Source: Rebecca billardiae RCC1528 (taxonomy: Eukaryota > Protista > Haptophyta). From it: 64,000 nucleotides of DNA. The DNA lies in the NCBI GenBank assembly GCA_965240325.2, contig OZ251251.1:1-64000 (forward strand), in the 5' to 3' direction. Each line of letters begins with the position of its first letter. The first letter of the stretch is position 1. Below are positions 1 through 64,000 of the stretch, piece after piece. The notes under the pieces were generated by a model, which worked only from the letters and a program-made list of their open reading frames with translations, was not told where the DNA came from and did no database searches. The position numbers and the translations under genes were made by a program.

Positions 1-299
1 TGTGGAGCTCCACGCCAGCAGCTTCCTGGCGTGTGCTTTGCATCTGGCCACTCAGCAGCACTCTGCGGGCGCCGCCGCGCGCGTGGAGCGCTCCGCTTGA
101 GCGTGGCGCCGTCGCGGCAGCCTCGGTGCAGCATGAGCGCGCGCGACTGAACGCGGGCTCACACGTCCCAAAGCGCGAGAGCAGTGCCATCGGCAGCCGT
201 AATGCGTGCGCTGCTCGGCGCTGCTGCTGCGCACTGCGCTCACACTCTGGGTGGGGGGGCCGCCCTCACCGCATGCGGGGATGCCCTGGCGGCCGCTGG

Positions 300-1130
300 A
301 TGGATCGGCGGCCTCTAGACGCGTTCTAGCCGACCGAGCCGACCCCCTCGACGGTCAGCCACGCCACCAGTTAGAGCGGACGCCGCCTCGCCGCGAACGG
401 AGGCCTCACACGCACCGCCGCGCGGTCGCAGCGCCCAACCACCACCCGCGAGCCGAGCGCGCGAGCGCCGCGGTGCGAACCAGCAGTGCGCCAAAGCGAG
501 TTAAGGCGCCGGGTGGATGCGCCTCTAGAGACGCGTTCCGACCGACCGAGCCGACCCCCTCGACGGTCAGCCACGCCGCTTGTCAGAGCGAACGCCGCCT
601 CGCCGCGAACGGAGGCCTCACGCGCACGGCCGCGCGGTCGCAGCGCCCAACCACCGCCCGCGAGCCGACCGCGCGAGCGCCGCGCCGCGAATCATCAGTG
701 CAGCAAAGCGAGTCGAGGCGCCGGGTGGATCCGCCTCAAAAGACGCGTTCCGACCGGCCCAGCCGAACCCCTCGACGGTCAGCCACGCCGCTTGTCAGAG
801 CGGACGCCGCCTCGCGCCGCGATCTGAGGCCTCACGCGCATGGCCGCGCGGTCGCAGCAATCGACCACCGCTGTCGAGTCGCAGCACGGGCGCGCCGCGC
901 TGCGAATAGTCAGTGCACCAAAGCGAGTTAAGGCGCCGGGTGGATGCGCCTCTAGAGACGCGTTCCGACCGACCGAGTCGACCCAGTCGACGGCCAGCCA
1001 TGCAGCGAGTTAGAGCAGCTTATTCCGCATCGCCGTCAGCTGAAGGCTCACGCGAACCGCCGCGTACGCGCGCCAGCCACCACAGCCGGCTAGCCGACCG
1101 TGGGCGCGCGCCGCGCTGCGAACCGGCGCG
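300..1130. repeat. Tandem satellite, ~212-215 bp unit, about 4 copies (last degenerate)
   Basis: Anchor GACGCGTTC..CCGACCGAGCCGACCCC(C)TCGACGGTCAGCCACGCC recurs at 318, 530, 742 and 957 (periods 212, 212, 215). The rest of the unit (GAGGCCTCACGCGCA, CAAAGCGAGTTAAGGCGCCGGGTGGAT) is also conserved. Confidence 0.9.
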
Positions 1131-2782
1131 CTCGGGCGGGATAACGCGTGTGGACACGCCCGACAGACGTCCCGATAACCACGCGCCACGGCAAGGGACG
1201 GCCGCTCTCCCTCGAAGCGAGGCGCGTGCGCGAGCAGCGGCACCCAGCAGGGTGCGCAGCGCGGCCGTGATGGTGCGCACCAGAGGCAGTTCGGACGAGG
1301 TGGAGGATGGGGGCGCCGGGGCGGGGGCAGGCTGGGCTGGTGCGCTGCTCCAGACACTGCCGCGACGCGCTCGCGCCACGCGCCGCCGACCTAGCATGCG
1401 CTGCGGTCGCTCGGTTTGCTCGCGGCCCAACCCACGTGCTGCCATCGCCTGCCATCGCGCCCACTGGCGGCACGGCCGGTGGCGGCCACGCGCGCGCTGC
1501 CGCCGACGCAGCGTCGGTGCGGCCTCGACAGGTCGAATCTGGGGCGGGCGCGGGCAGCCCGTGCGGGCGCGCGCGAGAACGCCGCGGGGCGCCACGCCTC
1601 GATCTCGGTTGCGCCGCCGCGTGCGGCGCCCAGGTCCGACGAGCTGACCAGCCGAGCCGCACGGCGTCGCGAGCTCGCCGGCTGCGCCAGTCTCTGTCCT
1701 GCAGCCGCCGCCAGAGCCTGGCTCGTAGTCGTCGCGTGCGCCCTCGCGCGAGCAGCCCGTTGGGCTCTCCGCTTCGCGCTCGGCTGGACCGCCGCGTGCT
1801 GCGCCGCGGTTCCTCGTCGCACCTTGCCAGCCGGAAGGCAGAGGCCAGCAGCTGTCAAGTGGTCGGAGCACTCAGCGCAGGCAGCGAGCGGCAACTGCGG
1901 CTACTTATGGCGGCGGCGGGCGCGGGCGCGGGTGATGGCTGCTTGGCTAGACGACGCGCACGATGCAGCCAAGGCTCGCTAGCAGACGCTCGCCACCGCT
2001 GACGACCAGCGATGGTCACGCTCAAAGGGGCTCGTCTCGGCCGCGCCCAGCGGCGACGCAGTGGGCGCGTACGCGGGGCGGCAGTGCGCAGAGAGCTTGC
2101 TGCGCTCACGCGGAGTGCCGGGCCTGGTCGCCGCAGCGGCTGCCGCTCACTACGCGCACCAGGTGCAGGTTGGGCGAGGAGTAAGATGGGGGGCCGGGGC
2201 GGGGGCAGCTTCGACCCAGGCCTTGGGACGGCTGCACGCCCTCAGAGCTCCCTGCCGCGCGGCCCGCCTCTGGGGCGCTGGCTTTGCGTCCGAGCCCACT
2301 CAGCACTACTAGGCTTCAGCAGCACTCAGCGGGCGCCAAGCCCGAGCTGCGGCGCGGCCACGGCGGCCCTGGTGCGGCGGCAGCGCGCACAGCGTGACGC
2401 GGGCTCACACACACAAGCCCCACTGCGCGAGAGCCGCGCCTAACCGGCAGCCGCGACGCGCTGCTCGGCGCGGCTGCCTGGCTACGCTCCAGCCGCCTGA
2501 CTATAGGCCGCCCTTGCTGCCAGCGGGGATGCCCTCGCTCCGGGGCGTGGCCCGTTCACGACCCGCCACCAATTCGGCCGTCCAAGTGGCGCTCGACTGC
2601 CTGCACACAAACAGCATGCCGAGTGCTGCGCCACTGGCCTAGCCAGCCAGAATAAAGTCGGCGCGATCGTCGGAGTAGTACTGTAATCTCAGACGCTCTC
2701 GCGGGCCCGGCCCGCCCGCGGCGCGGTCACGGCCCGACGGCCCTAGCTATACCGATTGATGGGTGATCGATGCCTGCTCCTC

Positions 2783-3138
2783 CTACTGCTGCTCAGCCGG
2801 GCGGCGCGGCGGCGGCGCGCCGGGCTGCGGCGGCTGCGCGCTGGGCGGCAGCGCGCGCTGCGCCTGCTGCTGCTGCGCCTGCTGCTGCGCGGCGCGCGCC
2901 GCCTGCGCCTGCTGCACGGCCGCGGCCGCGGCGAGCATCGCCGCCTGCTGCTGCTGCTGCGGCCCGCCGGCTGGCTGCCCGGCCGCCTTGGCCGCGGCGA
3001 GCCGCTCGGCGAGCGCCTGCTGCTGCCGATGCGCCGCGAGCGCGTGCTGCTGCTGCTGCTGCTGCTGCGCCTGCTGCGCCGCGCTCAGCGCGGCGCCGCC
3101 CTTGGCCGCGGCGGCCGCGGCGTGCGCGGCCTGCTGCG

Positions 3139-3209
<71 letters not shown>

Positions 3210-3703
3210 GCGGCGCGCAGCTGCCCCACCGCCGCGGCCGCCTGCTGCTGCTGCTGCTGCTGCTGCTGCGCCGCCTGCGCGCGCAGCTGCGCCGCGGCCG
3301 CGGCGGCGCGCGCCTGCGCCTGCGCCGCCGCCTCGCTCGCCGGGTCGGCGGCGGCGGAGGACGAGGGCGGCAGCGCGCCGGGCGGGCGGGCGTGCTGCAT
3401 CGCCTGCGCGCGCTCGAGCAGCAGCTGCTGCTGCTGCTGCGCCGACAGCGCCGTGCCGTCGCCGCGCCGGCTCGCCGCCGCCGCCTGCTGCTGCGCCGCC
3501 GCGCGCATCGCCGCGAGCTGCTGCTGCGCCGTGACCGCCGCCATCGCGCCCGACGTGCCGCCCACGCCCGGCGCGAGCGGCGGCGGGCCCGCGCGCCCCG
3601 CGCCGGCGTCGAGCGCGGCGCGCTGCGCGGCGTAGAGCTGCTGCGCCGCGCTGAGCGCGGGCGGCGGCGGCCGCCGCGCCACGCCGCCGCCCTCCGCCAC
3701 CGA

Positions 3704-3755
<52 letters not shown>

Positions 3756-4215
3756 GCGGCGGCGCCGCCGCCCGGCGGCGGCTGCGGCGGCGCCATGCCC
3801 GCCGACGTGCCCGGCTGCTGCTGCTGCGGCGGCGGCGGCGGCGGCTGCTGCGACGTGGGCGGCTGCGGCTGCGCGCTGGGCGTGGGCGGCTGCGAGTGCG
3901 TCGGCGGCCGCGCCTTGCCGCCCGCGCCGCCGCCCTTGGGCGCGCGCCCCTTGCCGCCGCCGCCCGCCGCCTGCGCGCCGCCGCCCTTGGCCTTCTTGCC
4001 GCACGCGCGCGCGGCGCCGGCCGCGCCGGCCGCGCCGGCCGCGCCGGCCGCGCCGCCGCCGCCGCCGGCCGCGCCCGCGCCCGCGCCGCCGGCCGCGCCG
4101 CCGGCCGCGCCGCCGCCGCCGCCGGCGCCGCCGCCGGCGCCGGCGCCGCCGCCGGCGCCGCCGGGCGCGCCGTCCGCCGCCGACGAGCGCGCGCCGTCGC
4201 CGCCCGCGCGGCGCG

Positions 4216-4263
<48 letters not shown>

Positions 4264-6300
4264 TCTCCGGGTGCGCGAGCAGCGCGAGCGGCAGCAGCGG
4301 CTCCTCGCTCCAGCCCACGCCCGCGTCCGACGCGTCCGCGAGCGCGCCGAGCCGCGCCTGCGCCGCCGCCTGCCGCTCCGACTCGCGCGCCGACGGCAGC
4401 CGCGCGCCCGCGCCCGCGGACGCCTGCGCGGACGCGGGCGGCGGCGGCGGCTTGGGCGCGGGCTTGGGCGCCGCGCCGCCGCCCGCCGCCGGCTGCGCCG
4501 CGCCCGCCGCCGCCGCCGCGCCCGCCGCGGGCTCGGCGGACGCGCGCGCGCGGTACGCCGCCGCCTCCTTGCGCGCGACCTCTGCGAACGCGCGCGCAAA
4601 CGGCGCGGACGCGCAGTGCGGCGGCAGCACGAGGTGGAAGCGGCGCGCGCCGTCGAGGCTCGCCGCGATCGGCAGCGGCGGCGGCGGCGGCGGCTCGCCC
4701 TCGGCGGGCGGCGGCGGCGGCCGGTTGCCCGGCGCCACCTCGTCCGCGTACGACAGCACGGCGAGCGCGCGGCAGCCGTCGTGCAGCAGAGGCGTGTCCT
4801 GCGCGCCCGCGCCCTCCGGCCCGCCGGCCGGGTGGGTGAGCGTGACGGGCACCTGCTCGAGCTGGTGCGCGAGCTGCACCTCCGCGCCGCCGTCGCCGTC
4901 GCCGCCGAGCGCGAGGCCCGCGGGCGCGGTCGGCTCGCAGTGCGCGAGGCCGAGGCGGAGCGCGCCGCCGCCGAGCCCGCGCGAGCCGACGCCCGACGGC
5001 GCGCCCACGCCGCAGCCCGCCGCGTGCGCGAGCGCCTCGTCGGCGGGCTCGGCGCTGGGCGGCGGCAGCTGCAGCGCGGCCGCGACGTGGTGGTGCGACG
5101 CGACCGCCACCGCCTGCACCGCCGCGGCCGTCGCGGCGAGCTGCGCGGCGGGCCCCCCCTGCGGCGGCGGCGGCGGCGGCGCGCCCGCGCGCGCCGCCGC
5201 CGCCTGCTGCGCCTGCTGCGCCGCCTGCGCCTGCGCGCGCGCCTGCTGCTGCTGCAGCAGCTGCGCGTGCTTGGCGAGCACCGCGTCGCGCCGCGCGCCG
5301 CGCGCCACGCGCTCGAGCGCGTACCGCCACGGCTCGACCGGCGGCACGACGCGCAGGTTGTGCGCGTACCCGCACAGCCGCACGCCCACCGAGGCGGGCG
5401 GCGCCGACCAGAGGCGCGAGGGCATGAGGAAGCGGCGGCCCGTCGCGCCGTCCGCGGGGCGCGGCGGCGGGTGCACGCCCGGCGCGCGCCGCTGCAGCTC
5501 CGCGTCGTGCGCCGCCGAGACGGCGAGCGGGTCCACCCGCCCGAAGCGCGCCGCCAGCTGCTGCTCGGCAAGCGCGCCCGCGATCGCGGGCGGCCGCGGC
5601 GCGGGCGAGCCGGGCGGCCCCTCGCGCGCCGCCTGCAGCTGCATCTTGTAGTGCGCGATGGCCTGCGGCGCGTGCCGCTCCGCGTACGAGCGCTTCTGCG
5701 CGACCGCGCCCTTGAGCTCCGCCCAGTGCTCGCGCGTGCGCTTGGCCTGCGCGCGCGGGCGCGCGGACGCGCGGGCGCGCGGGCGGGCGCACGCACGCGG
5801 AGGGAGCGGCGGCGGCGCGTGAGCCGAGAGCCCGCGATGCGCGCGGGCGCGCGCGCCGCGCGCGCGCGCGCGCGCGCCTGCACGATGTGCGTGCGCAGCA
5901 GCGCCAGCTGCCGCTCGCGCGCGCCCACGCCGCCGCCCGCGGCCGAGGGCGGCGGCGGCGAGGCGGCGGCGGCCGCGGCGGCGGCGGCGGCCGCCGCGGC
6001 CGCGGCCGCCGCCGAGCCCTTGCCGCCGCGCGGCGTGGGCGGCCCGCCGCCGCCGCCCGCGGCGGGCGCGGCGCCCGGGCCGTGCGCCTCGCGCCACGCG
6101 GCCAGCTCGGCCAGCCACGCCGCCGCCTCGCCGCCGCCGCCCCCGAGCCCGCCGCCGCCCCCCTTGGCGCCGCCGCCGCCGCCGCCCGCGGCCGCATGCC
6201 GGCAGCCGCCAAACGCGGCGAGGGACAGCCCGCCCGGCACGCCGTGCGAGGCGGTGAGGGACGCGGCGGAGGCGCGCGCGCGCTCGAGCGAGCGCGGCGC

Positions 6301-6331
<31 letters not shown>

Positions 6332-6928
6332 CGACCCTCCGAGTGCGTGTCGGAGTGGCCGGCGGCGCGCTCGGCGGCGGCGGCGGCGGCGGCGGCGGCG
6401 CGCCCGCCCGCCGCGTCGCGCGCGGCCGCGCGCGCGACGGCGCGCGCCGCGTCCGCGCGCGCCGCCGCCGCCGCGCGGCGCTTGCCGCCCGACGGCCGGC
6501 CGGCGCCCGCGCCGCCGGCCGCGCGCCCGCCCGGCGGCGGCGGCGCGGACGCGCCGGCGGCCGCCGCCGCCGCGGCCGCGGCCGTCGGCGCGGCGGCGGC
6601 GGCGGCGGCGGTGGCGCCCGCGGCGGCGCGCGCCGCGGCGGCGCGCGCCGCCGCGGCGCCCGCCGCCGCGCGCGACGGCTCGGCCGCCGCCAGCGCGTCC
6701 GCGCGCGCCGCGTGCGCGAGCGGCGCGCGCGCGAGCGCGCCGCGCCGCGCCGCGTGCGCGTACGCGGCCGCGTGCAGCGCCGCGCCCGCCGCGGCGCGCG
6801 GCGCGAGGCACACCGGCGGGAGCGCGGGCGCGGACGCGGCGGGCGCGCCCGCCTCGGCCAGCGCCGCCGCGGCGAGCGCGCGCGCCTCGCGCTCGAGCTC
6901 GTCGCACCCGCCCTCCGCCTCCTCCTCC

Positions 6929-6979
<51 letters not shown>

Positions 6980-7226
6980 CCGAGCAGCGCGCGCTCGAGC
7001 GCGAGCGTGAGCGACACGCGGCGGCGCGAGCGCGGCGGCGGCGGCGGCTCGGCGGCGGGCGCGGCGGCGTGCGCCGCCGCCTCGAGGCGGCCGATGGCGG
7101 AGTGCAGCTCGGGCAGCGCGGCGCAGGCCCACCACGCGCGGTGCCCCGCCGCCGAGCCGCCGCCGTGCTGCGCGCACGCGCGCACGCAGTGCCGCTGCAC
7201 GAGCGGCGCGGCGCCGCCCGCGCACA

Positions 7227-7259
<33 letters not shown>

Positions 7260-8220
7260 GGCCCGCGGCCGCGGCGGCGGCGCGCGGCGGCGCGTGCGCG
7301 CGCGCGCCAGGCTGCTTGGCGCCGGGCGCGTCGGGCGGCGCGGCGGCGTGCGCGCCGATGCGCGAGACGATCGCCACCTCGAGCGGCGAGGGCAGCGGCG
7401 ACGGCGCCGGCGCGCCGCCCGCCGCGGCGGGCGCGCCCCCGTGCGCGGGCGGCATCGAGTGGCGCGCGTGCGCGTGCACCCGCTGCAGCTGCCGCACGAG
7501 GTCGACCGGGTACATGCCCACCTGCAGCGCCCAGAGCGCGCGCTTGTTCGCCGGCGTGAAGCCGAAGCGCAGCGCCGCCGTCGCCGCCGCCTCCGCGCGC
7601 CGCGCCGCCAGCGCCGCGCTCGGCGGCTCCGCCCCGCCGCCGCCCCCGTCCGCGCGCGCCTCAGGCTCGGCCGCCGCCGCGCCGCTGGCTGCTGGGCCTG
7701 CAGGCTGCTCCTCGAGCGCGACGGTGAAGAGGTGGTCGTAGAGCGAGACGCGCAGCCGCTTGGACGGCCGGGCGGACTCGCCGCCGGGCGCGCCCGCGGG
7801 CGCGGCGGCGGGCGCGGCGGCGGGCGGCGGCGCGCGCGGCGCGGGCGCGGGCGCGGCGGCGGCGGCGGGCGCGGCGGCGGGCGGCGCGGCGGCGGGCGGC
7901 CTGGGCGGCGGCGCGGCGGCCGGCTTCGCCGCGCCGCCGACCCCGCCGCCGACCCCGCCCAGCGGCGCGCGCGCGAGCGCGGCCGCGCGCGCGCGGCGGC
8001 GCGCGACGAGCGCGCGCGCGACGCGCCTGCCGTCGAGCGCGGGCGCGAGCTCGGCCGCGGCGGCGGGGGCGGCGGGCTTGGCGTGGCGGCGCGGGGGGAG
8101 GCCGAAGCGGACGGCGGGGCGCTGCGCGCCGCCGAGCGCGTCCGCCGCCGCCGGCGCGCCCGGCGGCGGCGGCGTCGTCGGCTCGGCGGCGGGCGCCGCC
8201 TGCGGCTCCGCCGCGGCCAT
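2783..8220 (-). CDS. Large Q/A/G-rich nuclear protein, probably Spt20 (SAGA subunit)-like; 2 exons (8220-5878, 5746-2783)
   Basis: ATG at 8220 (MAAAEPQ). GC-AG intron 5877-5747 joins ...LLRTHIVQ|AKRTREHWAELK in frame. Motifs FGFTPANKRALWALQVGMYPVDLVRQL and LTLALERALL...PPVCLAP resemble Spt20-domain motifs (F.Y....FL..I..G.IP.DL; LE.E..LL...PLCL.P). PolyQ C-terminus. Confidence 0.6.
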
Positions 8221-8487
8221 CAAGCCAGCCAGTGGCAGCAAGCAGCAGCGCCGCGCGCCGCTCGAGCGCCTCGACGCGCGAGCAGAGAGCGGCCGGCCGG
8301 CCAAACGCACGATGGCGGCCGCCACCCCATGGGATCGATGTCGTTACTTGCGCGCCGAAGCCAGCAGCTCTGCTCGGCAGCAGGGTGGCGCCGCGCGCCC
8401 ACAGCACACCCGCCGAGAGGAGGGCCGCCCGCGCACGGCCGGGGCGCAGGCAGGCGCAGCCGCCGCCGCCGCCGCCGCCGCCGCAGC

Positions 8488-10215
8488 ATGGCGGGGATGA
8501 ACTCGACCTCCCCGCGCTTCCCGCGCGACCCCGTCATCATCGGCCGCGTCCTCGGCCCCGAGACGTACGACCCGCGCGCCAAGCCGGGCGTGCAGCTGTA
8601 CGAGCCCGAGAAGAAGTCGCAGCCGTTCGCGTCGGCGACGCAGCGCTTCCCGCGCGGCGCGTCGGCGTACGAGCAGTCGCTCGGCCCGGGCTCGTACAAG
8701 CCCAACTACAACGCGGCGATCTCGCACTCGGGCCTCATCGCCGTGCACGACCACGGGCGGCAGTCGGCGCCGTTTGCGTCCAAGCTCGATCGCTTCAACG
8801 CGCTCGGCGTGGGCAAGGGGCCCGAGGCGACGCCGCCGCCGTACTTCGACCCGGCGCGCGAGTCGGACAAGTGGCGCGTGCAGCCCTCCCTCGCCGCCGC
8901 GTGGGGCCGCGCCAAGCGCTGGGACGCCAAGCACCTGCGGCCGTACCCGCACCGCCCGGACTACTACAACGTGGACGTCTCGACGGCGGTGCCGCGCATG
9001 GCGGTGCTCACGCCGCTCACGCACGACTACGTGGGGGAGCAGCGGCGGTACCGCGAGCTGGAGGCGAACGGGCTGCTCGACGAGGCCGGCCGCCCGCTCT
9101 CCGCCAAGAAGCGCCCCGACGGCTCCGCAGCCCCGCCCGCCCTCGACTATTCGTTCCAGGAGCTGCACAGCCTGGCGCAGCTGCTCAGCGAGGCGCCGGT
9201 GGAGGACGTCGCGGGGCGGCTGCCGCCGATGGTGACGCTGCCGCGCGCGGAGGCGGCGGAGGCGCAGCCCGCGCCGGGGCGCGCCACCTCCGCCGCCGCG
9301 CGCGCCGCCGCCGCCGCCGCCGCCGCCAACGGCCCCGCCGCCGCCGCCGCCGCCGCCGCCGCGTCTGGCGCAGACGAGGAGGGCGCCCAGGCAGAAGCGG
9401 AGGAGCGGCGCTGGGTGGCGAGCGCGCTGCGGCTGGACAACAACGCGCTGAGCACGGTGGAGGAGCTGCCCGACGTGCTGCCGGTGCGCGCGCGCGCGCG
9501 CGCGCCCGCGCCGCCGCACCATCCCCCCTTTCGCCCGCCCCCCCGCGCGCGCGCGTCTCCCCGTCGCCGCGCGCGCTCACGGCCTCGGCGTGTGTGCGCG
9601 CTGTGCTGTGCGCGCGCGCTGTGTGCTGTGTGCGCGCTCGCAGCGGCTCGTGCTCTCGTGCGACAAGGTGGTGCGGCTCGACCTCGCGTCGAACCGGATC
9701 GTCACGCTCGGCGGCGCGCTCCTCTGCACGCCGCACCTCGTCTCCCTCCGCCTCCACGACAACGCCATCGCCGACCTCGCAGAGCTGCGCTCATTGCTCG
9801 CGCTGCCCGAGCTGCGCGCGCTCACGGCGCACGGCAACCCGCTGGCGGAGGGGACGGCGCAGTACCGGCTGCTGCTGCTCGCCGCGCTGCCGCAGCTGCG
9901 CACGCTGGACACGTCCACCGTCACCGGTGCGCGCGCGCGCGCGCGCGGCGCGCCCCCGCGCGCCCCCACGCCACCGCCTGCCCCCGCGCGCTCACCCGGC
10001 CGCCGCCCCGCCCGACCCGCCCCCCGTCGGGCGCCGCCCTCCGCCTCCGCCCCGCAGAGCGCGAGCGCCAGGCGCGCGACGCGCTGGGCAGCTCGGCGGC
10101 GGGGCGCAAGGCGCTCAAGCCGCTGTACGCCGCGCACAAGGCGATGATGGCGGCGCGGACCGCCGCGGCCGAGGCCGCCGCCGAGCAGTCGCAGCGCAGC
10201 CGGCGAGCGGCATAG
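8488..10215 (+). CDS. LRRC51: Ciliary-type protein: N-terminal SHIPPO/STPG (PGPGxY-type) repeats fused to an LRRC51-like leucine-rich-repeat domain; 3 exons (8488-9483, 9644-9926, 10058-10215)
   Basis: LGPETYDP, PFASATQRF, LGPGSYKP and PFASKLDRF repeats. Then PALDYSFQELHSL..L.SEAP, LRLDNNAL, LDLASNRI, LRLHDNAIADL, LTAHGNPL and YRL..L..LPQLRTLDTSTVT, as in LRRC51/SDS22-type LRR with LRRcap. GT-AG introns 9484-9643 and 9927-10057 keep frame. Confidence 0.75.
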   Translation: MAGMNSTSPRFPRDPVIIGRVLGPETYDPRAKPGVQLYEPEKKSQPFASATQRFPRGASAYEQSLGPGSYKPNYNAAISHSGLIAVHDHGRQSAPFASKLDRFNALGVGKGPEATPPPYFDPARESDKWRVQPSLAAAWGRAKRWDAKHLRPYPHRPDYYNVDVSTAVPRMAVLTPLTHDYVGEQRRYRELEANGLLDEAGRPLSAKKRPDGSAAPPALDYSFQELHSLAQLLSEAPVEDVAGRLPPMVTLPRAEAAEAQPAPGRATSAAARAAAAAAAANGPAAAAAAAAASGADEEGAQAEAEERRWVASALRLDNNALSTVEELPDVLPVRARARAPAPPHHPPFRPPPRARASPRRRARSRPRRVCALCCARALCAVCALAAARALVRQGGAARPRVEPDRHARRRAPLHAAPRLPPPPRQRHRRPRRAALIARAARAARAHGARQPAGGGDGAVPAAAARRAAAAAHAGHVHRHRCARARARRAPARPHATACPRALTRPPPRPTRPPSGAALRLRPAERERQARDALGSSAAGRKALKPLYAAHKAMMAARTAAAEAAAEQSQRSRRAA

Positions 10216-10461
10216 GGCATAGGTCGGCGTGCGCAGCGACTCGTCAGCACGACGGATCATCAGATAATCGGTTGCTCATCGCCCAGTCGGCTGCTGCCGA
10301 AAAGAACTGTTACAAAACGGGCAGCATCACCATCTAGACAAAGCGGATCTTTTCTACGTACCCGCATTCAAATAAAGCCGTTCACCGGTGGCGGCGCAGC
10401 GGCGCTGACGTTATCGTCCGGCGCATCTCGGGGGAGGCGCAGCAGCAAGCGGGGCGCAGCC

Positions 10462-12429
10462 ATGGGCTGCGGCGCGAGCACGCCCAAGCCCACGCCCGCA
10501 CACGAGGCGGGCGGCGGCGCGGCGCCCAAGCAGCCGCCGGGCGGCGCGGCGGCCGTCGGCGCGCGCCGCGAGTCCGACGCGAGCAGCGCCGACGACGGCG
10601 CCGCGCCCGAGCGCGCGCCGCCGCGCAAGCCCGCCGCCGAGCAGCCGCCGCCGGCGCCCGCCGCCGCCGCCGCGCGCGCCGCGGCGCCGGGGCGCCCCGG
10701 CTCGACCATCTCCGCCGTGCAGGCCGCGACGAGAGCCGCCGCGGAGGACGACCTCGACGACGACGGCGCCGCGCTCAACGCCGACGAGGCGCGGCTGCGC
10801 GCGCTCGGCGTCGACCGCGGCGCGGCCGCGAACGCGCGCGCGCGCGCGTTCGCCGAGGGCGCGGCGAGCGCGATGAACGAGCCGGTGCCGCTGCGCGGCG
10901 TGCTCTCGAGCAGCAGCGCGGGAGGATCGGGCCGCGGCGCGCCGCCGCGCCGCGCGCACGCGCCCGCGCAGGCGCCGAGCCGCGCCGTGCCGCCGCCCGA
11001 CGCCGCCGCCGCCGCGGCGGGTGCGGGCGGCGCGTCGGTGCCGGAGGAGGCGGAGGAGGCGGAGGACGAGTTTGTGCTCGTCGACGTCGAGCGGGACGCG
11101 CCCGCCACGCCGCCCGCCGCTGGGCCGACCCCCTCGCGCGGCGACGCGCCCGCCGAGCCGCGACCAACGCCGCCGCGTGCCGCGCCGCTCGCCGCGCCGC
11201 CGCCGGTTGCGACCCCGGCGGCGGAGGCGGCGCCGCCGCAGCCGTGGCGCGGCGGCGGCGCGGCTGCGGCAGCGGCGCCGGATCCGCCGCCGGCCGACGC
11301 GGTGGTCCCGCTGGCGCGTGCCGGGAGCGGCGCGGACGCGGGCGGCGCGTGGCAGCCGCCGCAGCAGCCGCCACAACAGCAGCAGCCGCCGCAGCAGCAG
11401 CCGCAGCAGCAGCAGCCACCGCCGCAGCCGCCGCAGTCGGAGCTGCCGCCGCCGCAGCCGCCGGCGCCCTTCTCGCGCGGCGACAGCGCCGGCTCGCTCC
11501 CGCCCATCCTCAGCGGCAGCCTCGGCGGCAGCGTTGGCGGCAGCGTTGGCGGCAGGCGCGGCAGCGGCGCCGGCCTCCCCAGCTCAGCGCTCGCGCCCGC
11601 AAGGCCCGACTCGTTCAAGCTGGCGCACTCGCACGGCCATGGCGGCCGGCGCGGCAGCGGCGGCAGCCTGGGCAGCAGCGGCGGCGGCGCCGAGGGCGGC
11701 GCGTGGGGCGCCGACGGCGCAGAGCAGCCCGCGCACGTGCCGCCGCCGCACGCGGAGCAGCGCAGGCTCAGCGGCGGCGCAGGGCTCGGCTCGCGCGGCG
11801 GCTCCTTCTCCAAGCTGCCCGCCATCGCCGCGCGCGCGCCGCTCGACGTGCGCCAGCCGGCGCAGCAGCAGCCGCAGCAGCAGCCGCAGCCGCGGCGGCC
11901 TAGTGCCGGTGGCGCGGCCGAGCCACCTGAGACGCACGGGCCTGGCCAGCGCGCGCGCGACTCGGTGGGCGCGGCGGCGGACGGCGGCGTGGACGGCGGC
12001 GGCGGCGGCGCGCGCGACGGCGCTGGCGCGTGGGGGCACGCGCCACCCCGCGGCGCGGAGGCCGAGCGCGCGGCGCTCGCCGACGGCGCGGCGGCGCCGC
12101 CGGGCCGCGCCGACGCGCGCGCGTCCGCCGCCGCCGCCGGCCTCGGCGCGGCTGAGGGTCCGGACCCGGGGCCGAGTCCGGCTGAGGGTCCGGAGGAGGA
12201 GGACGAGCTGCGCCTCGAGACGGCGGGCGACGCGGACGACGGGCTGGGCGGCTCGCTGTGGGGCACGACGCACCTCGGCAGCGGCACGCGGCGCTCGACC
12301 GCCAGCAGCGCGCTCTGGGGCAGCAGCGGCGAGCTGGACGCGAGCGGCCCGCTCGCCAGCCCGCCGCCGCCCTCCGGCCCGGGCGACACGGCCGCGCCGC
12401 CGCCGGGCGTGGGGTACGACATGTGGTGA
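10462..12429 (+). CDS. Low-complexity 655-aa protein with N-terminal MGCGAS myristoylation/palmitoylation signal
   Basis: Single ORF with GC3-rich codons. Begins MGCGASTPK, a classic dual-acylation motif. No recognisable globular domain. Confidence 0.7.
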   Translation: MGCGASTPKPTPAHEAGGGAAPKQPPGGAAAVGARRESDASSADDGAAPERAPPRKPAAEQPPPAPAAAAARAAAPGRPGSTISAVQAATRAAAEDDLDDDGAALNADEARLRALGVDRGAAANARARAFAEGAASAMNEPVPLRGVLSSSSAGGSGRGAPPRRAHAPAQAPSRAVPPPDAAAAAAGAGGASVPEEAEEAEDEFVLVDVERDAPATPPAAGPTPSRGDAPAEPRPTPPRAAPLAAPPPVATPAAEAAPPQPWRGGGAAAAAAPDPPPADAVVPLARAGSGADAGGAWQPPQQPPQQQQPPQQQPQQQQPPPQPPQSELPPPQPPAPFSRGDSAGSLPPILSGSLGGSVGGSVGGRRGSGAGLPSSALAPARPDSFKLAHSHGHGGRRGSGGSLGSSGGGAEGGAWGADGAEQPAHVPPPHAEQRRLSGGAGLGSRGGSFSKLPAIAARAPLDVRQPAQQQPQQQPQPRRPSAGGAAEPPETHGPGQRARDSVGAAADGGVDGGGGGARDGAGAWGHAPPRGAEAERAALADGAAAPPGRADARASAAAAGLGAAEGPDPGPSPAEGPEEEDELRLETAGDADDGLGGSLWGTTHLGSGTRRSTASSALWGSSGELDASGPLASPPPPSGPGDTAAPPPGVGYDMW

Positions 12430-12566
12430 GCCCTTGTGGTGACGAGCGCGCTGGCCGCTGCTCGGCAGTGCTGCCCCGTGCTGCCCGGCGCCGCATTCTG
12501 CTGAGTGCTGGAGTGCCGCCCGCGCCGGTGCCCACCCGGCTGATGCGGCGACAGCGCAGCACTATC

Positions 12567-12567
12567 A

Positions 12568-12614
<47 letters not shown>
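12567..12614. repeat. (AT)n microsatellite
   Basis: About 24 AT dinucleotides with one interruption, between two convergent genes. Confidence 0.95.
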
Positions 12615-12618
<4 letters not shown>

Positions 12619-12983
12619 CTTGACGACGATGATATGACGCGCGACGTCAGCAATCATATCATATCATCGATTCATCGACGCGACGACCGGACTGCGCTAG
12701 TAGTGCTATACGCTCGGGCCTGATAGGCCGCCGCTATCACTGCTGCTATATATGTGATATGCGCTGATGCCTCTCGCGGACCCGGTCTTATAGCAGTAGG
12801 CAGTCCATGGCTTCGGTTCCGCAACCCCCGTGCCCGAGAGACGGGCACTCGTCACGGCCGCGTACTACAACACGCGCACGCGCGGCCGGGCGGCGGGCTC
12901 CGTGCACACCCGGGCACTCGTTTTGGCACCGAGGCGGCGCGCGCCCATCGCCGCTCATCACTTCGCAGCAGCAGCGGAGATGA

Positions 12984-14453
12984 TCAGCACGCGCCCTCCC
13001 CGTCCACGCCCGCTGTGCACACAGGCGGCAGCAGCCGCTCGATGCGCGTAGGCGTGGTTAGGTCGTCGCGCTCATCGTCTGCACGGCTCTTGCCGAGGCC
13101 GAGCTCAGCCGAGTGCTGGCCGCACGCGTACACGGCCCCGTCTGCGGTGGCGTACAGCGCGTGGTAGCTGCCGAAGGCGCAGCTTGCACCCCGCCCCGGC
13201 AGCAGCGCTTTTGCAGGCGCACTCGCGGAAGGCGCGCTCGGCACGGGCCCGAGCCCCAGCTGGCCGTTGCTGTTGTTCCCAAACGCGTGCACGCTGCCGT
13301 CCGCGCACAACACCGCGCTGGTGCGATAGCCAGCGCTGGCGCGCACGGCACGCATGCCACCCAGTGCTTCGATGCGTGTGGGCACCGGACGACGCAGCTC
13401 GACACCGTGGCCGAGCGCGCCACCGCCACCGCCCCCGAAGGAGTGCACGCCGCCCGCTGCGTCCACCACCAGGCTGTGCACTGAGCCCGCGCTCACGTGC
13501 ACAATGCGCACGCCAGCAAGCGCCTCGATGCACCTAGGCGTGTGCTGATCCTGCTCGTCACCGTGGCCAAGGCGACCAGCATTGGCAATCCCGCACGAGT
13601 ACACGGCGCCGCACGCCGCGAGCAGCAGCGTGTGCAGTTGGCCAGCGGCCACGCCGCCCACGCGCACGCCGTCCAGCGCCTCGATGCGCGTCGGCTCCAG
13701 CCGAACCTTCGTGTCGCCGTGGCCGAGCTGGCCGTAGATGTTGTTGCCCCAGCTGTACGCGCAGCCAGCTGCGGTGAGCGCGAGGCTGTGGTACCCACCG
13801 GCCATAATGCCCACGACGGCTGCACCGTGCAGCGCCCTGCCGGGAGCAAACGAACGCCGCTCCTCCGTGTCCCCCAGCCCGAGCTGGCCGTAATTGTTGC
13901 TGCCACAGCCGTACACGGCGCCGGCCTCGCTCAGCGCGAGCAGGTGCTCCAGGCCAGCGGAGACGGCGCAGATGCGCACGGCCGCGAGCGAGGCGACGCG
14001 CGTGGGCACGCGCACATCGGGGCTCTCCGTATGCCCGATGGCCACGTGCGTCCGATACTCATCTGTCGCCCACCCATTGTTCAGCACCGCCTCCTCGCCG
14101 CACGTGTGCAGCCCGCCCTCCGCGTCCACAAACGCGCTAAAGCCGTCGCCGGCAGCCAACGGGGAGGCGTGCGCGCGCGCAAGCACGTGCACGCTCTCGC
14201 GCGCGAAGAGCTCCTCCCGCCAGCTGCACACGCGCGCTGGCAGCACAGCCGGCAGCGCGTGCGCGTGCCCGCGAGCCCGCGCGCGCTCGCGCAGCGCGTG
14301 CTCGACCGGCGAGCGGCCGCCCGGCGCGCCGCGGAAGAGGCGGGCGGTGGCGTTGGCGGCGGCGAGGTCCGATGGCGACAGGGCGGCGCAAAGCACGCGC
14401 TCGATCACCTCCGCGGGCAGGTCGGCGAGGCGCGTCGCCGTCGTGGTGGCCAT
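12984..14453 (-). CDS. F-box + RCC1 (7-blade beta-propeller) protein, intronless; dispersed paralog of the 50-59 kb array
   Basis: F-box-like LADLPAEVIERVL..LSPSDLAAANATARLF. Seven RCC1 repeats (e.g. SAGLEHLLALSEAGAVYGCGSNNYGQLGLG; AGGYHSLALTAAGCAYSWGNNIYGQLGHG). Confidence 0.9.
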   Translation of the reverse strand: MATTTATRLADLPAEVIERVLCAALSPSDLAAANATARLFRGAPGGRSPVEHALRERARARGHAHALPAVLPARVCSWREELFARESVHVLARAHASPLAAGDGFSAFVDAEGGLHTCGEEAVLNNGWATDEYRTHVAIGHTESPDVRVPTRVASLAAVRICAVSAGLEHLLALSEAGAVYGCGSNNYGQLGLGDTEERRSFAPGRALHGAAVVGIMAGGYHSLALTAAGCAYSWGNNIYGQLGHGDTKVRLEPTRIEALDGVRVGGVAAGQLHTLLLAACGAVYSCGIANAGRLGHGDEQDQHTPRCIEALAGVRIVHVSAGSVHSLVVDAAGGVHSFGGGGGGALGHGVELRRPVPTRIEALGGMRAVRASAGYRTSAVLCADGSVHAFGNNSNGQLGLGPVPSAPSASAPAKALLPGRGASCAFGSYHALYATADGAVYACGQHSAELGLGKSRADDERDDLTTPTRIERLLPPVCTAGVDGEGAC

Positions 14454-14568
14454 GGTTGTCTTGCTGCTCTTCTGTGCGATGGCTGGGCCGGCGAGTGCGG
14501 CGACCGCCGAGGCGCCGACGGCCGACCGGGCTCAACCGGCACTGAGATTCGAGAACGCTCGGACAGAA

Positions 14569-16536
14569 ATGGCGGCCGCGCGGCCGGCGGCGGCGCCGCT
14601 GCTGCTGCTGCTGCTGCTGCCGCGGCCGCGCGGCGCTCGGCCGGCGGGCAGCGGCCCGGCGCCGGGCGAGGGGCCCGACGACGCGGCGCGCGCCGCCTGG
14701 GCCGACGCGCTGCGCCGCGCGCCCGCCGACTCGGCGGCGATGGCGGCGCACTCGGCCGCGGCGGTCGCGGCGGCGCTCGGCGAGCACTACCCCGCCGTCG
14801 AGCCGGGCACGGCGGGCGCGGAGGTGCGCGCGTGGGCGGCCGGCGGCGACGAGACGCGCCGCCTCCGCGCGCGCCGCCTCCTCCTCGCCGTCGCCGACGT
14901 CTCGCGCGCGCTCGGCGCCGGGTGCAACGGCTCGCGCGCCGACGCGGTGTACGCCGCGATGGCGTTCGGGCGCGGCTGCCTCGAGAGCGCGGCGGAGCGC
15001 GCGGCGGCGGCGGGCGCACCGTACGGCGGGCGCACCGTGCCGTGCTCCGCCGTCCCCGCCCTCGCCGCCGCCACCGAGCGCGCCTGCCCCCCTCTGCGCG
15101 CCCTCCGCGCGCGCGAGTTTCCGTGGCACTGGCACCCGATGCTGCCGCACGCGCGCGCGCCCGACGCCTACTACTACGCCCGCGCACGCGCGCGGGGCGA
15201 GGACACCCGCAGCGGCGCGGGCGGCGAGGGCGGCGGCGCGTACGCCGACGCTGCGGGCGGCCGCTCCCCGGGCGCCGCGCGCGCGCGCGCGCAGCACGCG
15301 CGCAGCGGCGGCAGTCGCAAGCCCGGCGGCGGGGGCGGCGGCCCCGCCAACGTCTCGGCCGCGGCGCGCGGCGCGACGGCGACGGCCGGCCCCGCCAGCG
15401 CCACCCACCGCCCCGCGGCCTGCGCCCGCTTCGAGGTGGCGCACCTGCACGACCACGCGCCCGGCCCGCCGTGGCTCTACGCCGCGCCCGGCTCGGGCGC
15501 GTGGTTCGACCCGGGCGCGCGCTGCGCCATGTTCAACAACGCGGTCGACGCGGCGATCGGGCTGCACGGGCTGCGCGCGACCGCGGCGGCGCTGGCGGGC
15601 GTGGGTAGCGGCGACGCGCGGTACGAGTTCCGGCTGCTGCACGGCGGCCTCACCCTCGAGGCGGCGCTGCTGCGCGCGGCGAGCGCGAGGGACCGCCACC
15701 AGGGCCTCGCAGCGGTGCCCCTCGCGCTGAGCGCTCTGCTGCTGGCGCCGCCGGGCGCGCGCCCCGCGCCGCGGCGGCGGCGGCGGCAGCAGCAGCAGGC
15801 CGGCGGTGGCGCGGCGGTGGAGCTGCCGCCGCCGCCGCCGGACAGCCTGCTGCTGCTCCGCCAGTTCGACCACGGCCACCACGTGCTCTGGACCGAGCCC
15901 GGGCTGCGCGGCTTCGACCGCGCCCTTGCGTACACCTACCTCTACAACGCGAGCAGCGGCGCGTGCATTGGCCAGGCCGCCCTCGAGCGACACCTCTACT
16001 ACGCGCCCGAGGTGGTCGCGCTGCGCGTGGCGCGGGAGGCGGGCTGGGGCGGGCCGGCCGACACGCGCGTGCGCTCGTGGGGCCGCGCGCTGCTGCGACA
16101 CCTCAGCGCCGACGCGGCGGGCGCCCAGCCGTGCGCAGCGCACGCGCGCGCCGACACGTGCGTCGCGTGCACGGCGCGCGCGCGCGCGCTCTGCGCGTGC
16201 GGCACCTTCACCGGCAGCGGCGCGCGGATGGAGCGGCTGGCCAAGTGCTGCGAGCGCGCGCGCGCGCGCGGGTGGGCGCCGCGCGCTCGCGGTGGCAAGG
16301 CGGCGCCCGCCGCCCCGCCGCCAGCGGCCACGACCAACGGCAGCCGCGGCAGCGATGGGCGGGGCGGCCGCAGCACGCGGCATGGCGGCAGACCAGAGGC
16401 AGTGCCGCTGGACGAGGCCCAGTGGCCAAGTGACCGTCCGGCCCATCCGCCGCGCGGCGGATACTTCCCGCCGGCCGACGACGATGGCCCGTACAGTGAT
16501 GCAGTACTCTCGGCGCACTCGACGGCCGGACTCTGA
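14569..16536 (+). CDS. Putative secreted/membrane protein of unknown function
   Basis: ATG 14569 followed by hydrophobic PLLLLLLLP (signal-peptide-like). Globular-looking block FEVAHLHDHAPGPPWLYAAPGSGAWFDPG, YYAPEVVALR and a Cys-rich C-terminal part. Head-to-head with the F-box gene (115 bp gap). Confidence 0.65.
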   Translation: MAAARPAAAPLLLLLLLPRPRGARPAGSGPAPGEGPDDAARAAWADALRRAPADSAAMAAHSAAAVAAALGEHYPAVEPGTAGAEVRAWAAGGDETRRLRARRLLLAVADVSRALGAGCNGSRADAVYAAMAFGRGCLESAAERAAAAGAPYGGRTVPCSAVPALAAATERACPPLRALRAREFPWHWHPMLPHARAPDAYYYARARARGEDTRSGAGGEGGGAYADAAGGRSPGAARARAQHARSGGSRKPGGGGGGPANVSAAARGATATAGPASATHRPAACARFEVAHLHDHAPGPPWLYAAPGSGAWFDPGARCAMFNNAVDAAIGLHGLRATAAALAGVGSGDARYEFRLLHGGLTLEAALLRAASARDRHQGLAAVPLALSALLLAPPGARPAPRRRRRQQQQAGGGAAVELPPPPPDSLLLLRQFDHGHHVLWTEPGLRGFDRALAYTYLYNASSGACIGQAALERHLYYAPEVVALRVAREAGWGGPADTRVRSWGRALLRHLSADAAGAQPCAAHARADTCVACTARARALCACGTFTGSGARMERLAKCCERARARGWAPRARGGKAAPAAPPPAATTNGSRGSDGRGGRSTRHGGRPEAVPLDEAQWPSDRPAHPPRGGYFPPADDDGPYSDAVLSAHSTAGL

Positions 16537-17939
16537 TACTAACTCGTCCCGGCGATAGCCGACCCGCGATATAGCCGACACGCCGCCTAGCCCTACTCGA
16601 CTCGACTCTAGTCTCTACTCGTCGCTCGGATGATGCCGGCCGTTAGCGTGCATTATTGAGTCTGCAGTGCTCGGTTACGGACTGAAGACTAGCCAGCAGC
16701 GTGCGGGCGGCTGCGGTGCCGCGGCGACGGTGCTCCCCGCCTCCCGTGCTGAGTTGCCGATCGAGTGCCGCCACGACGACTCGACTCGGACAACCTACCT
16801 GCTCGTCCGACGCCGCCCGCCGGCCGCGGCGGATACACGGTGCTGCCGAGTGCCGTGCTGATGTGACTGACGACCGACAATCGGCCCATCAGCGCGGCTC
16901 GCCGGCGGCTCACGGTCACTGCTGCTCAGCAGTAGCAGTGCTCATCTGCTATATATACCGATGATGATAGTAGGCTGCTAGCTGCTTATTCATTATTGAT
17001 GACTAGCAGTCATCACAGTAGCGCTCAGATATCGCGTCGTCGTCATTATATCGATATCAGTGCGGAAGTCTAGCGGCCTGTTTTGAGAGCCCAACGGCGA
17101 CATCCGCCAAAACGCGGCAAAATGGAGGCTGCTGCTTGGCCGCTGGTGCGGTGCCGGCGCGATTGCGGAGTACTGATGGCACGTCGTTGGCGCATTCTCG
17201 TACTAGCGCGCTGACCTGTAGCGAAAGATGTTGCCATGGCATGCTGCTTAGCCTTGCCTGGTGCTTCGCCCTGACACAGGGGTCAGTCGCTGCGCACGGT
17301 TGTGTGACGATCGTCGCCGAGGTGGCAGCTGCGGGCTTGCTGCAAGCTGCAGGCACTCTACCTTGGCTACGTCGCGCCCGTGTCAGTTGGCGACTCTGAA
17401 CAGGTGATGAACAGATAGACTGCAATCGCCACCAGCTCTGCAAGCTCCTCCGCCACTACTTTGTCGGGCTTGAGATGCTTCCGTTGCGTGCCGCTCGCAT
17501 GCAGCTTGCCGCCTGCATTTGAACGTGATCGTGGCAGGCTGGTTGACGTGGATGCTCAGGCCTCGTCGGCGTAGACTACGATAGGATGCGTGCAACGCGC
17601 ACTCATGACGCGCGGAAAGGCATGCACACGCGTTCTCGCGCATCTGGCAGGCTGCAGCCTTGGCCAAGATGAAGAACAAGCCTGCCAGTGCCTCGCCGCG
17701 CGAGCGCGAGCGCGCGGAGAGTTCTGCGATCCGACCCATGGTGTTGGATGTACCTCGTGTGCGACGACGACGAGGCGGACGAGCGCCGCAACTGGATGCG
17801 TGCACTCACCGGTCACCGAGGAGTGCACGAATCGCATTCCTCACGCACGTGGAGGCCGCCATCGGCCGTGAGAGGTACATCCAACGGGGCGTGACACCGA
17901 TTCCCACTGGCGGGCACGGGTTTGTCGCCGTGAACATAG

Positions 17940-18750
17940 TAAATGGAATCTGGTATATCTAGAAATAAAACAGGCCTATAGCTCATGCACTGATGATTAG
18001 TGGCGCTGCTACTGCTTATGGCCCGCGGTGTAGGGCGGAGCGCGTAGCGTGGAGCCCCGCCGGGGGCCCTCACTACGTTGTCAAAAAGATCTTTTGATCA
18101 AAGAAAAGGGGACGGGGGACGATTTTGAGGGCTGTCGGAGGGTGAGTTTTCGCTTTTTTGAGGGGTACCTTGGCCCATTGCTCTGCATTAGCCAGACGCA
18201 TTGACGAAATAGCCGCGCCCACGACTCCAATTCCGTATCTACGGACGGACGTGAGTAATACGTAACCGCTGGACGTGCCTTTGTCAGTATATCTGGGTAG
18301 TGAACGAATATCTAGCTGCGCGATTTGTTGTAAATATTCGTCATACGGAACAAAACTTGGTCGCCAGCCCGGGACCAACCGGACCCAGGGCCGGACGTGT
18401 TTTTTAAAAGTGCATGTGCACGGGGGTCCTACAGTAGCAGGGTATTCTACCAAGGGGGTTCCCGCTCAATCTTCCGACGATACGGTTGAACGTGCATGGT
18501 CGTAAATACTAAATGGACATGGTTCCCGCGGAAGCCACTAGCTACAGTTTACTATGATTTAACGTGCACACTTGGTTAAGGCGTGATTAACGCCAGAGGG
18601 CGCACTGCAGATGAAAAGATGATCACTCCGTACCCCCATAAGGGCGCACTGCAGATGAAACTTGATCACTCTCCGTACCCCCATAGTAGGGTATTCGTGA
18701 TACGAATATACAGCACGCAGACGAAATTGCACTTGGGGCAAGGCCCTTGA
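17940..18750. mobile_element. AT-rich island, probable non-autonomous TE remnant(s)
   Basis: Abrupt GC drop. Contains a 53-bp sequence (18543-18595) repeated at 59519-59571, a 2x ~44-bp direct repeat (18597-18685) and hairpin TATTCGT-gat-ACGAATA (18692-18708). No transposase seen. Confidence 0.4.
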
Positions 18751-19199
18751 TTGACGACTCGCGCCGGTGACGCCGGCGCGACCGCGACGCGTGGAACTGC
18801 GGAGCCCTTGACTCGGACCGCCGGGACCGCGTGCGTGCGCGTGCCGCCGCAGTACGCCGCGGTGCGCGAGGTGGTGGCGGGGGCCGGCCGGCCGCTGCCT
18901 CTCGCCCTCGCACTCTGCTCTCCCCGAGCGCGCCTGTCGCCTCGCAGGCCCCGCGTCTACTCCGTCTCGCCCGGCCCTCGCACTCCGCTCTCGCCGAGCG
19001 CGCCCACCGGTCCGTGTCGTCTCGCCGGGCCGCGTGGCCGAGTCACGCCGAGTCGGCGCCGGCGCCCAACAACCTACCCGCAGGCGCGTTCGTCGCTCGA
19101 GGAGGAGCGAAGGGCGAGCCGAGTCCGAAGCACTACGCGAGCTCGTCGCTTGAGGAATGGGGACGGGAGCGTGCCGCGACGGCACGCCGCAGCGGCCAG

Positions 19200-19712
19200 A
19201 TGAGCCGGATGCGCCCGGAGCTAGTAGTGCGGCTGAAGGGCGAGCTCGAGCTCGCGAGCTCGAGAGCGCTCCTCGACGCCGAGCGCGAGCTCCTCCTCAA
19301 CTCGGTCGTCGACCGCGCCGGAGGTGCAGCAGCAGCAACTCGGCGAGCACGCACGGCCACGGGCTGCTGCCGATTGGCACGCCCTTTCCGCGCTGGCCGC
19401 CGCCGCTGCGTGGCTTCGAGGCCGACGTGGCGGACGAGGAGGCGGCGGGCGAGCACGGCGCGGCGCGGTGGAGCAGGCGCGCACGCGCGGCGGCAGGCGC
19501 CACGCGCCGCTCGCCTCGTTCCACTCCGAGCTCCGCTCGGTCTCGCCTCTGGCGATCGGTGCGCGGCTGCGCAGCGCACCGGGGCCGCGGGGCCAGCAGT
19601 GCCCGCTGGCCGAGTGGCGCGCGCTCTCGCTCTGCCCGGGCACGAAGCGCGCCGGCTGAGCGACCAGCGGCCCGTCGTCGAGCGCATGGCGCAGCGCGAG
19701 CACCTCAAGCAG
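19200..19712 (+). pseudogene. Possible frameshifted gene fragment
   Basis: Coding-like segments (MSRMRPELVVRLKGELEL..LLNSVVDR; LASFHSELRSVSPL; RLSDQRPVVERMAQREHLKQ followed by a GTGCGC donor) fall in different frames without obvious introns. Confidence 0.25.
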
Positions 19713-20203
19713 GTGCGCCCGCACGCCCGCCCGCGCCGGCCCGCGCCGCGCGGCGCCTCTCGCCCTGCGCGCGCGCGCCGCCCCGGCGGCCGCGCTTCCC
19801 GCCGCGCGGCCCGCGGCGACAGTCCTCGGCCCGCCATGTCAGTCAGAGTGTCAGACTGATCGACAGCAGCCGACGGAGGTTGCACCGCGGGCCCCTAACT
19901 GACGACGCAGTTGGTTCTACGGAAGGACCGCGGAACGCGGTCCTAATAATGCGCTTATATTTATATACTCCGATGACGCTGCTATGTACGGATGAGCGAG
20001 GCGACGGTCTGACTCTGACGGAGCCGCGGCCCGGCCGGCACCGGCACCGGCACCGGGCGCGGCGGCACGGCCGCTCCACCGCTGCCACCGCGCGGGGGCG
20101 GACTGACTGGCGCTCGCCGGGCTCATGAGGGCTGCAAGTGGCGCCGCGGCCTGGCAGGGCGCGCCCGCGCCGGCGCCCGCCCTCCACTCCCCCCGTCAGG
20201 GCG

Positions 20204-20515
20204 TCAGGGGTTCGGGTCGTCGAGGGACTCGAAGATGTTGTGCAGCAGCTCGCAGAAGGAGTCCACCTGCACACAGAAATAAGAGGGCACAGCACACGCA
20301 CACACACACACGGCACAGCGGCACAGCGGCACAGCGCGCGCGGAGGAGAGTGCGGTGCGGTGCGCTGAGCGGGCGGCGGCGAGTGCGCGCGGCGCGCGCG
20401 GCGCGCGCGCACGGACGCGCGCGCGCGCGCACCTTTGGCATCGAGCCGAAGCGCTGCACCGACTTGACGCGCGGCAGCGCCGGGCCGTGGCCGCCGCCCG
20501 CCGGCCCGCCGCCCG

Positions 20516-20551
<36 letters not shown>

Positions 20552-21128
20552 AGGCGACGGCGCGCGACTCGGCGGCGAGCTGCGCGGCGGTGCAGCCGCC
20601 GCTGCCGCCGCTGCCGCCGGACGAGCCGCGCGCCACGCCCGGCGCCATCCCGCCCAGCCGGTCCCTCGGCGCCGCGAACAGCGACGTCCCCACCTTGTGC
20701 GGCAGTGGCACGCCGCGCTGCTCTGAGCCCAGCACCGGCGGCGGCGGCTGCATCAGGCCGGGGGCGCACGGCGCGCCGCCGCCGAGTCCGGGCGGCGTGT
20801 CGGGCGAGGCGGCGGCGGCGCCCGCCGCGTCGACGCCGATCGCGGCGAGCGCCTGCAGCGTGTTGATCCGCTTGAGCCCGCCGCCGCCGCCCGCGCCGCC
20901 GCCCTGCCCCTGCGCCCCCTGTGGCCCGCCGCTGCCGCCCGACGCGCCGCGCCCGAGCGGCGACGGCTGCGCTGGCAGGTTCGCAGGCCCCGTGGAGTGC
21001 TTGGCGATTGGGTGGGCGCCATGCTGCGCGGGCGGCGGCGCGGAGGACGCGGCGGGCGGCGGCTGCGCGGACGAGAGGTTGAGCCCGAGCGCTGCGATCA
21101 GGTCCTGCGTCGACGCCGAGTTTACCAG

Positions 21129-21187
<59 letters not shown>

Positions 21188-21196
21188 CGGCCGAGT

Positions 21197-21227
<31 letters not shown>

Positions 21228-22059
21228 CGCGCCGTGCTGCGCCGTGGGCGGCGCGAGCAGCGAGGCGAGAAGCTTCTCGAGGTCCTCGCCGCCCGAGCCG
21301 CTGCCGCTCGAGTGCTGCAGCGCCAGCTGCGCGTGCGCACGCGGCGGGCGGGCGCGCGCATCAGCGCGTGAGCCGGCGGCGCGCGCGGTGGCGCGCGCGC
21401 ACGCGCGGTGGCGGGCGCGCACGCGCACGCGCGGCGCGCCCGCCCGCCCTACCTGCGGCGGCTGCGCGGTGAGGCCCATGCCGTAGAAGGCGGGCGTGAG
21501 CGTGAGGCCGCTCACGCCGCCGCCGCCGCCGCCGCTCCCCGCGCCGCCGCCCGCCGCCGCCGGCTTGGGCGGCGGCGCGGCGGACGCAGACACCGATGCG
21601 CCTCCGCCCGGTGTGGCGGGCGGCGGCGGGGGCGTGTGTGCACCCGAGCGCGCTTGCGAGGCGGAGTGCGAGCGCGCGGCCGAGGTGGAGTGCTCGTGCG
21701 CGGCGGCGGCGGAGGGCGGCGGCAGCGCCGCCGGGCGCTGCGCCTGCTGCTGCTGCTGCGCCTGCTGCTGCTGCTGCCGCTGCTGCGCCGCCTGCATCGC
21801 GTACGCCTGCGCGGGCGGCGGCGCGGGCGGCGGCGCGGGCGGCGGCGCGGGCGGCGGCGCGGGCGGCGGCGCGGGCGGCGGCGCGGGCGGCGGCGCGGAG
21901 GGGCGGCGGCGGCGGCGGCGAGCGGTGAGCGCGGCGACACGCGGCGCGGTGGGCGCGCGCGCGCGCGGCGTGGGCGCGCGCACCTGCGCGGTGAGCGCCG
22001 CCTGCTGCATGGCGTGCAGCTGCATCAGCTGCTGCAGCTGCCACGCGGTCGCAGCGGAC

Positions 22060-22112
<53 letters not shown>

Positions 22113-22279
22113 GCCGCCCGCCGCGGCCGCGGCGAGCGCGGGCGGCCAGCCGGCGAACTGGCCGCCGAGGCCGGCAGCGGCGGCGGCGGCGGCCGCCGCC
22201 TGCGGGTTTGCAAACAGCGCGCCGCCGCCGTACGCCGCCGCCGCCGCCGCCGCCGCCGCCTGCTGCTGCTGCGCCGACG

Positions 22280-22310
<31 letters not shown>

Positions 22311-22644
22311 GCCGCCCTCGCCCGCCGCGGCCGCGGCGGCGGCGGCCGCCGCGGCGTGCTGCTGGTACAGCAGCGCGGCGGCGGCCGCCTGCTGCTGCTG
22401 CAGCAGCGCGGCGGCCGAGAGCTGCTGCGAGGAGCCGCCGCCGCCGCCGCCGCCCGCGCGCGCGCCGCCGCCCGCGCCGCCGGCCTTGGCGGCGGCACCG
22501 CCGCCGCCGCCACTCGGCGCGCCTCGCGCGCCCGCGCCGCCGCCGGCCGCGCCGCCGCCGCCGCTCGCCCCACTGCGCGCGGGCTGCTGCGCGGCGCCCG
22601 CCGCGCCGCCGGGCGCGGCCTTTGCGCCCGCCTTTGCGCCCGCC

Positions 22645-22675
<31 letters not shown>

Positions 22676-22728
22676 GCGCGCCCGCGCCGGCCGCGCCGCC
22701 GCCGCCGGCGGCGGCCTTGGCGCCGCGC

Positions 22729-22760
<32 letters not shown>

Positions 22761-24471
22761 CGCCGCCGCCGCCGCCGCCTTGGCGGCGGCGCTGGGCTTG
22801 GGCGGCGGCGCGGGCGTCGGCTGCGGCGGCGCGTGCGCCACCTGCCTCGGCGCCACCGCCCGCGGCACCAGCCCGGCCGGCAGCCACCCCGGCGGCGCCA
22901 CCGCGCGCTGCGCCAACAGCGCAGGGTGCGTCGGCGCGGTCACAGTGCCGGGCAGCTCCGGAAAACACACCCAACAGTCGACCAGCTTGGGCGGCTGCGG
23001 CGCGCCGCCCCAGCGCAGGGCGCGCAGCGCGGTGAGCGTGTCGCGCAGCCGCAGCGCGCGCCAGTCCGCCTCCGACGGCTCGACCAGCGCCCACTGCGAC
23101 AGCGTCGCGCGCCGCTCCAGCAGCCCTGCGATCATGCCGTCTGCGCGCACGGCAAACGCCAGCGCGCGCGCGCCCGCGGCGGCGGGCGCGGCCGCCGCGG
23201 CGGGTGCGGCGGCCTCCTGCTTGACGGCGCCGCCGCCGCCGCTCGGCACAGACACAGGCGCGGCGCTGCGCAGCTCCTCCAGCAGCTGCGCGTAGTCGTC
23301 CGCCGTCACGACGTACAGCCAGTTGGCGCTCTTGAAAAACGCAGAGCCCGCGGCCGTGCCCACGCCCGCGCTGTCCGGGTGCGTGACCAAGGGCCCGTTG
23401 GGGCACGAGAGCGCGACGACCGAGCCCGGCAGCAGGCCCGAGATGGGCGGGATCGGCAGGGCGGACAGCGGAGCGGACGAAGCGCCGCCGCCGGGCGGTG
23501 CCGAAGCGGCCGCCGACGCGGCGGCGGCGGGCGCGGCGGCGGCGGCGGCGGCGGCGGGCGTCGCGGGCGGCGCCGCCGCCGCGCCGCCGCCCGCCGCGGG
23601 CGCGGCGGGCGCGGCGGGCGCGGCGGGCGGCGCGGCGGGCGGCGCGCCTGGCTCGGCCTTGACGGCCGCAGCCGCGCCGCCGCCCGCCGCCGCCACCTCC
23701 GCCCCCTCCGCCGCGCCGCCCCCGCCGCCACCCTCCGCCGCCGCCGCCGCCGCGGCCGCCGCCGCCGCGGCCGCCTGCCCTCCGAGCCAGGCCGCCTCCG
23801 CGCTCGCGCAGAGCGGACACTGCTGCAGCTGCTGCGGCTCCGCCAGCTTGAGGCAGCTGCGCGGGGCGAGGGCACACACACGCACACGCGCGCGCACAGG
23901 CAGGGGGCAGGGGGGCACGCGCACGGACGGCGCGTCAGCAAGTGCGGCAGGCGCGGCGCACGCGCACACGCACACGCAACGGCACGCGCGCCACGGCACA
24001 CGCCGCAGCGCTCGCGCCGCCGCGCGGCCGCGCGCTGTCGCAGCGGCGCTTGGCGCCTGGCGCCCTAATAACCCCTAACCCACCCTCACCCTGGCGCGCG
24101 GCGCGCCGCCTCACCCCCAGCAAAAGCGATGGCGGCAGAGGAGCGAGACGGGCTGGTTGAGCGGCAGCGTGCACAGCGGGCACTCCGTGTTCACCGACCA
24201 CGCGCCGCCCGAGCCGAGCGGCGCCGCCGCCGCCACCGCCGCGGCCGCGTGCGCGCCGCCGCAAGCGGCGCCGGCCGCGCACGCGGCCGCGCGCGCCGCG
24301 CCGCCGCCGCCGCCCGCCGCCGCGGCGTTGCGCTCGAAGCAGCGCTGGAGCAGCTCGAGCTCGCGCGCGTACACGTGCATGTTCGCCGCGAGCGAGCGCG
24401 CGCGCGCGAGCGAGCCCAGGCCCACGGGCAGCCCCGACGCCAGCCCGGCGTGCGCGGCGGCGGCGCGCTGC

Positions 24472-24506
<35 letters not shown>

Positions 24507-24548
24507 CGCGGCCGCGTCGGCCGCGGCGGGCGCGCCCGCGGGCGCGGC

Positions 24549-24585
<37 letters not shown>

Positions 24586-24717
24586 ACGGCGGGCGCGTGC
24601 TCGGCCGCGTCCACGCCCGGCGTCGGCGGCCGCGTGCCCAGCGCCGGCGCCTGCACCGTCGACAGATAGGACGCCGCCGCCGCCGAGTGCGGCGCGAGAC
24701 CGCCGCCGTCCGCGCAC

Positions 24718-24760
<43 letters not shown>

Positions 24761-25084
24761 TGGGCGCGTCGCGGTCCTCCGCCATGGGCGCGGGGCCGGC
24801 GGCGTCCGGGCCGGCCCGGTCGGGCGCCTCCGCCTCGCGCGCCCCGCCGCCCACGCGCCCCGCCGCCGCCAGCGCGCCCCCCGTCCCGTACCGGCAGCCC
24901 GCCACCGCGCCGCGCCGCCACTGGTTGTAACCCTCGCGCATCGCCTGCGCGGCCGCGCGCTCGGCGCGCGAGAGGAGGCCGTCGTTGAAGAAGAGCTGCG
25001 GGAGGGAGCGCACGCGGCGGAGCTCGCCCGTGGTGGGGTGCACCAGCGGGCGCCCGCCGCGCACCGCGCCCACGCCGCACCCCT

Positions 25085-25122
<38 letters not shown>

Positions 25123-25296
25123 TCCGCCGCGCCCGACCGCAGCGGCGTGGGCGAGGAGGTGCGCTCGTCGCCGGCGAAGCCGGCGGTGGAGGAGGCGCGC
25201 GGCGGGCCGAGCCCGCGCGCGGACGCGCCGAACGCCGGGTGCCACGCCGACGCGGACGACGCCGCGCCGCCCGCGCCGGCGGCGGCGGTCGCGCCT

Positions 25297-25332
<36 letters not shown>

Positions 25333-25592
25333 GCGGTGGCCGAGGCGGGGGCCGGCGGGAGCGGCGGCATGTCCGCGTTGGTCGTGCGCGCGCGCTTCGC
25401 GCTACGCGCGTCCGCGCCGTCGCCGCCCGCCGCCTCGCCCTCGCCCGCCGCCTCGCGCGCGCGGCCGTGCGCGCCGCCGGCCTCAGTCATTAGCGCGTCG
25501 CCTGCCGCGCCCTCGGCCGCGCCGCCCGCCGCGCCGCGCGCGGCGAGCGCGGGCGCGGCGCGGGCGGGCGGGTCGGTCGCGTCCGCGTGCAT
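20204..25592 (-). CDS. C3HC4 RING-finger protein (putative E3 ligase) with long low-complexity regions; 5 exons (25592-24115, 23856-21984, 21806-21453, 21326-20433, 20266-20204)
   Basis: Spliced RING: CPLC-TLPLNQPVSLL-CRH-RF-CWG|CLKLAEPQQLQQ-CPLC across GT-AG intron 24114-23857. Further GT-AG introns keep frame to VDSFCELLHNIFESLDDPNP*. Start codon choice uncertain. Confidence 0.75.
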
Positions 25593-26306
25593 CCGCGCGC
25601 GCTGCGGGTGTGCCGCCCGCTGCGCGCGCCCCGGAGCCCGCAGCCCGCTGCCCGCGCTGGCTGCTGCTGCGGCCGCTGGGCGGCGTTCGACGCCGGCCCC
25701 CTGCGACTGCTGCCACTGCTGCTGTGCTGCCTGGCCGGCGGCGGCGCTTGGCGCGGCGCCAGCCACTGGCGCGTGCTGGCGGGCCACTGGCCGGGGGGCG
25801 GCCCGTGGTCGCTGTGTGGAACGACCGGCGGGTCGTCTGCGCGCGGGGCCTCGCGAGTGGCCCTCGCCTGCGCCGCTGCGCCGCCGGCGCGCAAACGCGG
25901 CGGCTGCGCGCGAGGGCACTTGGCGACAAGTTCGCGAGAGGCCGCGGTGCGTTCGGGGCTCCGTTCTGCGCGGCGCTCACGAGGCGACTCGGCGCCAGAG
26001 CGTTCGTCAGTTGGTATTCATCTGACGAGGCGCACAGCCCGATTCGTAGGGGCCGCGGGGAATCAAGCATGCCACCCGCGGTTCGCATGCGGTTTGGTTC
26101 GGGGCGAAACTTCGTCGGCGAGCAAGATGACAAAACCCGCGCACGCCTTGCGTATTCGCCGAGCTGGGCTTCTCGGGCCTAAATAATATTGCGGGCGTTC
26201 ATATTGGCGCGCCGATAAGAATCGGCGGGGCTACTCACAAATCCCTCCCTGCCCGGACAGCCGCTTCGGCGGTGCCGCGCCGGACCGGCACCGCCGCGCC
26301 CGGCCG

Positions 26307-26476
26307 CTAGCGGCCCTCCGCCGGGCGCTGCGCGAGGCGCTCGAGCAGCTCCGCGCCCGAGCGCGCGCGGCGCACGCGCGGGCAGCGCGAGAGCGCCGCG
26401 CGCGCCCCACCGCCGCCCTCCGCGCGCAGCGCCGCCGCCCACTCCGCAAGCCACAGCCCGCCGCCGCCCGCCGCCA

Positions 26477-26514
<38 letters not shown>

Positions 26515-26902
26515 GGCGGCGCGCCGCCGCCGCTCGGCGGCGCGTCGCCGTCCGCGCCGGCGGCGAGCGCGAGGAGCGCGGCGGGGCGCGCGTCGACGTA
26601 CTCGACGCGCACCTCCACCGCCGCCAACGAACGGCCGCCACGCACGCCGCCGCCCCGCGCGCCGGCCGCCGCCGTCGCGGCCACGCGCGCGGCGAGCGCG
26701 CCGCCGGCGGCGCGGCCGCGGCCGCGCGCCGCCGGCCGCGGCGCGGGCGCCCACGCGACGCCGCGCGCCGCGCCGGCGGCGGGGTCGGCGGGGTGGGCCG
26801 CGGCGGCGGCGGCGGCGGCGGCGGCGAGCGCGAGCCGCCGCGTGTGCGCGATCGCGCGCGCCGGCGTCGGCACGCCCGCGGGCGCCGTGAGCACGTGCGT
26901 GC

Positions 26903-26933
<31 letters not shown>

Positions 26934-27545
26934 GGCCGCGGCGGGCGCGGCGGCGGGCGCGGCCGGCGGCGGCGGCGGCGCGGCGGGCGCGGCGGGCGCG
27001 GCCTGCAGCTGGCCGAGCGCGCGCGTGGCCTCCACGTCCGCCGCGCGCGCCGCCAGGCTGCGCAGCAGCGCCGCTGCGTCAGCCGCCGGGTGCGCCGTGC
27101 ACACGCACGCCAGCGCCCATGCCGCCGCTGGCGGCGGCGGCGGCGGCGCGGCGACGGCGGCGGCGTCGGCGGCCGCGTCGGCGGCGGCGGCGGCCGCGGG
27201 CGGCGCGGAGGATGGCGGCGGCTGCGCCGTCACGGGCTCGGGCTCGGCGGGCGCGGCCCCGTCCACGCCGGCCGCGAGCGCGCGCACCAGCGGCGCCGCC
27301 GCGGGCACCAGCCAGTGCGCCCGCGCCCAGCCCTCCGCGTCCGCGCGCCGCCACCCGTCGCGCGCTGCGCCGCACGCAGCCGCGACCTGCGCGCGCGTGG
27401 CGCCGTAGCGGCGGAGGAGGGCGCGGACGAACGGCGGGTCGGCGTTGGGCGAGGTGAGGGCGTGGGACTCCTCGAGCCACGCCGCGCGGATCTCGCCCAC
27501 GCTCAGCGGCCGCGCCCCCCGCCGCCCACGCCGCCCACGCGCCCC

Positions 27546-27582
<37 letters not shown>

Positions 27583-28373
27583 CCCAAAGTGGCGCCCGCC
27601 GCGTCCGCCGCCGTCGCCGCCTCATCCGCGCAGAGGCGCGCGAGCAGCGCGGCGTGGAAGGGGCGGCGGACGAGCGGCGCGAGCGCGCGCAGCTTGAAGC
27701 GGAGCCACGCGGGGCACACGCCGCCCACCTCCGCCTCGTAACGGCCGGGCAGTAACGTCTCCGTCAGCATGGCGGCCTTGTCTGCAGCGCTCACGCCGGC
27801 CTGGCGGTCGCGCACGCCCGCGTGGCGAAGCGGCACGGCGGCGGCGGCGGCCATGGGCTCGGGCCAGAGGGCGAGGGCGGCCATGTACCCGACGCGCGAG
27901 AGCTCGGGCTCGTTGTCGCACAGCACGCCCTCCAGCTGCACGCACAGCGCGCGCACGACGAGCGGCGGCGGCGGCGGCGGCGGCGTGGCGGCGGCGTCGG
28001 CGGCGGCCGCCGCGCCCGCGCCGGCGGAGGCGGCGGCGGGCGGCGGGGCGCCGCCCGCGAGGCGCGCGGCCGCGGGAGGCGCGCCGTCGCGCAGCTGCGC
28101 GCGCGCGCGCTCCGCCGCGAGCTCCCACGGCACGGAGCCGCCCGGCGCGCGCCGGCCCGCGGCGCGCCGACGGCCGCCGCCGCCGCCGCCGCCGCCGACC
28201 GGCGGCGGCGGCGGCGGCGGCGGTGGCGGCGGCTGCGGCGCGGCGCGGAGGGCCGCGCGCGCAGGTGCGCGCCGCGCGGCCGTGCGCACGCGCGGCAGCG
28301 CGCTCGCCGCGCCCGCCGCGCCGCCCAGCAGCAGCGCCGCCAGCGCCAGCCGGCGCGCGTTAGGTGGCGGCAT
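26307..28373 (-). CDS. HAD-superfamily-like protein (cyanobacterial/plant LDFDGVLCD-type family) with signal/bipartite-like presequence and degenerate catalytic motif
   Basis: N-term LALAALLLGGAAGAASAL then an Arg-rich stretch. Motif I VQLEGVLCDNEPELSR..Y.AALALWP. Also PAWL..KLRAL.P, RPLSVGEI.AAW, YVDARPAAL and LWLAEW (cf. FVEDR..TL, LFLADWGYN). Confidence 0.65.
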
Positions 28374-28716
28374 CGCCCGCCCGCACCCGACAAAATGCGC
28401 CGCGGCGCTGTCGCCTGTCGTCGCCTCGTCAGTCGTCGGCGGGTTTTCGCGCGCCCTCGATGAATGAATTCATGAATTCACCGGCCGGCGCGCGGGAATG
28501 AATTCTTCGAGCGGGCACCAGAATGGCCGGACTGGCGGCGCGCCGCGCCCGGACTCGGCAAGACGACCGACGCGCCCGCGCGGGCGAGCCTGAGGAGCGC
28601 GAGCAAGCGCCCACCGACGACGCCGGGCGCCGCCTGCCTGCCCCCGGCCCCCGGCCCTCGGCTCGAGCGAGCACCGAGCGCCAGCCGCGCACGCCCCACC
28701 CACCCACCCCCCGCCG

Positions 28717-31700
28717 ATGAAGCGCTCCCGCGACGAGCGCGGCCCCGCCGCCGCCCACCCCGCCGCCCCGGGCCCCGGCCACCGCTCGGATGAGGAGCGC
28801 GTGGTGTCCCTGATCGCGCGCATCGGCGAGCGCTCGCTCGAGTCGATCCACGGGCACGTGGACGGGCTGGCGCGCGCGCTGTACGCCGACATCCCCGCGC
28901 ACGGCCCGCTCATCGTCGACACCGTGCTCGACGCGTGCGCCGCCCTCCCCCACAAGACGGGCATCTACGCCTCGCTGTGTGGCCTGCTCAATGTGTCCGA
29001 CCCGCAGTTCGGGGAGCGGCTGGTGCGCCAGGCGTTTGGCGCGCTGCAGGTGCGGCCGGGCGGCGGGCGCGCGTGTGCTGCGTGCGCGGCGCCGGGTGCG
29101 CGTGTGCTGGGGTGTGTGCGCGTGCGTGTGCGCGCGTGCGTGTGCGCGCGGTGTGCGCGGTGGTGGCGGGTGCGGTGCCTTTGCGCGCCCACCGCCGCCA
29201 ACCCTACCCCCAACCCTACCCCCAACCCTACCCCCCCCCCCCCCGCAGCGCGGGCTGAGCGAGCACCGCCCCGCCGAGGCGCGCGCGTCCCTGCGCCTCC
29301 TCTCCGAGCTCGCGTGCGTGCGCGCCGTGCACGCGGGCACGCTGGCCGACGCGTTCGATGATGTGGCGGCCGCGGCGCTGGACGGCGCGCCGGCGGCGGG
29401 GAAGGCGGCGGAGGGGGCGCTGTGCCGGCAGCTCTGGGCGGTGCGGCGCGCCGCGCCGCCGTCCGGCGCCGCGCGGGCCCCGCCGCCTGTCCCTGCGCGC
29501 GCGCGCGCGCGCGCGCGCGCGTGCGTGCGTGCTTGCGCGCGCGCGCGCACACACACACACGCTCACGCCCGCCGCCGCCGCCGCTGCCCCCCGCCCCGCG
29601 CCCCGCGCCGCGCCGCGCACGCGCGCCGCCGCGGGCGCAGGACGCGCTGATGCACGCGCTGTGCTGCGCGCTGCCGCACGCGGCCGCGGCGCTCAACGGC
29701 GCGGACGGCGGCGCGGACGGCGGCGGCGCGGACGGCGGCGGCGAGGGCGGCGGCGGCGGCGCCGACGGGGCGCCGGGCGCGCGGCTGCGGCGCGTGCTGC
29801 GCGCGGTGCGCGAGTACTGCGGCGGCGCCGACGAGCCCGACGCGCCCGGCGCCATGGACGACGGCGGCGGCGGCGGCGACAACGGCGGCGACGGCGCGCG
29901 CCGCGCACCGCTCACGCGCTGGGCGGCGGCGGCGGCGCTGCGGCCGCTTGGCGGGCTGGGCGGCGGCGTGTGCGCAGACGGCGGCGTGGCGGGCGCGTGC
30001 GCGCCCGGGCCGTTCGAGCGCGCGCTCACCGCCGCCGCCGCCGCCGCGGGCGCGCGGCGCGAGGCCGAGACCGCGGCGGCGGCCGAGGCGGGCGCGCTGC
30101 CGGCGGCCGGCGGCGGCGGCGGCGCGGCGGGCGCGGGCGCGAGCGCGGCGGGCGGCGGCGGCGCGGAGGCGGAGGCGGAGGCGGGCGGCGGGGTGGCCGC
30201 GGTGTGCGTGGACGTGCTGCAGCTCTGGGCGGGGCCCGGCCTCGCGCGGCTGCGGGAGGACAACGTGCGCGCCACGCGCGCCGCGCGCGCGCCGCGCGCG
30301 CCACACGCGCCGCGCCGCGCCGCCGCGCCGCCGCCGCGCCGCCGCCGCGCCGCCGCCGCCTTGCTGAGTGCCGCGGCGCGCCGCCGCGCGGCGGTGCGCA
30401 GTGGGAGCCGCCGCCGTCGCTGCTGCCGCGGCCGTGGACGCGCTTCGACGCGGCGGGCGAGTTTGACGGCGCCACCGCGCACGCGCTGCCCCGGCTGCTG
30501 CTGCCGCCGCCGCCGCAGCCGGCGGCCGCGGCGGCGGGGAGCGGCGGCGGCCATGCTGAAAACGGTTACGCGCTCTGGCTCGACCGTTACGCGCCGCTGC
30601 TGCGCGTGCGGCTCTTCGACGCCGACGGCGGCGCGCACGGCGGCGGCGGCGGCGCGCTCGGCTCGCGCCTGCTCGCCGCCAGCCCGCTCGCGCGCCTCGT
30701 CGCCGAGGAGACGGCGGCGACGGTGCGAAACCGCTTGGCGCCGCGCGCGCGCCCGCGCCGCGCGCGCGGCGCTTGCGGCCTGCGCATGCAGATTCGCGCC
30801 GCACCGCCGGCCGGCCGGCGCCGGCGCTGCGAGTGCGCACGCACGCGCGTGCGCGGTGCCGCCGGCACGCTCACCCTTCCCCGCCCCGCCCCCCGCCCCC
30901 CCGGCAGCTCATCGCCGCCTTTGGCGCGTCGGCGCGCGAGGGCGCCGCGCAGCTGTGCGCGTGGCGCGAGCTGTGCCGCGTCGAAGTCAGTGCGGTGGCG
31001 GCGGAGGCGGCGGTGTCCGCCATGCTGACGTCGGCGATGGCGGTGGGCGCGGGGGGCGCGGGCGGCGGCGGGGGCGGGGAGGAGGCGCGGCCGGCCGTGT
31101 ACTACTGCGCGCTGCTCGTCGCCCTCTGCCGCGGCCCCATGCACGCACTGCCACTCGCCCTTGAGCGCGCCGCCACCGCGCTGCTAGCAGCACACGTGCG
31201 CGCAAGCGCGCGCGCGCGCACGCGGCGCGCGGACACGCACGCGGACACGCGCGCACGCGCACACGCACGCGCCGCGCACGCGCCGCCGCGTTGCGCGCGC
31301 CCGCGCCGCGCCCGCCCGCCCACACGCACACACGCCCCTGCGCCCCCCGCCCCCCAGTCGCGCCTCGACCCCGCGTGCGCCGAGTGCGCCGCCGCCTGGC
31401 TGGCATGGCAGCTGTCGCACTTTGGGTTTGAGCTGCGCACGCTGGCGCGGCCGTGGGCGGTGGTGATGGCGGGGGGCGGGGTGGCGGTGGGGGGCGGGGC
31501 GGAGGAGGAGGGCGCGGCGGTGTGCGCGGGCGCGGCGGCGGGCGTGCGCGCCGTGCTCGACCGCTGCCTCCGCCTCAGGTGCGCACACCGCCGCGCACAC
31601 CGCCGCACGCACCGCCGCGCCGCCGCCCGCCCGCGCGCGCGCCCGCCGCGGCCGCAGCGCGGCCGCGTGCGCAGCAGCGCAGCAGCGCGCAGCGCCGCCC

Positions 31701-33369
31701 CCGCCTGGCTGACCCCGACGCTCCCCCGCGTGCCCTCCCGCCACGCCCCCCCCGCCGCGCGGCGCCGCGCCCGTCGCAGCTACCACGAGCGCGTCGCCGA
31801 GGCCGTCGGCGCCGCCGCCGCCGACGGCGCCGCGCTCCTGGCGTGCTGCATGCCGCCGCGCCCGGCGCCCGCGTTTGAATTCGCGCCGGGCGCGGCGGCG
31901 GACGCGGCGGCGGCGGCGGAGGGCGGCGGCGCGCTCGACGGCGCCGCGCTGGCGGCGCTGGCCTCGTCGCTCGCGCAGCGGGTCAAGGCGCGGGTGCGCG
32001 CGCACCCGCGCGCGCGCACACGCCGCGCGCGCGCGCGCCCTCGCGCCCGCGCCCGCGCTCACCGCCCGGCCCCGCCTTTTTCTTTTCTCCCTTTTCTGTC
32101 CTGCTTTTCTTCTCGCGTCTTCGTTTCTTGGCTCCTCTTTTTTCGCGCGCCGCCGCAGGCGGACGCGGCCGAGACGGCGGCCTGGCTGCAGGGGGCGGCG
32201 CCGCCTCTGCTGTGCGCGCGGCTCGGCGTGGCGTCGGCGGCGCAGCTGGGGCACAAGTCACTCACGCACATGCACTCCGTCCTCGCGCGCTTCGAGCCGG
32301 TGCGCGCGCGCCCCGCCCTGCCGCCGCCGCGCGCCGCCGCGCCGCTGCGCTCACGCGCGCTCACGCGCGCTCACGCGCCGCGCCGCGCGGCGCGGCGCGG
32401 CGGCAGCTGCTGCGCCGGCTGCTGTGCGACACGGCGACGCGCGTGGCGGCGGTGGGCGCGGCCGAGCGCTTCTGGGCGCGCTCGCTGCAGCACGCCTGTC
32501 TCCTCACCGAGCGGCTGCTCGAGCGCGAGCTCGTCGACGCGCAGGTGCGCGCCCTTTCGCGTCTTTTCGTCTTTTCTCTCTTCCTCTCTTTTCTTTCCTG
32601 TGCGGTTGATTTCTTTTTCGCGCGCGCGCGCGCCCTTGTTTGCTCGTCGCGCCCGCCGCCGCGCCGCGCGCGCGGCCGCGCTCACGCGCCGCGGACCCGC
32701 GCGCGCGCGCCGCGGACGCGCGCGGCGCAGGCGGTGGTGCACCACTGCTTCGCGCCGGAGCGGCTGCGCGCGCTCGCCGGCCGCCGGCCGTGGGCGCTCC
32801 TCGCCCTCGCCGCCGAGCACGTGGGCGCGCGCGCGGCGGACGCGCGCGGCGCGGTGCGCGCGGCGCGCGGCCGCGCCGAGCGCGGCGCGGAGCGCGGCGG
32901 TGGTGGCGAGGGCGGCGGCTCGGAGGTGGCGCGGTGCGCGGCGCTGGCCGAGCAGTGGGCGCGCGAGGCCAAGGCCTTCTGGCTGCTCCTCCTCCAGCGC
33001 GCCTTCGCCGTGCTCGCCGACGCGCCGCCCGCGTCCGCCGCGCCGCCGCCGCCGACGCCCGCCGACGCCGCCGCCGAGGCGGCGGCGGAGGGCGCGGCGG
33101 AGGCGGAGCCGGGGCGCGGCGGCGGCGGCGGCGGCGGCGCGGCGGGGGGCACGGCGTACATGGCCGAGGGCGGGCGCTGGCACCGCGCCGTCCTCGCGCA
33201 CACCGCCGCCCTCTGCCGCGCGCACGCGCCTGCACTCGCGCCCTCCGCCGCCGCCGCGCATTCGCTGCTGCTCGCGCCCGCGGCGGAGGCGGGCGCGCTG
33301 CGGCCGGCGGTGGGCGCGCTGTGGGAGGCGGTGCGGCAGGCGTGCGACGCGCCGCGCGCGGAGGCGTGA
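28717..33369 (+). CDS. NCBP1: Nuclear cap-binding protein subunit 1 (CBP80), MIF4G domains, multi-exon
   Basis: Exon 1 SLIARIGERS..SI..HVDGLARALYADI......IVDTVLDACAALPHKTGIYASLCGLLN..DPQFGERLV matches the CBP80 N-terminus. Later AWLAWQLSHFGF, LDRCLRL|SYHERV, GHKSLTHMHSVLARF and LLTERLLERELVD. Many GT-AG introns; not all internal boundaries resolved. Confidence 0.88.
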
Positions 33370-33619
33370 GCCGCCGCGCCGCGCCGCGCCGCGCGCGCGC
33401 GGCAGACGGGCGCTCGCCGCTGCCTTGCGCCGCCATATGGTCAGAGTGCACACGCGTGACATAGCCGCGGCCGCCATCGTGGGTCCGCCGAGCGGCCGTC
33501 GTCGGTTACGCGCGAGACGGTTTCGCGTAGTAGCTGACGAGCCCTCCGCGGCAGCCTAGAGCCCAGTGCATGGCGGACGGGGCGCGAGCCCGCACGCCCC
33601 CCGCACCGAGCCGCAGCCG

Positions 33620-35506
33620 ATGCGCGCGCCGTTCCGGCTCTCCGACGGCTCGCCGCCCGCGCGCGTGCGCGCGCACGACCCGCTCGACGTGGCGGACATC
33701 GCGCACCCGCAGCGCTACGCGCCCGCCCGCCACTCGCCGCCGCGCGCGCCGCCGCCGCACGCGCCCGGCGGCGGCGCCCACGGCGGCGACTCCTCCGGGT
33801 ACGCGCACGATGGCGGCATCCATGGCGGCGGCGGCCCGCACGTCGCGTACGCGCACCGCCACCCCGCACCGCCGCCGCTCGACCCCGCCGCCGCCGCGTA
33901 CTGGGGCGGCCATGCTGATTCTCTCGAGGAGTTCATCGCGCCCGGCGCTCGGTTCAGGGCGCCCCGCCCGCCGGCGCAGGGGATCCTGCCGGTGGGTCCG
34001 GGGGCGCGGGACGACGCGCGCGCGGCGTACGCGGCGGGGTACGCCGGACCCGTCGGCCACGGCGGCCTCTGGACCCTCCCGGACCCGCACCACCACCGCC
34101 ACCGCCAGCGGCGCGCGCACGGCGGCGGCGGCGCCGAGCCCGGCGCCGAAACCGAAATCGCTTCGCCGCCGCCGCCGCCGAAGGGTCTGAGCTACGACGA
34201 GGCGCGCTCGCGGCAGCGGCAGTTCCAGCACGCCGCGCCGCCGCGCCCCGTCCCCGCCCCCGCGGGCGCGCGCCAGCCCCCCTTCCTCGCCGCCCACCCG
34301 CGCGGCACAGACCCGCTGGCTCCGGAGTACGGAGTCGTGCACGGCGACGCGGTGGGCGCGGTGGCGGCGGTGGGGGCGGGGCGGCGGGAGGGGCGGCGGG
34401 GCGGGCAGGGCGCGGCGGAGGGCGGGGGTGAGGGCGGCGCGGTGGACGCGGCGGACGCGCAGGCGGCCGCCGACGCCGCCGCGCGCCACGCGCGCGACGC
34501 GGAGCGCGCCGCCGCGCACGCGCGCGCGCCGCGCCCGCCGCAGCCCTCCACCATGCGCGCCTACGACGTCGACGGCGCCGCGCCCGGCTCGGCGGCGCAT
34601 CTGGCCGCCTCGCGCCGCGTGGCGCTGCAGCGCGCGCGCGCGGCGCAGGCGCAGGCGCAGCAGCAGGCGCCGCACTGGCAACCGCAGCCGCACGCCCACG
34701 GCGCCAGCGCCGCCGCCAACGCCGCCGCCGCGCGCACGGCCGCGGCCGCGGCCGCGGCGGAGGCGGAGGCGGAGGCGGAGGGCGTCGCCGCCGCCTTCTC
34801 CTCGCCCGAGGCGCGCGCGGGCGCGCCGTACCCGTACTACGGCGCGCACGCGCACGCGCCCGACGCGGCGCGGCTCGCGGCGGAGGCGGCGGCGCAGCCG
34901 GTCGCGGGCACGCGCGTGCGCGCGCGGCCGCACGGCGCGGCGCGCGCGCACGGCGGCGGCGCGCCGGGCGGCGCGGGCGCGGGCTGCTGGGATGACGCGG
35001 CGGGCGCCGCGCCGCCGCCGCCGGCCGAGCGGGCGCGGCAGCAGCAGCCGCCGCCGGCCGCGCTGCGCACACACCTGCGCTTCGGGCCGGGCGGCGTCGG
35101 CGTCGACGACACCGACGCGCCGCGCGCCGGCGGCGCCGCACTCGGCGCTGGCATGCGCCACTACGCACCTGACGCGGTGCGCGCGGCGCGCACGCACATT
35201 GCGTTTGCGCATGGCTCGGTCGGTGTGCTGGCGACGGCGGACGCGGCGGCGGCGGCGGCGGCCGGGCAGCGCTCGGCGGCGCACGCTGGCGACGCGGCGG
35301 ACGCGGCGGGCGCGCGCGCGGACAGCCGCGGCGGCGGCGGCCGCCCGTCCGGACTCCGCCACTTCCCGCCCGGACTTTCGGCCGCGCGCACGCAGATTGC
35401 GTTTGGCGAGGGCGGCGTCGGCGTGCCGCCCGCGCAGGGCGGCGCGCGCGCGGGCCGGCGCGCCGCGCCCGCGGGCACGCGCGGCGCCTCGCTCGTGCTC
35501 GGCTGA
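33620..35506 (+). CDS. Uncharacterised protein with short repeated motifs (possibly cytoskeleton/cilium-associated)
   Basis: Single ORF. Motifs DPLDVADI, RGTDPLAPEY and YDVDGAAPG; repeated THLRFG/THIAF/TQIAFG; C-terminal SLVLG*. Function is a guess. Confidence 0.55.
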   Translation: MRAPFRLSDGSPPARVRAHDPLDVADIAHPQRYAPARHSPPRAPPPHAPGGGAHGGDSSGYAHDGGIHGGGGPHVAYAHRHPAPPPLDPAAAAYWGGHADSLEEFIAPGARFRAPRPPAQGILPVGPGARDDARAAYAAGYAGPVGHGGLWTLPDPHHHRHRQRRAHGGGGAEPGAETEIASPPPPPKGLSYDEARSRQRQFQHAAPPRPVPAPAGARQPPFLAAHPRGTDPLAPEYGVVHGDAVGAVAAVGAGRREGRRGGQGAAEGGGEGGAVDAADAQAAADAAARHARDAERAAAHARAPRPPQPSTMRAYDVDGAAPGSAAHLAASRRVALQRARAAQAQAQQQAPHWQPQPHAHGASAAANAAAARTAAAAAAAEAEAEAEGVAAAFSSPEARAGAPYPYYGAHAHAPDAARLAAEAAAQPVAGTRVRARPHGAARAHGGGAPGGAGAGCWDDAAGAAPPPPAERARQQQPPPAALRTHLRFGPGGVGVDDTDAPRAGGAALGAGMRHYAPDAVRAARTHIAFAHGSVGVLATADAAAAAAAGQRSAAHAGDAADAAGARADSRGGGGRPSGLRHFPPGLSAARTQIAFGEGGVGVPPAQGGARAGRRAAPAGTRGASLVLG

Positions 35507-36239
35507 GCGCGGCTGTCGGGCGGGGCGGAAGTGTGACGCCTGTCGAACGAGTCGGGTCAGGCGGGGAGCATTTCTCTCGTCTCAGCTGCCGGCAGCGGGC
35601 CGCCGGGGCACGGCGCCGTACGACGCCGACATCGGCGCGCGCTGTTGAATGGCTGCGTTATATTGTCCCGCCTGATTCGGGTACGCCGCCTCGGACAGCG
35701 CGCATCATTGATTATCGTCATATATATATAGTACAGCGCGCGCTCGGCAGTGACAAGCCGGCAGATTGAGCATAATCCGAGCGGCTGGCAGCGCGCATAT
35801 TAGTGCTGCATGGTGGAAGTCAGCCAGTCGTCGGCTCCGAGACCGCGGCTTGGCCCGCTTCGGCGCCCTTGCCTTGGCGGGCCTTGGCCTTGCGCGGCAT
35901 TTAGCCTTGCGGCGTCATCGCGGAGGCGGCTGCTGCTGACTACGATGAATATTATTATTTATTTGGTGGCGCGCGTGACGATCAGAAGCACTAAACGACG
36001 CTCTGCTAGCTGCTGCTATACGACTGCTGCTTGAGATTCGGCCACCTGATCGGTGGTCATCGTGCCCTGCTAAGCTGCGCTCTTCGCTGATGATGATGAT
36101 GGCATCGTCACTGTGATGACCGCTGATTCGGGACGCGTCCACTCTGCGCGCCGCCGAGATTCCGCGGGCCCGCCTGATGCCAGCAGGCGGGCACTCGCTA
36201 CCGGCGCGCGACCAGCCGCAGGGCTAACCATGCGCGTTG

Positions 36240-36707
36240 TCACTTCCCCGCGCCCTTGAGGCCCGTCTTCTTGCCGGACGCCGCATCCCCAGGGTCAGGC
36301 TTCACCTTGGGCGGCGGCGACGCGTACGGGTCAGCGCCGCCCTTTGCGCCAACGCCGAGTGCGCCGTCGGAGTCGATGAGCGTGAGCGCCTCGACGGCGA
36401 GGTTGAGCTTGGCGGCGACGTCCGCCACGCGCCGCCGCTGCTCCTTCTCCTGCTCGCGCCGGTAGATCTCGAAGAGCCACGCCGCGGAATAGCTCGCATT
36501 CCCGCGCACGCCGTCTGCATTCTCGATCCCAAAGCGCTTCTTGGCGATCTCCTTGATCGCTGGGAGCGTGAGGGCCTTGAGGGCGTCGAGGTACTTGTCG
36601 CGCCCCTTGCCGGCGTCCGGGGAGTCGAGGCCGAGCAGGGCGGTCAGCCGCTCGAGGTCCTGCGCCGAGAAGCACGCGAGCAGAGGGCTCAGGTCGGCCT
36701 CGGACAT
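36240..36707 (-). CDS. 155-aa orphan protein, helical, with a possible HeH/SAP/Rho-N-like segment
   Basis: Normal-complexity ORF with GC3-biased codons and segment LKALTLPAIKEIAKKRFGI. Divergent from the F-box gene at 36924. Confidence 0.55.
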   Translation of the reverse strand: MSEADLSPLLACFSAQDLERLTALLGLDSPDAGKGRDKYLDALKALTLPAIKEIAKKRFGIENADGVRGNASYSAAWLFEIYRREQEKEQRRRVADVAAKLNLAVEALTLIDSDGALGVGAKGGADPYASPPPKVKPDPGDAASGKKTGLKGAGK

Positions 36708-36923
36708 GGCGGACGGCTGCCAACGCTGGCCTTGCCCACCGCAGCACTCGTGTCGGGTCCTCAGCGTGATGCGCGCGTCTCACAGCCGGCGGCAGAGGAC
36801 TGCGCAAGCTGAATGTGCAGGACTGCGACCCGCGAAAGTCCGGCCAGCAGGCGGCGTGCGTGCGCTCACTGCTACCGGTAGAGAATGGCCAACCGTCATC
36901 CTCTCCCGATGACGCTCGTCGGT

Positions 36924-38426
36924 ATGTCCTCCGCCGCCCCCGCCGCCGCGCGCTCGCTGGCCGACCTACCGCCCGACGTGCTCGAGCGGGTCCTGAGCGT
37001 GCTGCCGTCGGCGCGCGACCTCGCAAGCGCCAATGCCGAGTCGCGCCTCTTCCGTGGCGCGCCGCCTGGCGGCCGCTCGCCGCTCGAGCGCGCGCTGCGC
37101 GAGCGCTCGCTGGCGCGCGGGCACGCGCGCTGGCTGCCGGAGGCGCTGCCCACGGGCGTGCGCACGTGGATCGAGGAGCTGCTTGGGCGCGATCGCGTGT
37201 GCGAGCTCGCGCACGCTCACGCGAGCGTCGTCGCCGTGGCGTACGCGGCCCTCCACGAGCGGTCACTCCTGAGCGCGTTTGTGGACGCTGACGGCGGGCT
37301 GCACACGTGCGGCGAGAATCACGAGTACTCGGCGATAATGACTCATCTGTCGGATGCGGTCCATGGGCACCCTGGCCAGCCCGCGGTCCTTGTACCGAGA
37401 CGCGTCACCTCGCTCAGCGCGGTGCGCGTGCGTGCCGTTGCTGCGGGTGGGTTCCACCTGCTCGCGCTGAGCGAGGCCGGCGCCGTGTACAGCTGCGGCA
37501 GCAACTTGAACGGCCAGCTCGGGCTGGGCGACCGCGTCGTGCGTCCGACGCCCGTGCACGTCGTGGCGTTGTCCTCCGAGTGCGTGGTGGGCATCTGTGC
37601 GGGTAAGTACCACAGCCTCGCCCTCACAGCAGCGGGGTGTGTGTACGGCTGGGGCGACAACAATTACCGCCAGCTCGGGCGCGACGCGGACACTTACGAG
37701 GAGGGCGACGACGGCTGGGTGACTTATACTCGGCTGGAGCCGGCGCGCATCAAGGCGTTGAAGGGCGTGCGCGTGGGTGGCATCTCCGCTTGGCGAAACC
37801 GCACGCTACTGCTGACAGTCGGCGGCGCCGTGTACACCTGCGGTGAAGGCTGCGGCCAGAAAGATGGCACCCCTGAGCACGACACTGCACTGAGCGCGGT
37901 GCGTCCCGTGCACGTGAGCGCGGGCAACGGCTTCTTCCTGCTGGTCGACGGGTTGGGCGACGTGTACTCCACTGGCGTGTACCCGCCTCGGGCTGATGAA
38001 CGGCGCCGGAGCTCTCACCGCACGCCCGCGCGCGTGGACGGTCTGGCGGGCGTGCGCGCAGTGCGCACATGTGCTGGGCCCTACGCGGCAGCCATCCTGA
38101 GCGCGGACGGCGGCGTGTACACGGTTGGGTACCACGAATGGCACATCAGCCTCAGCCCGAGCGGGCTCTCCCGCATCACGCCTTTGCGCGTGCCGATGCC
38201 TGCTAATACCCGCGTGGTCGAGTGCGCGCTTGGCTACGTCCACGCGCTGTTTGTGACGTCGGACGGCGCCGTGCACTCGTGCGGCGATCACTCGGGCGCT
38301 CTCGGCCGCGGCGTGCAGAGCGTGGACACCGAGATCAACGTCGAGACGGACCATCCCATCGAGCAGGTGCCGCTGGGGCTGGTGGAGCGGCTGCCTGCCG
38401 TGCGCGTCGGGCTGTCCTGGACCTGA
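36924..38426 (+). CDS. F-box + RCC1 propeller protein, intronless, diverged paralog
   Basis: LADLPPDVLERVLSVLPSARDLASAN..RLF F-box. RCC1 repeats (AAGGFHLLALSEAGAVYSCGSNLNGQLGLG; AGKYHSLALTAAGCVYGWGDNNYRQLG); blades 4-6 remodelled. Upstream ATGs at 36885/36909 are alternatives. Confidence 0.88.
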   Translation: MSSAAPAAARSLADLPPDVLERVLSVLPSARDLASANAESRLFRGAPPGGRSPLERALRERSLARGHARWLPEALPTGVRTWIEELLGRDRVCELAHAHASVVAVAYAALHERSLLSAFVDADGGLHTCGENHEYSAIMTHLSDAVHGHPGQPAVLVPRRVTSLSAVRVRAVAAGGFHLLALSEAGAVYSCGSNLNGQLGLGDRVVRPTPVHVVALSSECVVGICAGKYHSLALTAAGCVYGWGDNNYRQLGRDADTYEEGDDGWVTYTRLEPARIKALKGVRVGGISAWRNRTLLLTVGGAVYTCGEGCGQKDGTPEHDTALSAVRPVHVSAGNGFFLLVDGLGDVYSTGVYPPRADERRRSSHRTPARVDGLAGVRAVRTCAGPYAAAILSADGGVYTVGYHEWHISLSPSGLSRITPLRVPMPANTRVVECALGYVHALFVTSDGAVHSCGDHSGALGRGVQSVDTEINVETDHPIEQVPLGLVERLPAVRVGLSWT

Positions 38427-38923
38427 GCAACGTGCCGCGCTGCCTGCGCAGGCGACTGCCGAGCCGCTGTCGTCGTCGATCGCCGCGGCCTGTGCCAGCG
38501 GCCACCGATCGGAGCCGCCGGCCGGAGCGTCAAATAATCTTAGATATGGTAGCCTTCGAATATACGGTTCCGGCCGCCGCGTTTAAGAATTCACCAGCAT
38601 CACGCGGTTTGGGCGCGCGTTGCGAACGTCACTTAGTATCGGAGACTACGACGTCAGCTCGCAGCATCGTCGTCGTGAGCTAATTCGACCAGTCCACCGG
38701 CCCCAACCGCCATCATCCCGAAGCAGCTCAGAATCTCGCATGCAGCCAATCGCGTGGCAGCGCACCCACCCGCGTGGCGGTCTCAGAGCCCCTGCTCGCC
38801 GCTGCTGCTAGCGCGTGCGCGTGTCGATTCGCGCCGCCCGCACGCTCGCCGCGCGCCGGGCGCGCACGCTGCACGCGCCGAGCGCCTCCGCACGCGGCGC
38901 ACGAGCTTCCGAACGCACGCGCC

Positions 38924-39090
38924 ATGCCGCTGAGCGCCTCGCCCGACGGCGCGGGCGCCGCGGCCGCGGCGGCGCGCGCCCGCCCGGCGCCGCTCGCCGC
39001 GGCGGGCGAGCGCGCCGCGCGCGGCGCGCACGGTGTCGCGCGCGCCGAGCCGTCCGACGACGCCTCGCCCCTCCGCACCGACCCCGCCAT

Positions 39091-39128
<38 letters not shown>

Positions 39129-42100
39129 CCTCGGCCGCCACCGCCGCCGACGCGGGCGGCGGTGCGGCGCACTCGCTCGAGCGCGTGCGCGCCTCCGTGA
39201 TCGGCAGCGAGGTGGCGATGGCGACGCCGTTCGGCGCGCGCCGGCTGGTGTACGCGGACTACACGGCGTCGGGCCGCGCGCTCGACTTCATCGAGCGCCG
39301 CATCGCCGAGGAGGTGCTGCGCCGCGCCCGCAGCCCGCCGCTCGAGCGCGCGCGCCCGCGCGCCACCGCGCGCCACTGCGGCGCAGCAGCAGCTCACAGG
39401 GAGCGCGCTGCGCGGCCGCCCCCCCGGCGGCGTGCCCGGCCGCGGCGCGGTGCGCAGGTGCTGCCGCTGTACGGCAACGTGCACACCTCCACCTCGCGCG
39501 CGGGCTCGCAGACCTCGCTGTACCGCGCAGAGGCGCGCGAGATCGTGCTCCGAGCGGTGCGCCGCGCACAGCGCCGCGCACCGCCGCGCACCGCCGCGCA
39601 CCGCCGCACACCGCGCAGCTGCGAGCATTGCGTGCGTGTGTGTGTGTGTGTGTGTGCTTGGAAAAGAGCGCCAGCCGGATGATGAGCATTGTCGGCCGTG
39701 CCGCACGCCTCCGCTCACGCCCGCCCAACCCTTCCGCGCCCCGTGCATCCCCCACCCCCGCAGCTGGGCGGCGGCGCGCACGACGCCCTCCTCTTCGTGG
39801 GCAGCGGCGCCACCGCCGCGATGAACCGGCTGGTCGAGCTGCTCGGCCTCCACGGCGGCGGACACCCGGGGCAGCCGGGAGGGTCCCCGGGGGACGGCGC
39901 TCCGACTCCGCACGCGGAGGGCGGTGGCTCCGGGGGCTCGCGCCAGGACGCGCGCGCTGGGCGCGCGGCTGTGCATGCCGCGGCGGACGCGGGCGCGGCC
40001 GAGGGCGCGGGCGCGGGCCCCGCGCAGGCCGGCGCGCCGGGCGGCGGACACGCCGCTGGGGCGAGCGCGCCGCAGCCGCCGCTCCGGCCGCCCACCGCCG
40101 GCTCGGTCGCCGAGCGCGCGGCGCGCTCGCCGGGCGTGCCCGCCGCGCCGGGCGCGGCGGGCGGCGTCGGGCGCGCGCACGCCCCGCCCTACATTCCCTA
40201 CAGCTCGCGCCACCCGATGGCGCGCGAGCCCGCGGCCGAGGCGCGCGGCGCGGACGCGGGCGCGCGCGACGCCGCGGCGTGGGCGCGCGGCGGATGCGGC
40301 GGCGCGGGTGCGGCCGCGCCAGCGGCGGGCGCGGCGCCGCTCCCGCCGCCGCACCTGCCGCGCGCCGTCTGCTTCCTTGGCCCGTGGGAGCACCACTCGT
40401 CGCTGCTCCCGTGGCGGGAGTCTGGCGCGACGGTCGTTCAGATCGGCGCGCGCCGCGCGCGCGTGCGCGTGCTCGCCTCGCTCGCCGACGCGGCGGCGCC
40501 GGCGGCGGCAGCGCCGGCGGCGGCGGCGGGCGGCGAGGAGGAGGGCGCGGGATGGTGCTGGGAGGTGGACTGGGCGCAGCTCGAGGCCGCGCTGCGCGCC
40601 CACGCGCACTGGCCGCTCAAGGTGGGCGTCTTCAGGTGCGCTCTGCTTTCTGTGAGGGCGAGGGTTCGGGGGTAGGGGTAGGGTGTGGCTGGCCGCCGCA
40701 CGGCGGCGCGCGGCGACGCACGCGCCTGCCGTGTCCACCGCGGTGCCGCACTGCGCGCGCGCGCGCGCTCGAAGCGGCCGTGGTGCCTGCCAGGCGGTCT
40801 GTGTGTCACGCGCGCGCCCTCGGCTGCACTCGGGCGCGCGGCGTGGCGTCGGCGCGCGCCGCCGCCCTCCTGAGCTGCCGACCCCCCCCCGCCCCACGCC
40901 CACGCCCACGCCCTGCAGCGCGGCCTCCAACCTCGACGGCAGCATGGCCGCCCTCGACCGGCTGGCCGTGACGTTGCACGCGTGGGGCGCGCTCGCCGTC
41001 TTTGACTGCGCGTCTCTGGCGCCGCACGGGCTGGGCGGCGGCGGTGGCGGCGGGTGCAGTGGAGCGCTGCACATGAACCCGACGTCCCTGCTGCTGCCCG
41101 TCGAGTGGGCCGCGCCCGGCGGCGGCCCTTGCGCCTCCGCCGCACACGCACACGCGCACGCACCCGGAAGCAGCGGCGGCGGCGGCGCTGTGCACTCGAG
41201 CGTGTACGCGCGCATGGTGGACGGGCGATGGCTGCCGCTCGGCTATCGAGACGCGATTGTGTTCGCACCGCACAAGGTGCCGCCGCGCACACCCGCGCGG
41301 CGCACGCGCCCCCGCGCGCCCGCCCGTCCAGCGGCTGCGCACCGCCGCCCCCAACCCACGCGTCCACGCCCGCGCCCGCGCGCCCGCAGCTGCCGGGCGG
41401 GCCGCAGACGCCGGGTGTGCTCGCGCTCAAGCGCGCGCTGGTCGCGCCCAACAGCCGCCCCGCGCGGCCCGGCGGCGGCACCGTCTTCTTCGTCTCGGAG
41501 GCGGGGCACCGGTGCGGCGCGCGCGCCCCGCCCGGCGCCCTGCAGTGCCCACGACCCCTGCCCGCCTGCTCGGCACCGCCCTGCCGCGTTGCCGCCGCCG
41601 CCGCGCGCCGCCGCTCACGCCCGCGCGCCGCGCTCGCGCCGCGCTCGCGCCGCGCTCGCAGCTACGTGTCGGCGGTGGAGGAGCGCGAGGAGGGCGGCAC
41701 GCCCGACGTGGTGGGCAGCATCCGCGCGGCGCTGGCCGTGCAGGCGCAGGCGCGGCTGGGCGCGCGCGCCGTCGCCGCCGCCGAGCGCTCGCTCTTTCGG
41801 TGCGCAGCCGCAACGCAACGCAGCCGCTGCCGCAGCCGTGGCCGCAGCCGACCGGCACGGCGCCGCGCGGCTCGGCCAGCCCCGCCTGCCCGCCCCCCCC
41901 TCTCCCGCGCGCGCGCGCCATCCGCGGTCACACGCGCGCCCCGCCCCGCCCCGCGCGGCGCGGCGGCAGGAGCGTGCTGGGCTGGGCGGACGGCTGCGCG
42001 GAGCTCGCCGTGTGCGGGGGACTGGGAGGGCTGCCGCTGCGGCCGCTGCGGCCGCGCGGCGGCGCGGGCGAGGCGGCGGAGGCGGCGAGCGCGGCGGCGG

Positions 42101-44707
42101 CTGAGGCGGAGGCGGCTGGGGAGGCGGTGGGCTCGCCCGCGCACCGGGTGCCCACCCTCTCGCTGATGCTGCGCTATGCGCCGGACTTGGGCGGCCACGG
42201 GCACGGCGGCGGCGGCGGCGGCGCGCTGCCGCCGCGGCTGCGTCCAGCGGCGCGCGCCGCGGCGGCCGCGGCCGCGGCGGCCGGCGCCGACGCGGACGGC
42301 GCGGCGGACGCGGCGCTCGCGTCGAGTGCGGAGGAGGCGGCGGCGCTCGCGGCGGCGCGCGCGCGGTGGCGCACGTCCGCGCAGCACGAGATCCGGATCT
42401 GTCCGGGCGATGTCGCCGACGATTCCGCCGCCAGCGCCGACGGCGGCGGCGCCGACGGCGGCGGGTCCGCGAACGGCGGCGGTGCGTTGGGTGGCGGCGC
42501 GTCGGCCAACGGTGTCGGCCGTGGCGCGGCGCGCGCGCGCTGGTTGCACCCCAACTTTGTGTGCGCGCTGCTCAACGACCTGTTCGGCGTGCAGGTGCGC
42601 GCTCGCCGCGCGCGCGGCCGCGCACCGCCGCGCACCGCTGCGCCCGGCGTCGGCCGCCCGCGCCCGCTGCCCGGCGCCGCTGCCGCCCTGCGCGGCAGGC
42701 GTGGGGTGCTGTGCTGCCATGCGCTGCCGCCATGCGCAGCAGGCGTGGGGTGCTGTGCTGCCATGCGCTGCCGCCATGCGCAGCAGGCGTGGGGTGCTGT
42801 GCTGCCATGCGCTGCCGCCATGCGCGCGGCGGCGCGCACACACGCGTCGCGCACAGCGCCCGCGCGTGCCGCCCACGCGCGCGCCCTCGCCGCGCCGCGC
42901 GTGTGCCATCGCCGCAGGCGCGCGGCGGGTGCGCATGCGCCGGGCCGCACGCGCAGCGGCTGCTTGGGCTGTCGCACGCGCGCTCCGCGCAGCTCGAGGC
43001 GGCGCTGGTGGCGGGCGCGGCCGCGCCGGGCGACGCCGCCGCCGCTCGGCCCGCGCCGCGCGCCTCCACGCAGCCGGCCGCCGCCGCCAAGCCTACCCCC
43101 AGCCCGACTCCGCTGCCGGCTGCGCCTGAGGTGGTGCGGCCGGGCGTGTGCCGCCTCTCTCTCTCCTACGCCATGGTGCGCGCTGCGCGTGGAACTGTAT
43201 GCGGCGTGTGTAATTGTGTGCTGCGCGTGTAACGGTATGCTGCGTGTGTAACGGTATGCTGCGTGTGTAACGGTATACTGCGTGTGTACCGCGTGCTGTG
43301 TGTACCGCGCGTGTGCGTGTGTGCGCGTGTTCGTGCGCGCTGCGGGCTGCGCTGTGTGTGTGCCCTGCGCACCGCCGCTGCGCACGGCGGCAGCAGCGGC
43401 GCTGCGCGCACCCGCGCAGTGCACCGCACAGTGCGCCGCCGCGCGCGCGCCCGCCCGCCCGCGCTCACGGCACGCCGCGCGCGCTCGCCGCCGCGCCGCC
43501 GCCGCGCAGACGGCGGAGGACGCGCGCGTCGTGGGCGCCGCGCTGGCGTGGGTCTGCGCGCACGGCTGGAAGCTGCTGCCGCTGTACGCGCCGACCCCCG
43601 AGACGGGCGAGTGGGTGTACCGTTACGGCGGTTACAGGAAGGGCGCGGCGGGCGGCGGCGGCACGGCGTGGGGCCGGCGCTGGCTGCATGCGCGGCCCGC
43701 GGGCGCGCCGCCGCCGCCGCCCGCCGCCACGCCGCGCACCGCCGAGGCGCTGCTCGCCGCGGCGGACGAGGCGCTCGCCGCCGCGCTCGCGTCGCCCGAG
43801 CTGCTCGGTCGCGCGCTGCGCGCGCGCGCGGGCGCCGCCGCGCCGCCCGAGCTCGCAGACACGGACACGCTGTGCGCACGGTGCGCGCGCACACGCGCGC
43901 GAGCGCCGCGCGCGTGCGAGCGCCGCCGCCGCCGCGCCGCCGCCGCCGCTGCGCTCACGCCGCCGCCGCCCCGCGCGCGCGCCACCGTGGCCGCGGCCGC
44001 GCAGGCTGCCGCCGGCGGAGCGCGAGGCTCTGGGCGGATGGTTCGCAACCCCCGCCGCCGCTTGGCGCGACCTGCGCGCCGCCGGCGCGCACGCCGCGCC
44101 GCCGCCGCCGCCGCCGCCGCTCGCGCCGCCGCCGGTGGCCGCGGCGGCGCTGCCGCCGCCGCCGCGCGGCGCGGAAATTGCGGCGGGCGGCGACGGCGGC
44201 GCGCCGAGCGCGCGCGCCGCGCCGAGCGCCGCGCGCGCGCTGTGCGCCGCGGCGTGGCGGCACGCGCGCCGCGCCGCCGCGCTGGCGACCGCGCCGCACC
44301 GCGCCGCCGGCCGCGCGGCGTGGGCGCTCCTCGCCGCCGCGCTCGCCGCGCCGCGCCGCGCCGCCGGCGGCGCGCTCGGCGCCGCCGGCCGCGCGGCCGG
44401 CGCGTGCCGGCTGGCGCGCGCCGCGCCGCGCGCGTGCGCGCGCGCGCTGCGCGCCGCGGCGCGCGCGCTCGACGGCGGCGCGGCCGACGCGGCGAGCCTC
44501 GCCGCGGGCGTCGGCGCGGCGGACACCGCCGCCGCCGCCGCCGCCAAGCGGCTGCGCGGCGCGGCCACCCCCACCACGGCCGAGCCGCGCGGCCGCGCGG
44601 AGCGCGCGCGCGCCGCCGCGGCCTTCGGCGCGGCGTCGGGCGCGGCGGGGCGGCGGCGGAGCAGCTGCGAGCCGCCGACGCCGCCGCCGCTGCCGCCCGT
44701 CGCCGCG

Positions 44708-44746
<39 letters not shown>

Positions 44747-47700
44747 GCCGCTGCCGGCGAGTCGCAGCAGCGCGTGCACGCCGCCGCCACCGCCGCCGCC
44801 GCGTCCGCCGCCGCCGCCGCCGCCGCCGCCGACCGCCAGGCTGCCGCCGCCGAGGACGAGGACGAGGCCGGCAGCACGGACGGCGGCACGGCGACGGACG
44901 GCGGCGGCACCGACGCGGAGGACGGCGCCGACGGTGCCGCCGCCGCCGCACAGCTGATCCGCCGGCTGGCCGCCGCCGCGGACGGCGGCGGCGGCGACGA
45001 CGACGGCGCCGACGATGATGCGCCGCCGCCGCCGCCAGCCGGCGCCGCCGCCGGCGGCGCGGACGGCATGGACGGCGGCGGCGGCGGCGACTCGACGGAC
45101 ACGACGGAGGACGACACGCGCGCCACCGCCACGCCCAACTCGGTGCTGCGCTCGCGCACGCGCGGCGCGCGCGCGTGCACGCCGACCGCGCACACGCCCG
45201 CGCCGCGCGCCGCCGCCGGCGCGGGCGGCGGCGGCGGCGGCGGCGGCAGCGTCCGCGCGGGTGCGCGCGGGTGCGCGGGCGGCGGCGCGCGCGGCGCGTG
45301 CTCGTCGCGCTCGCTCACGCCGTCCTCCGGCGGCAGCGCCGTCGGGCCCGCGGCCGCCGCCGCCGCCGCGGGCTCCGCCGGCAGCGCCGGCAGCGCGGTG
45401 CTCGGCCGCGTGCGCTTGCTGTCGCGAGCGGCGGCGGGCGCGGCCGCGCAGCGCGCCGCCGCCGCAGACGCCGACGACGACGACGGCGACGACGCGGAGG
45501 CGGAGGGCGGCGACGGCTCGGCGACGGAGGGCGAGGGCGAGGCGGCGGGTGTGCCAGGCGCACGCGGCGGCAGCGGCGCGCACACGCCGCCCGCGCCGCC
45601 GCCCCGGCCGAGCGAGTGCGCGCGCGGCACGCGGTCGGCGCGCGGCCGAGCGCAGCCGCGCACGCCCGCGGCGCGCGCGGGCGCGGCGGAGGGCGCGCCG
45701 GGGGCGGAGGCGGAGGCGGAGGCGCTGCTGGCGGAGGGGCGGCGCGCGCGCGAGGCGATCTGCGCGCTCGCCGCCGCGCCCGCGGCCGACGCCGACGGCG
45801 GCGGCGGCGGCGGCGGCGCGGCCGCGGCTACGGCGCGCGGCCGCGCGGCCGGGCTGGGCGGCGGCGGCGGCGGCGGCGGCGGCGGGCGCGGCGGGCGGCG
45901 CGGCGCCAACACGCGCGCCGGCCGCGGCGGTGGCGGGCGCGGTGGCGCGAGGCGCGGCGCCGCCGCCGAGCACGACGCCTCCGACGCCGACGCCGACGCC
46001 GACGGCAGCGCCGCCGCGTTCGAATCCGAGCTCGCCGCCGCCGAGCCGGGCGGCGCGCTCGGCGGCGCCGACGCGGCCGACGCGGAGGCGGCGGCGGCGG
46101 AGGAGGCGGCGGAGGGCGGCGGCGGCGGCGCGTGCCGGATCGTGTGCCGCGCGGACGGCACGTGCGCGCGCGCGCCGCCGCCTTCCTGGGTCTCGCCGCC
46201 CGCGCACACCGTCGCGCCCGCGCCGCCGCCCAAGCGACTGCTCCGGACTGTCGGCAAAGCGATCGGCGACTTCGGGATGATTTCGCATGGCGACCGGCTG
46301 CTGCTCGGGCTCTCGGGGGGCAAGGACTCGATGGCGCTGCTGCACGTGCTGCTGCACCTGCAGCGCCGCGCGCCCGTGCGCTTCGAGCTCGCAGCCGCGA
46401 CCGTCGACCCGCAGGTGAGCGCGCGCGCGCGCTGTGCCGGCGCTGGCTGGCCGGCGGCAGCGCGCGCCGTGCGCGCCGTGCGCGCGCCGCCCACGACCGC
46501 GCCGCGCGCGCCACTCGCTCACTTCTCCCCCGCCGTACCCACGCTCCCCGCTGCGCGTGCCGCCGTGCGCAGGCCGAATCGTACGACCCGTCCGGGCTGG
46601 GCGGGTACGTGCGCGCGCTGGGCGTGCGGCACCACCTGCTGAGCGCGGCCGTGTACGCGCAGGCGATGGCGACGCAGCCGACGAGCATCTGCGCGTACTG
46701 CTCGCGCATGCGCAGAGGTGCGGGCGTGCGGCGTGGAGTGGGCACGCGAAACGCGCGCGCGCACGCACCGGCGGTGCTGAGCGCGCACGCACGCGCTGAC
46801 ACACGACACACACATGCGCGCGCACACACGCACACGCGCACACACGCACACACACACACACGCGCAGGCCTGCTGTACCGCTGCGCGGTGCGGCACGGGT
46901 ACAACGTGCTCGTGCTCGCGCACCACCTGGACGACCTCGCCGAGTCGTTCGTGATGAGCGGTGCGCGCGCCTCGCGCGCCGCCGCACGCGCAGCCGCGCA
47001 TGCGCCGAGCGCATGCACGCGCGCGCGCGCGCGAGGCGGACCGCGTCTGCGGCTGGCACCGACGCGCGCCGGCTGAGTGGCGCGACGCACCGCCCACCGT
47101 GCCCTGCCGCGCGCGCGCGCAGCCTTCAACAACGGCTCGCTGCGCACGATGAAGGCGAACTACGCGGTCGCGCCGCCCTCGGCCGCGCGCGCGGGCGTGC
47201 GCGTGATCCGGCCCCTGTGCTACACGCGCGAGGCGGAGCTGCGCGCATTCCAGCGGTGCGTGCGCCGCGCGTGCGCCGCGCCGGGCTGGTGGCTAGTGGG
47301 CGGCGCATGGAGTGCCGCGCCCGTCGCGCCACCCCGCCTCCTCACCACCTTGCCCCCTCTCTCCCGCACGCCCGCCCGCCCGCCATGCTGATTCGCCGCC
47401 ATGCTGCATTTGCTGATGGCCGCCGCAGCGAGTCCGGGCTGCCCGTGCTGGAGGACAATTGCCCGGCGTGCTTCGAGGCGCCGCTCGAGCGCGCGCGCGT
47501 GAAGCGGCTGCTCGCGCAGCAGGCACGCGCCACGCGAGCGCCGCCGCGCGGTGCGCGCGCCGCCGCGCGCATCTCGCCGACGCCACTCGCCTCGCGCAAC
47601 GCGTCGCCCCCACCCGCGTCCCGTGCCCGCGCGCGCCGCCGTCCGCGCGCGCGCGCATGCGCACACGCATGCGCGCGCGCGACGCGCGCTCCCCGCAGGA

Positions 47701-47836
47701 GGTCGAGCTGCCGACGCTCTTCCCCAACCTGCAGCGCGCCATGGCGCCGCTCATGCGCATGCGCACGGCGGACGCGAGCGCGGACGGCGTCCTCGCGGGG
47801 GCGGCGGAGCCGGACGAGGCGGCGGACGACGCGTGA
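38924..47836 (+). CDS. ttcA: Fusion of class-V PLP aminotransferase (cysteine desulfurase/SufS-like) and TtcA-like PP-loop tRNA thiolase; about 15 exons
   Basis: Desulfurase motifs [50 protein letters not shown] (PLP Lys), REEGGTP and VQ|[10 protein letters not shown] (persulfide Cys loop). TtcA motifs [43 protein letters not shown] and NCPACF. Introns traced as frame-preserving through the linker ([16 protein letters not shown]). Confidence 0.85.
42695..42825. repeat. Intronic minisatellite, 3 x 44 bp
   Basis: GCAGGCGTGGGGTGCTGTGCTGCCATGCGCTGCCGCCATGCGCA at 42695, 42739 and 42783. Confidence 0.9.
43227..43290. repeat. Intronic minisatellite, about 3 x 19 bp
   Basis: GTGTAACGGTATGCTGCGT repeated with period 19. 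Confidence 0.85.
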
Positions 47837-50219
47837 GACACCGGCCGGCAAACGTGAACGGTCCGCGGGCGGCCCGGGCGAGGGCCCCGTCAGGGGCCAC
47901 AGCGCAGCGGCCGCTGCTAGCGCCGTCCGTGGACTGGCGCGGCGGATTGCCGCCCGCGGCAGATGAGCGCCAGCGCGCCCGCGCCGGCGCGCGGCAGAGG
48001 CACCGCTCGTCGGTTTCTGTCCGCCGCGACGAATCAGACCGGCGACACGGCCGCACTGGGCTGTCCCGCTGCCAGCCGGCAGAGTGGGCCCGAGCTGCCG
48101 GAATCGGCGCGGCACCGACTGACAACGTACGTCACCGCGCGGCGGCAGCATCATCGTTACGCAGTCAGCGGATGGTGGCTACCGTGTACGTGACCGTATA
48201 CCTCGTACTGGCCCCCGTCACGGTTCGGAGTGCCCTCACGCCGGGAGTGCCTGACCGCCCGTCGTCCGCCGCACTACGACATTGGCAATCGCGGGCGGCA
48301 ATATATATAAGCAGTAGAATAAGCAGTCGTCAGAGATCTCACGGCGGCTAGTCTCGGTAGTTACATTTCTTATATAGCTAGCGCATCACTTCGGTGCGGC
48401 CCGAGCGCCTACGACGGATAGAATTCTACTGATGAGCAGTTTCTTATTCATAGCTAGGAGGGGCCGCCGCCCGCCCGCCGCGCAGGCTGAGTACGTTTAG
48501 GCCCCGGCCGGCGAGGCCGAGGAGTCAGTCATCAGGATTATAGATGATATATATGATGATGAACTACGAAGGATCGCCAGTCGGGACTTGGCCTGTACTC
48601 GTAGTCGGGCCGCGCGCCGCGTCCCACTGGTCACTGCGCTTCGGCGCGGACCACTCGTCAGCCGCGACGACGTAGTCCCTGTTTCTTATTATATATATTA
48701 TAGATTCTTAGTGTGCCTATGCGTATAGCGAACCAGCAGCCAATCGCTATCGTCTCCGCCGTTTCTATAGGCCATAAGATCCGCAGATAGCAAGCCCTTG
48801 AGTTTCTTAACGTGATGACAGCTCCTTATTATTGCTTGCGATTGCCTGTAGTCCACGACTATACAGCCGGCCCAGCCGAGTGAGCGCGGTGACTCAGGTG
48901 AGTAACGACGCCGTATAGCCGCCAGTGCGGCCTGCGCTGCTAAGAGCAGCAGCTATTAAGACGCGCGAAACTACGACAGCATCGCGTCAGCAGCCAGCGC
49001 ACACTCATCGGCACATCAGCGCGCATGCAGGTGGTGACTGGGCGGCTGCGTGCGCTGATGATGATCGGTGATGATGATATATATGCAGCGCTAAGCGCGC
49101 AGTGACCTCCGTACTCACTGCGCTACGACTGATATAATAAGTCGTCGGCTACTGGTAACAGGTATAAGTATCACTCGTCATATATACTCATACTGCCGCT
49201 ACTATGGGCCTCAGCCCGGCCCGCTGCTCAGGCTCAGTGGCTGGCGGCGGCAGCTGCACTCATGCGGGCCAGCTCAGCGCGCGCCGCCCTCATCGTCACT
49301 GAACATGACTGCGCCAAGTTCAAGTTATATGTGGCGTTATATAGGGCGGAATCTATAACCGAGTGGCTATGAGCAACGCCAAGAATCCGGCTCGCACGGC
49401 ATCCAGCGTTGTCCGCCCGCGCGCACCGCCGCGCGCAGGAGTCCTGGTGCCGCTGCCAATCCGGCCCGCAGCTGCGCACCTGCAGGGCTCGGTTTGTTAC
49501 TCGCTCATCGTCTGCCACATCGAGGCCAAGTTATCGGGGCCAAGCTTCAGGCTCGTGGGGCCCATGGGCTGCTTGCGACGAAGGCGCCGAGCTGGGCACG
49601 GGGGGATTGCCTGTGACATCGGATCACTCAGGTGCACTCTCCTCCACTGAGGTAGTGCCGCACCGGAGGCTGCAGCCCCTCTGCAGTCTGCTCGGTAAGG
49701 TCGTGCGGCTGGCTGTCCATGTGGCCTGGCTCCCAGCTTGATCGTTCGGCGGCGCGACTACATCATCCGTGTCCTCGCAGCGTCGCCCCTCCCGCAATGC
49801 CCTCTTGCTATATTGCCGCTGTTGCGTCTGTATGGTAATACCCGCACGATTCGTTCGGCATCGTTTGCCTACCTGCCCGCCGCCCGCCCACCCTCTGGCG
49901 GAATCGTCGGGCCGGAATGGGTTCCATACGCGCACTGTGTCAGCGAGCCATCAGCCGCTTAATCGACCTATCGCTCAGTGATACTCAGATGATGACGACT
50001 CGCGGGCCGCCCGCCTCTCGGCCGCCCGCCTCTCGACTTCGGGCAGCATGACTCAACCGCCTGCCACGCCGCCGCCGTGCTAGCGCTCAGCTGTCGTTGG
50101 CAGAGGGCGAGTACAGAGTCTCACAGAGCAGCGCTCATGCATCACTCTTGCACACGGCACTCGCCGCACCGAGTCGCACGCCTGCGCGTAAGCACCTCAC
50201 CCGCCACTGGGCCGGCCTC

Positions 50220-51650
50220 TCAGGGCGGCCCACAGCGCAGTAGGGGCGGCAGCTGCGACACGCGCTGCAGCGGCGTTGGCTGCTCTCCGCCATCTATGCC
50301 CACGCCCAGGCCGAGCGCGCCCGAAGGTCTGCCGCACGCGTGCACGCCGCCGTCCGCTGTGACACAGAGGGCGTAGGCTTCACCCAGTGAGCAGTCGAGC
50401 ACGCGCGCATGCGCGAGGCCCTCCACCCGCGTCGGCAGCGTGCGATTCGTTCGGTCCCCCAGCCCCAGCTGGCCGTATAAGTTGATCCCAAACGTGTGCA
50501 CGCTGCCGGCCGCGCACAACACAGCGCTGGTGTGACAGCCCGCGCTGGCACGCACGGCACGCATGCCGCCCAGTGCTTCGATGGGCGTGGGCACAAGGCG
50601 ATGTTCCGCGACACCGTGGCCGAGCGCGCCACCGCGACCATTTCCGAAGGAGTGCACGCCGCCCGCTGCGTCCACCACCAGGCTGTGCACTGAGCCCGCG
50701 CTCACGTGCACGGCGCGCACGCCCGCGAGCGCCTCGATGCGCCTCGGCGTGCGCTGATCCTGCTCGTCACCGTGACCAAGGCGACCACCAATGGCAGTCC
50801 CACACGAGTACACGGCACCGCACGCCGAGAGCAGCAGCGTGTGCCGGCCGCCCGCGGCCACGCCGCCCACGCGCACGCCGTCCAGCGCCTCGATGCGCGT
50901 CGGCTCCAGCCGCTGCTCCGTGCTGCCGTGGCCGAGCTGGCCATGGAAGTTGCGCCCCCAGCTGTACGCAACGCCAGCGGTCGTGAGCGCCAGGCTGTGG
51001 CAAGTGCCAGCGCTTATGCTGACGACGACCTCCGCGCCCCACGCACCCACCTGCACGAACGCCCGTCGCTCAGCCTTGTCGCACACGCCCAGCTGGCCGT
51101 CGTCGTTGCCGCCGCACGCGTACACGTCGCCCGCCTCGCTCAGCGCGAGCAGGTGGAGCCCACCCGCCGCCACGGCCCGTACGCGCACCGCCTGAAGCGA
51201 GCCCACGCGCGTCGGCACGAGCACGGGCGTCTCCATGCTGAGCTCGGGATGGCCCAGCGGTGCGCCGCATGTGTGCACGCCGCCGTCCGCGTCAACAAAG
51301 GCGGAAAAACTCATCACGATGGTTGAGCTGGCGGACGCGACATGCGCGTGCGCGTGCGCGAGCTCCGTTATGCGCTCGCGCGCGAACAGCTCCTCCGCCC
51401 ACGTGGACTCGCCCGCTGGCAGGGCCGCCGGCAGCGCGGCCTTGTGCCCGCGCGCGCGCGCGCGCTCGCGCAGCGCGTGCTCGAGCGGCGCGCCGCGGAA
51501 GAGGCGAGCGGCGGCGTTGGCGGCGACGAGGTCGCGCACGTCATCGAGATGGACCAGGATGCGCGCGATCAGCTCGGGCGGCACGTCGGTCAGCCGGACG
51601 TCCGCCGCTGCCGAGCGCGCCTGGGGACGCGAGCGCGTCGTCGGTGCCAT
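50220..51650 (-). CDS. F-box + 7-blade RCC1 protein, array copy A (476 aa)
   Basis: MAPTTRS..LTDVPPELIARILVHLDDVRDL..ANAAARLFR F-box; seven RCC1 repeats; intact and intronless. Confidence 0.92.
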   Translation of the reverse strand: MAPTTRSRPQARSAAADVRLTDVPPELIARILVHLDDVRDLVAANAAARLFRGAPLEHALRERARARGHKAALPAALPAGESTWAEELFARERITELAHAHAHVASASSTIVMSFSAFVDADGGVHTCGAPLGHPELSMETPVLVPTRVGSLQAVRVRAVAAGGLHLLALSEAGDVYACGGNDDGQLGVCDKAERRAFVQVGAWGAEVVVSISAGTCHSLALTTAGVAYSWGRNFHGQLGHGSTEQRLEPTRIEALDGVRVGGVAAGGRHTLLLSACGAVYSCGTAIGGRLGHGDEQDQRTPRRIEALAGVRAVHVSAGSVHSLVVDAAGGVHSFGNGRGGALGHGVAEHRLVPTPIEALGGMRAVRASAGCHTSAVLCAAGSVHTFGINLYGQLGLGDRTNRTLPTRVEGLAHARVLDCSLGEAYALCVTADGGVHACGRPSGALGLGVGIDGGEQPTPLQRVSQLPPLLRCGPP

Positions 51651-51699
51651 CTGTTGCCCACGCGCCGACGATTGATGACGGGGCGCCGGCAGCCCGAGG

Positions 51700-51870
51700 C
51701 AGGCAGGACGACAGTAGTACAGTCATACACAGTACGACTGCTTTGTTGAACGTGTACAGCCGTATTTTGAAGTTTACGGCTACTTGTACAATGAATGCAT
51801 AGCAGGTGCGACAGCACGGTGGCGGTGTGCGCGCGGAACCCACGCGCGCAGCTGATGCTCAATGGCAATG
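51700..51870 (-). promoter_or_regulatory. Conserved upstream module of the array genes (GTAC/TGTACA cluster + invariant TGCGCGCG-gaaccca-CGCGCGCA inverted repeat)
   Basis: Identical 23-nt inverted repeat at 51828, 53753, 55671, 57625 and 62198, lying 172-178 bp upstream of the ATGs of copies A-D. TGAACRTGTACAG and ACTTGTACA-type motifs are adjacent. A regulatory role is inferred. Confidence 0.5.
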
Positions 51871-52155
51871 CGCGCGTCATCACCATCTCACTCATCTCGA
51901 TGATGAGTGCCCGCCTACCACGCCACGCGCAGCGCGAGCTCGAGCGGCTGCTCCGCAGCACCGCCGTCGGTGCGGCCACAAGCTGGCTGCATGCGCGGCC
52001 CGGGTGGCACGGGCTGATGGCAGCTGCCTGCTCAGTCGCTGGCGCATGGGTGCGACGCCTCACTGACCATGTCCGAAGAGAGCAGCGGCGAGCACTCGCA
52101 CACGCCGCACTCGCAACACTGCGCGTGAGCACCGCACCCGCCACTGGCCGGACGC

Positions 52156-53580
52156 TCAGCGCAGCCCACAGCGCAGGGGCGGCAGCTGCACCACGCACTG
52201 CAGCGTCGGCTGCTCTCCGCCATCGTTGCCCACGCCCAGGCCGAGCGCGCCCGAATGTCGGCCGCACGCGTGCACGCCGCCGTCCGCTGTGACACAGAGG
52301 GCGTAGTCTTGACCCAGTGAGCAGCCGAGCACGCAATCATGCGCGAGGCCCTCCACCCGCGTGGGCAGCGTGCGATCCACTGTGTCCCCCAGCCCCAGCT
52401 GGCCAAAGCCGTTGTGCCCAAACGCGTGCACGCTGCCGTCCGCGCACACCACCGCGCTGCTGTGACAGCCCGCGCTGGCGCGCACGGCACGCATGCCGCC
52501 CAGTGCCTCGATGCGCGTGGGCACCACCTCACGCACGTCGTCACCGTGGCCAAGCGCGCCACAATCACCGTCTCCGAAAGAGTGCACGCCGCCCGCCACG
52601 TCCACCACCAGGCTGTGCGCCGTACCAGCGCTCACGTGCACAATGCGCACGCCAGCGAGCGCCTCAATGCGCAGTGGCGTGCGCTGAGGCTGCTCGTCAC
52701 CGTGGCCAAGGCGGCCGTCATAGGCACATCCGCACGCGTACACGGCGCCGCACGCCGAGAGCAGCAGCGTGTGCTCACTGCCCGCAGCCACGCCGCCCAC
52801 GCGCACGCCGTCCAGCGCCTCGATGCGCGTCGGCTCCAGCCGGTCCTCAGTGTCGCCGTGACCGAGCTGGCCATAGAAGTTGCGGCCCCAGCTGTACGCC
52901 GCGCCGGCAGCCGAGACCGCGAGGCTATGGCGATCACCCGCGCTGATGCCGACGACGAGCTCCGGACCCAGCACCGCCACCTGCACCAACGGCCGTCGCT
53001 CAGCCTTGTCGCCCACGCCCAGCTGGCCGTAGGCGTTGCGGCCACACGCGTACACGGCGCCCGCCTCGCTCAGCGCGAGCAGGTGGTACCCACCCGCCGC
53101 AACGGCGCGCACGCGCACCGCCACCAGCGAGCTCACGCGCGTCGGCACGAGCACGTACGTCTCCCTGCTGAGCTCGGGATGGCCCAGCGGTGCGCCGCAC
53201 GTGTGCACGTTGCCGTCCGCGTCAACAAAGGCGGAAAAACTCATCATGATGGTTGAGATGGCGGACGCGACATGCGCGTGCGCGTGCGCGAGCTCCGTTA
53301 TGCGCTCACGCACGAAAAGCTCCTCCGCCCACGTGGACACGCCCGCGGGCAGGGCCGCCGGCAGCGCGGCCTTGTGCCCGCGCGCGCGCGCGCGCTCGCG
53401 CAGCGCGTGCTCGAGCGGCGCGCCGCGGAAGAGGCGAGCGGCGGCGTTGGCGGCGGCGAGGTCGCGCACGTCATCGAGGTGGACGAGGATGCGCGCGATC
53501 AGCTCGGGCGGCACGTCGGTCAGCCGGACGGCCGCCGCTGCCGAGCGCGCCTGGGGACGCGAGCGCGTCGTCGGCGCCAT
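52156..53580 (-). CDS. F-box + 7-blade RCC1 protein, array copy B (474 aa)
   Basis: Same architecture; ATG at 53580 by homology to copy A. Confidence 0.92.
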   Translation of the reverse strand: MAPTTRSRPQARSAAAAVRLTDVPPELIARILVHLDDVRDLAAANAAARLFRGAPLEHALRERARARGHKAALPAALPAGVSTWAEELFVRERITELAHAHAHVASAISTIMMSFSAFVDADGNVHTCGAPLGHPELSRETYVLVPTRVSSLVAVRVRAVAAGGYHLLALSEAGAVYACGRNAYGQLGVGDKAERRPLVQVAVLGPELVVGISAGDRHSLAVSAAGAAYSWGRNFYGQLGHGDTEDRLEPTRIEALDGVRVGGVAAGSEHTLLLSACGAVYACGCAYDGRLGHGDEQPQRTPLRIEALAGVRIVHVSAGTAHSLVVDVAGGVHSFGDGDCGALGHGDDVREVVPTRIEALGGMRAVRASAGCHSSAVVCADGSVHAFGHNGFGQLGLGDTVDRTLPTRVEGLAHDCVLGCSLGQDYALCVTADGGVHACGRHSGALGLGVGNDGGEQPTLQCVVQLPPLRCGLR

Positions 53581-54074
53581 GCTGTTGCCCACGCCGACCG
53601 AGTCGCTCGACGACGACGACGGTTGGCTGCCGGCTGCCCGACGCAGTCAGGACGACAGTACAGTCATACAGTACGGCTCTATTGAACATGTACAGTCGTA
53701 TCTTACTACTTGTACAGTGCACAGCAGGTCGTGCGACAGCACGGCGGCGGTGTGCGCGCGGAACCCACGCGCGCAGTTGGTGCTCAATGGCAGTGCGCGC
53801 GTCATCACCTTCTCCCTCTCCATTAGCATAAGTGCCCGCCTACCACGCCACTCGCGGCGCAAGCTCGAGCGGCTGCTCCAGCCCCGCCGTGCGGCCACAA
53901 GCTGGCTGCATGCGCGGCCCGGGTGGCACGGGCTGATGGCAGCTGCCTGCTCAGTGGCTGGCGCATGGGTGCGACGCCTCACTGACCATGTCCGAAGAGA
54001 GCAGCGGCGAGCACTCGCACACGCCGCACTCGCAACACTGCGCGTGAGCACCGCACCCGCCACGGGCAGGTCGC

Positions 54075-55499
54075 TCAGTGCAGCCCACAGCGCAGGGGCG
54101 GCAGCTGCGCCACGCGCTGCGGCGTCGGCTGCTCTCCGCCATTGCTGTCCACGCCCAGGCCGAGCGCTGCCGAATGTGCGCCGCACGCGTGCACGCCGCC
54201 GTCCGCTGTGACGTAGAGGGCGTGGGTGTCGCCAAGTGAGCAGTCGACCACGTGTGCATGCGCGAGGCCCTCCACCCGCTCGGGCAGCGTGCGATCCACT
54301 GTGTCCCCCAGCCCCAGCTGGCCGTAGTAGTTGAACCCAAACGTGTGCACGCTGCCGTCAGCGCACACCACAGCGCTGGAGAGAAAGCAAGCGCTGGCGC
54401 GCACGACACGCGTGCCGCCCAGCGCTTCGATGCGCGTAGGCACAAAGCGACGTTCCGCGACACCATGGCCGCGAGCGCCACCGCCACCGCCCCCGAAGGA
54501 GTGCACGCCGCCCGCCGCGTCCACCACCAGGCTGTGCGCCGTACCAGCGCTCACGTGCACGGCACGCACTTCTGATAGCGCCTCGATGTGCAGTGGCGTA
54601 CGCTGCCGCTGCTCGTCACCGTGGCCAATGCGAGTAAACGAGCAATCGCCGCACAAGTACACGGCGCCGCACGCCGAGAGCAGCAGCGTGTGCCCGCTGC
54701 CCGCGGCCACGCCGCCCACGCGCACGCCGTCCAGCGCCTCGATGCGCGTCGGCTCCAGCCGGTGCTCCGTGTCGCCGTGGCCGAGCTGGCCGTACTCGTT
54801 GTAGCCCCAGCTGTACGCCGCGCCGGCAGCCGCCAGCGCGAGGCTGTTATGGAAACCGGCAGCGATGCTGAGGACGAGCTCCGCACCCAGCGCCGCCACC
54901 TGCACGAACGCCCGTCGCTCAGCCTTGTCGCCCACGCCCAGCTGGCCGTACTTGTTGCGGCCGCACGCGTACACGGCGCCCGCCTCGCTCAGCGCGAGCA
55001 GGTGCGTGCCGCCGGCCGCCACTGCACGCACGCGCACTGCCGCCAGCGCGCTTACGCGCGCCGGCACGTGCACGGCCGTCTCCATGCTGAGCTCGGGATG
55101 GCCCAGCGGTGCGCCGCATGTGTGCACGCCGCCGGCACCGTCAACAAAGGCGGAGAAGCCCATGCCGAAGGTTGGGCTGGCGGACGCGACGCGCGCGTGC
55201 GCGTGAGCTAGATCGGAGATGCGCTCGCGCGCGAGCAGCTCCTCCGCCCACGTGGACACGCCCGCGGGCAGGACCGCCGGCAGCGCGGCCTCGTGCCCAC
55301 GCGCGCGCGCGCGCTCGCGCAGCGCGTGCTCGAGCGGCGCGCCGCGGAAGAGGCGCGCGGCGGCGTTGGCGGCGACGAGGTCGCGCACGTCATCGAGGTG
55401 GACGAGGATGCGCGCGATCAGCTCGGGCGGCACGTCGGTCAGCTGCACGGTCGCCGCTGCCGAGCGCGCCTTGGTACGCGAGCGCGTCGTCGGCGCCAT
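54075..55499 (-). CDS. F-box + 7-blade RCC1 protein, array copy C (474 aa)
   Basis: Same architecture; ATG at 55499 by homology. Confidence 0.92.
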   Translation of the reverse strand: MAPTTRSRTKARSAAATVQLTDVPPELIARILVHLDDVRDLVAANAAARLFRGAPLEHALRERARARGHEAALPAVLPAGVSTWAEELLARERISDLAHAHARVASASPTFGMGFSAFVDGAGGVHTCGAPLGHPELSMETAVHVPARVSALAAVRVRAVAAGGTHLLALSEAGAVYACGRNKYGQLGVGDKAERRAFVQVAALGAELVLSIAAGFHNSLALAAAGAAYSWGYNEYGQLGHGDTEHRLEPTRIEALDGVRVGGVAAGSGHTLLLSACGAVYLCGDCSFTRIGHGDEQRQRTPLHIEALSEVRAVHVSAGTAHSLVVDAAGGVHSFGGGGGGARGHGVAERRFVPTRIEALGGTRVVRASACFLSSAVVCADGSVHTFGFNYYGQLGLGDTVDRTLPERVEGLAHAHVVDCSLGDTHALYVTADGGVHACGAHSAALGLGVDSNGGEQPTPQRVAQLPPLRCGLH

Positions 55500-56022
55500 G
55501 CTGTTGCCCACGCCGGCCACGACGACGACGACGGTTGGCTGCCGGCTGCCCGACGCAGGCAGGACGACTGTACAGTCATACAGCACGACTCTGTTGAACG
55601 TGTACAGTCGTATCTTACTGCTACTTATTGTTGTACAGTGCATAGCAGGTGCGACAGCACGACGGCGGTGTGCGCGCGGAACCCACGCGCGCAGCTGATG
55701 CTCAATGGCACTGTGCGCATCCATCATCCATCAGATGCTGCTCAATCGTCTCACTCTCGATGATGAGTGCCGGCCTACCACGCCAATCGCAGCGCAAGCT
55801 CGAGCGGCTGCTCCAGCCCCGCCGTGCGGCCACACGAGGCTGCATGCGCGCCCAGCTGTGACCTGTGTGGCACGGGCTGATGGCAGACTCTGCCTGCTCA
55901 GTGGCTGGCGCATGGCTGCAACGCCTCACTGACCATGTCCGAAGAGAGCAGCGGCGAGGACTCGCACACGCCGCACTCGTGAGACTGCGCGTGAGCACCT
56001 CACCCGCCACTGGGCCGGCCTC

Positions 56023-57453
56023 TCAGGGCGGCCCACAGCGCAGGGGCGGCAGCTGCGACACGCGCTGCAGCGGCGTTGGCTGCTCTCCGCCATCGTTGCC
56101 CACGCCCAGGCCGAGCGCGCCCGAAGGTCTGCCGCACGCGTGCACGCCGCCGTCCGCTGTGACGCAGAGGGCGTGGGAGAGGCCAAGCGAGCAGTCGAGC
56201 ACGCGCGCATGCGCGAGGCCCTCCACCCGCTCGGGCAGCAGCGCGCAAAACACTTGGTCCCCCAGCCCCAGCTGGCCCCATTCGTTGTCCCCAAACGTGT
56301 GCACGCTGCCGTCCGCGCACACCACCGCGCTGGTGTAAGAGCCCGCGCTGGCGCGCACGGCACGCATGCCGCCCAGTGCTTCGATGCGCGTAGGCACCAA
56401 GCGATTGGTCACGTCACCGTGGCCGAGCGCGCCACGAGAGCCGTCTCCGAGGGAGTGCACGCCGCCCGCTGCGTCCACCACCAGGCTGTGCTCGTAGCCA
56501 GCGCTCACGTGCACGGCGCGCACGCCGTCCAGCGCCTCAATGCGCAGTGGCGTGTGCTGCGCCTGCCAGTCGCCGTGGCCAAGGCGGCCGTACACGCCGT
56601 CGCCGCACGAGTACACGGCGCCGCACGCCGTGAGCAGCAGCGTGTGCCGGCCGCCCGCCGCCACGCCGCCAACGCGCACGCCGTCCAGCGCCTCGATGCG
56701 CATCGGCTGCAGCCGGTCCTTCTTGTTGCCGTGGCCGAGCTGGCCTTGGCTGTTGTAACCCCAGCTGTACGCCGCGCCACCAGCCGTGAGCGCGAGGCTG
56801 TGGTCGTCGCCAGCGCTTATGCCGACGACGAGCTCCGCGCCCAGCGCCGCCACCTGCACGAACGCCCGTCGCTCAGCCTTGTCGCCCACGCCCAGCTGGC
56901 CGTAGGCATTGCGGCCGCACGCGTACACGGCGCACGCCTCGCTCAGCGCGAGCAGGTGCGTGCCGCCGGCCGCCACTGCACGCACGCGCACTGCCGCCAG
57001 CGAGCTTACGCGCGCCGGCACGAGCACGCGCGTCTCCATGCTGAGCTCGGGATGGCCCAGCGGTGCGCCGCATGTGTGCACGCCGCCGGCACCGTCAACA
57101 AAGGCGGAGAAGCCCATGCCGAAGGTTGGGCTGGCGGACGCGACGCGCGCGTGCGCGTGAGCTAGATCGGAGATGCGCTCGCGCGCGAACAGCTCCTCCG
57201 CCCACGTGGACACGCCCGCGGGCAGGGCCGCCGGCAGCGCGACCTCGTGCCCACGCGCGCGCGCGCGCTCGCGCAGCGCGTGCTCGAGCGGCGCGCCGCG
57301 GAAGAGGCGAGCGGTGGCGTTGGCGGCGGCGAGGTCGCGCACGTCAAAGAGATGGACCAGGATGCGCGCGATCAGCTCGGGCGGCAGGGCCGTCAGCCGC
57401 ACCGCCGCCGCTGCCGAGCGCGCCTTGGTACGCGAGCGCGTCGTCGGCGCCAT
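56023..57453 (-). CDS. F-box + 7-blade RCC1 protein, array copy D (476 aa)
   Basis: Same architecture; F-box LTALPPELIARILVHL. Confidence 0.92.
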   Translation of the reverse strand: MAPTTRSRTKARSAAAAVRLTALPPELIARILVHLFDVRDLAAANATARLFRGAPLEHALRERARARGHEVALPAALPAGVSTWAEELFARERISDLAHAHARVASASPTFGMGFSAFVDGAGGVHTCGAPLGHPELSMETRVLVPARVSSLAAVRVRAVAAGGTHLLALSEACAVYACGRNAYGQLGVGDKAERRAFVQVAALGAELVVGISAGDDHSLALTAGGAAYSWGYNSQGQLGHGNKKDRLQPMRIEALDGVRVGGVAAGGRHTLLLTACGAVYSCGDGVYGRLGHGDWQAQHTPLRIEALDGVRAVHVSAGYEHSLVVDAAGGVHSLGDGSRGALGHGDVTNRLVPTRIEALGGMRAVRASAGSYTSAVVCADGSVHTFGDNEWGQLGLGDQVFCALLPERVEGLAHARVLDCSLGLSHALCVTADGGVHACGRPSGALGLGVGNDGGEQPTPLQRVSQLPPLRCGPP

Positions 57454-57993
57454 GCTACCGCGAATTGACCCGACGATGACGGTTGGCGACGGCTGGTTGC
57501 CCGACGCAGGCAGGACGACAGAACATCAGTCATACAGTACGGCTCTATTGAACGTGTACAGTCGTATCTTACTAGTAGTACTTGTACAGTGCACAGCAGA
57601 TCGCGCGACAGCACGGCGGCGGTGTGCGCGCGGAACCCACGCGCGCAGCTGCCGCTGCTCGCCAATGCTGGCACTGCGCGCATCATCTCCACCTCACTCT
57701 CGATCAGACGAGTGCCGCCCCCCTACAATGCCCTCGTCATATCCGCCGGCGCCCCAGCTCCACGCGCAGCGCGAGCTCGAGCGGCCCTGCTCTACGGCAC
57801 CGCTGTGCCGCCACAAGCTGGCTGCATATGCGCGGCCAGCGGCTGGCACGGGCTGATGGCAGCTGGCCTCAGCGGCTGGCGCACGGGTGCGACGCCTCAC
57901 TGACCATGTCCGAAGAGAGCAGCGGCGAGCACTCGCACACGCCGCACTGGCAACACTGCGCGTGAGCACCGCACCCGCCACGGGGCCGGCCAC

Positions 57994-59418
57994 TCAGCAC
58001 GCCTCAGAGCGCAGGGGCGGCAGCTGTGCCACGCACTGCGGCGTCGGCTGCTTTCCGCCATCGCTGTCCACGCCCAGGCCGAGCGCGCCCGAATGTAAGC
58101 CGCATGCGTGCACGCCGCCGTCCACTGTGACGTAGAGGGCGTGCCCGTAGCCAAGCGAGCAGTCGAGCACGCGCGCATGCGCGAGGCCCTCCACCCGCTC
58201 GGGCAGCGTGCGATCCATTCGGTCCCCCAGCCCCAGCTGGCCAAAGCTGTTGGACCCAAACGTGTGCACGCTGCCGTCCGCGCACACCACAGCGCTGGTG
58301 TAAGAGCCAGCGCTGGCGCGCACGGCACGCATGCCGCCCAGCGCCTCGATGCGCGTGGGCACCGATCGACGCCCCTCGTCACCATGGCCGAGCGCGCCAC
58401 AAGAGCCGTCTCCGAAGGAGTGCACGCCACCCGCTGCGTCCACCACCAGGCTGTGCGCCGTACCAGCGCTCACGTGCACGGCACGCACGCCCGTGAGCGC
58501 CTCGATGCGCAGTGGCGTGCGCTGCCGCTGCTCGTCACCGTGGCCAAGGCGAGTAAACGAGCCGTCGCCGCACGAGTACACGGCGCCGCACGCCGAGAGC
58601 AGCAGCGTGTGGCCGCCGCCCGCGGCCACGCCGCCCACGCGCACGCCGTCCAGCGCCTCGATGCGAGTCGGCTCCCACCGGTCCTCCGTGTCGCCGTGGC
58701 CGAGCTGGCCTTCGCTGTTGCCTCCCCAGCTGTACGCCGCGCCGGCAGCCGTCAGCGCGAGGCTGTTATGGAAACCGGCAGCGATGCTGAGGACGAGCGC
58801 CGCGCCCAGCGCCGCCACCTGCACGAACGCCAGTCGCTCAGCCTTGTCGCACACGCCCAGCTGACCGGAGTCGTTGTAGCCGCACGCGTACACGGCGCCT
58901 GCCTCGCTCAGCGCGAGCAGGTGATTGTAGCCGGCCGCCACTGCACGCACGCGCACTGCCGCCAGCGAGCTTACGCGCGTCGGCACGAGCACGCGCGTCT
59001 CCATGCTGAGCTCGGGATGGCCCAGCGGTGCTCCGCATGTGTGCACGCCGCCGGCACCGTCAACAAACGCGGAGAAGGCTATGCCAAAGGTTGGGGTGGC
59101 AGACGCGACGTGCGCATGCGCGTGCGCGAGATCAGAGATGAGCTCGCGCGCGAACAGCTCCTCCGCCCACGTGGACACGCCCGCGGGCAGGGCCGCCGGC
59201 AGCGCGGCCTCGTGCCCGCGCGCGCGCGCGCGCTCGCGCAGCGCGTGCTCGAGCGGCGCGCCGCGGAAGAGGCGCGCGGCGGCGTTGGCGGCGACGAGGT
59301 CGCGCACGTCATCGAGGTGGACGAGGATGCGCGCGATCAGCTCGGGCGGCACGTCGGTCAGCCGCACGGTCGCCGCTGCCGAGCGCGCCTGGGTAGGCGC
59401 GCGCGTCGTCGGTGCCAT
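57994..59418 (-). CDS. F-box + 7-blade RCC1 protein, array copy E (474 aa); upstream region interrupted by an insertion
   Basis: Same architecture; ATG at 59418 by homology; ORF intact. Confidence 0.9.
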   Translation of the reverse strand: MAPTTRAPTQARSAAATVRLTDVPPELIARILVHLDDVRDLVAANAAARLFRGAPLEHALRERARARGHEAALPAALPAGVSTWAEELFARELISDLAHAHAHVASATPTFGIAFSAFVDGAGGVHTCGAPLGHPELSMETRVLVPTRVSSLAAVRVRAVAAGYNHLLALSEAGAVYACGYNDSGQLGVCDKAERLAFVQVAALGAALVLSIAAGFHNSLALTAAGAAYSWGGNSEGQLGHGDTEDRWEPTRIEALDGVRVGGVAAGGGHTLLLSACGAVYSCGDGSFTRLGHGDEQRQRTPLRIEALTGVRAVHVSAGTAHSLVVDAAGGVHSFGDGSCGALGHGDEGRRSVPTRIEALGGMRAVRASAGSYTSAVVCADGSVHTFGSNSFGQLGLGDRMDRTLPERVEGLAHARVLDCSLGYGHALYVTVDGGVHACGLHSGALGLGVDSDGGKQPTPQCVAQLPPLRSEAC

Positions 59419-59633
59419 GCTGTTGCCCACGCCGGGCCGAGTCACTCGACGACGACGGTTGGCCGACTTCCCGAACTCAGCCGACTGGGAGGACGACATT
59501 ACCCCCATACAATCGGCATACAGTTTACTATGATTTAACGTGCCCACTTGGTTAAGGCGTGATTAACGCCATCCAACACTGCACAAAGACACCGCCACAA
59601 AACAGACCACACTAGCTTACGACTGCCTTACAA

Positions 59634-62105
59634 TTTTTTTTTAAAATTCCCCTTTATAACGGGCTCCGGATGATCAGACTGGCGGCCGAAGCCTCTGACA
59701 GCCCTACCCTGGCCAGCCCCCAACCAACCACCACCCTCACCCCAACCTCAAACCACTGACAGAGACACCAAGTGCCTTGACACCACTCCGCTGTGGATGG
59801 ACAGCCCGCCTCCAGAGGGGGCGGGGGTATGCCATTGCCAACAGCATACTAACAAGCCCAACACTGTGGGGTGGTCCCAGGTACAAGCAGTGCACGGCCT
59901 TGCGATTCAAGATCATCGAGTTTGAGCCGAGTCGGCAGAAGGGGCACCCCCTAGGGTGCCCCAGTGTGGGCAGAGGGCCAGCCACTAGCCGATCCCTGCG
60001 CGGGGAAGGGGACTGAGGGGACTGTCATCGGGCCCAGTAGCTGGGCAGGGGTCTGGGCCACTGGCCCTGGCAGTGAGGCGCCGGTAGTATTTCACTCGTG
60101 CAGCTATGGAGGCAGAGGGGGTCATGTCAGACATGTGTGCTACATCGGGCATCAAGTCAGGGCGTGGGCCGCTGTAGGAAGCAAGCAAAGTGGTGGCGAT
60201 GGCTAAAACGCCTGGGGAGGTGTCGTTCGCTCGCCTCTTCCTGCTGCGCTTTGCAGGGGGTAGCGTGCTCCGCTGCGGCACATTTGCCTGGCGGGGTGGG
60301 CAGTGTCGTTTGGGCGGGGGGCTGTCTTGCTGAGCTTGACTAGGAGGAGGCAGCCTGCGCCTGGGGGCTGCCAGTGGCCTGGCAGAGCCAGCAGGTGGCT
60401 GTGTGGCCTGGTGTCCAGTGTCTGACTGTGCAAGGCCGCTTTGAGCTCCGTCGTTACCGGTGTGACTGCCAGCAGCAGGGTCTGCCTCCATCTCAGGGCC
60501 CCCATGTGTCAACACATTGTCCGGCCGCGGACCCACATCGCTGCGAGCCAGCAGGGTGGCATATTGGAGCGGCCATGCCACAAGAGGTGTGGCAGGCTGC
60601 AGTGGCCACGCAATCACCATAGGGAGGGGGCGAGCACGCTGAAGAGGCCACGCCCGCAAGAGTAGCTGGGGGCGCACGTGGTGACCGCGCGCTATGGGCT
60701 GGTGCAGGTTGGCCTGCCCCGCGCCTGCCTGCGAGCCCTGGCCAGCCTGGACAGGGGGTTGCTGCTGGATGACAGGTGGTCCTTGCAACTGCTGATTATT
60801 CATGGCAATAAACGCCCCTCCTGGGCCTGCCTGTGCTTGTGGGGGTGGGGGCTGCCCCCCCAGGCCGTGCCCAGGCGGCGGTCGAAGCTCCCTGGCATGT
60901 CGAAGGAGACGTCCTGCCTTTGACAGCTGGGAGTCCACGTCCTTGCGGGCCTGCATGATGCCTAGCCCTGCCTTCAGTAAGGCCACGTGCATGGTCCTGC
61001 CGAGATGCACGTTGGCCCCCACAGTGGTCTTCAGTGTGCTGGGCACACTGCCCATGAGGGCAGCCCCAGAGCACACATGATGTGCCAAGTTCCATGCTGC
61101 AGCCTGTCCCTGCATGAAGGGCTCAATTGCATGCGATACGCTTATGGCAGCAGCCATTCGGTAGGTATCGACCTCAGGGCACTCAGACGAGAAGAGGTGA
61201 TGCTCAGTATCTGGCGCTGGATGTAGCAGTGGAGCATGTTCGCAGAGGGGGCAGGCATCGCTAAATGCCGCCCCTGACTAGAATCGCACAGAGAGCAACG
61301 TCGGGTCTCGCAGGGCAGCCGGCTGCAGGAACTCATATCCGTGGTGGAGTATGTAGTAGGCAGGCACAGTGTTGGCCTGCCAGGTCCGTAGTACGCCAGT
61401 GGAGGCCTCTGGCCACACGCCAGTCCATTCGCCCACCAAGTCACAGCTGGACTTGGTGGCTTGCAGGTGGGTTGCCCTTTGTGACAGCACACTGTCGTAC
61501 ACAAGGGGCTTGATTCGGCCTGCCACTGGCTCTCCATCGGCCAGCTGTACCAGCGCATGGGAACCCACATTTGGGTGGCCACCTCTCTTGTGAGTCACAC
61601 AGGGGGTTGTGGGGTCAGAGCAGCAGAGCTTGGCCCCCGCATCGCTGCATGCGTTGAGCAGGGTTTTGGGGTTCATCCCTGCTTGGCGCAAAGCCACCAC
61701 ACTGTGTTGGCTGACAGTGCAGTGCTGGTCCCCCGGAGTGTGCGTGAGGCTGAGGTGTAGCGCAGCCGCATCGTCAGCAGAGTGCGCCTTGACATGCTCA
61801 AATGAAGTGGTCACTGTGGTGCTGCCATGCAGCAAGCGGCGCCAGCCCACAAGGCTCATGACCCTGGCGATGTATGCTGCGTACGCGTGGTGCCCCTGCC
61901 GCAGCCGTCGGTCCCAGGGGTCGTTTTGCCACATTTCGGCGTCAGCGGCCTTTACCATTTCCTGCAGGTCAGTGCACACCAGCAGGTTGGCGGTGGGGTC
62001 TATCTGCACCAATGGCATCGGTGATGGCCATCATATGAATTCGGCTGGGCCTGGTGCCTGGTGCCCCTCGAACTTGGAGCAATATACACATGCACAGGGG
62101 CAGTG
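59634..62105 (-). mobile_element. 5'-truncated, decayed non-LTR retrotransposon (LINE) 3' portion: RNase H + CCHC zinc knuckle + C-terminal tail + 3' UTR + short poly(A)
   Basis: RNase H motifs GHQAPGPAEF/MAITDA (frameshifted), LLVCTD, FEHVKAHS and LNACSDAGAK. After in-frame TAG 61278-61280 the frame continues CPLC..DTEHHLFSSECP (zf-RVT-type) into ORF 59985-61157. T9 run at 59634-59642. Lower GC than host genes. No RT domain in the window. Confidence 0.75.
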
Positions 62106-62267
62106 TAATGACTCATCAGTATCTGAACGTGTACAGTCGTAGTGCCGTACGTACTTGTATAGAATGTACGACAGATAGCAAGTGCGTCAGCACGGTGTGC
62201 GCGCGGAACCCACGCGCGCAGCTGCTGCTCAATGGCACTGTGTGCATCCATCCAGATGCTCAATCGT

Positions 62268-63061
62268 ATAACCGCGCGCGCGTCGTGCTCCTTCTGGCGA
62301 TCCGGTGTTACGATACGCTGATGATGCTGCAGGGGTTGCCTGGGGCCGCCAGTCGCCACGCGGGGGGCAGGGCGGCGAGGCAGCGCCCGCCCGCAGCGCC
62401 CCGCTCCCCCCCCGTGGACGCTGACTCAAGCCGCACCCACCCCAGCGCGGCGATCCCACGCCAGGGAGGGCGGGCGGGAGGCGGAGGAGCGCCGCTGGCT
62501 GTCCGTGAGTGTGCCGGCGCCGCCGCGGCCTGCCGCCCGGGGGCCCCGGGCCCGGGCGGGGCCGCTGTGCTCAGGCGTCGGCCGGGGCAGGGTGCGCCGG
62601 GGGGCAGTCGCGGCGGAAGCGGTCGACTGCACGACGTGGGCTGCCCTGACCGGCCCCGAAGGTGCGCCTGTCACGCCGAGGGTCGGCCCGCCTGCAGGTA
62701 CGCTCACTTTCCGCTTGGTACCCGCGCCGCAAAGGCGAGCTGCTTCCGACTCACATCTCGTCGCCGTCCGGTCACTCCGGCGATGCCGCTGCGAGCGCCG
62801 AGCCCGCGTCCGGCCGGGTACCCCCACCTAGCGGGGAGGGGCACGGGCGGCGGCGGAGCAGCGACGCGGCAGTCATAACGCGATAACCGCCGCGGACTGC
62901 CAAACCCACCACTCCCGTCGCGTCGGCCATCGCCCCATAACCGCGCGCGCGTCGTGCTCCTTCTGGCGATCCGGTGTTACGATACGCTGATGATGCTGCA
63001 GGGGTTGCCTGGGGCCGCCAGTCGCCACGCGGGGGGCAGGGCGGCGAGGCAGCGCCCGCCC
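62268..63061. repeat. Pair of ~125-bp direct repeats (62268-62392 and 62937-63061), possibly TE-derived
   Basis: ATAACCGCGCGCGCGTCGTGCTCCTTCTGGCGATCCGGTGTTACGATACG...GGCAGCGCCCGCCC appears twice, apparently identical, 669 bp apart. Confidence 0.85.
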
Positions 63062-63599
63062 AAAGGGGCGCAGCGCCAGGCGCCACGCCGGCATGGCCGG
63101 CGTCGGCCGGCGCGGCCGAGGCCAGGCCCGGCCCCGACCCCCAGAGGCGCAGCGCCCTGCCCACCACTCCACAGCACGCCGCCGGCGCTTGGCCGCTGCG
63201 CGGCGGGTTTGGCCGCTGCGCGGCGGGTGGCGTGACGCCCCCTCCAGAGCGCTCAGCCCTTCCCAGAGGTCGCCGAGAGCCCGGCAGCGACCTTCCGAGC
63301 AGTGGGGTAACCTGCCCGTCGTCGCGCGCCGGCACCGGCCAGGCGAGGCGCTGCAGGTGACCAGCAGGCCATGCGCCGTCCACTCGCCCGAAATCGCCCA
63401 GCAGCACGCGCGCACCGCCGCCGAGGCCGCCGGCCGGCAAGAGCGCATACGCCCGAGCTGCCGCGGCACACGCCCGAGCCGCCAAGAGGCTCAGGTATCG
63501 ACGCCGGTTCGCCGACAACGTCGTCAATCACGCCCCGGCCGCAGACACCACGTGCGCCCATGAAAGCGCGCCGAAAAATGTGTGCGAGACGACGCGCAC

Positions 63600-63822
63600 G
63601 GATGGTGATGGTCGCGCGGCGCACGCATGATGGTCGCGCGCGCGTGATGATCGGCGCATGATGATCGGTGCGCGCGCATGACGGCGCGCACGAATGATGA
63701 TCGGCACAAGCGCATGATGATCGGCACGCACGCATGATGATCGGAGCGCGCGCATGATGAACTGATGATCGGCACATAATGATCGGTGCGCGCGCATGAC
63801 CGTGCGCGCGCGTGACGATCAC
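63600..63822. repeat. Degenerate ~20-bp minisatellite (CATGATGATCGG + GC-rich spacer)
   Basis: About 10 imperfect copies of ATGATGATCGG(T/C)GCGCGCGC. Confidence 0.85.
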
Positions 63823-64000
63823 GCCCAGCGGCTCGAAGATAGACGATGAGCGCCATCACGCTCGAGCGAAGCAGAAGGTGATGAGTGAGGAAGATGGAAC
63901 AGGAATGAGGGAAAGGAACGCGCGGTGCGTGACGGGAAGGATCAGGTGCGCCCGGCGCGAGGGATGGAACACGTGTAGTAGGAACGAAACGGAACGGAAA

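Follow-up and report, generated by a model that had tools for sequence, protein, structure and literature searches.

Rapidly evolving F-box families, among them the nematode F-box/FTH, plant F-box-associated and S-locus proteins, expand by lineage-specific tandem duplication, keep a conserved F-box while change is concentrated in the substrate-binding domain, and have a proposed role in recognizing diverse or foreign proteins. The haptophyte locus described here is alike in the first two respects, and a similar role has been proposed for it. Its tandem, diversifying behavior resembles that of the S-locus F-box arrays and of the F-box expansions in nematodes, the latter reportedly the subject of work by Thomas in 2006. 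Unlike these families, it has an RCC1-like seven-bladed propeller as its recognition domain, its named relatives are from haptophyte algae, its variation is kept to loops of 2-6 residues that are repeated in each blade, and the rest of each gene is homogenized by strong gene conversion, with positive selection not formally proven.

The order of F-box, helical linker and beta-propeller is that of the Fbw7/Cdc4-type receptors. In Fbw7, substrate is bound by the propeller's top face; this propeller is an eight-bladed WD40 domain rather than a seven-bladed RCC1-like one, and Fbw7 is a single conserved gene whereas the array copies diversify. FBXO24 has been described as combining an F-box with an RCC1 domain (PMC10932545). 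The likeness is known at the level of this two-domain architecture; unlike the array, FBXO24 is a conserved single-copy gene with a role in spermiogenesis. Several giant viruses also carry proteins annotated as 'F-box and RCC1 repeat' (for example, Marseillevirus LCMAC102 A0A481YTH4, the Pithovirus LCPAC series and Orpheovirus A0A2I2L466), with several copies per viral genome. Multi-copy sets of this kind are thus not without precedent; a first-pass annotation of this DNA had named the pairing as a single gene (FBXO24). The best viral match in BFVD covers 461 alignment columns (E = 9e-34). These proteins, which presumably serve to hijack host SCF (Skp1-Cullin-F-box) ligases, are alike in architecture but only 14-23% identical to the copies studied here, with no evidence of a specific relationship. 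Among solved structures, UVR8 is the nearest (TM 0.92, about 30% identity). Its dimer and partner-binding residues coincide with the hypervariable positions of the array proteins, although UVR8 itself has no F-box.

Organization and domain architecture of the array

The window (the whole 64,000-nucleotide stretch of Rebecca billardiae DNA that was analyzed) holds five intronless minus-strand genes in tandem. Copy A (50220..51650, stop codon included; 476 aa) is an intronless F-box/RCC1-like gene, assigned from Pfam and AlphaFold. Copies B (52156..53580, 474 aa), C (54075..55499, 474 aa), D (56023..57453, 476 aa) and E (57994..59418, 474 aa) were assigned from the ORF scan, Pfam and alignment. 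The first-pass annotation had reported five intact tandem paralogs at 50220-59418 with none pseudogenized, and all five are indeed uninterrupted ORFs of 474-476 aa when counted from a conserved MAPTTR start; this methionine was also used for copy C, though its ORF extends further upstream. The proteins are 80-84% identical. The repeat unit spans ~1.93 kb with intergenic DNA counted in, and the units are 84-89% identical in DNA; therefore, the array is not a collapsed or duplicated assembly artifact. The GC content of the array (0.70) is below that of the flanking DNA, and scaffold GC3 is 0.88 versus 0.90-0.98 in host exons. Rfam and tandem-repeat scans returned nothing relevant.

Two dispersed paralogs found by tblastn are likewise intact. 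Paralog F (12984..14453, minus strand, 489 aa) is 60% identical and paralog G (36885..38426, plus strand, 513 aa) is 47% identical, with several of its blade motifs eroded. The middle part of paralog F is nearly identical to the array copies, and it has loop codons in common with copy A (residues 320-321) and copy C (residues 337-340). The family tree unites copies A-E in a single clade (100/99) whose sister is F, leaving the relatives from other organisms outside, although the monophyly of A-E could be exaggerated by concerted evolution. This topology suggests that G is an older dispersed paralog, that F is sister to the array, and that the array arose by lineage-specific tandem duplication.

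The propeller assignment is strong. All five copies match WD40_RLD (PF25390, E = 1e-69 to 3e-75; 1e-71 for copy A) and RCC1 (PF00415, E = 3e-59 to 5e-70; 2.7e-59 for copy A). The AlphaFold model of copy A (pLDDT 92.5, pTM 0.90) has 27 strands arranged in seven four-strand blades, and Foldseek ranks UVR8 first, followed by HERC2 (TM 0.82-0.84 to its RLDs), RPGR and RCC1. In this copy the propeller, which bears the hypervariable loops, occupies residues 105-463 (50262..51338, minus strand), preceded by a linker at residues 67-104 (51339..51452, minus strand) with a long helix (DSSP, 84-100). With seven tandem RCC1 repeats of ~50 residues that match these Pfam models and the modeled seven-bladed fold, copies A-E belong to the RLD beta-propeller proteins. 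Guanine-nucleotide exchange on Ran, the activity of RCC1 proper, is no general requirement for proteins of this class.

The F-box, the other half of the domain layout proposed at first pass, is weak in each window copy and clear at the level of the family. In copy A, the F-box-like module consists of three helices at residues 18-66 (51453..51599, minus strand; Pfam F-box-like E = 0.004). The window copies score under the 24.3-bit cut-off (copy D, E = 1.2e-3, 19.0 bits; copy A N-terminus, E = 3.9e-3, 17.4 bits). Among the 32 aligned N-termini of the family, however, 19 match PF12937 (best E = 2e-6) and 7 match PF00646, and the N-terminal profile brings up relatives that score above the Pfam gathering thresholds (P0238, 35.8 bits; P0222, 25.9 bits; P0268, 24.8 bits (PF00646)). 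The top PDB profile matches of the module are FBXW7, FBXO31 and cyclin F, at weak E-values. A separate N-terminal model shows three helices and a linker helix (pLDDT 76), and its best 25 Foldseek matches in the PDB are mostly Skp1-bound F-box proteins (Fbw7, FBXO31, FBG3, cyclin F, MAX2, D3 and FBXL2 being the F-box matches named) but have E-values of 0.9-6; the Fbw7 alignment covers the F-box and linker over 83-90 columns. Conservation within the protein is highest at the pattern L-P-x-E-L-x-x-x-I-L...D-L...R-L-F. An F-box motif can be regarded as established for the homologous family on these profile matches.

Variable loops and their rates of change

A constant scaffold with a variable surface, as first proposed for these copies, is real, and every loop string quoted in support of it agrees with the five-copy alignment. 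In the order A/B/C/D/E, the G-x-N-x-x-G loop reads GGNDDG/GRNAYG/GRNKYG/GRNAYG/GYNDSG in blade 2, GRNFHG/GRNFYG/GYNEYG/GYNSQG/GGNSEG in blade 3, GTAIGG/GCAYDG/GDCSFT/GDGVYG/GDGSFT in blade 4 and GINLYG/GHNGFG/GFNYYG/GDNEWG/GSNSFG in blade 6. The AG-x-x-H loop reads TCH/DRH/FHN/DDH/FHN in blade 3 and EAY/QDY/DTH/LSH/YGH in blade 7. When the seven blades are stacked on the Gly at the end of strand three, mean pairwise amino-acid diversity is 0.63-0.84 at registers -16, -15, +1, +3 and +4 and ~0.11 elsewhere. There is also a third variable stretch after G-x-G-D, at registers +11 to +16 (diversity 0.27-0.47), which went unnoticed at first pass.

The variable sites are concentrated on one face of the propeller, as had been supposed. 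Of 51 columns with at least three residue states, 41 fall within the 126 loop codons of this face, which we call face X and define by strand topology and homology to UVR8 rather than by model coordinates (Fisher odds ratio 18 versus other loops and strands, p = 4e-15). The variable registers align with UVR8 W94/D96/F97, W233-R234/W285-R286 and D107, of which R286, D96 and D107 contribute salt bridges that span the dimer interface of UVR8 (PMC5091643). The GWRHT motifs that supply the UVR8 tryptophan triad (W233/W285/W337) are absent from the window copies because the aligned positions hold variable residues (TC/DR/FH/DD, SV/TA/YE and similar pairs), and these proteins are not photoreceptors. 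Tyr, Ser, Asp and Gly are abundant at the variable positions, where Tyr makes up 11.5% of residues compared with 1.3% elsewhere. Identical registers vary 3.5-5x more than the remainder of the protein in three other subgroups of the family.

The array copies are mosaics produced by recombination (PHI p < 0.0005), with incompatibility at 43% of informative site pairs. This pervasive gene conversion between copies had been overlooked. Since recombination invalidates a single tree, we used pairwise and composite-likelihood codon models in place of tree-based site models. At the 42 motif positions, dN is 0.58, compared to 0.05 in the conserved N-terminal region and to a gene-wide dS of 0.16 (ratio 3.6, CI 2.5-5.2); intergenic K (0.10-0.20) agrees with this dS. 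The composite model with a gene-wide synonymous rate yields an omega of 3.96 (CI 2.6-10.9) at motif positions over a background of 0.21. Loop events comprise 75 amino-acid-changing and 9 silent-only cases, a rate 2.7x the background silent rate (p = 4e-10).

A loop dN/dS above 1, on which the earlier interpretation depends, is borne out against the gene-wide neutral rate, since amino-acid divergence in the loops is about 4 times the gene-wide synonymous and intergenic values, but it is not significant against the loops' own synonymous rate. Four-fold synonymous diversity is 0.28 within two codons of the loops versus 0.12 further off, and the loops are therefore perhaps older, not faster. If loop codons are given their own synonymous-rate multiplier, then synonymous divergence there is raised ~2.4-fold (rho 2.4, CI 1.3-11), so that the local omega is only 1.6 (CI 0.3-4.1), with 15% of bootstraps at or below 1. 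In the third segment, local dS is normal and omega is 1.2-1.7. Given a local omega whose interval spans 1, positive selection on the loops appears likely, not proven.

Relatives and competing explanations

The family comprises at least 191 clusters at 50% identity (E <= 1e-10), and cluster look-ups name relatives from the haptophytes Emiliania huxleyi and Pavlova sp. at 34-40% identity. Family members are transcribed in both (MMETSP entries). The other family loci, L001-L006, are single genes among ordinary eukaryotic genes, with no arrays. A scan of IMG/VR with the five-copy alignment recovered no relative, and the sole relative in a metagenome scan is distant (30% identity). This large family with named haptophyte members was missing from the first-pass annotation. 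In the literature searched, no haptophyte F-box/RCC1 family is described; the many 'RCC1' matches in PMC4438323 apparently refer to Roscoff culture-collection strain numbers (RCC1216/RCC1217) and not to a protein.

The explanation that we prefer, with a probability of roughly 0.6, is that the locus is a loop-diversifying expansion of SCF receptor-like proteins. The genes are a lineage-specific tandem expansion of intronless units whose layout is that of an SCF substrate receptor like Fbw7, except that the propeller is of the RCC1 type and not WD40, and the array would represent a new, propeller-based example of the fast-evolving F-box families. Frequent gene conversion among the copies and paralog F holds the F-box, linker and strands at about 85-95% similarity, together with the bottom-face loops and the intergenic DNA, while in each blade three short loop segments remain radically different from copy to copy. 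These three segments all lie on the same top face, which corresponds to the UVR8 dimer and partner interface and has a Tyr/Ser/Asp/Gly-rich composition like that of a binding paratope. Each copy probably presents a distinct ligand-binding surface on a shared putative ubiquitin-ligase adaptor, with the differences maintained or driven by diversifying selection.

Neutral relaxation combined with patchy gene conversion could produce a similar pattern if unconstrained top-face loops (omega about 1) keep an older divergence while concerted evolution resets the scaffold. The confidence interval on the local omega of 1.6, the 2.4-fold higher synonymous divergence at and beside loop codons, the strong recombination and the variability of loop positions in the consensus of RCC1-like repeats generally all fit this idea. 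We nevertheless consider it doubtful, since conversion tracts would have to skip patches of 2-4 codons repeatedly in every blade unless converted loops are selected against, which is itself diversifying selection. The enrichment of variable positions in Tyr, Ser and Asp, as opposed to a random mix of residues, the intact state of all seven ORFs, the omega of the third segment at normal local dS, and the recurrence of the pattern in three other subgroups also argue against it. It is quite unlikely that the N-terminus is a degenerate helical region and that the propeller alone acts, for example as a GTPase regulator or scaffold, with loop differences that tune ordinary cellular partners. The sub-threshold Pfam scores of the window copies and the N-terminal model (Foldseek E about 1, pLDDT only 76) are compatible with such a protein, but the L-P-x-E-L pattern is where conservation peaks (N-terminal dN 0.05), family relatives exceed the Pfam cut-offs, and almost every one of the best matches, in sequence as in structure, is an F-box protein.

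What SCF adaptors of this kind would recognize is a separate matter. The label 'antibody-like repertoire' given at first pass is overstated, for the germline copies number five to seven and nothing in their sequence points to somatic diversification, and calling the array an immune locus or assigning it a non-self role or foreign targets is speculation. An intracellular innate-immunity repertoire of haptophytes, in which the Tyr-rich top face of each paralog captures a different viral or transposon protein for SCF degradation, gene conversion shuffles loop cassettes into new specificities and the similar giant-virus architecture acts as a counter-weapon or decoy, strikes us as rather improbable. 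A self/non-self function in mating like that of the S-locus, or a selfish gene family, would also employ SCF adaptors, but the case for either is by analogy to S-locus arrays and nematode expansions; the neighboring genes include no recognized linked partner of the S-RNase-like or toxin type, other family members stand singly among ordinary genes, and we judge both very unlikely. A recent insertion of giant-virus DNA might account for the shared F-box and RCC1 fold layout and for the lower GC of the array. This origin, like an assembly artifact, is largely refuted and retains hardly any probability: identity to the viral proteins is just 14-23%, the five-copy scan of IMG/VR recovered no relative, scaffold GC3 is near that of host exons, relatives occur among ordinary eukaryotic genes, and the repeat units differ by 11-16%.

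Emiliania huxleyi and other haptophytes are among the ocean's major primary producers, and their blooms are controlled by giant viruses. To our knowledge, almost nothing is known about intracellular recognition or defense systems in these algae. A constant adaptor joined to a propeller face that differs from copy to copy, in a family with hundreds of diverged members, is a concrete and testable candidate for such a system. At minimum, the array would be a new case of lineage-specific evolution of an E3 receptor repertoire. It is also a clean natural example of gene conversion that evens out the scaffold and leaves a few codons in each repeat different. An RCC1-like propeller with seven equivalent sets of loops could also offer protein engineers a binding scaffold.

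Spacers and an insertion upstream of copy E

The spacer between copies B and A (51651..52155, minus strand) contains the 3' flank of B and the 5' flank of A, and equivalent spacers lie at 53581-54074, 55500-56022 and 57454-57993. The four align with K = 0.10-0.20, which is close to scaffold synonymous divergence, and ~130 nt directly 3' of each stop codon are almost invariant. The upstream (promoter) region of copy E is broken by a ~2.66-kb insertion (59464..62123, no strand assigned) that the first-pass annotation does not mention. According to blastn, spacer homology ends at 59447-59463 and restarts at 62124-62225, where a remnant of the upstream spacer of the array (minus strand) persists in displaced form. 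The insertion carries two minus-strand ORFs with low GC3 (0.64-0.71). Neither has a Pfam match, and an RNase H-like identity considered for one of them was dropped for this reason. With its upstream region interrupted in this way, copy E may be expressed abnormally.

Array copies and their relatives

Copies A-E, the five tandem F-box/RCC1-like genes, are uninterrupted minus-strand ORFs at 50220-51650, 52156-53580, 54075-55499, 56023-57453 and 57994-59418. Their products (474-476 amino acids, counted from a conserved MAPTTR start) are 80-84% identical to one another. This agrees with the five intact tandem paralogs described in the first-pass annotation, and every loop string quoted there is found as written in the A-E alignment. 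Two dispersed paralogs detected by tblastn are also intact: F (12984-14453, minus strand, 60% identical) and G (36885-38426, plus strand, 47% identical). All seven are single intronless ORFs. The array unit is ~1.93 kb, intergenic DNA included, and because units are only 84-89% identical in DNA sequence, an assembly duplication, which would make the array an artefact, is excluded.

All five copies have very strong RCC1 and RCC1-like-domain Pfam matches (E = 1e-69 to 1e-75). Copy A was modeled with AlphaFold from a 34-sequence family alignment (pLDDT 92.5, pTM 0.90); after three short helices at the N-terminus and a long one at residues 84-100, the model has 27 strands that make up seven four-strand blades. 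Foldseek neighbors of the propeller are UVR8 (TM 0.92), the HERC2 RLDs, RPGR and RCC1. The F-box is weak in the window copies, where Pfam F-box-like matches (E = 1e-3 to 4e-3) fall under the Pfam cut-off, but it is clear at the family level, with 19 of 32 aligned N-termini matching this model (best E = 2e-6). In the PDB, the N-terminal profile best matches FBXW7, FBXO31 and cyclin F. Modeled separately, the N-terminus (pLDDT 76) has weak top Foldseek matches (E ~1), mostly to Skp1-bound F-box proteins, and the alignment with Fbw7 covers the F-box and linker. A profile of the N-terminal module alone retrieves 504 clusters (50% identity) at E<=1e-3; with the stricter E<=1e-10 it retrieves 191. 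The ten full-length matches that were scanned all have an RCC1-like propeller; three of them score above the Pfam F-box gathering thresholds, and two additionally carry N-terminal ankyrin repeats. Given the Pfam, AlphaFold and Foldseek results and the family-level F-box matches, the proteins are best described as an F-box, a linker helix and an RCC1-like propeller. This is the layout of Fbw7 with a different type of propeller. The C-termini of A-D (50220-50240 in A and the equivalents in B-D) are a cysteine plus three residues: CGPP, CGLR, CGLH and CGPP. These ends, present in four of the five copies, are spaced like a CaaX prenylation box although their residues are atypical, and Cys-x-x-x is absent from the ends of copy E and most relatives.

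The top database match shares only 50% identity with copy A. Named family members occur in Emiliania huxleyi (EOD07475.1, A0A7S3SEB9) and Pavlova sp. CCMP459, and since MMETSP transcripts are among them, family members are expressed in these algae. In a maximum-likelihood tree, A-E form one clade (100/99) with F as its sister (98/93), two proteins of other organisms branch next, and G lies outside all of these (100/99). By this branching order the array is a young, lineage-specific expansion, although its monophyly may be exaggerated by concerted evolution. Family members on other contigs, a Tara Oceans scaffold among them, occur singly as intronless genes amid ordinary eukaryotic genes.

An IMG/VR search with the alignment of A-E returned zero relatives. 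In a fold search of predicted viral structures, proteins annotated as 'F-box and regulator of chromosome condensation repeat protein' turn up in Marseillevirus LCMAC102, several Pithovirus LCPAC genomes and Orpheovirus. These matches align across the F-box and propeller (E down to 9e-34), and each genome encodes several proteins with this same layout, but identity is only 14-23%. The architecture is therefore not unique to cells. FBXO24, the counterpart in animals, is conserved and single-copy (PMC10932545), unlike the multi-copy array. Our literature search found no paper discussing a viral or haptophyte F-box/RCC1 family. Many tailed-phage proteins in BFVD that are annotated as tail fibre or RCC1 also have RCC1-like propellers, so the fold serves as a receptor-binding module in phages too.

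Variable positions on the propeller

With the seven blades stacked on the glycine at the end of the third strand, A-E are most diverse (0.63-0.84) in registers -16 and -15 relative to this glycine (the x-x of A-G-x-x-H) and in registers +1, +3 and +4 (G-x-N-x-x-G), compared with a background of ~0.11 outside the peaks. The constant scaffold and variable loops reported earlier are thus borne out. Missing from that report is a third peak, a weaker one at +11 to +16 (0.27-0.47).

An antiparallel meander places its a-b and c-d connections on one face (face X) and its b-c and d-a connections on the opposite one (face Y). With faces defined by this strand topology, independently of observed variability, 41 of the 51 columns in the protein that have at least three states fall within the 126 codons of the face-X loops. 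There are three such columns in the face-Y loops (76 codons), three in the strands (154 codons) and one in N-terminal residues 1-104 (104 codons). The bias of face X versus face Y plus strands is pronounced (odds ratio 18, p = 4e-15), and the variable sites appear to be confined largely to one face, not scattered over both or the core. Tyrosine is enriched at variable positions (11.5% versus 1.3%), as are Asp, Ser and Phe, which is typical of binding hot spots.

In a sequence alignment with UVR8, registers +1, +3 and +4 correspond to W94, D96 and F97, registers -16 and -15 to W233-R234 and W285-R286, and register +14 to D107. In UVR8, R286, D96 and D107 form salt bridges that span the dimer interface (PMC5091643), and the same surface is seen in the RUP2 and COP1 complexes among the Foldseek matches. 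Alignment to this surface suggests that all three variable segments map to one partner-binding face, a placement based on strand topology and homology to UVR8 rather than model coordinates. In three other close subgroups these registers again stand out, being 3.5-5 times more variable than other positions, and a constant scaffold with a variable face is therefore a property of the family.

Loop divergence, gene conversion and possible function

Nei-Gojobori comparisons among A-E give omega values of 0.64 for the whole gene, 0.45 for the N-terminus, 0.38 for strands, 0.43 for face-Y loops and 1.0 for topologically defined face-X loops (1.6 against rest-of-gene dS, CI 1.13-2.24). Omega is 1.7 for the third segment (+11 to +16) and 1.19 for the 42 motif positions, the hypervariable sites of the two loops (dN 0.58, local dS 0.49); set against a rest-of-gene dS of 0.16, the latter ratio is 3.6 (CI 2.5-5.2). 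Minimal events at the motif positions number 75 amino-acid-changing and 9 silent-only, which per site amounts to 2.7 times the silent rate seen elsewhere in the gene (p = 4e-10). Intergenic K between units (0.10-0.20) agrees with scaffold dS, so this neutral proxy is not grossly deflated by codon bias.

Gene conversion shows in the informative sites, whose groupings (AB, CE, AD, CD and BD) change in mosaic fashion along the gene and conflict with one another, with 43% of site pairs incompatible and a significant PHI-type permutation test (0.357 versus 0.425 +/- 0.010, p<0.0005). Loop cassettes are common to differing sets of copies: FHN and SFT in C/E, RNAYG in B/D, and SY in D/E. The middle section of paralog F, 37 kb off, is near-identical to the array copies, and its loop codons are identical to those of A (residues 320-321) and C (337-340). 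The lowest dS along the gene is in the N-terminal region (0.11).

We assign a probability of roughly 0.6 to the reading that A-E are a set of SCF-type substrate receptors in which the ligand-binding top face would be kept different between copies and all else homogenised. Under GY94 with pairwise composite likelihood and a shared synonymous rate, omega is 0.21 for the background, 1.18 for the third segment and 3.96 for the motif positions (bootstrap CI 2.6-10.9, zero bootstraps <=1). The main rival, neutral relaxation plus patchy conversion, is unlikely, and two results speak for it. Giving motif codons their own synonymous-rate multiplier improves the fit (rho ~2.4-2.5, CI 1.3-11) and drops motif omega to 1.6 (CI 0.3-4.1, 15% of bootstraps <=1), and four-fold synonymous diversity at conserved codons is 0.28 within two codons of variable positions versus 0.12 beyond (permutation p = 0.0045). 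A loop dN/dS above 1 thus holds with the gene-wide synonymous rate, but its CI includes 1 with the loop-specific rate. Read with due caution, loop evolution is no slower than that of neutral sequence, and the loops have accumulated 2.5-4 times the total divergence of the surrounding gene. For these five sequences, either recurrent positive selection or older loop alleles shielded from homogenisation could account for it, and on either account loop differences persist while the sequence around them is homogenised. The lower GC3 of variable codons (0.68, versus 0.88 in the rest of the gene) is likewise as consistent with recent turnover as with escape from GC-biased conversion.

Minor alternatives are that the proteins work outside SCF ligases, that they form a mating or selfish system, and that the array is of viral or artefactual origin. 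The first-pass annotation went further and proposed an immune role, which we consider doubtful; its observation is confirmed and its interpretation is supported in part. The array joins the known fast-evolving F-box receptor families, with an RCC1-like propeller as its putative recognition domain and with named relatives in haptophytes.

Spacers, insertion and surrounding sequence

In the intergenic spacers (51651-52155, 53581-54074, 55500-56022 and 57454-57993), the first ~130 nt past the stop codon are almost invariant between units, and much of the coding sequence is less conserved. Another conserved block is found ~170-220 nt 5' of each start codon. A 3'UTR or promoter element is one possible explanation for these blocks, a conversion hot region another. 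Located 30-95 nt upstream of the copy E start codon, an insertion of ~2.66 kb (59464-62123) shifts the conserved spacer block to 62124-62225. It contains two minus-strand ORFs with low GC3 (59985-61157 and 61278-62018; 0.64-0.71), both with zero matches in a Pfam scan, and may be an unclassified mobile element. Just past the array is a perfect 125-bp direct repeat (62268-62392 and 62937-63061, copies 669 bp apart).

GC content in the window is extremely high (0.60-0.89 in 2-kb bins; ~0.70 in the array region). At 4000-8000 and 43300-47100, where GC reaches 86-89%, ORFs of >1000 codons are open in several frames on both strands. Their translations are Ala/Gly/Arg/Pro-rich. We rejected these as genes; they are compositional artefacts, which make ORF lists unreliable in this window. 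Neighboring plus-strand gene pieces are ordinary (GC3 0.90-0.98): a PP-loop ATPase exon (46181-47400, Pfam ATP_bind_3), a stretch that we take to be cap-binding-protein-like (28774-29073, without a match in the Pfam scan), an LRR exon (9602-9931) and a PG-rich ORF (8476-9255) whose sole database relative is one Logan protein. Divergent to paralog G is a 155-aa ORF (36243-36707, minus strand) with coding-like composition (GC3 0.91) and zero matches in a Pfam scan. An (AT)n-type microsatellite near paralog F (~12600) is implied by the IYIYIY... translation that opens ORF 10368-12653, and a degenerate 20-bp tandem repeat of ~7-8 copies occupies 63619-63799.
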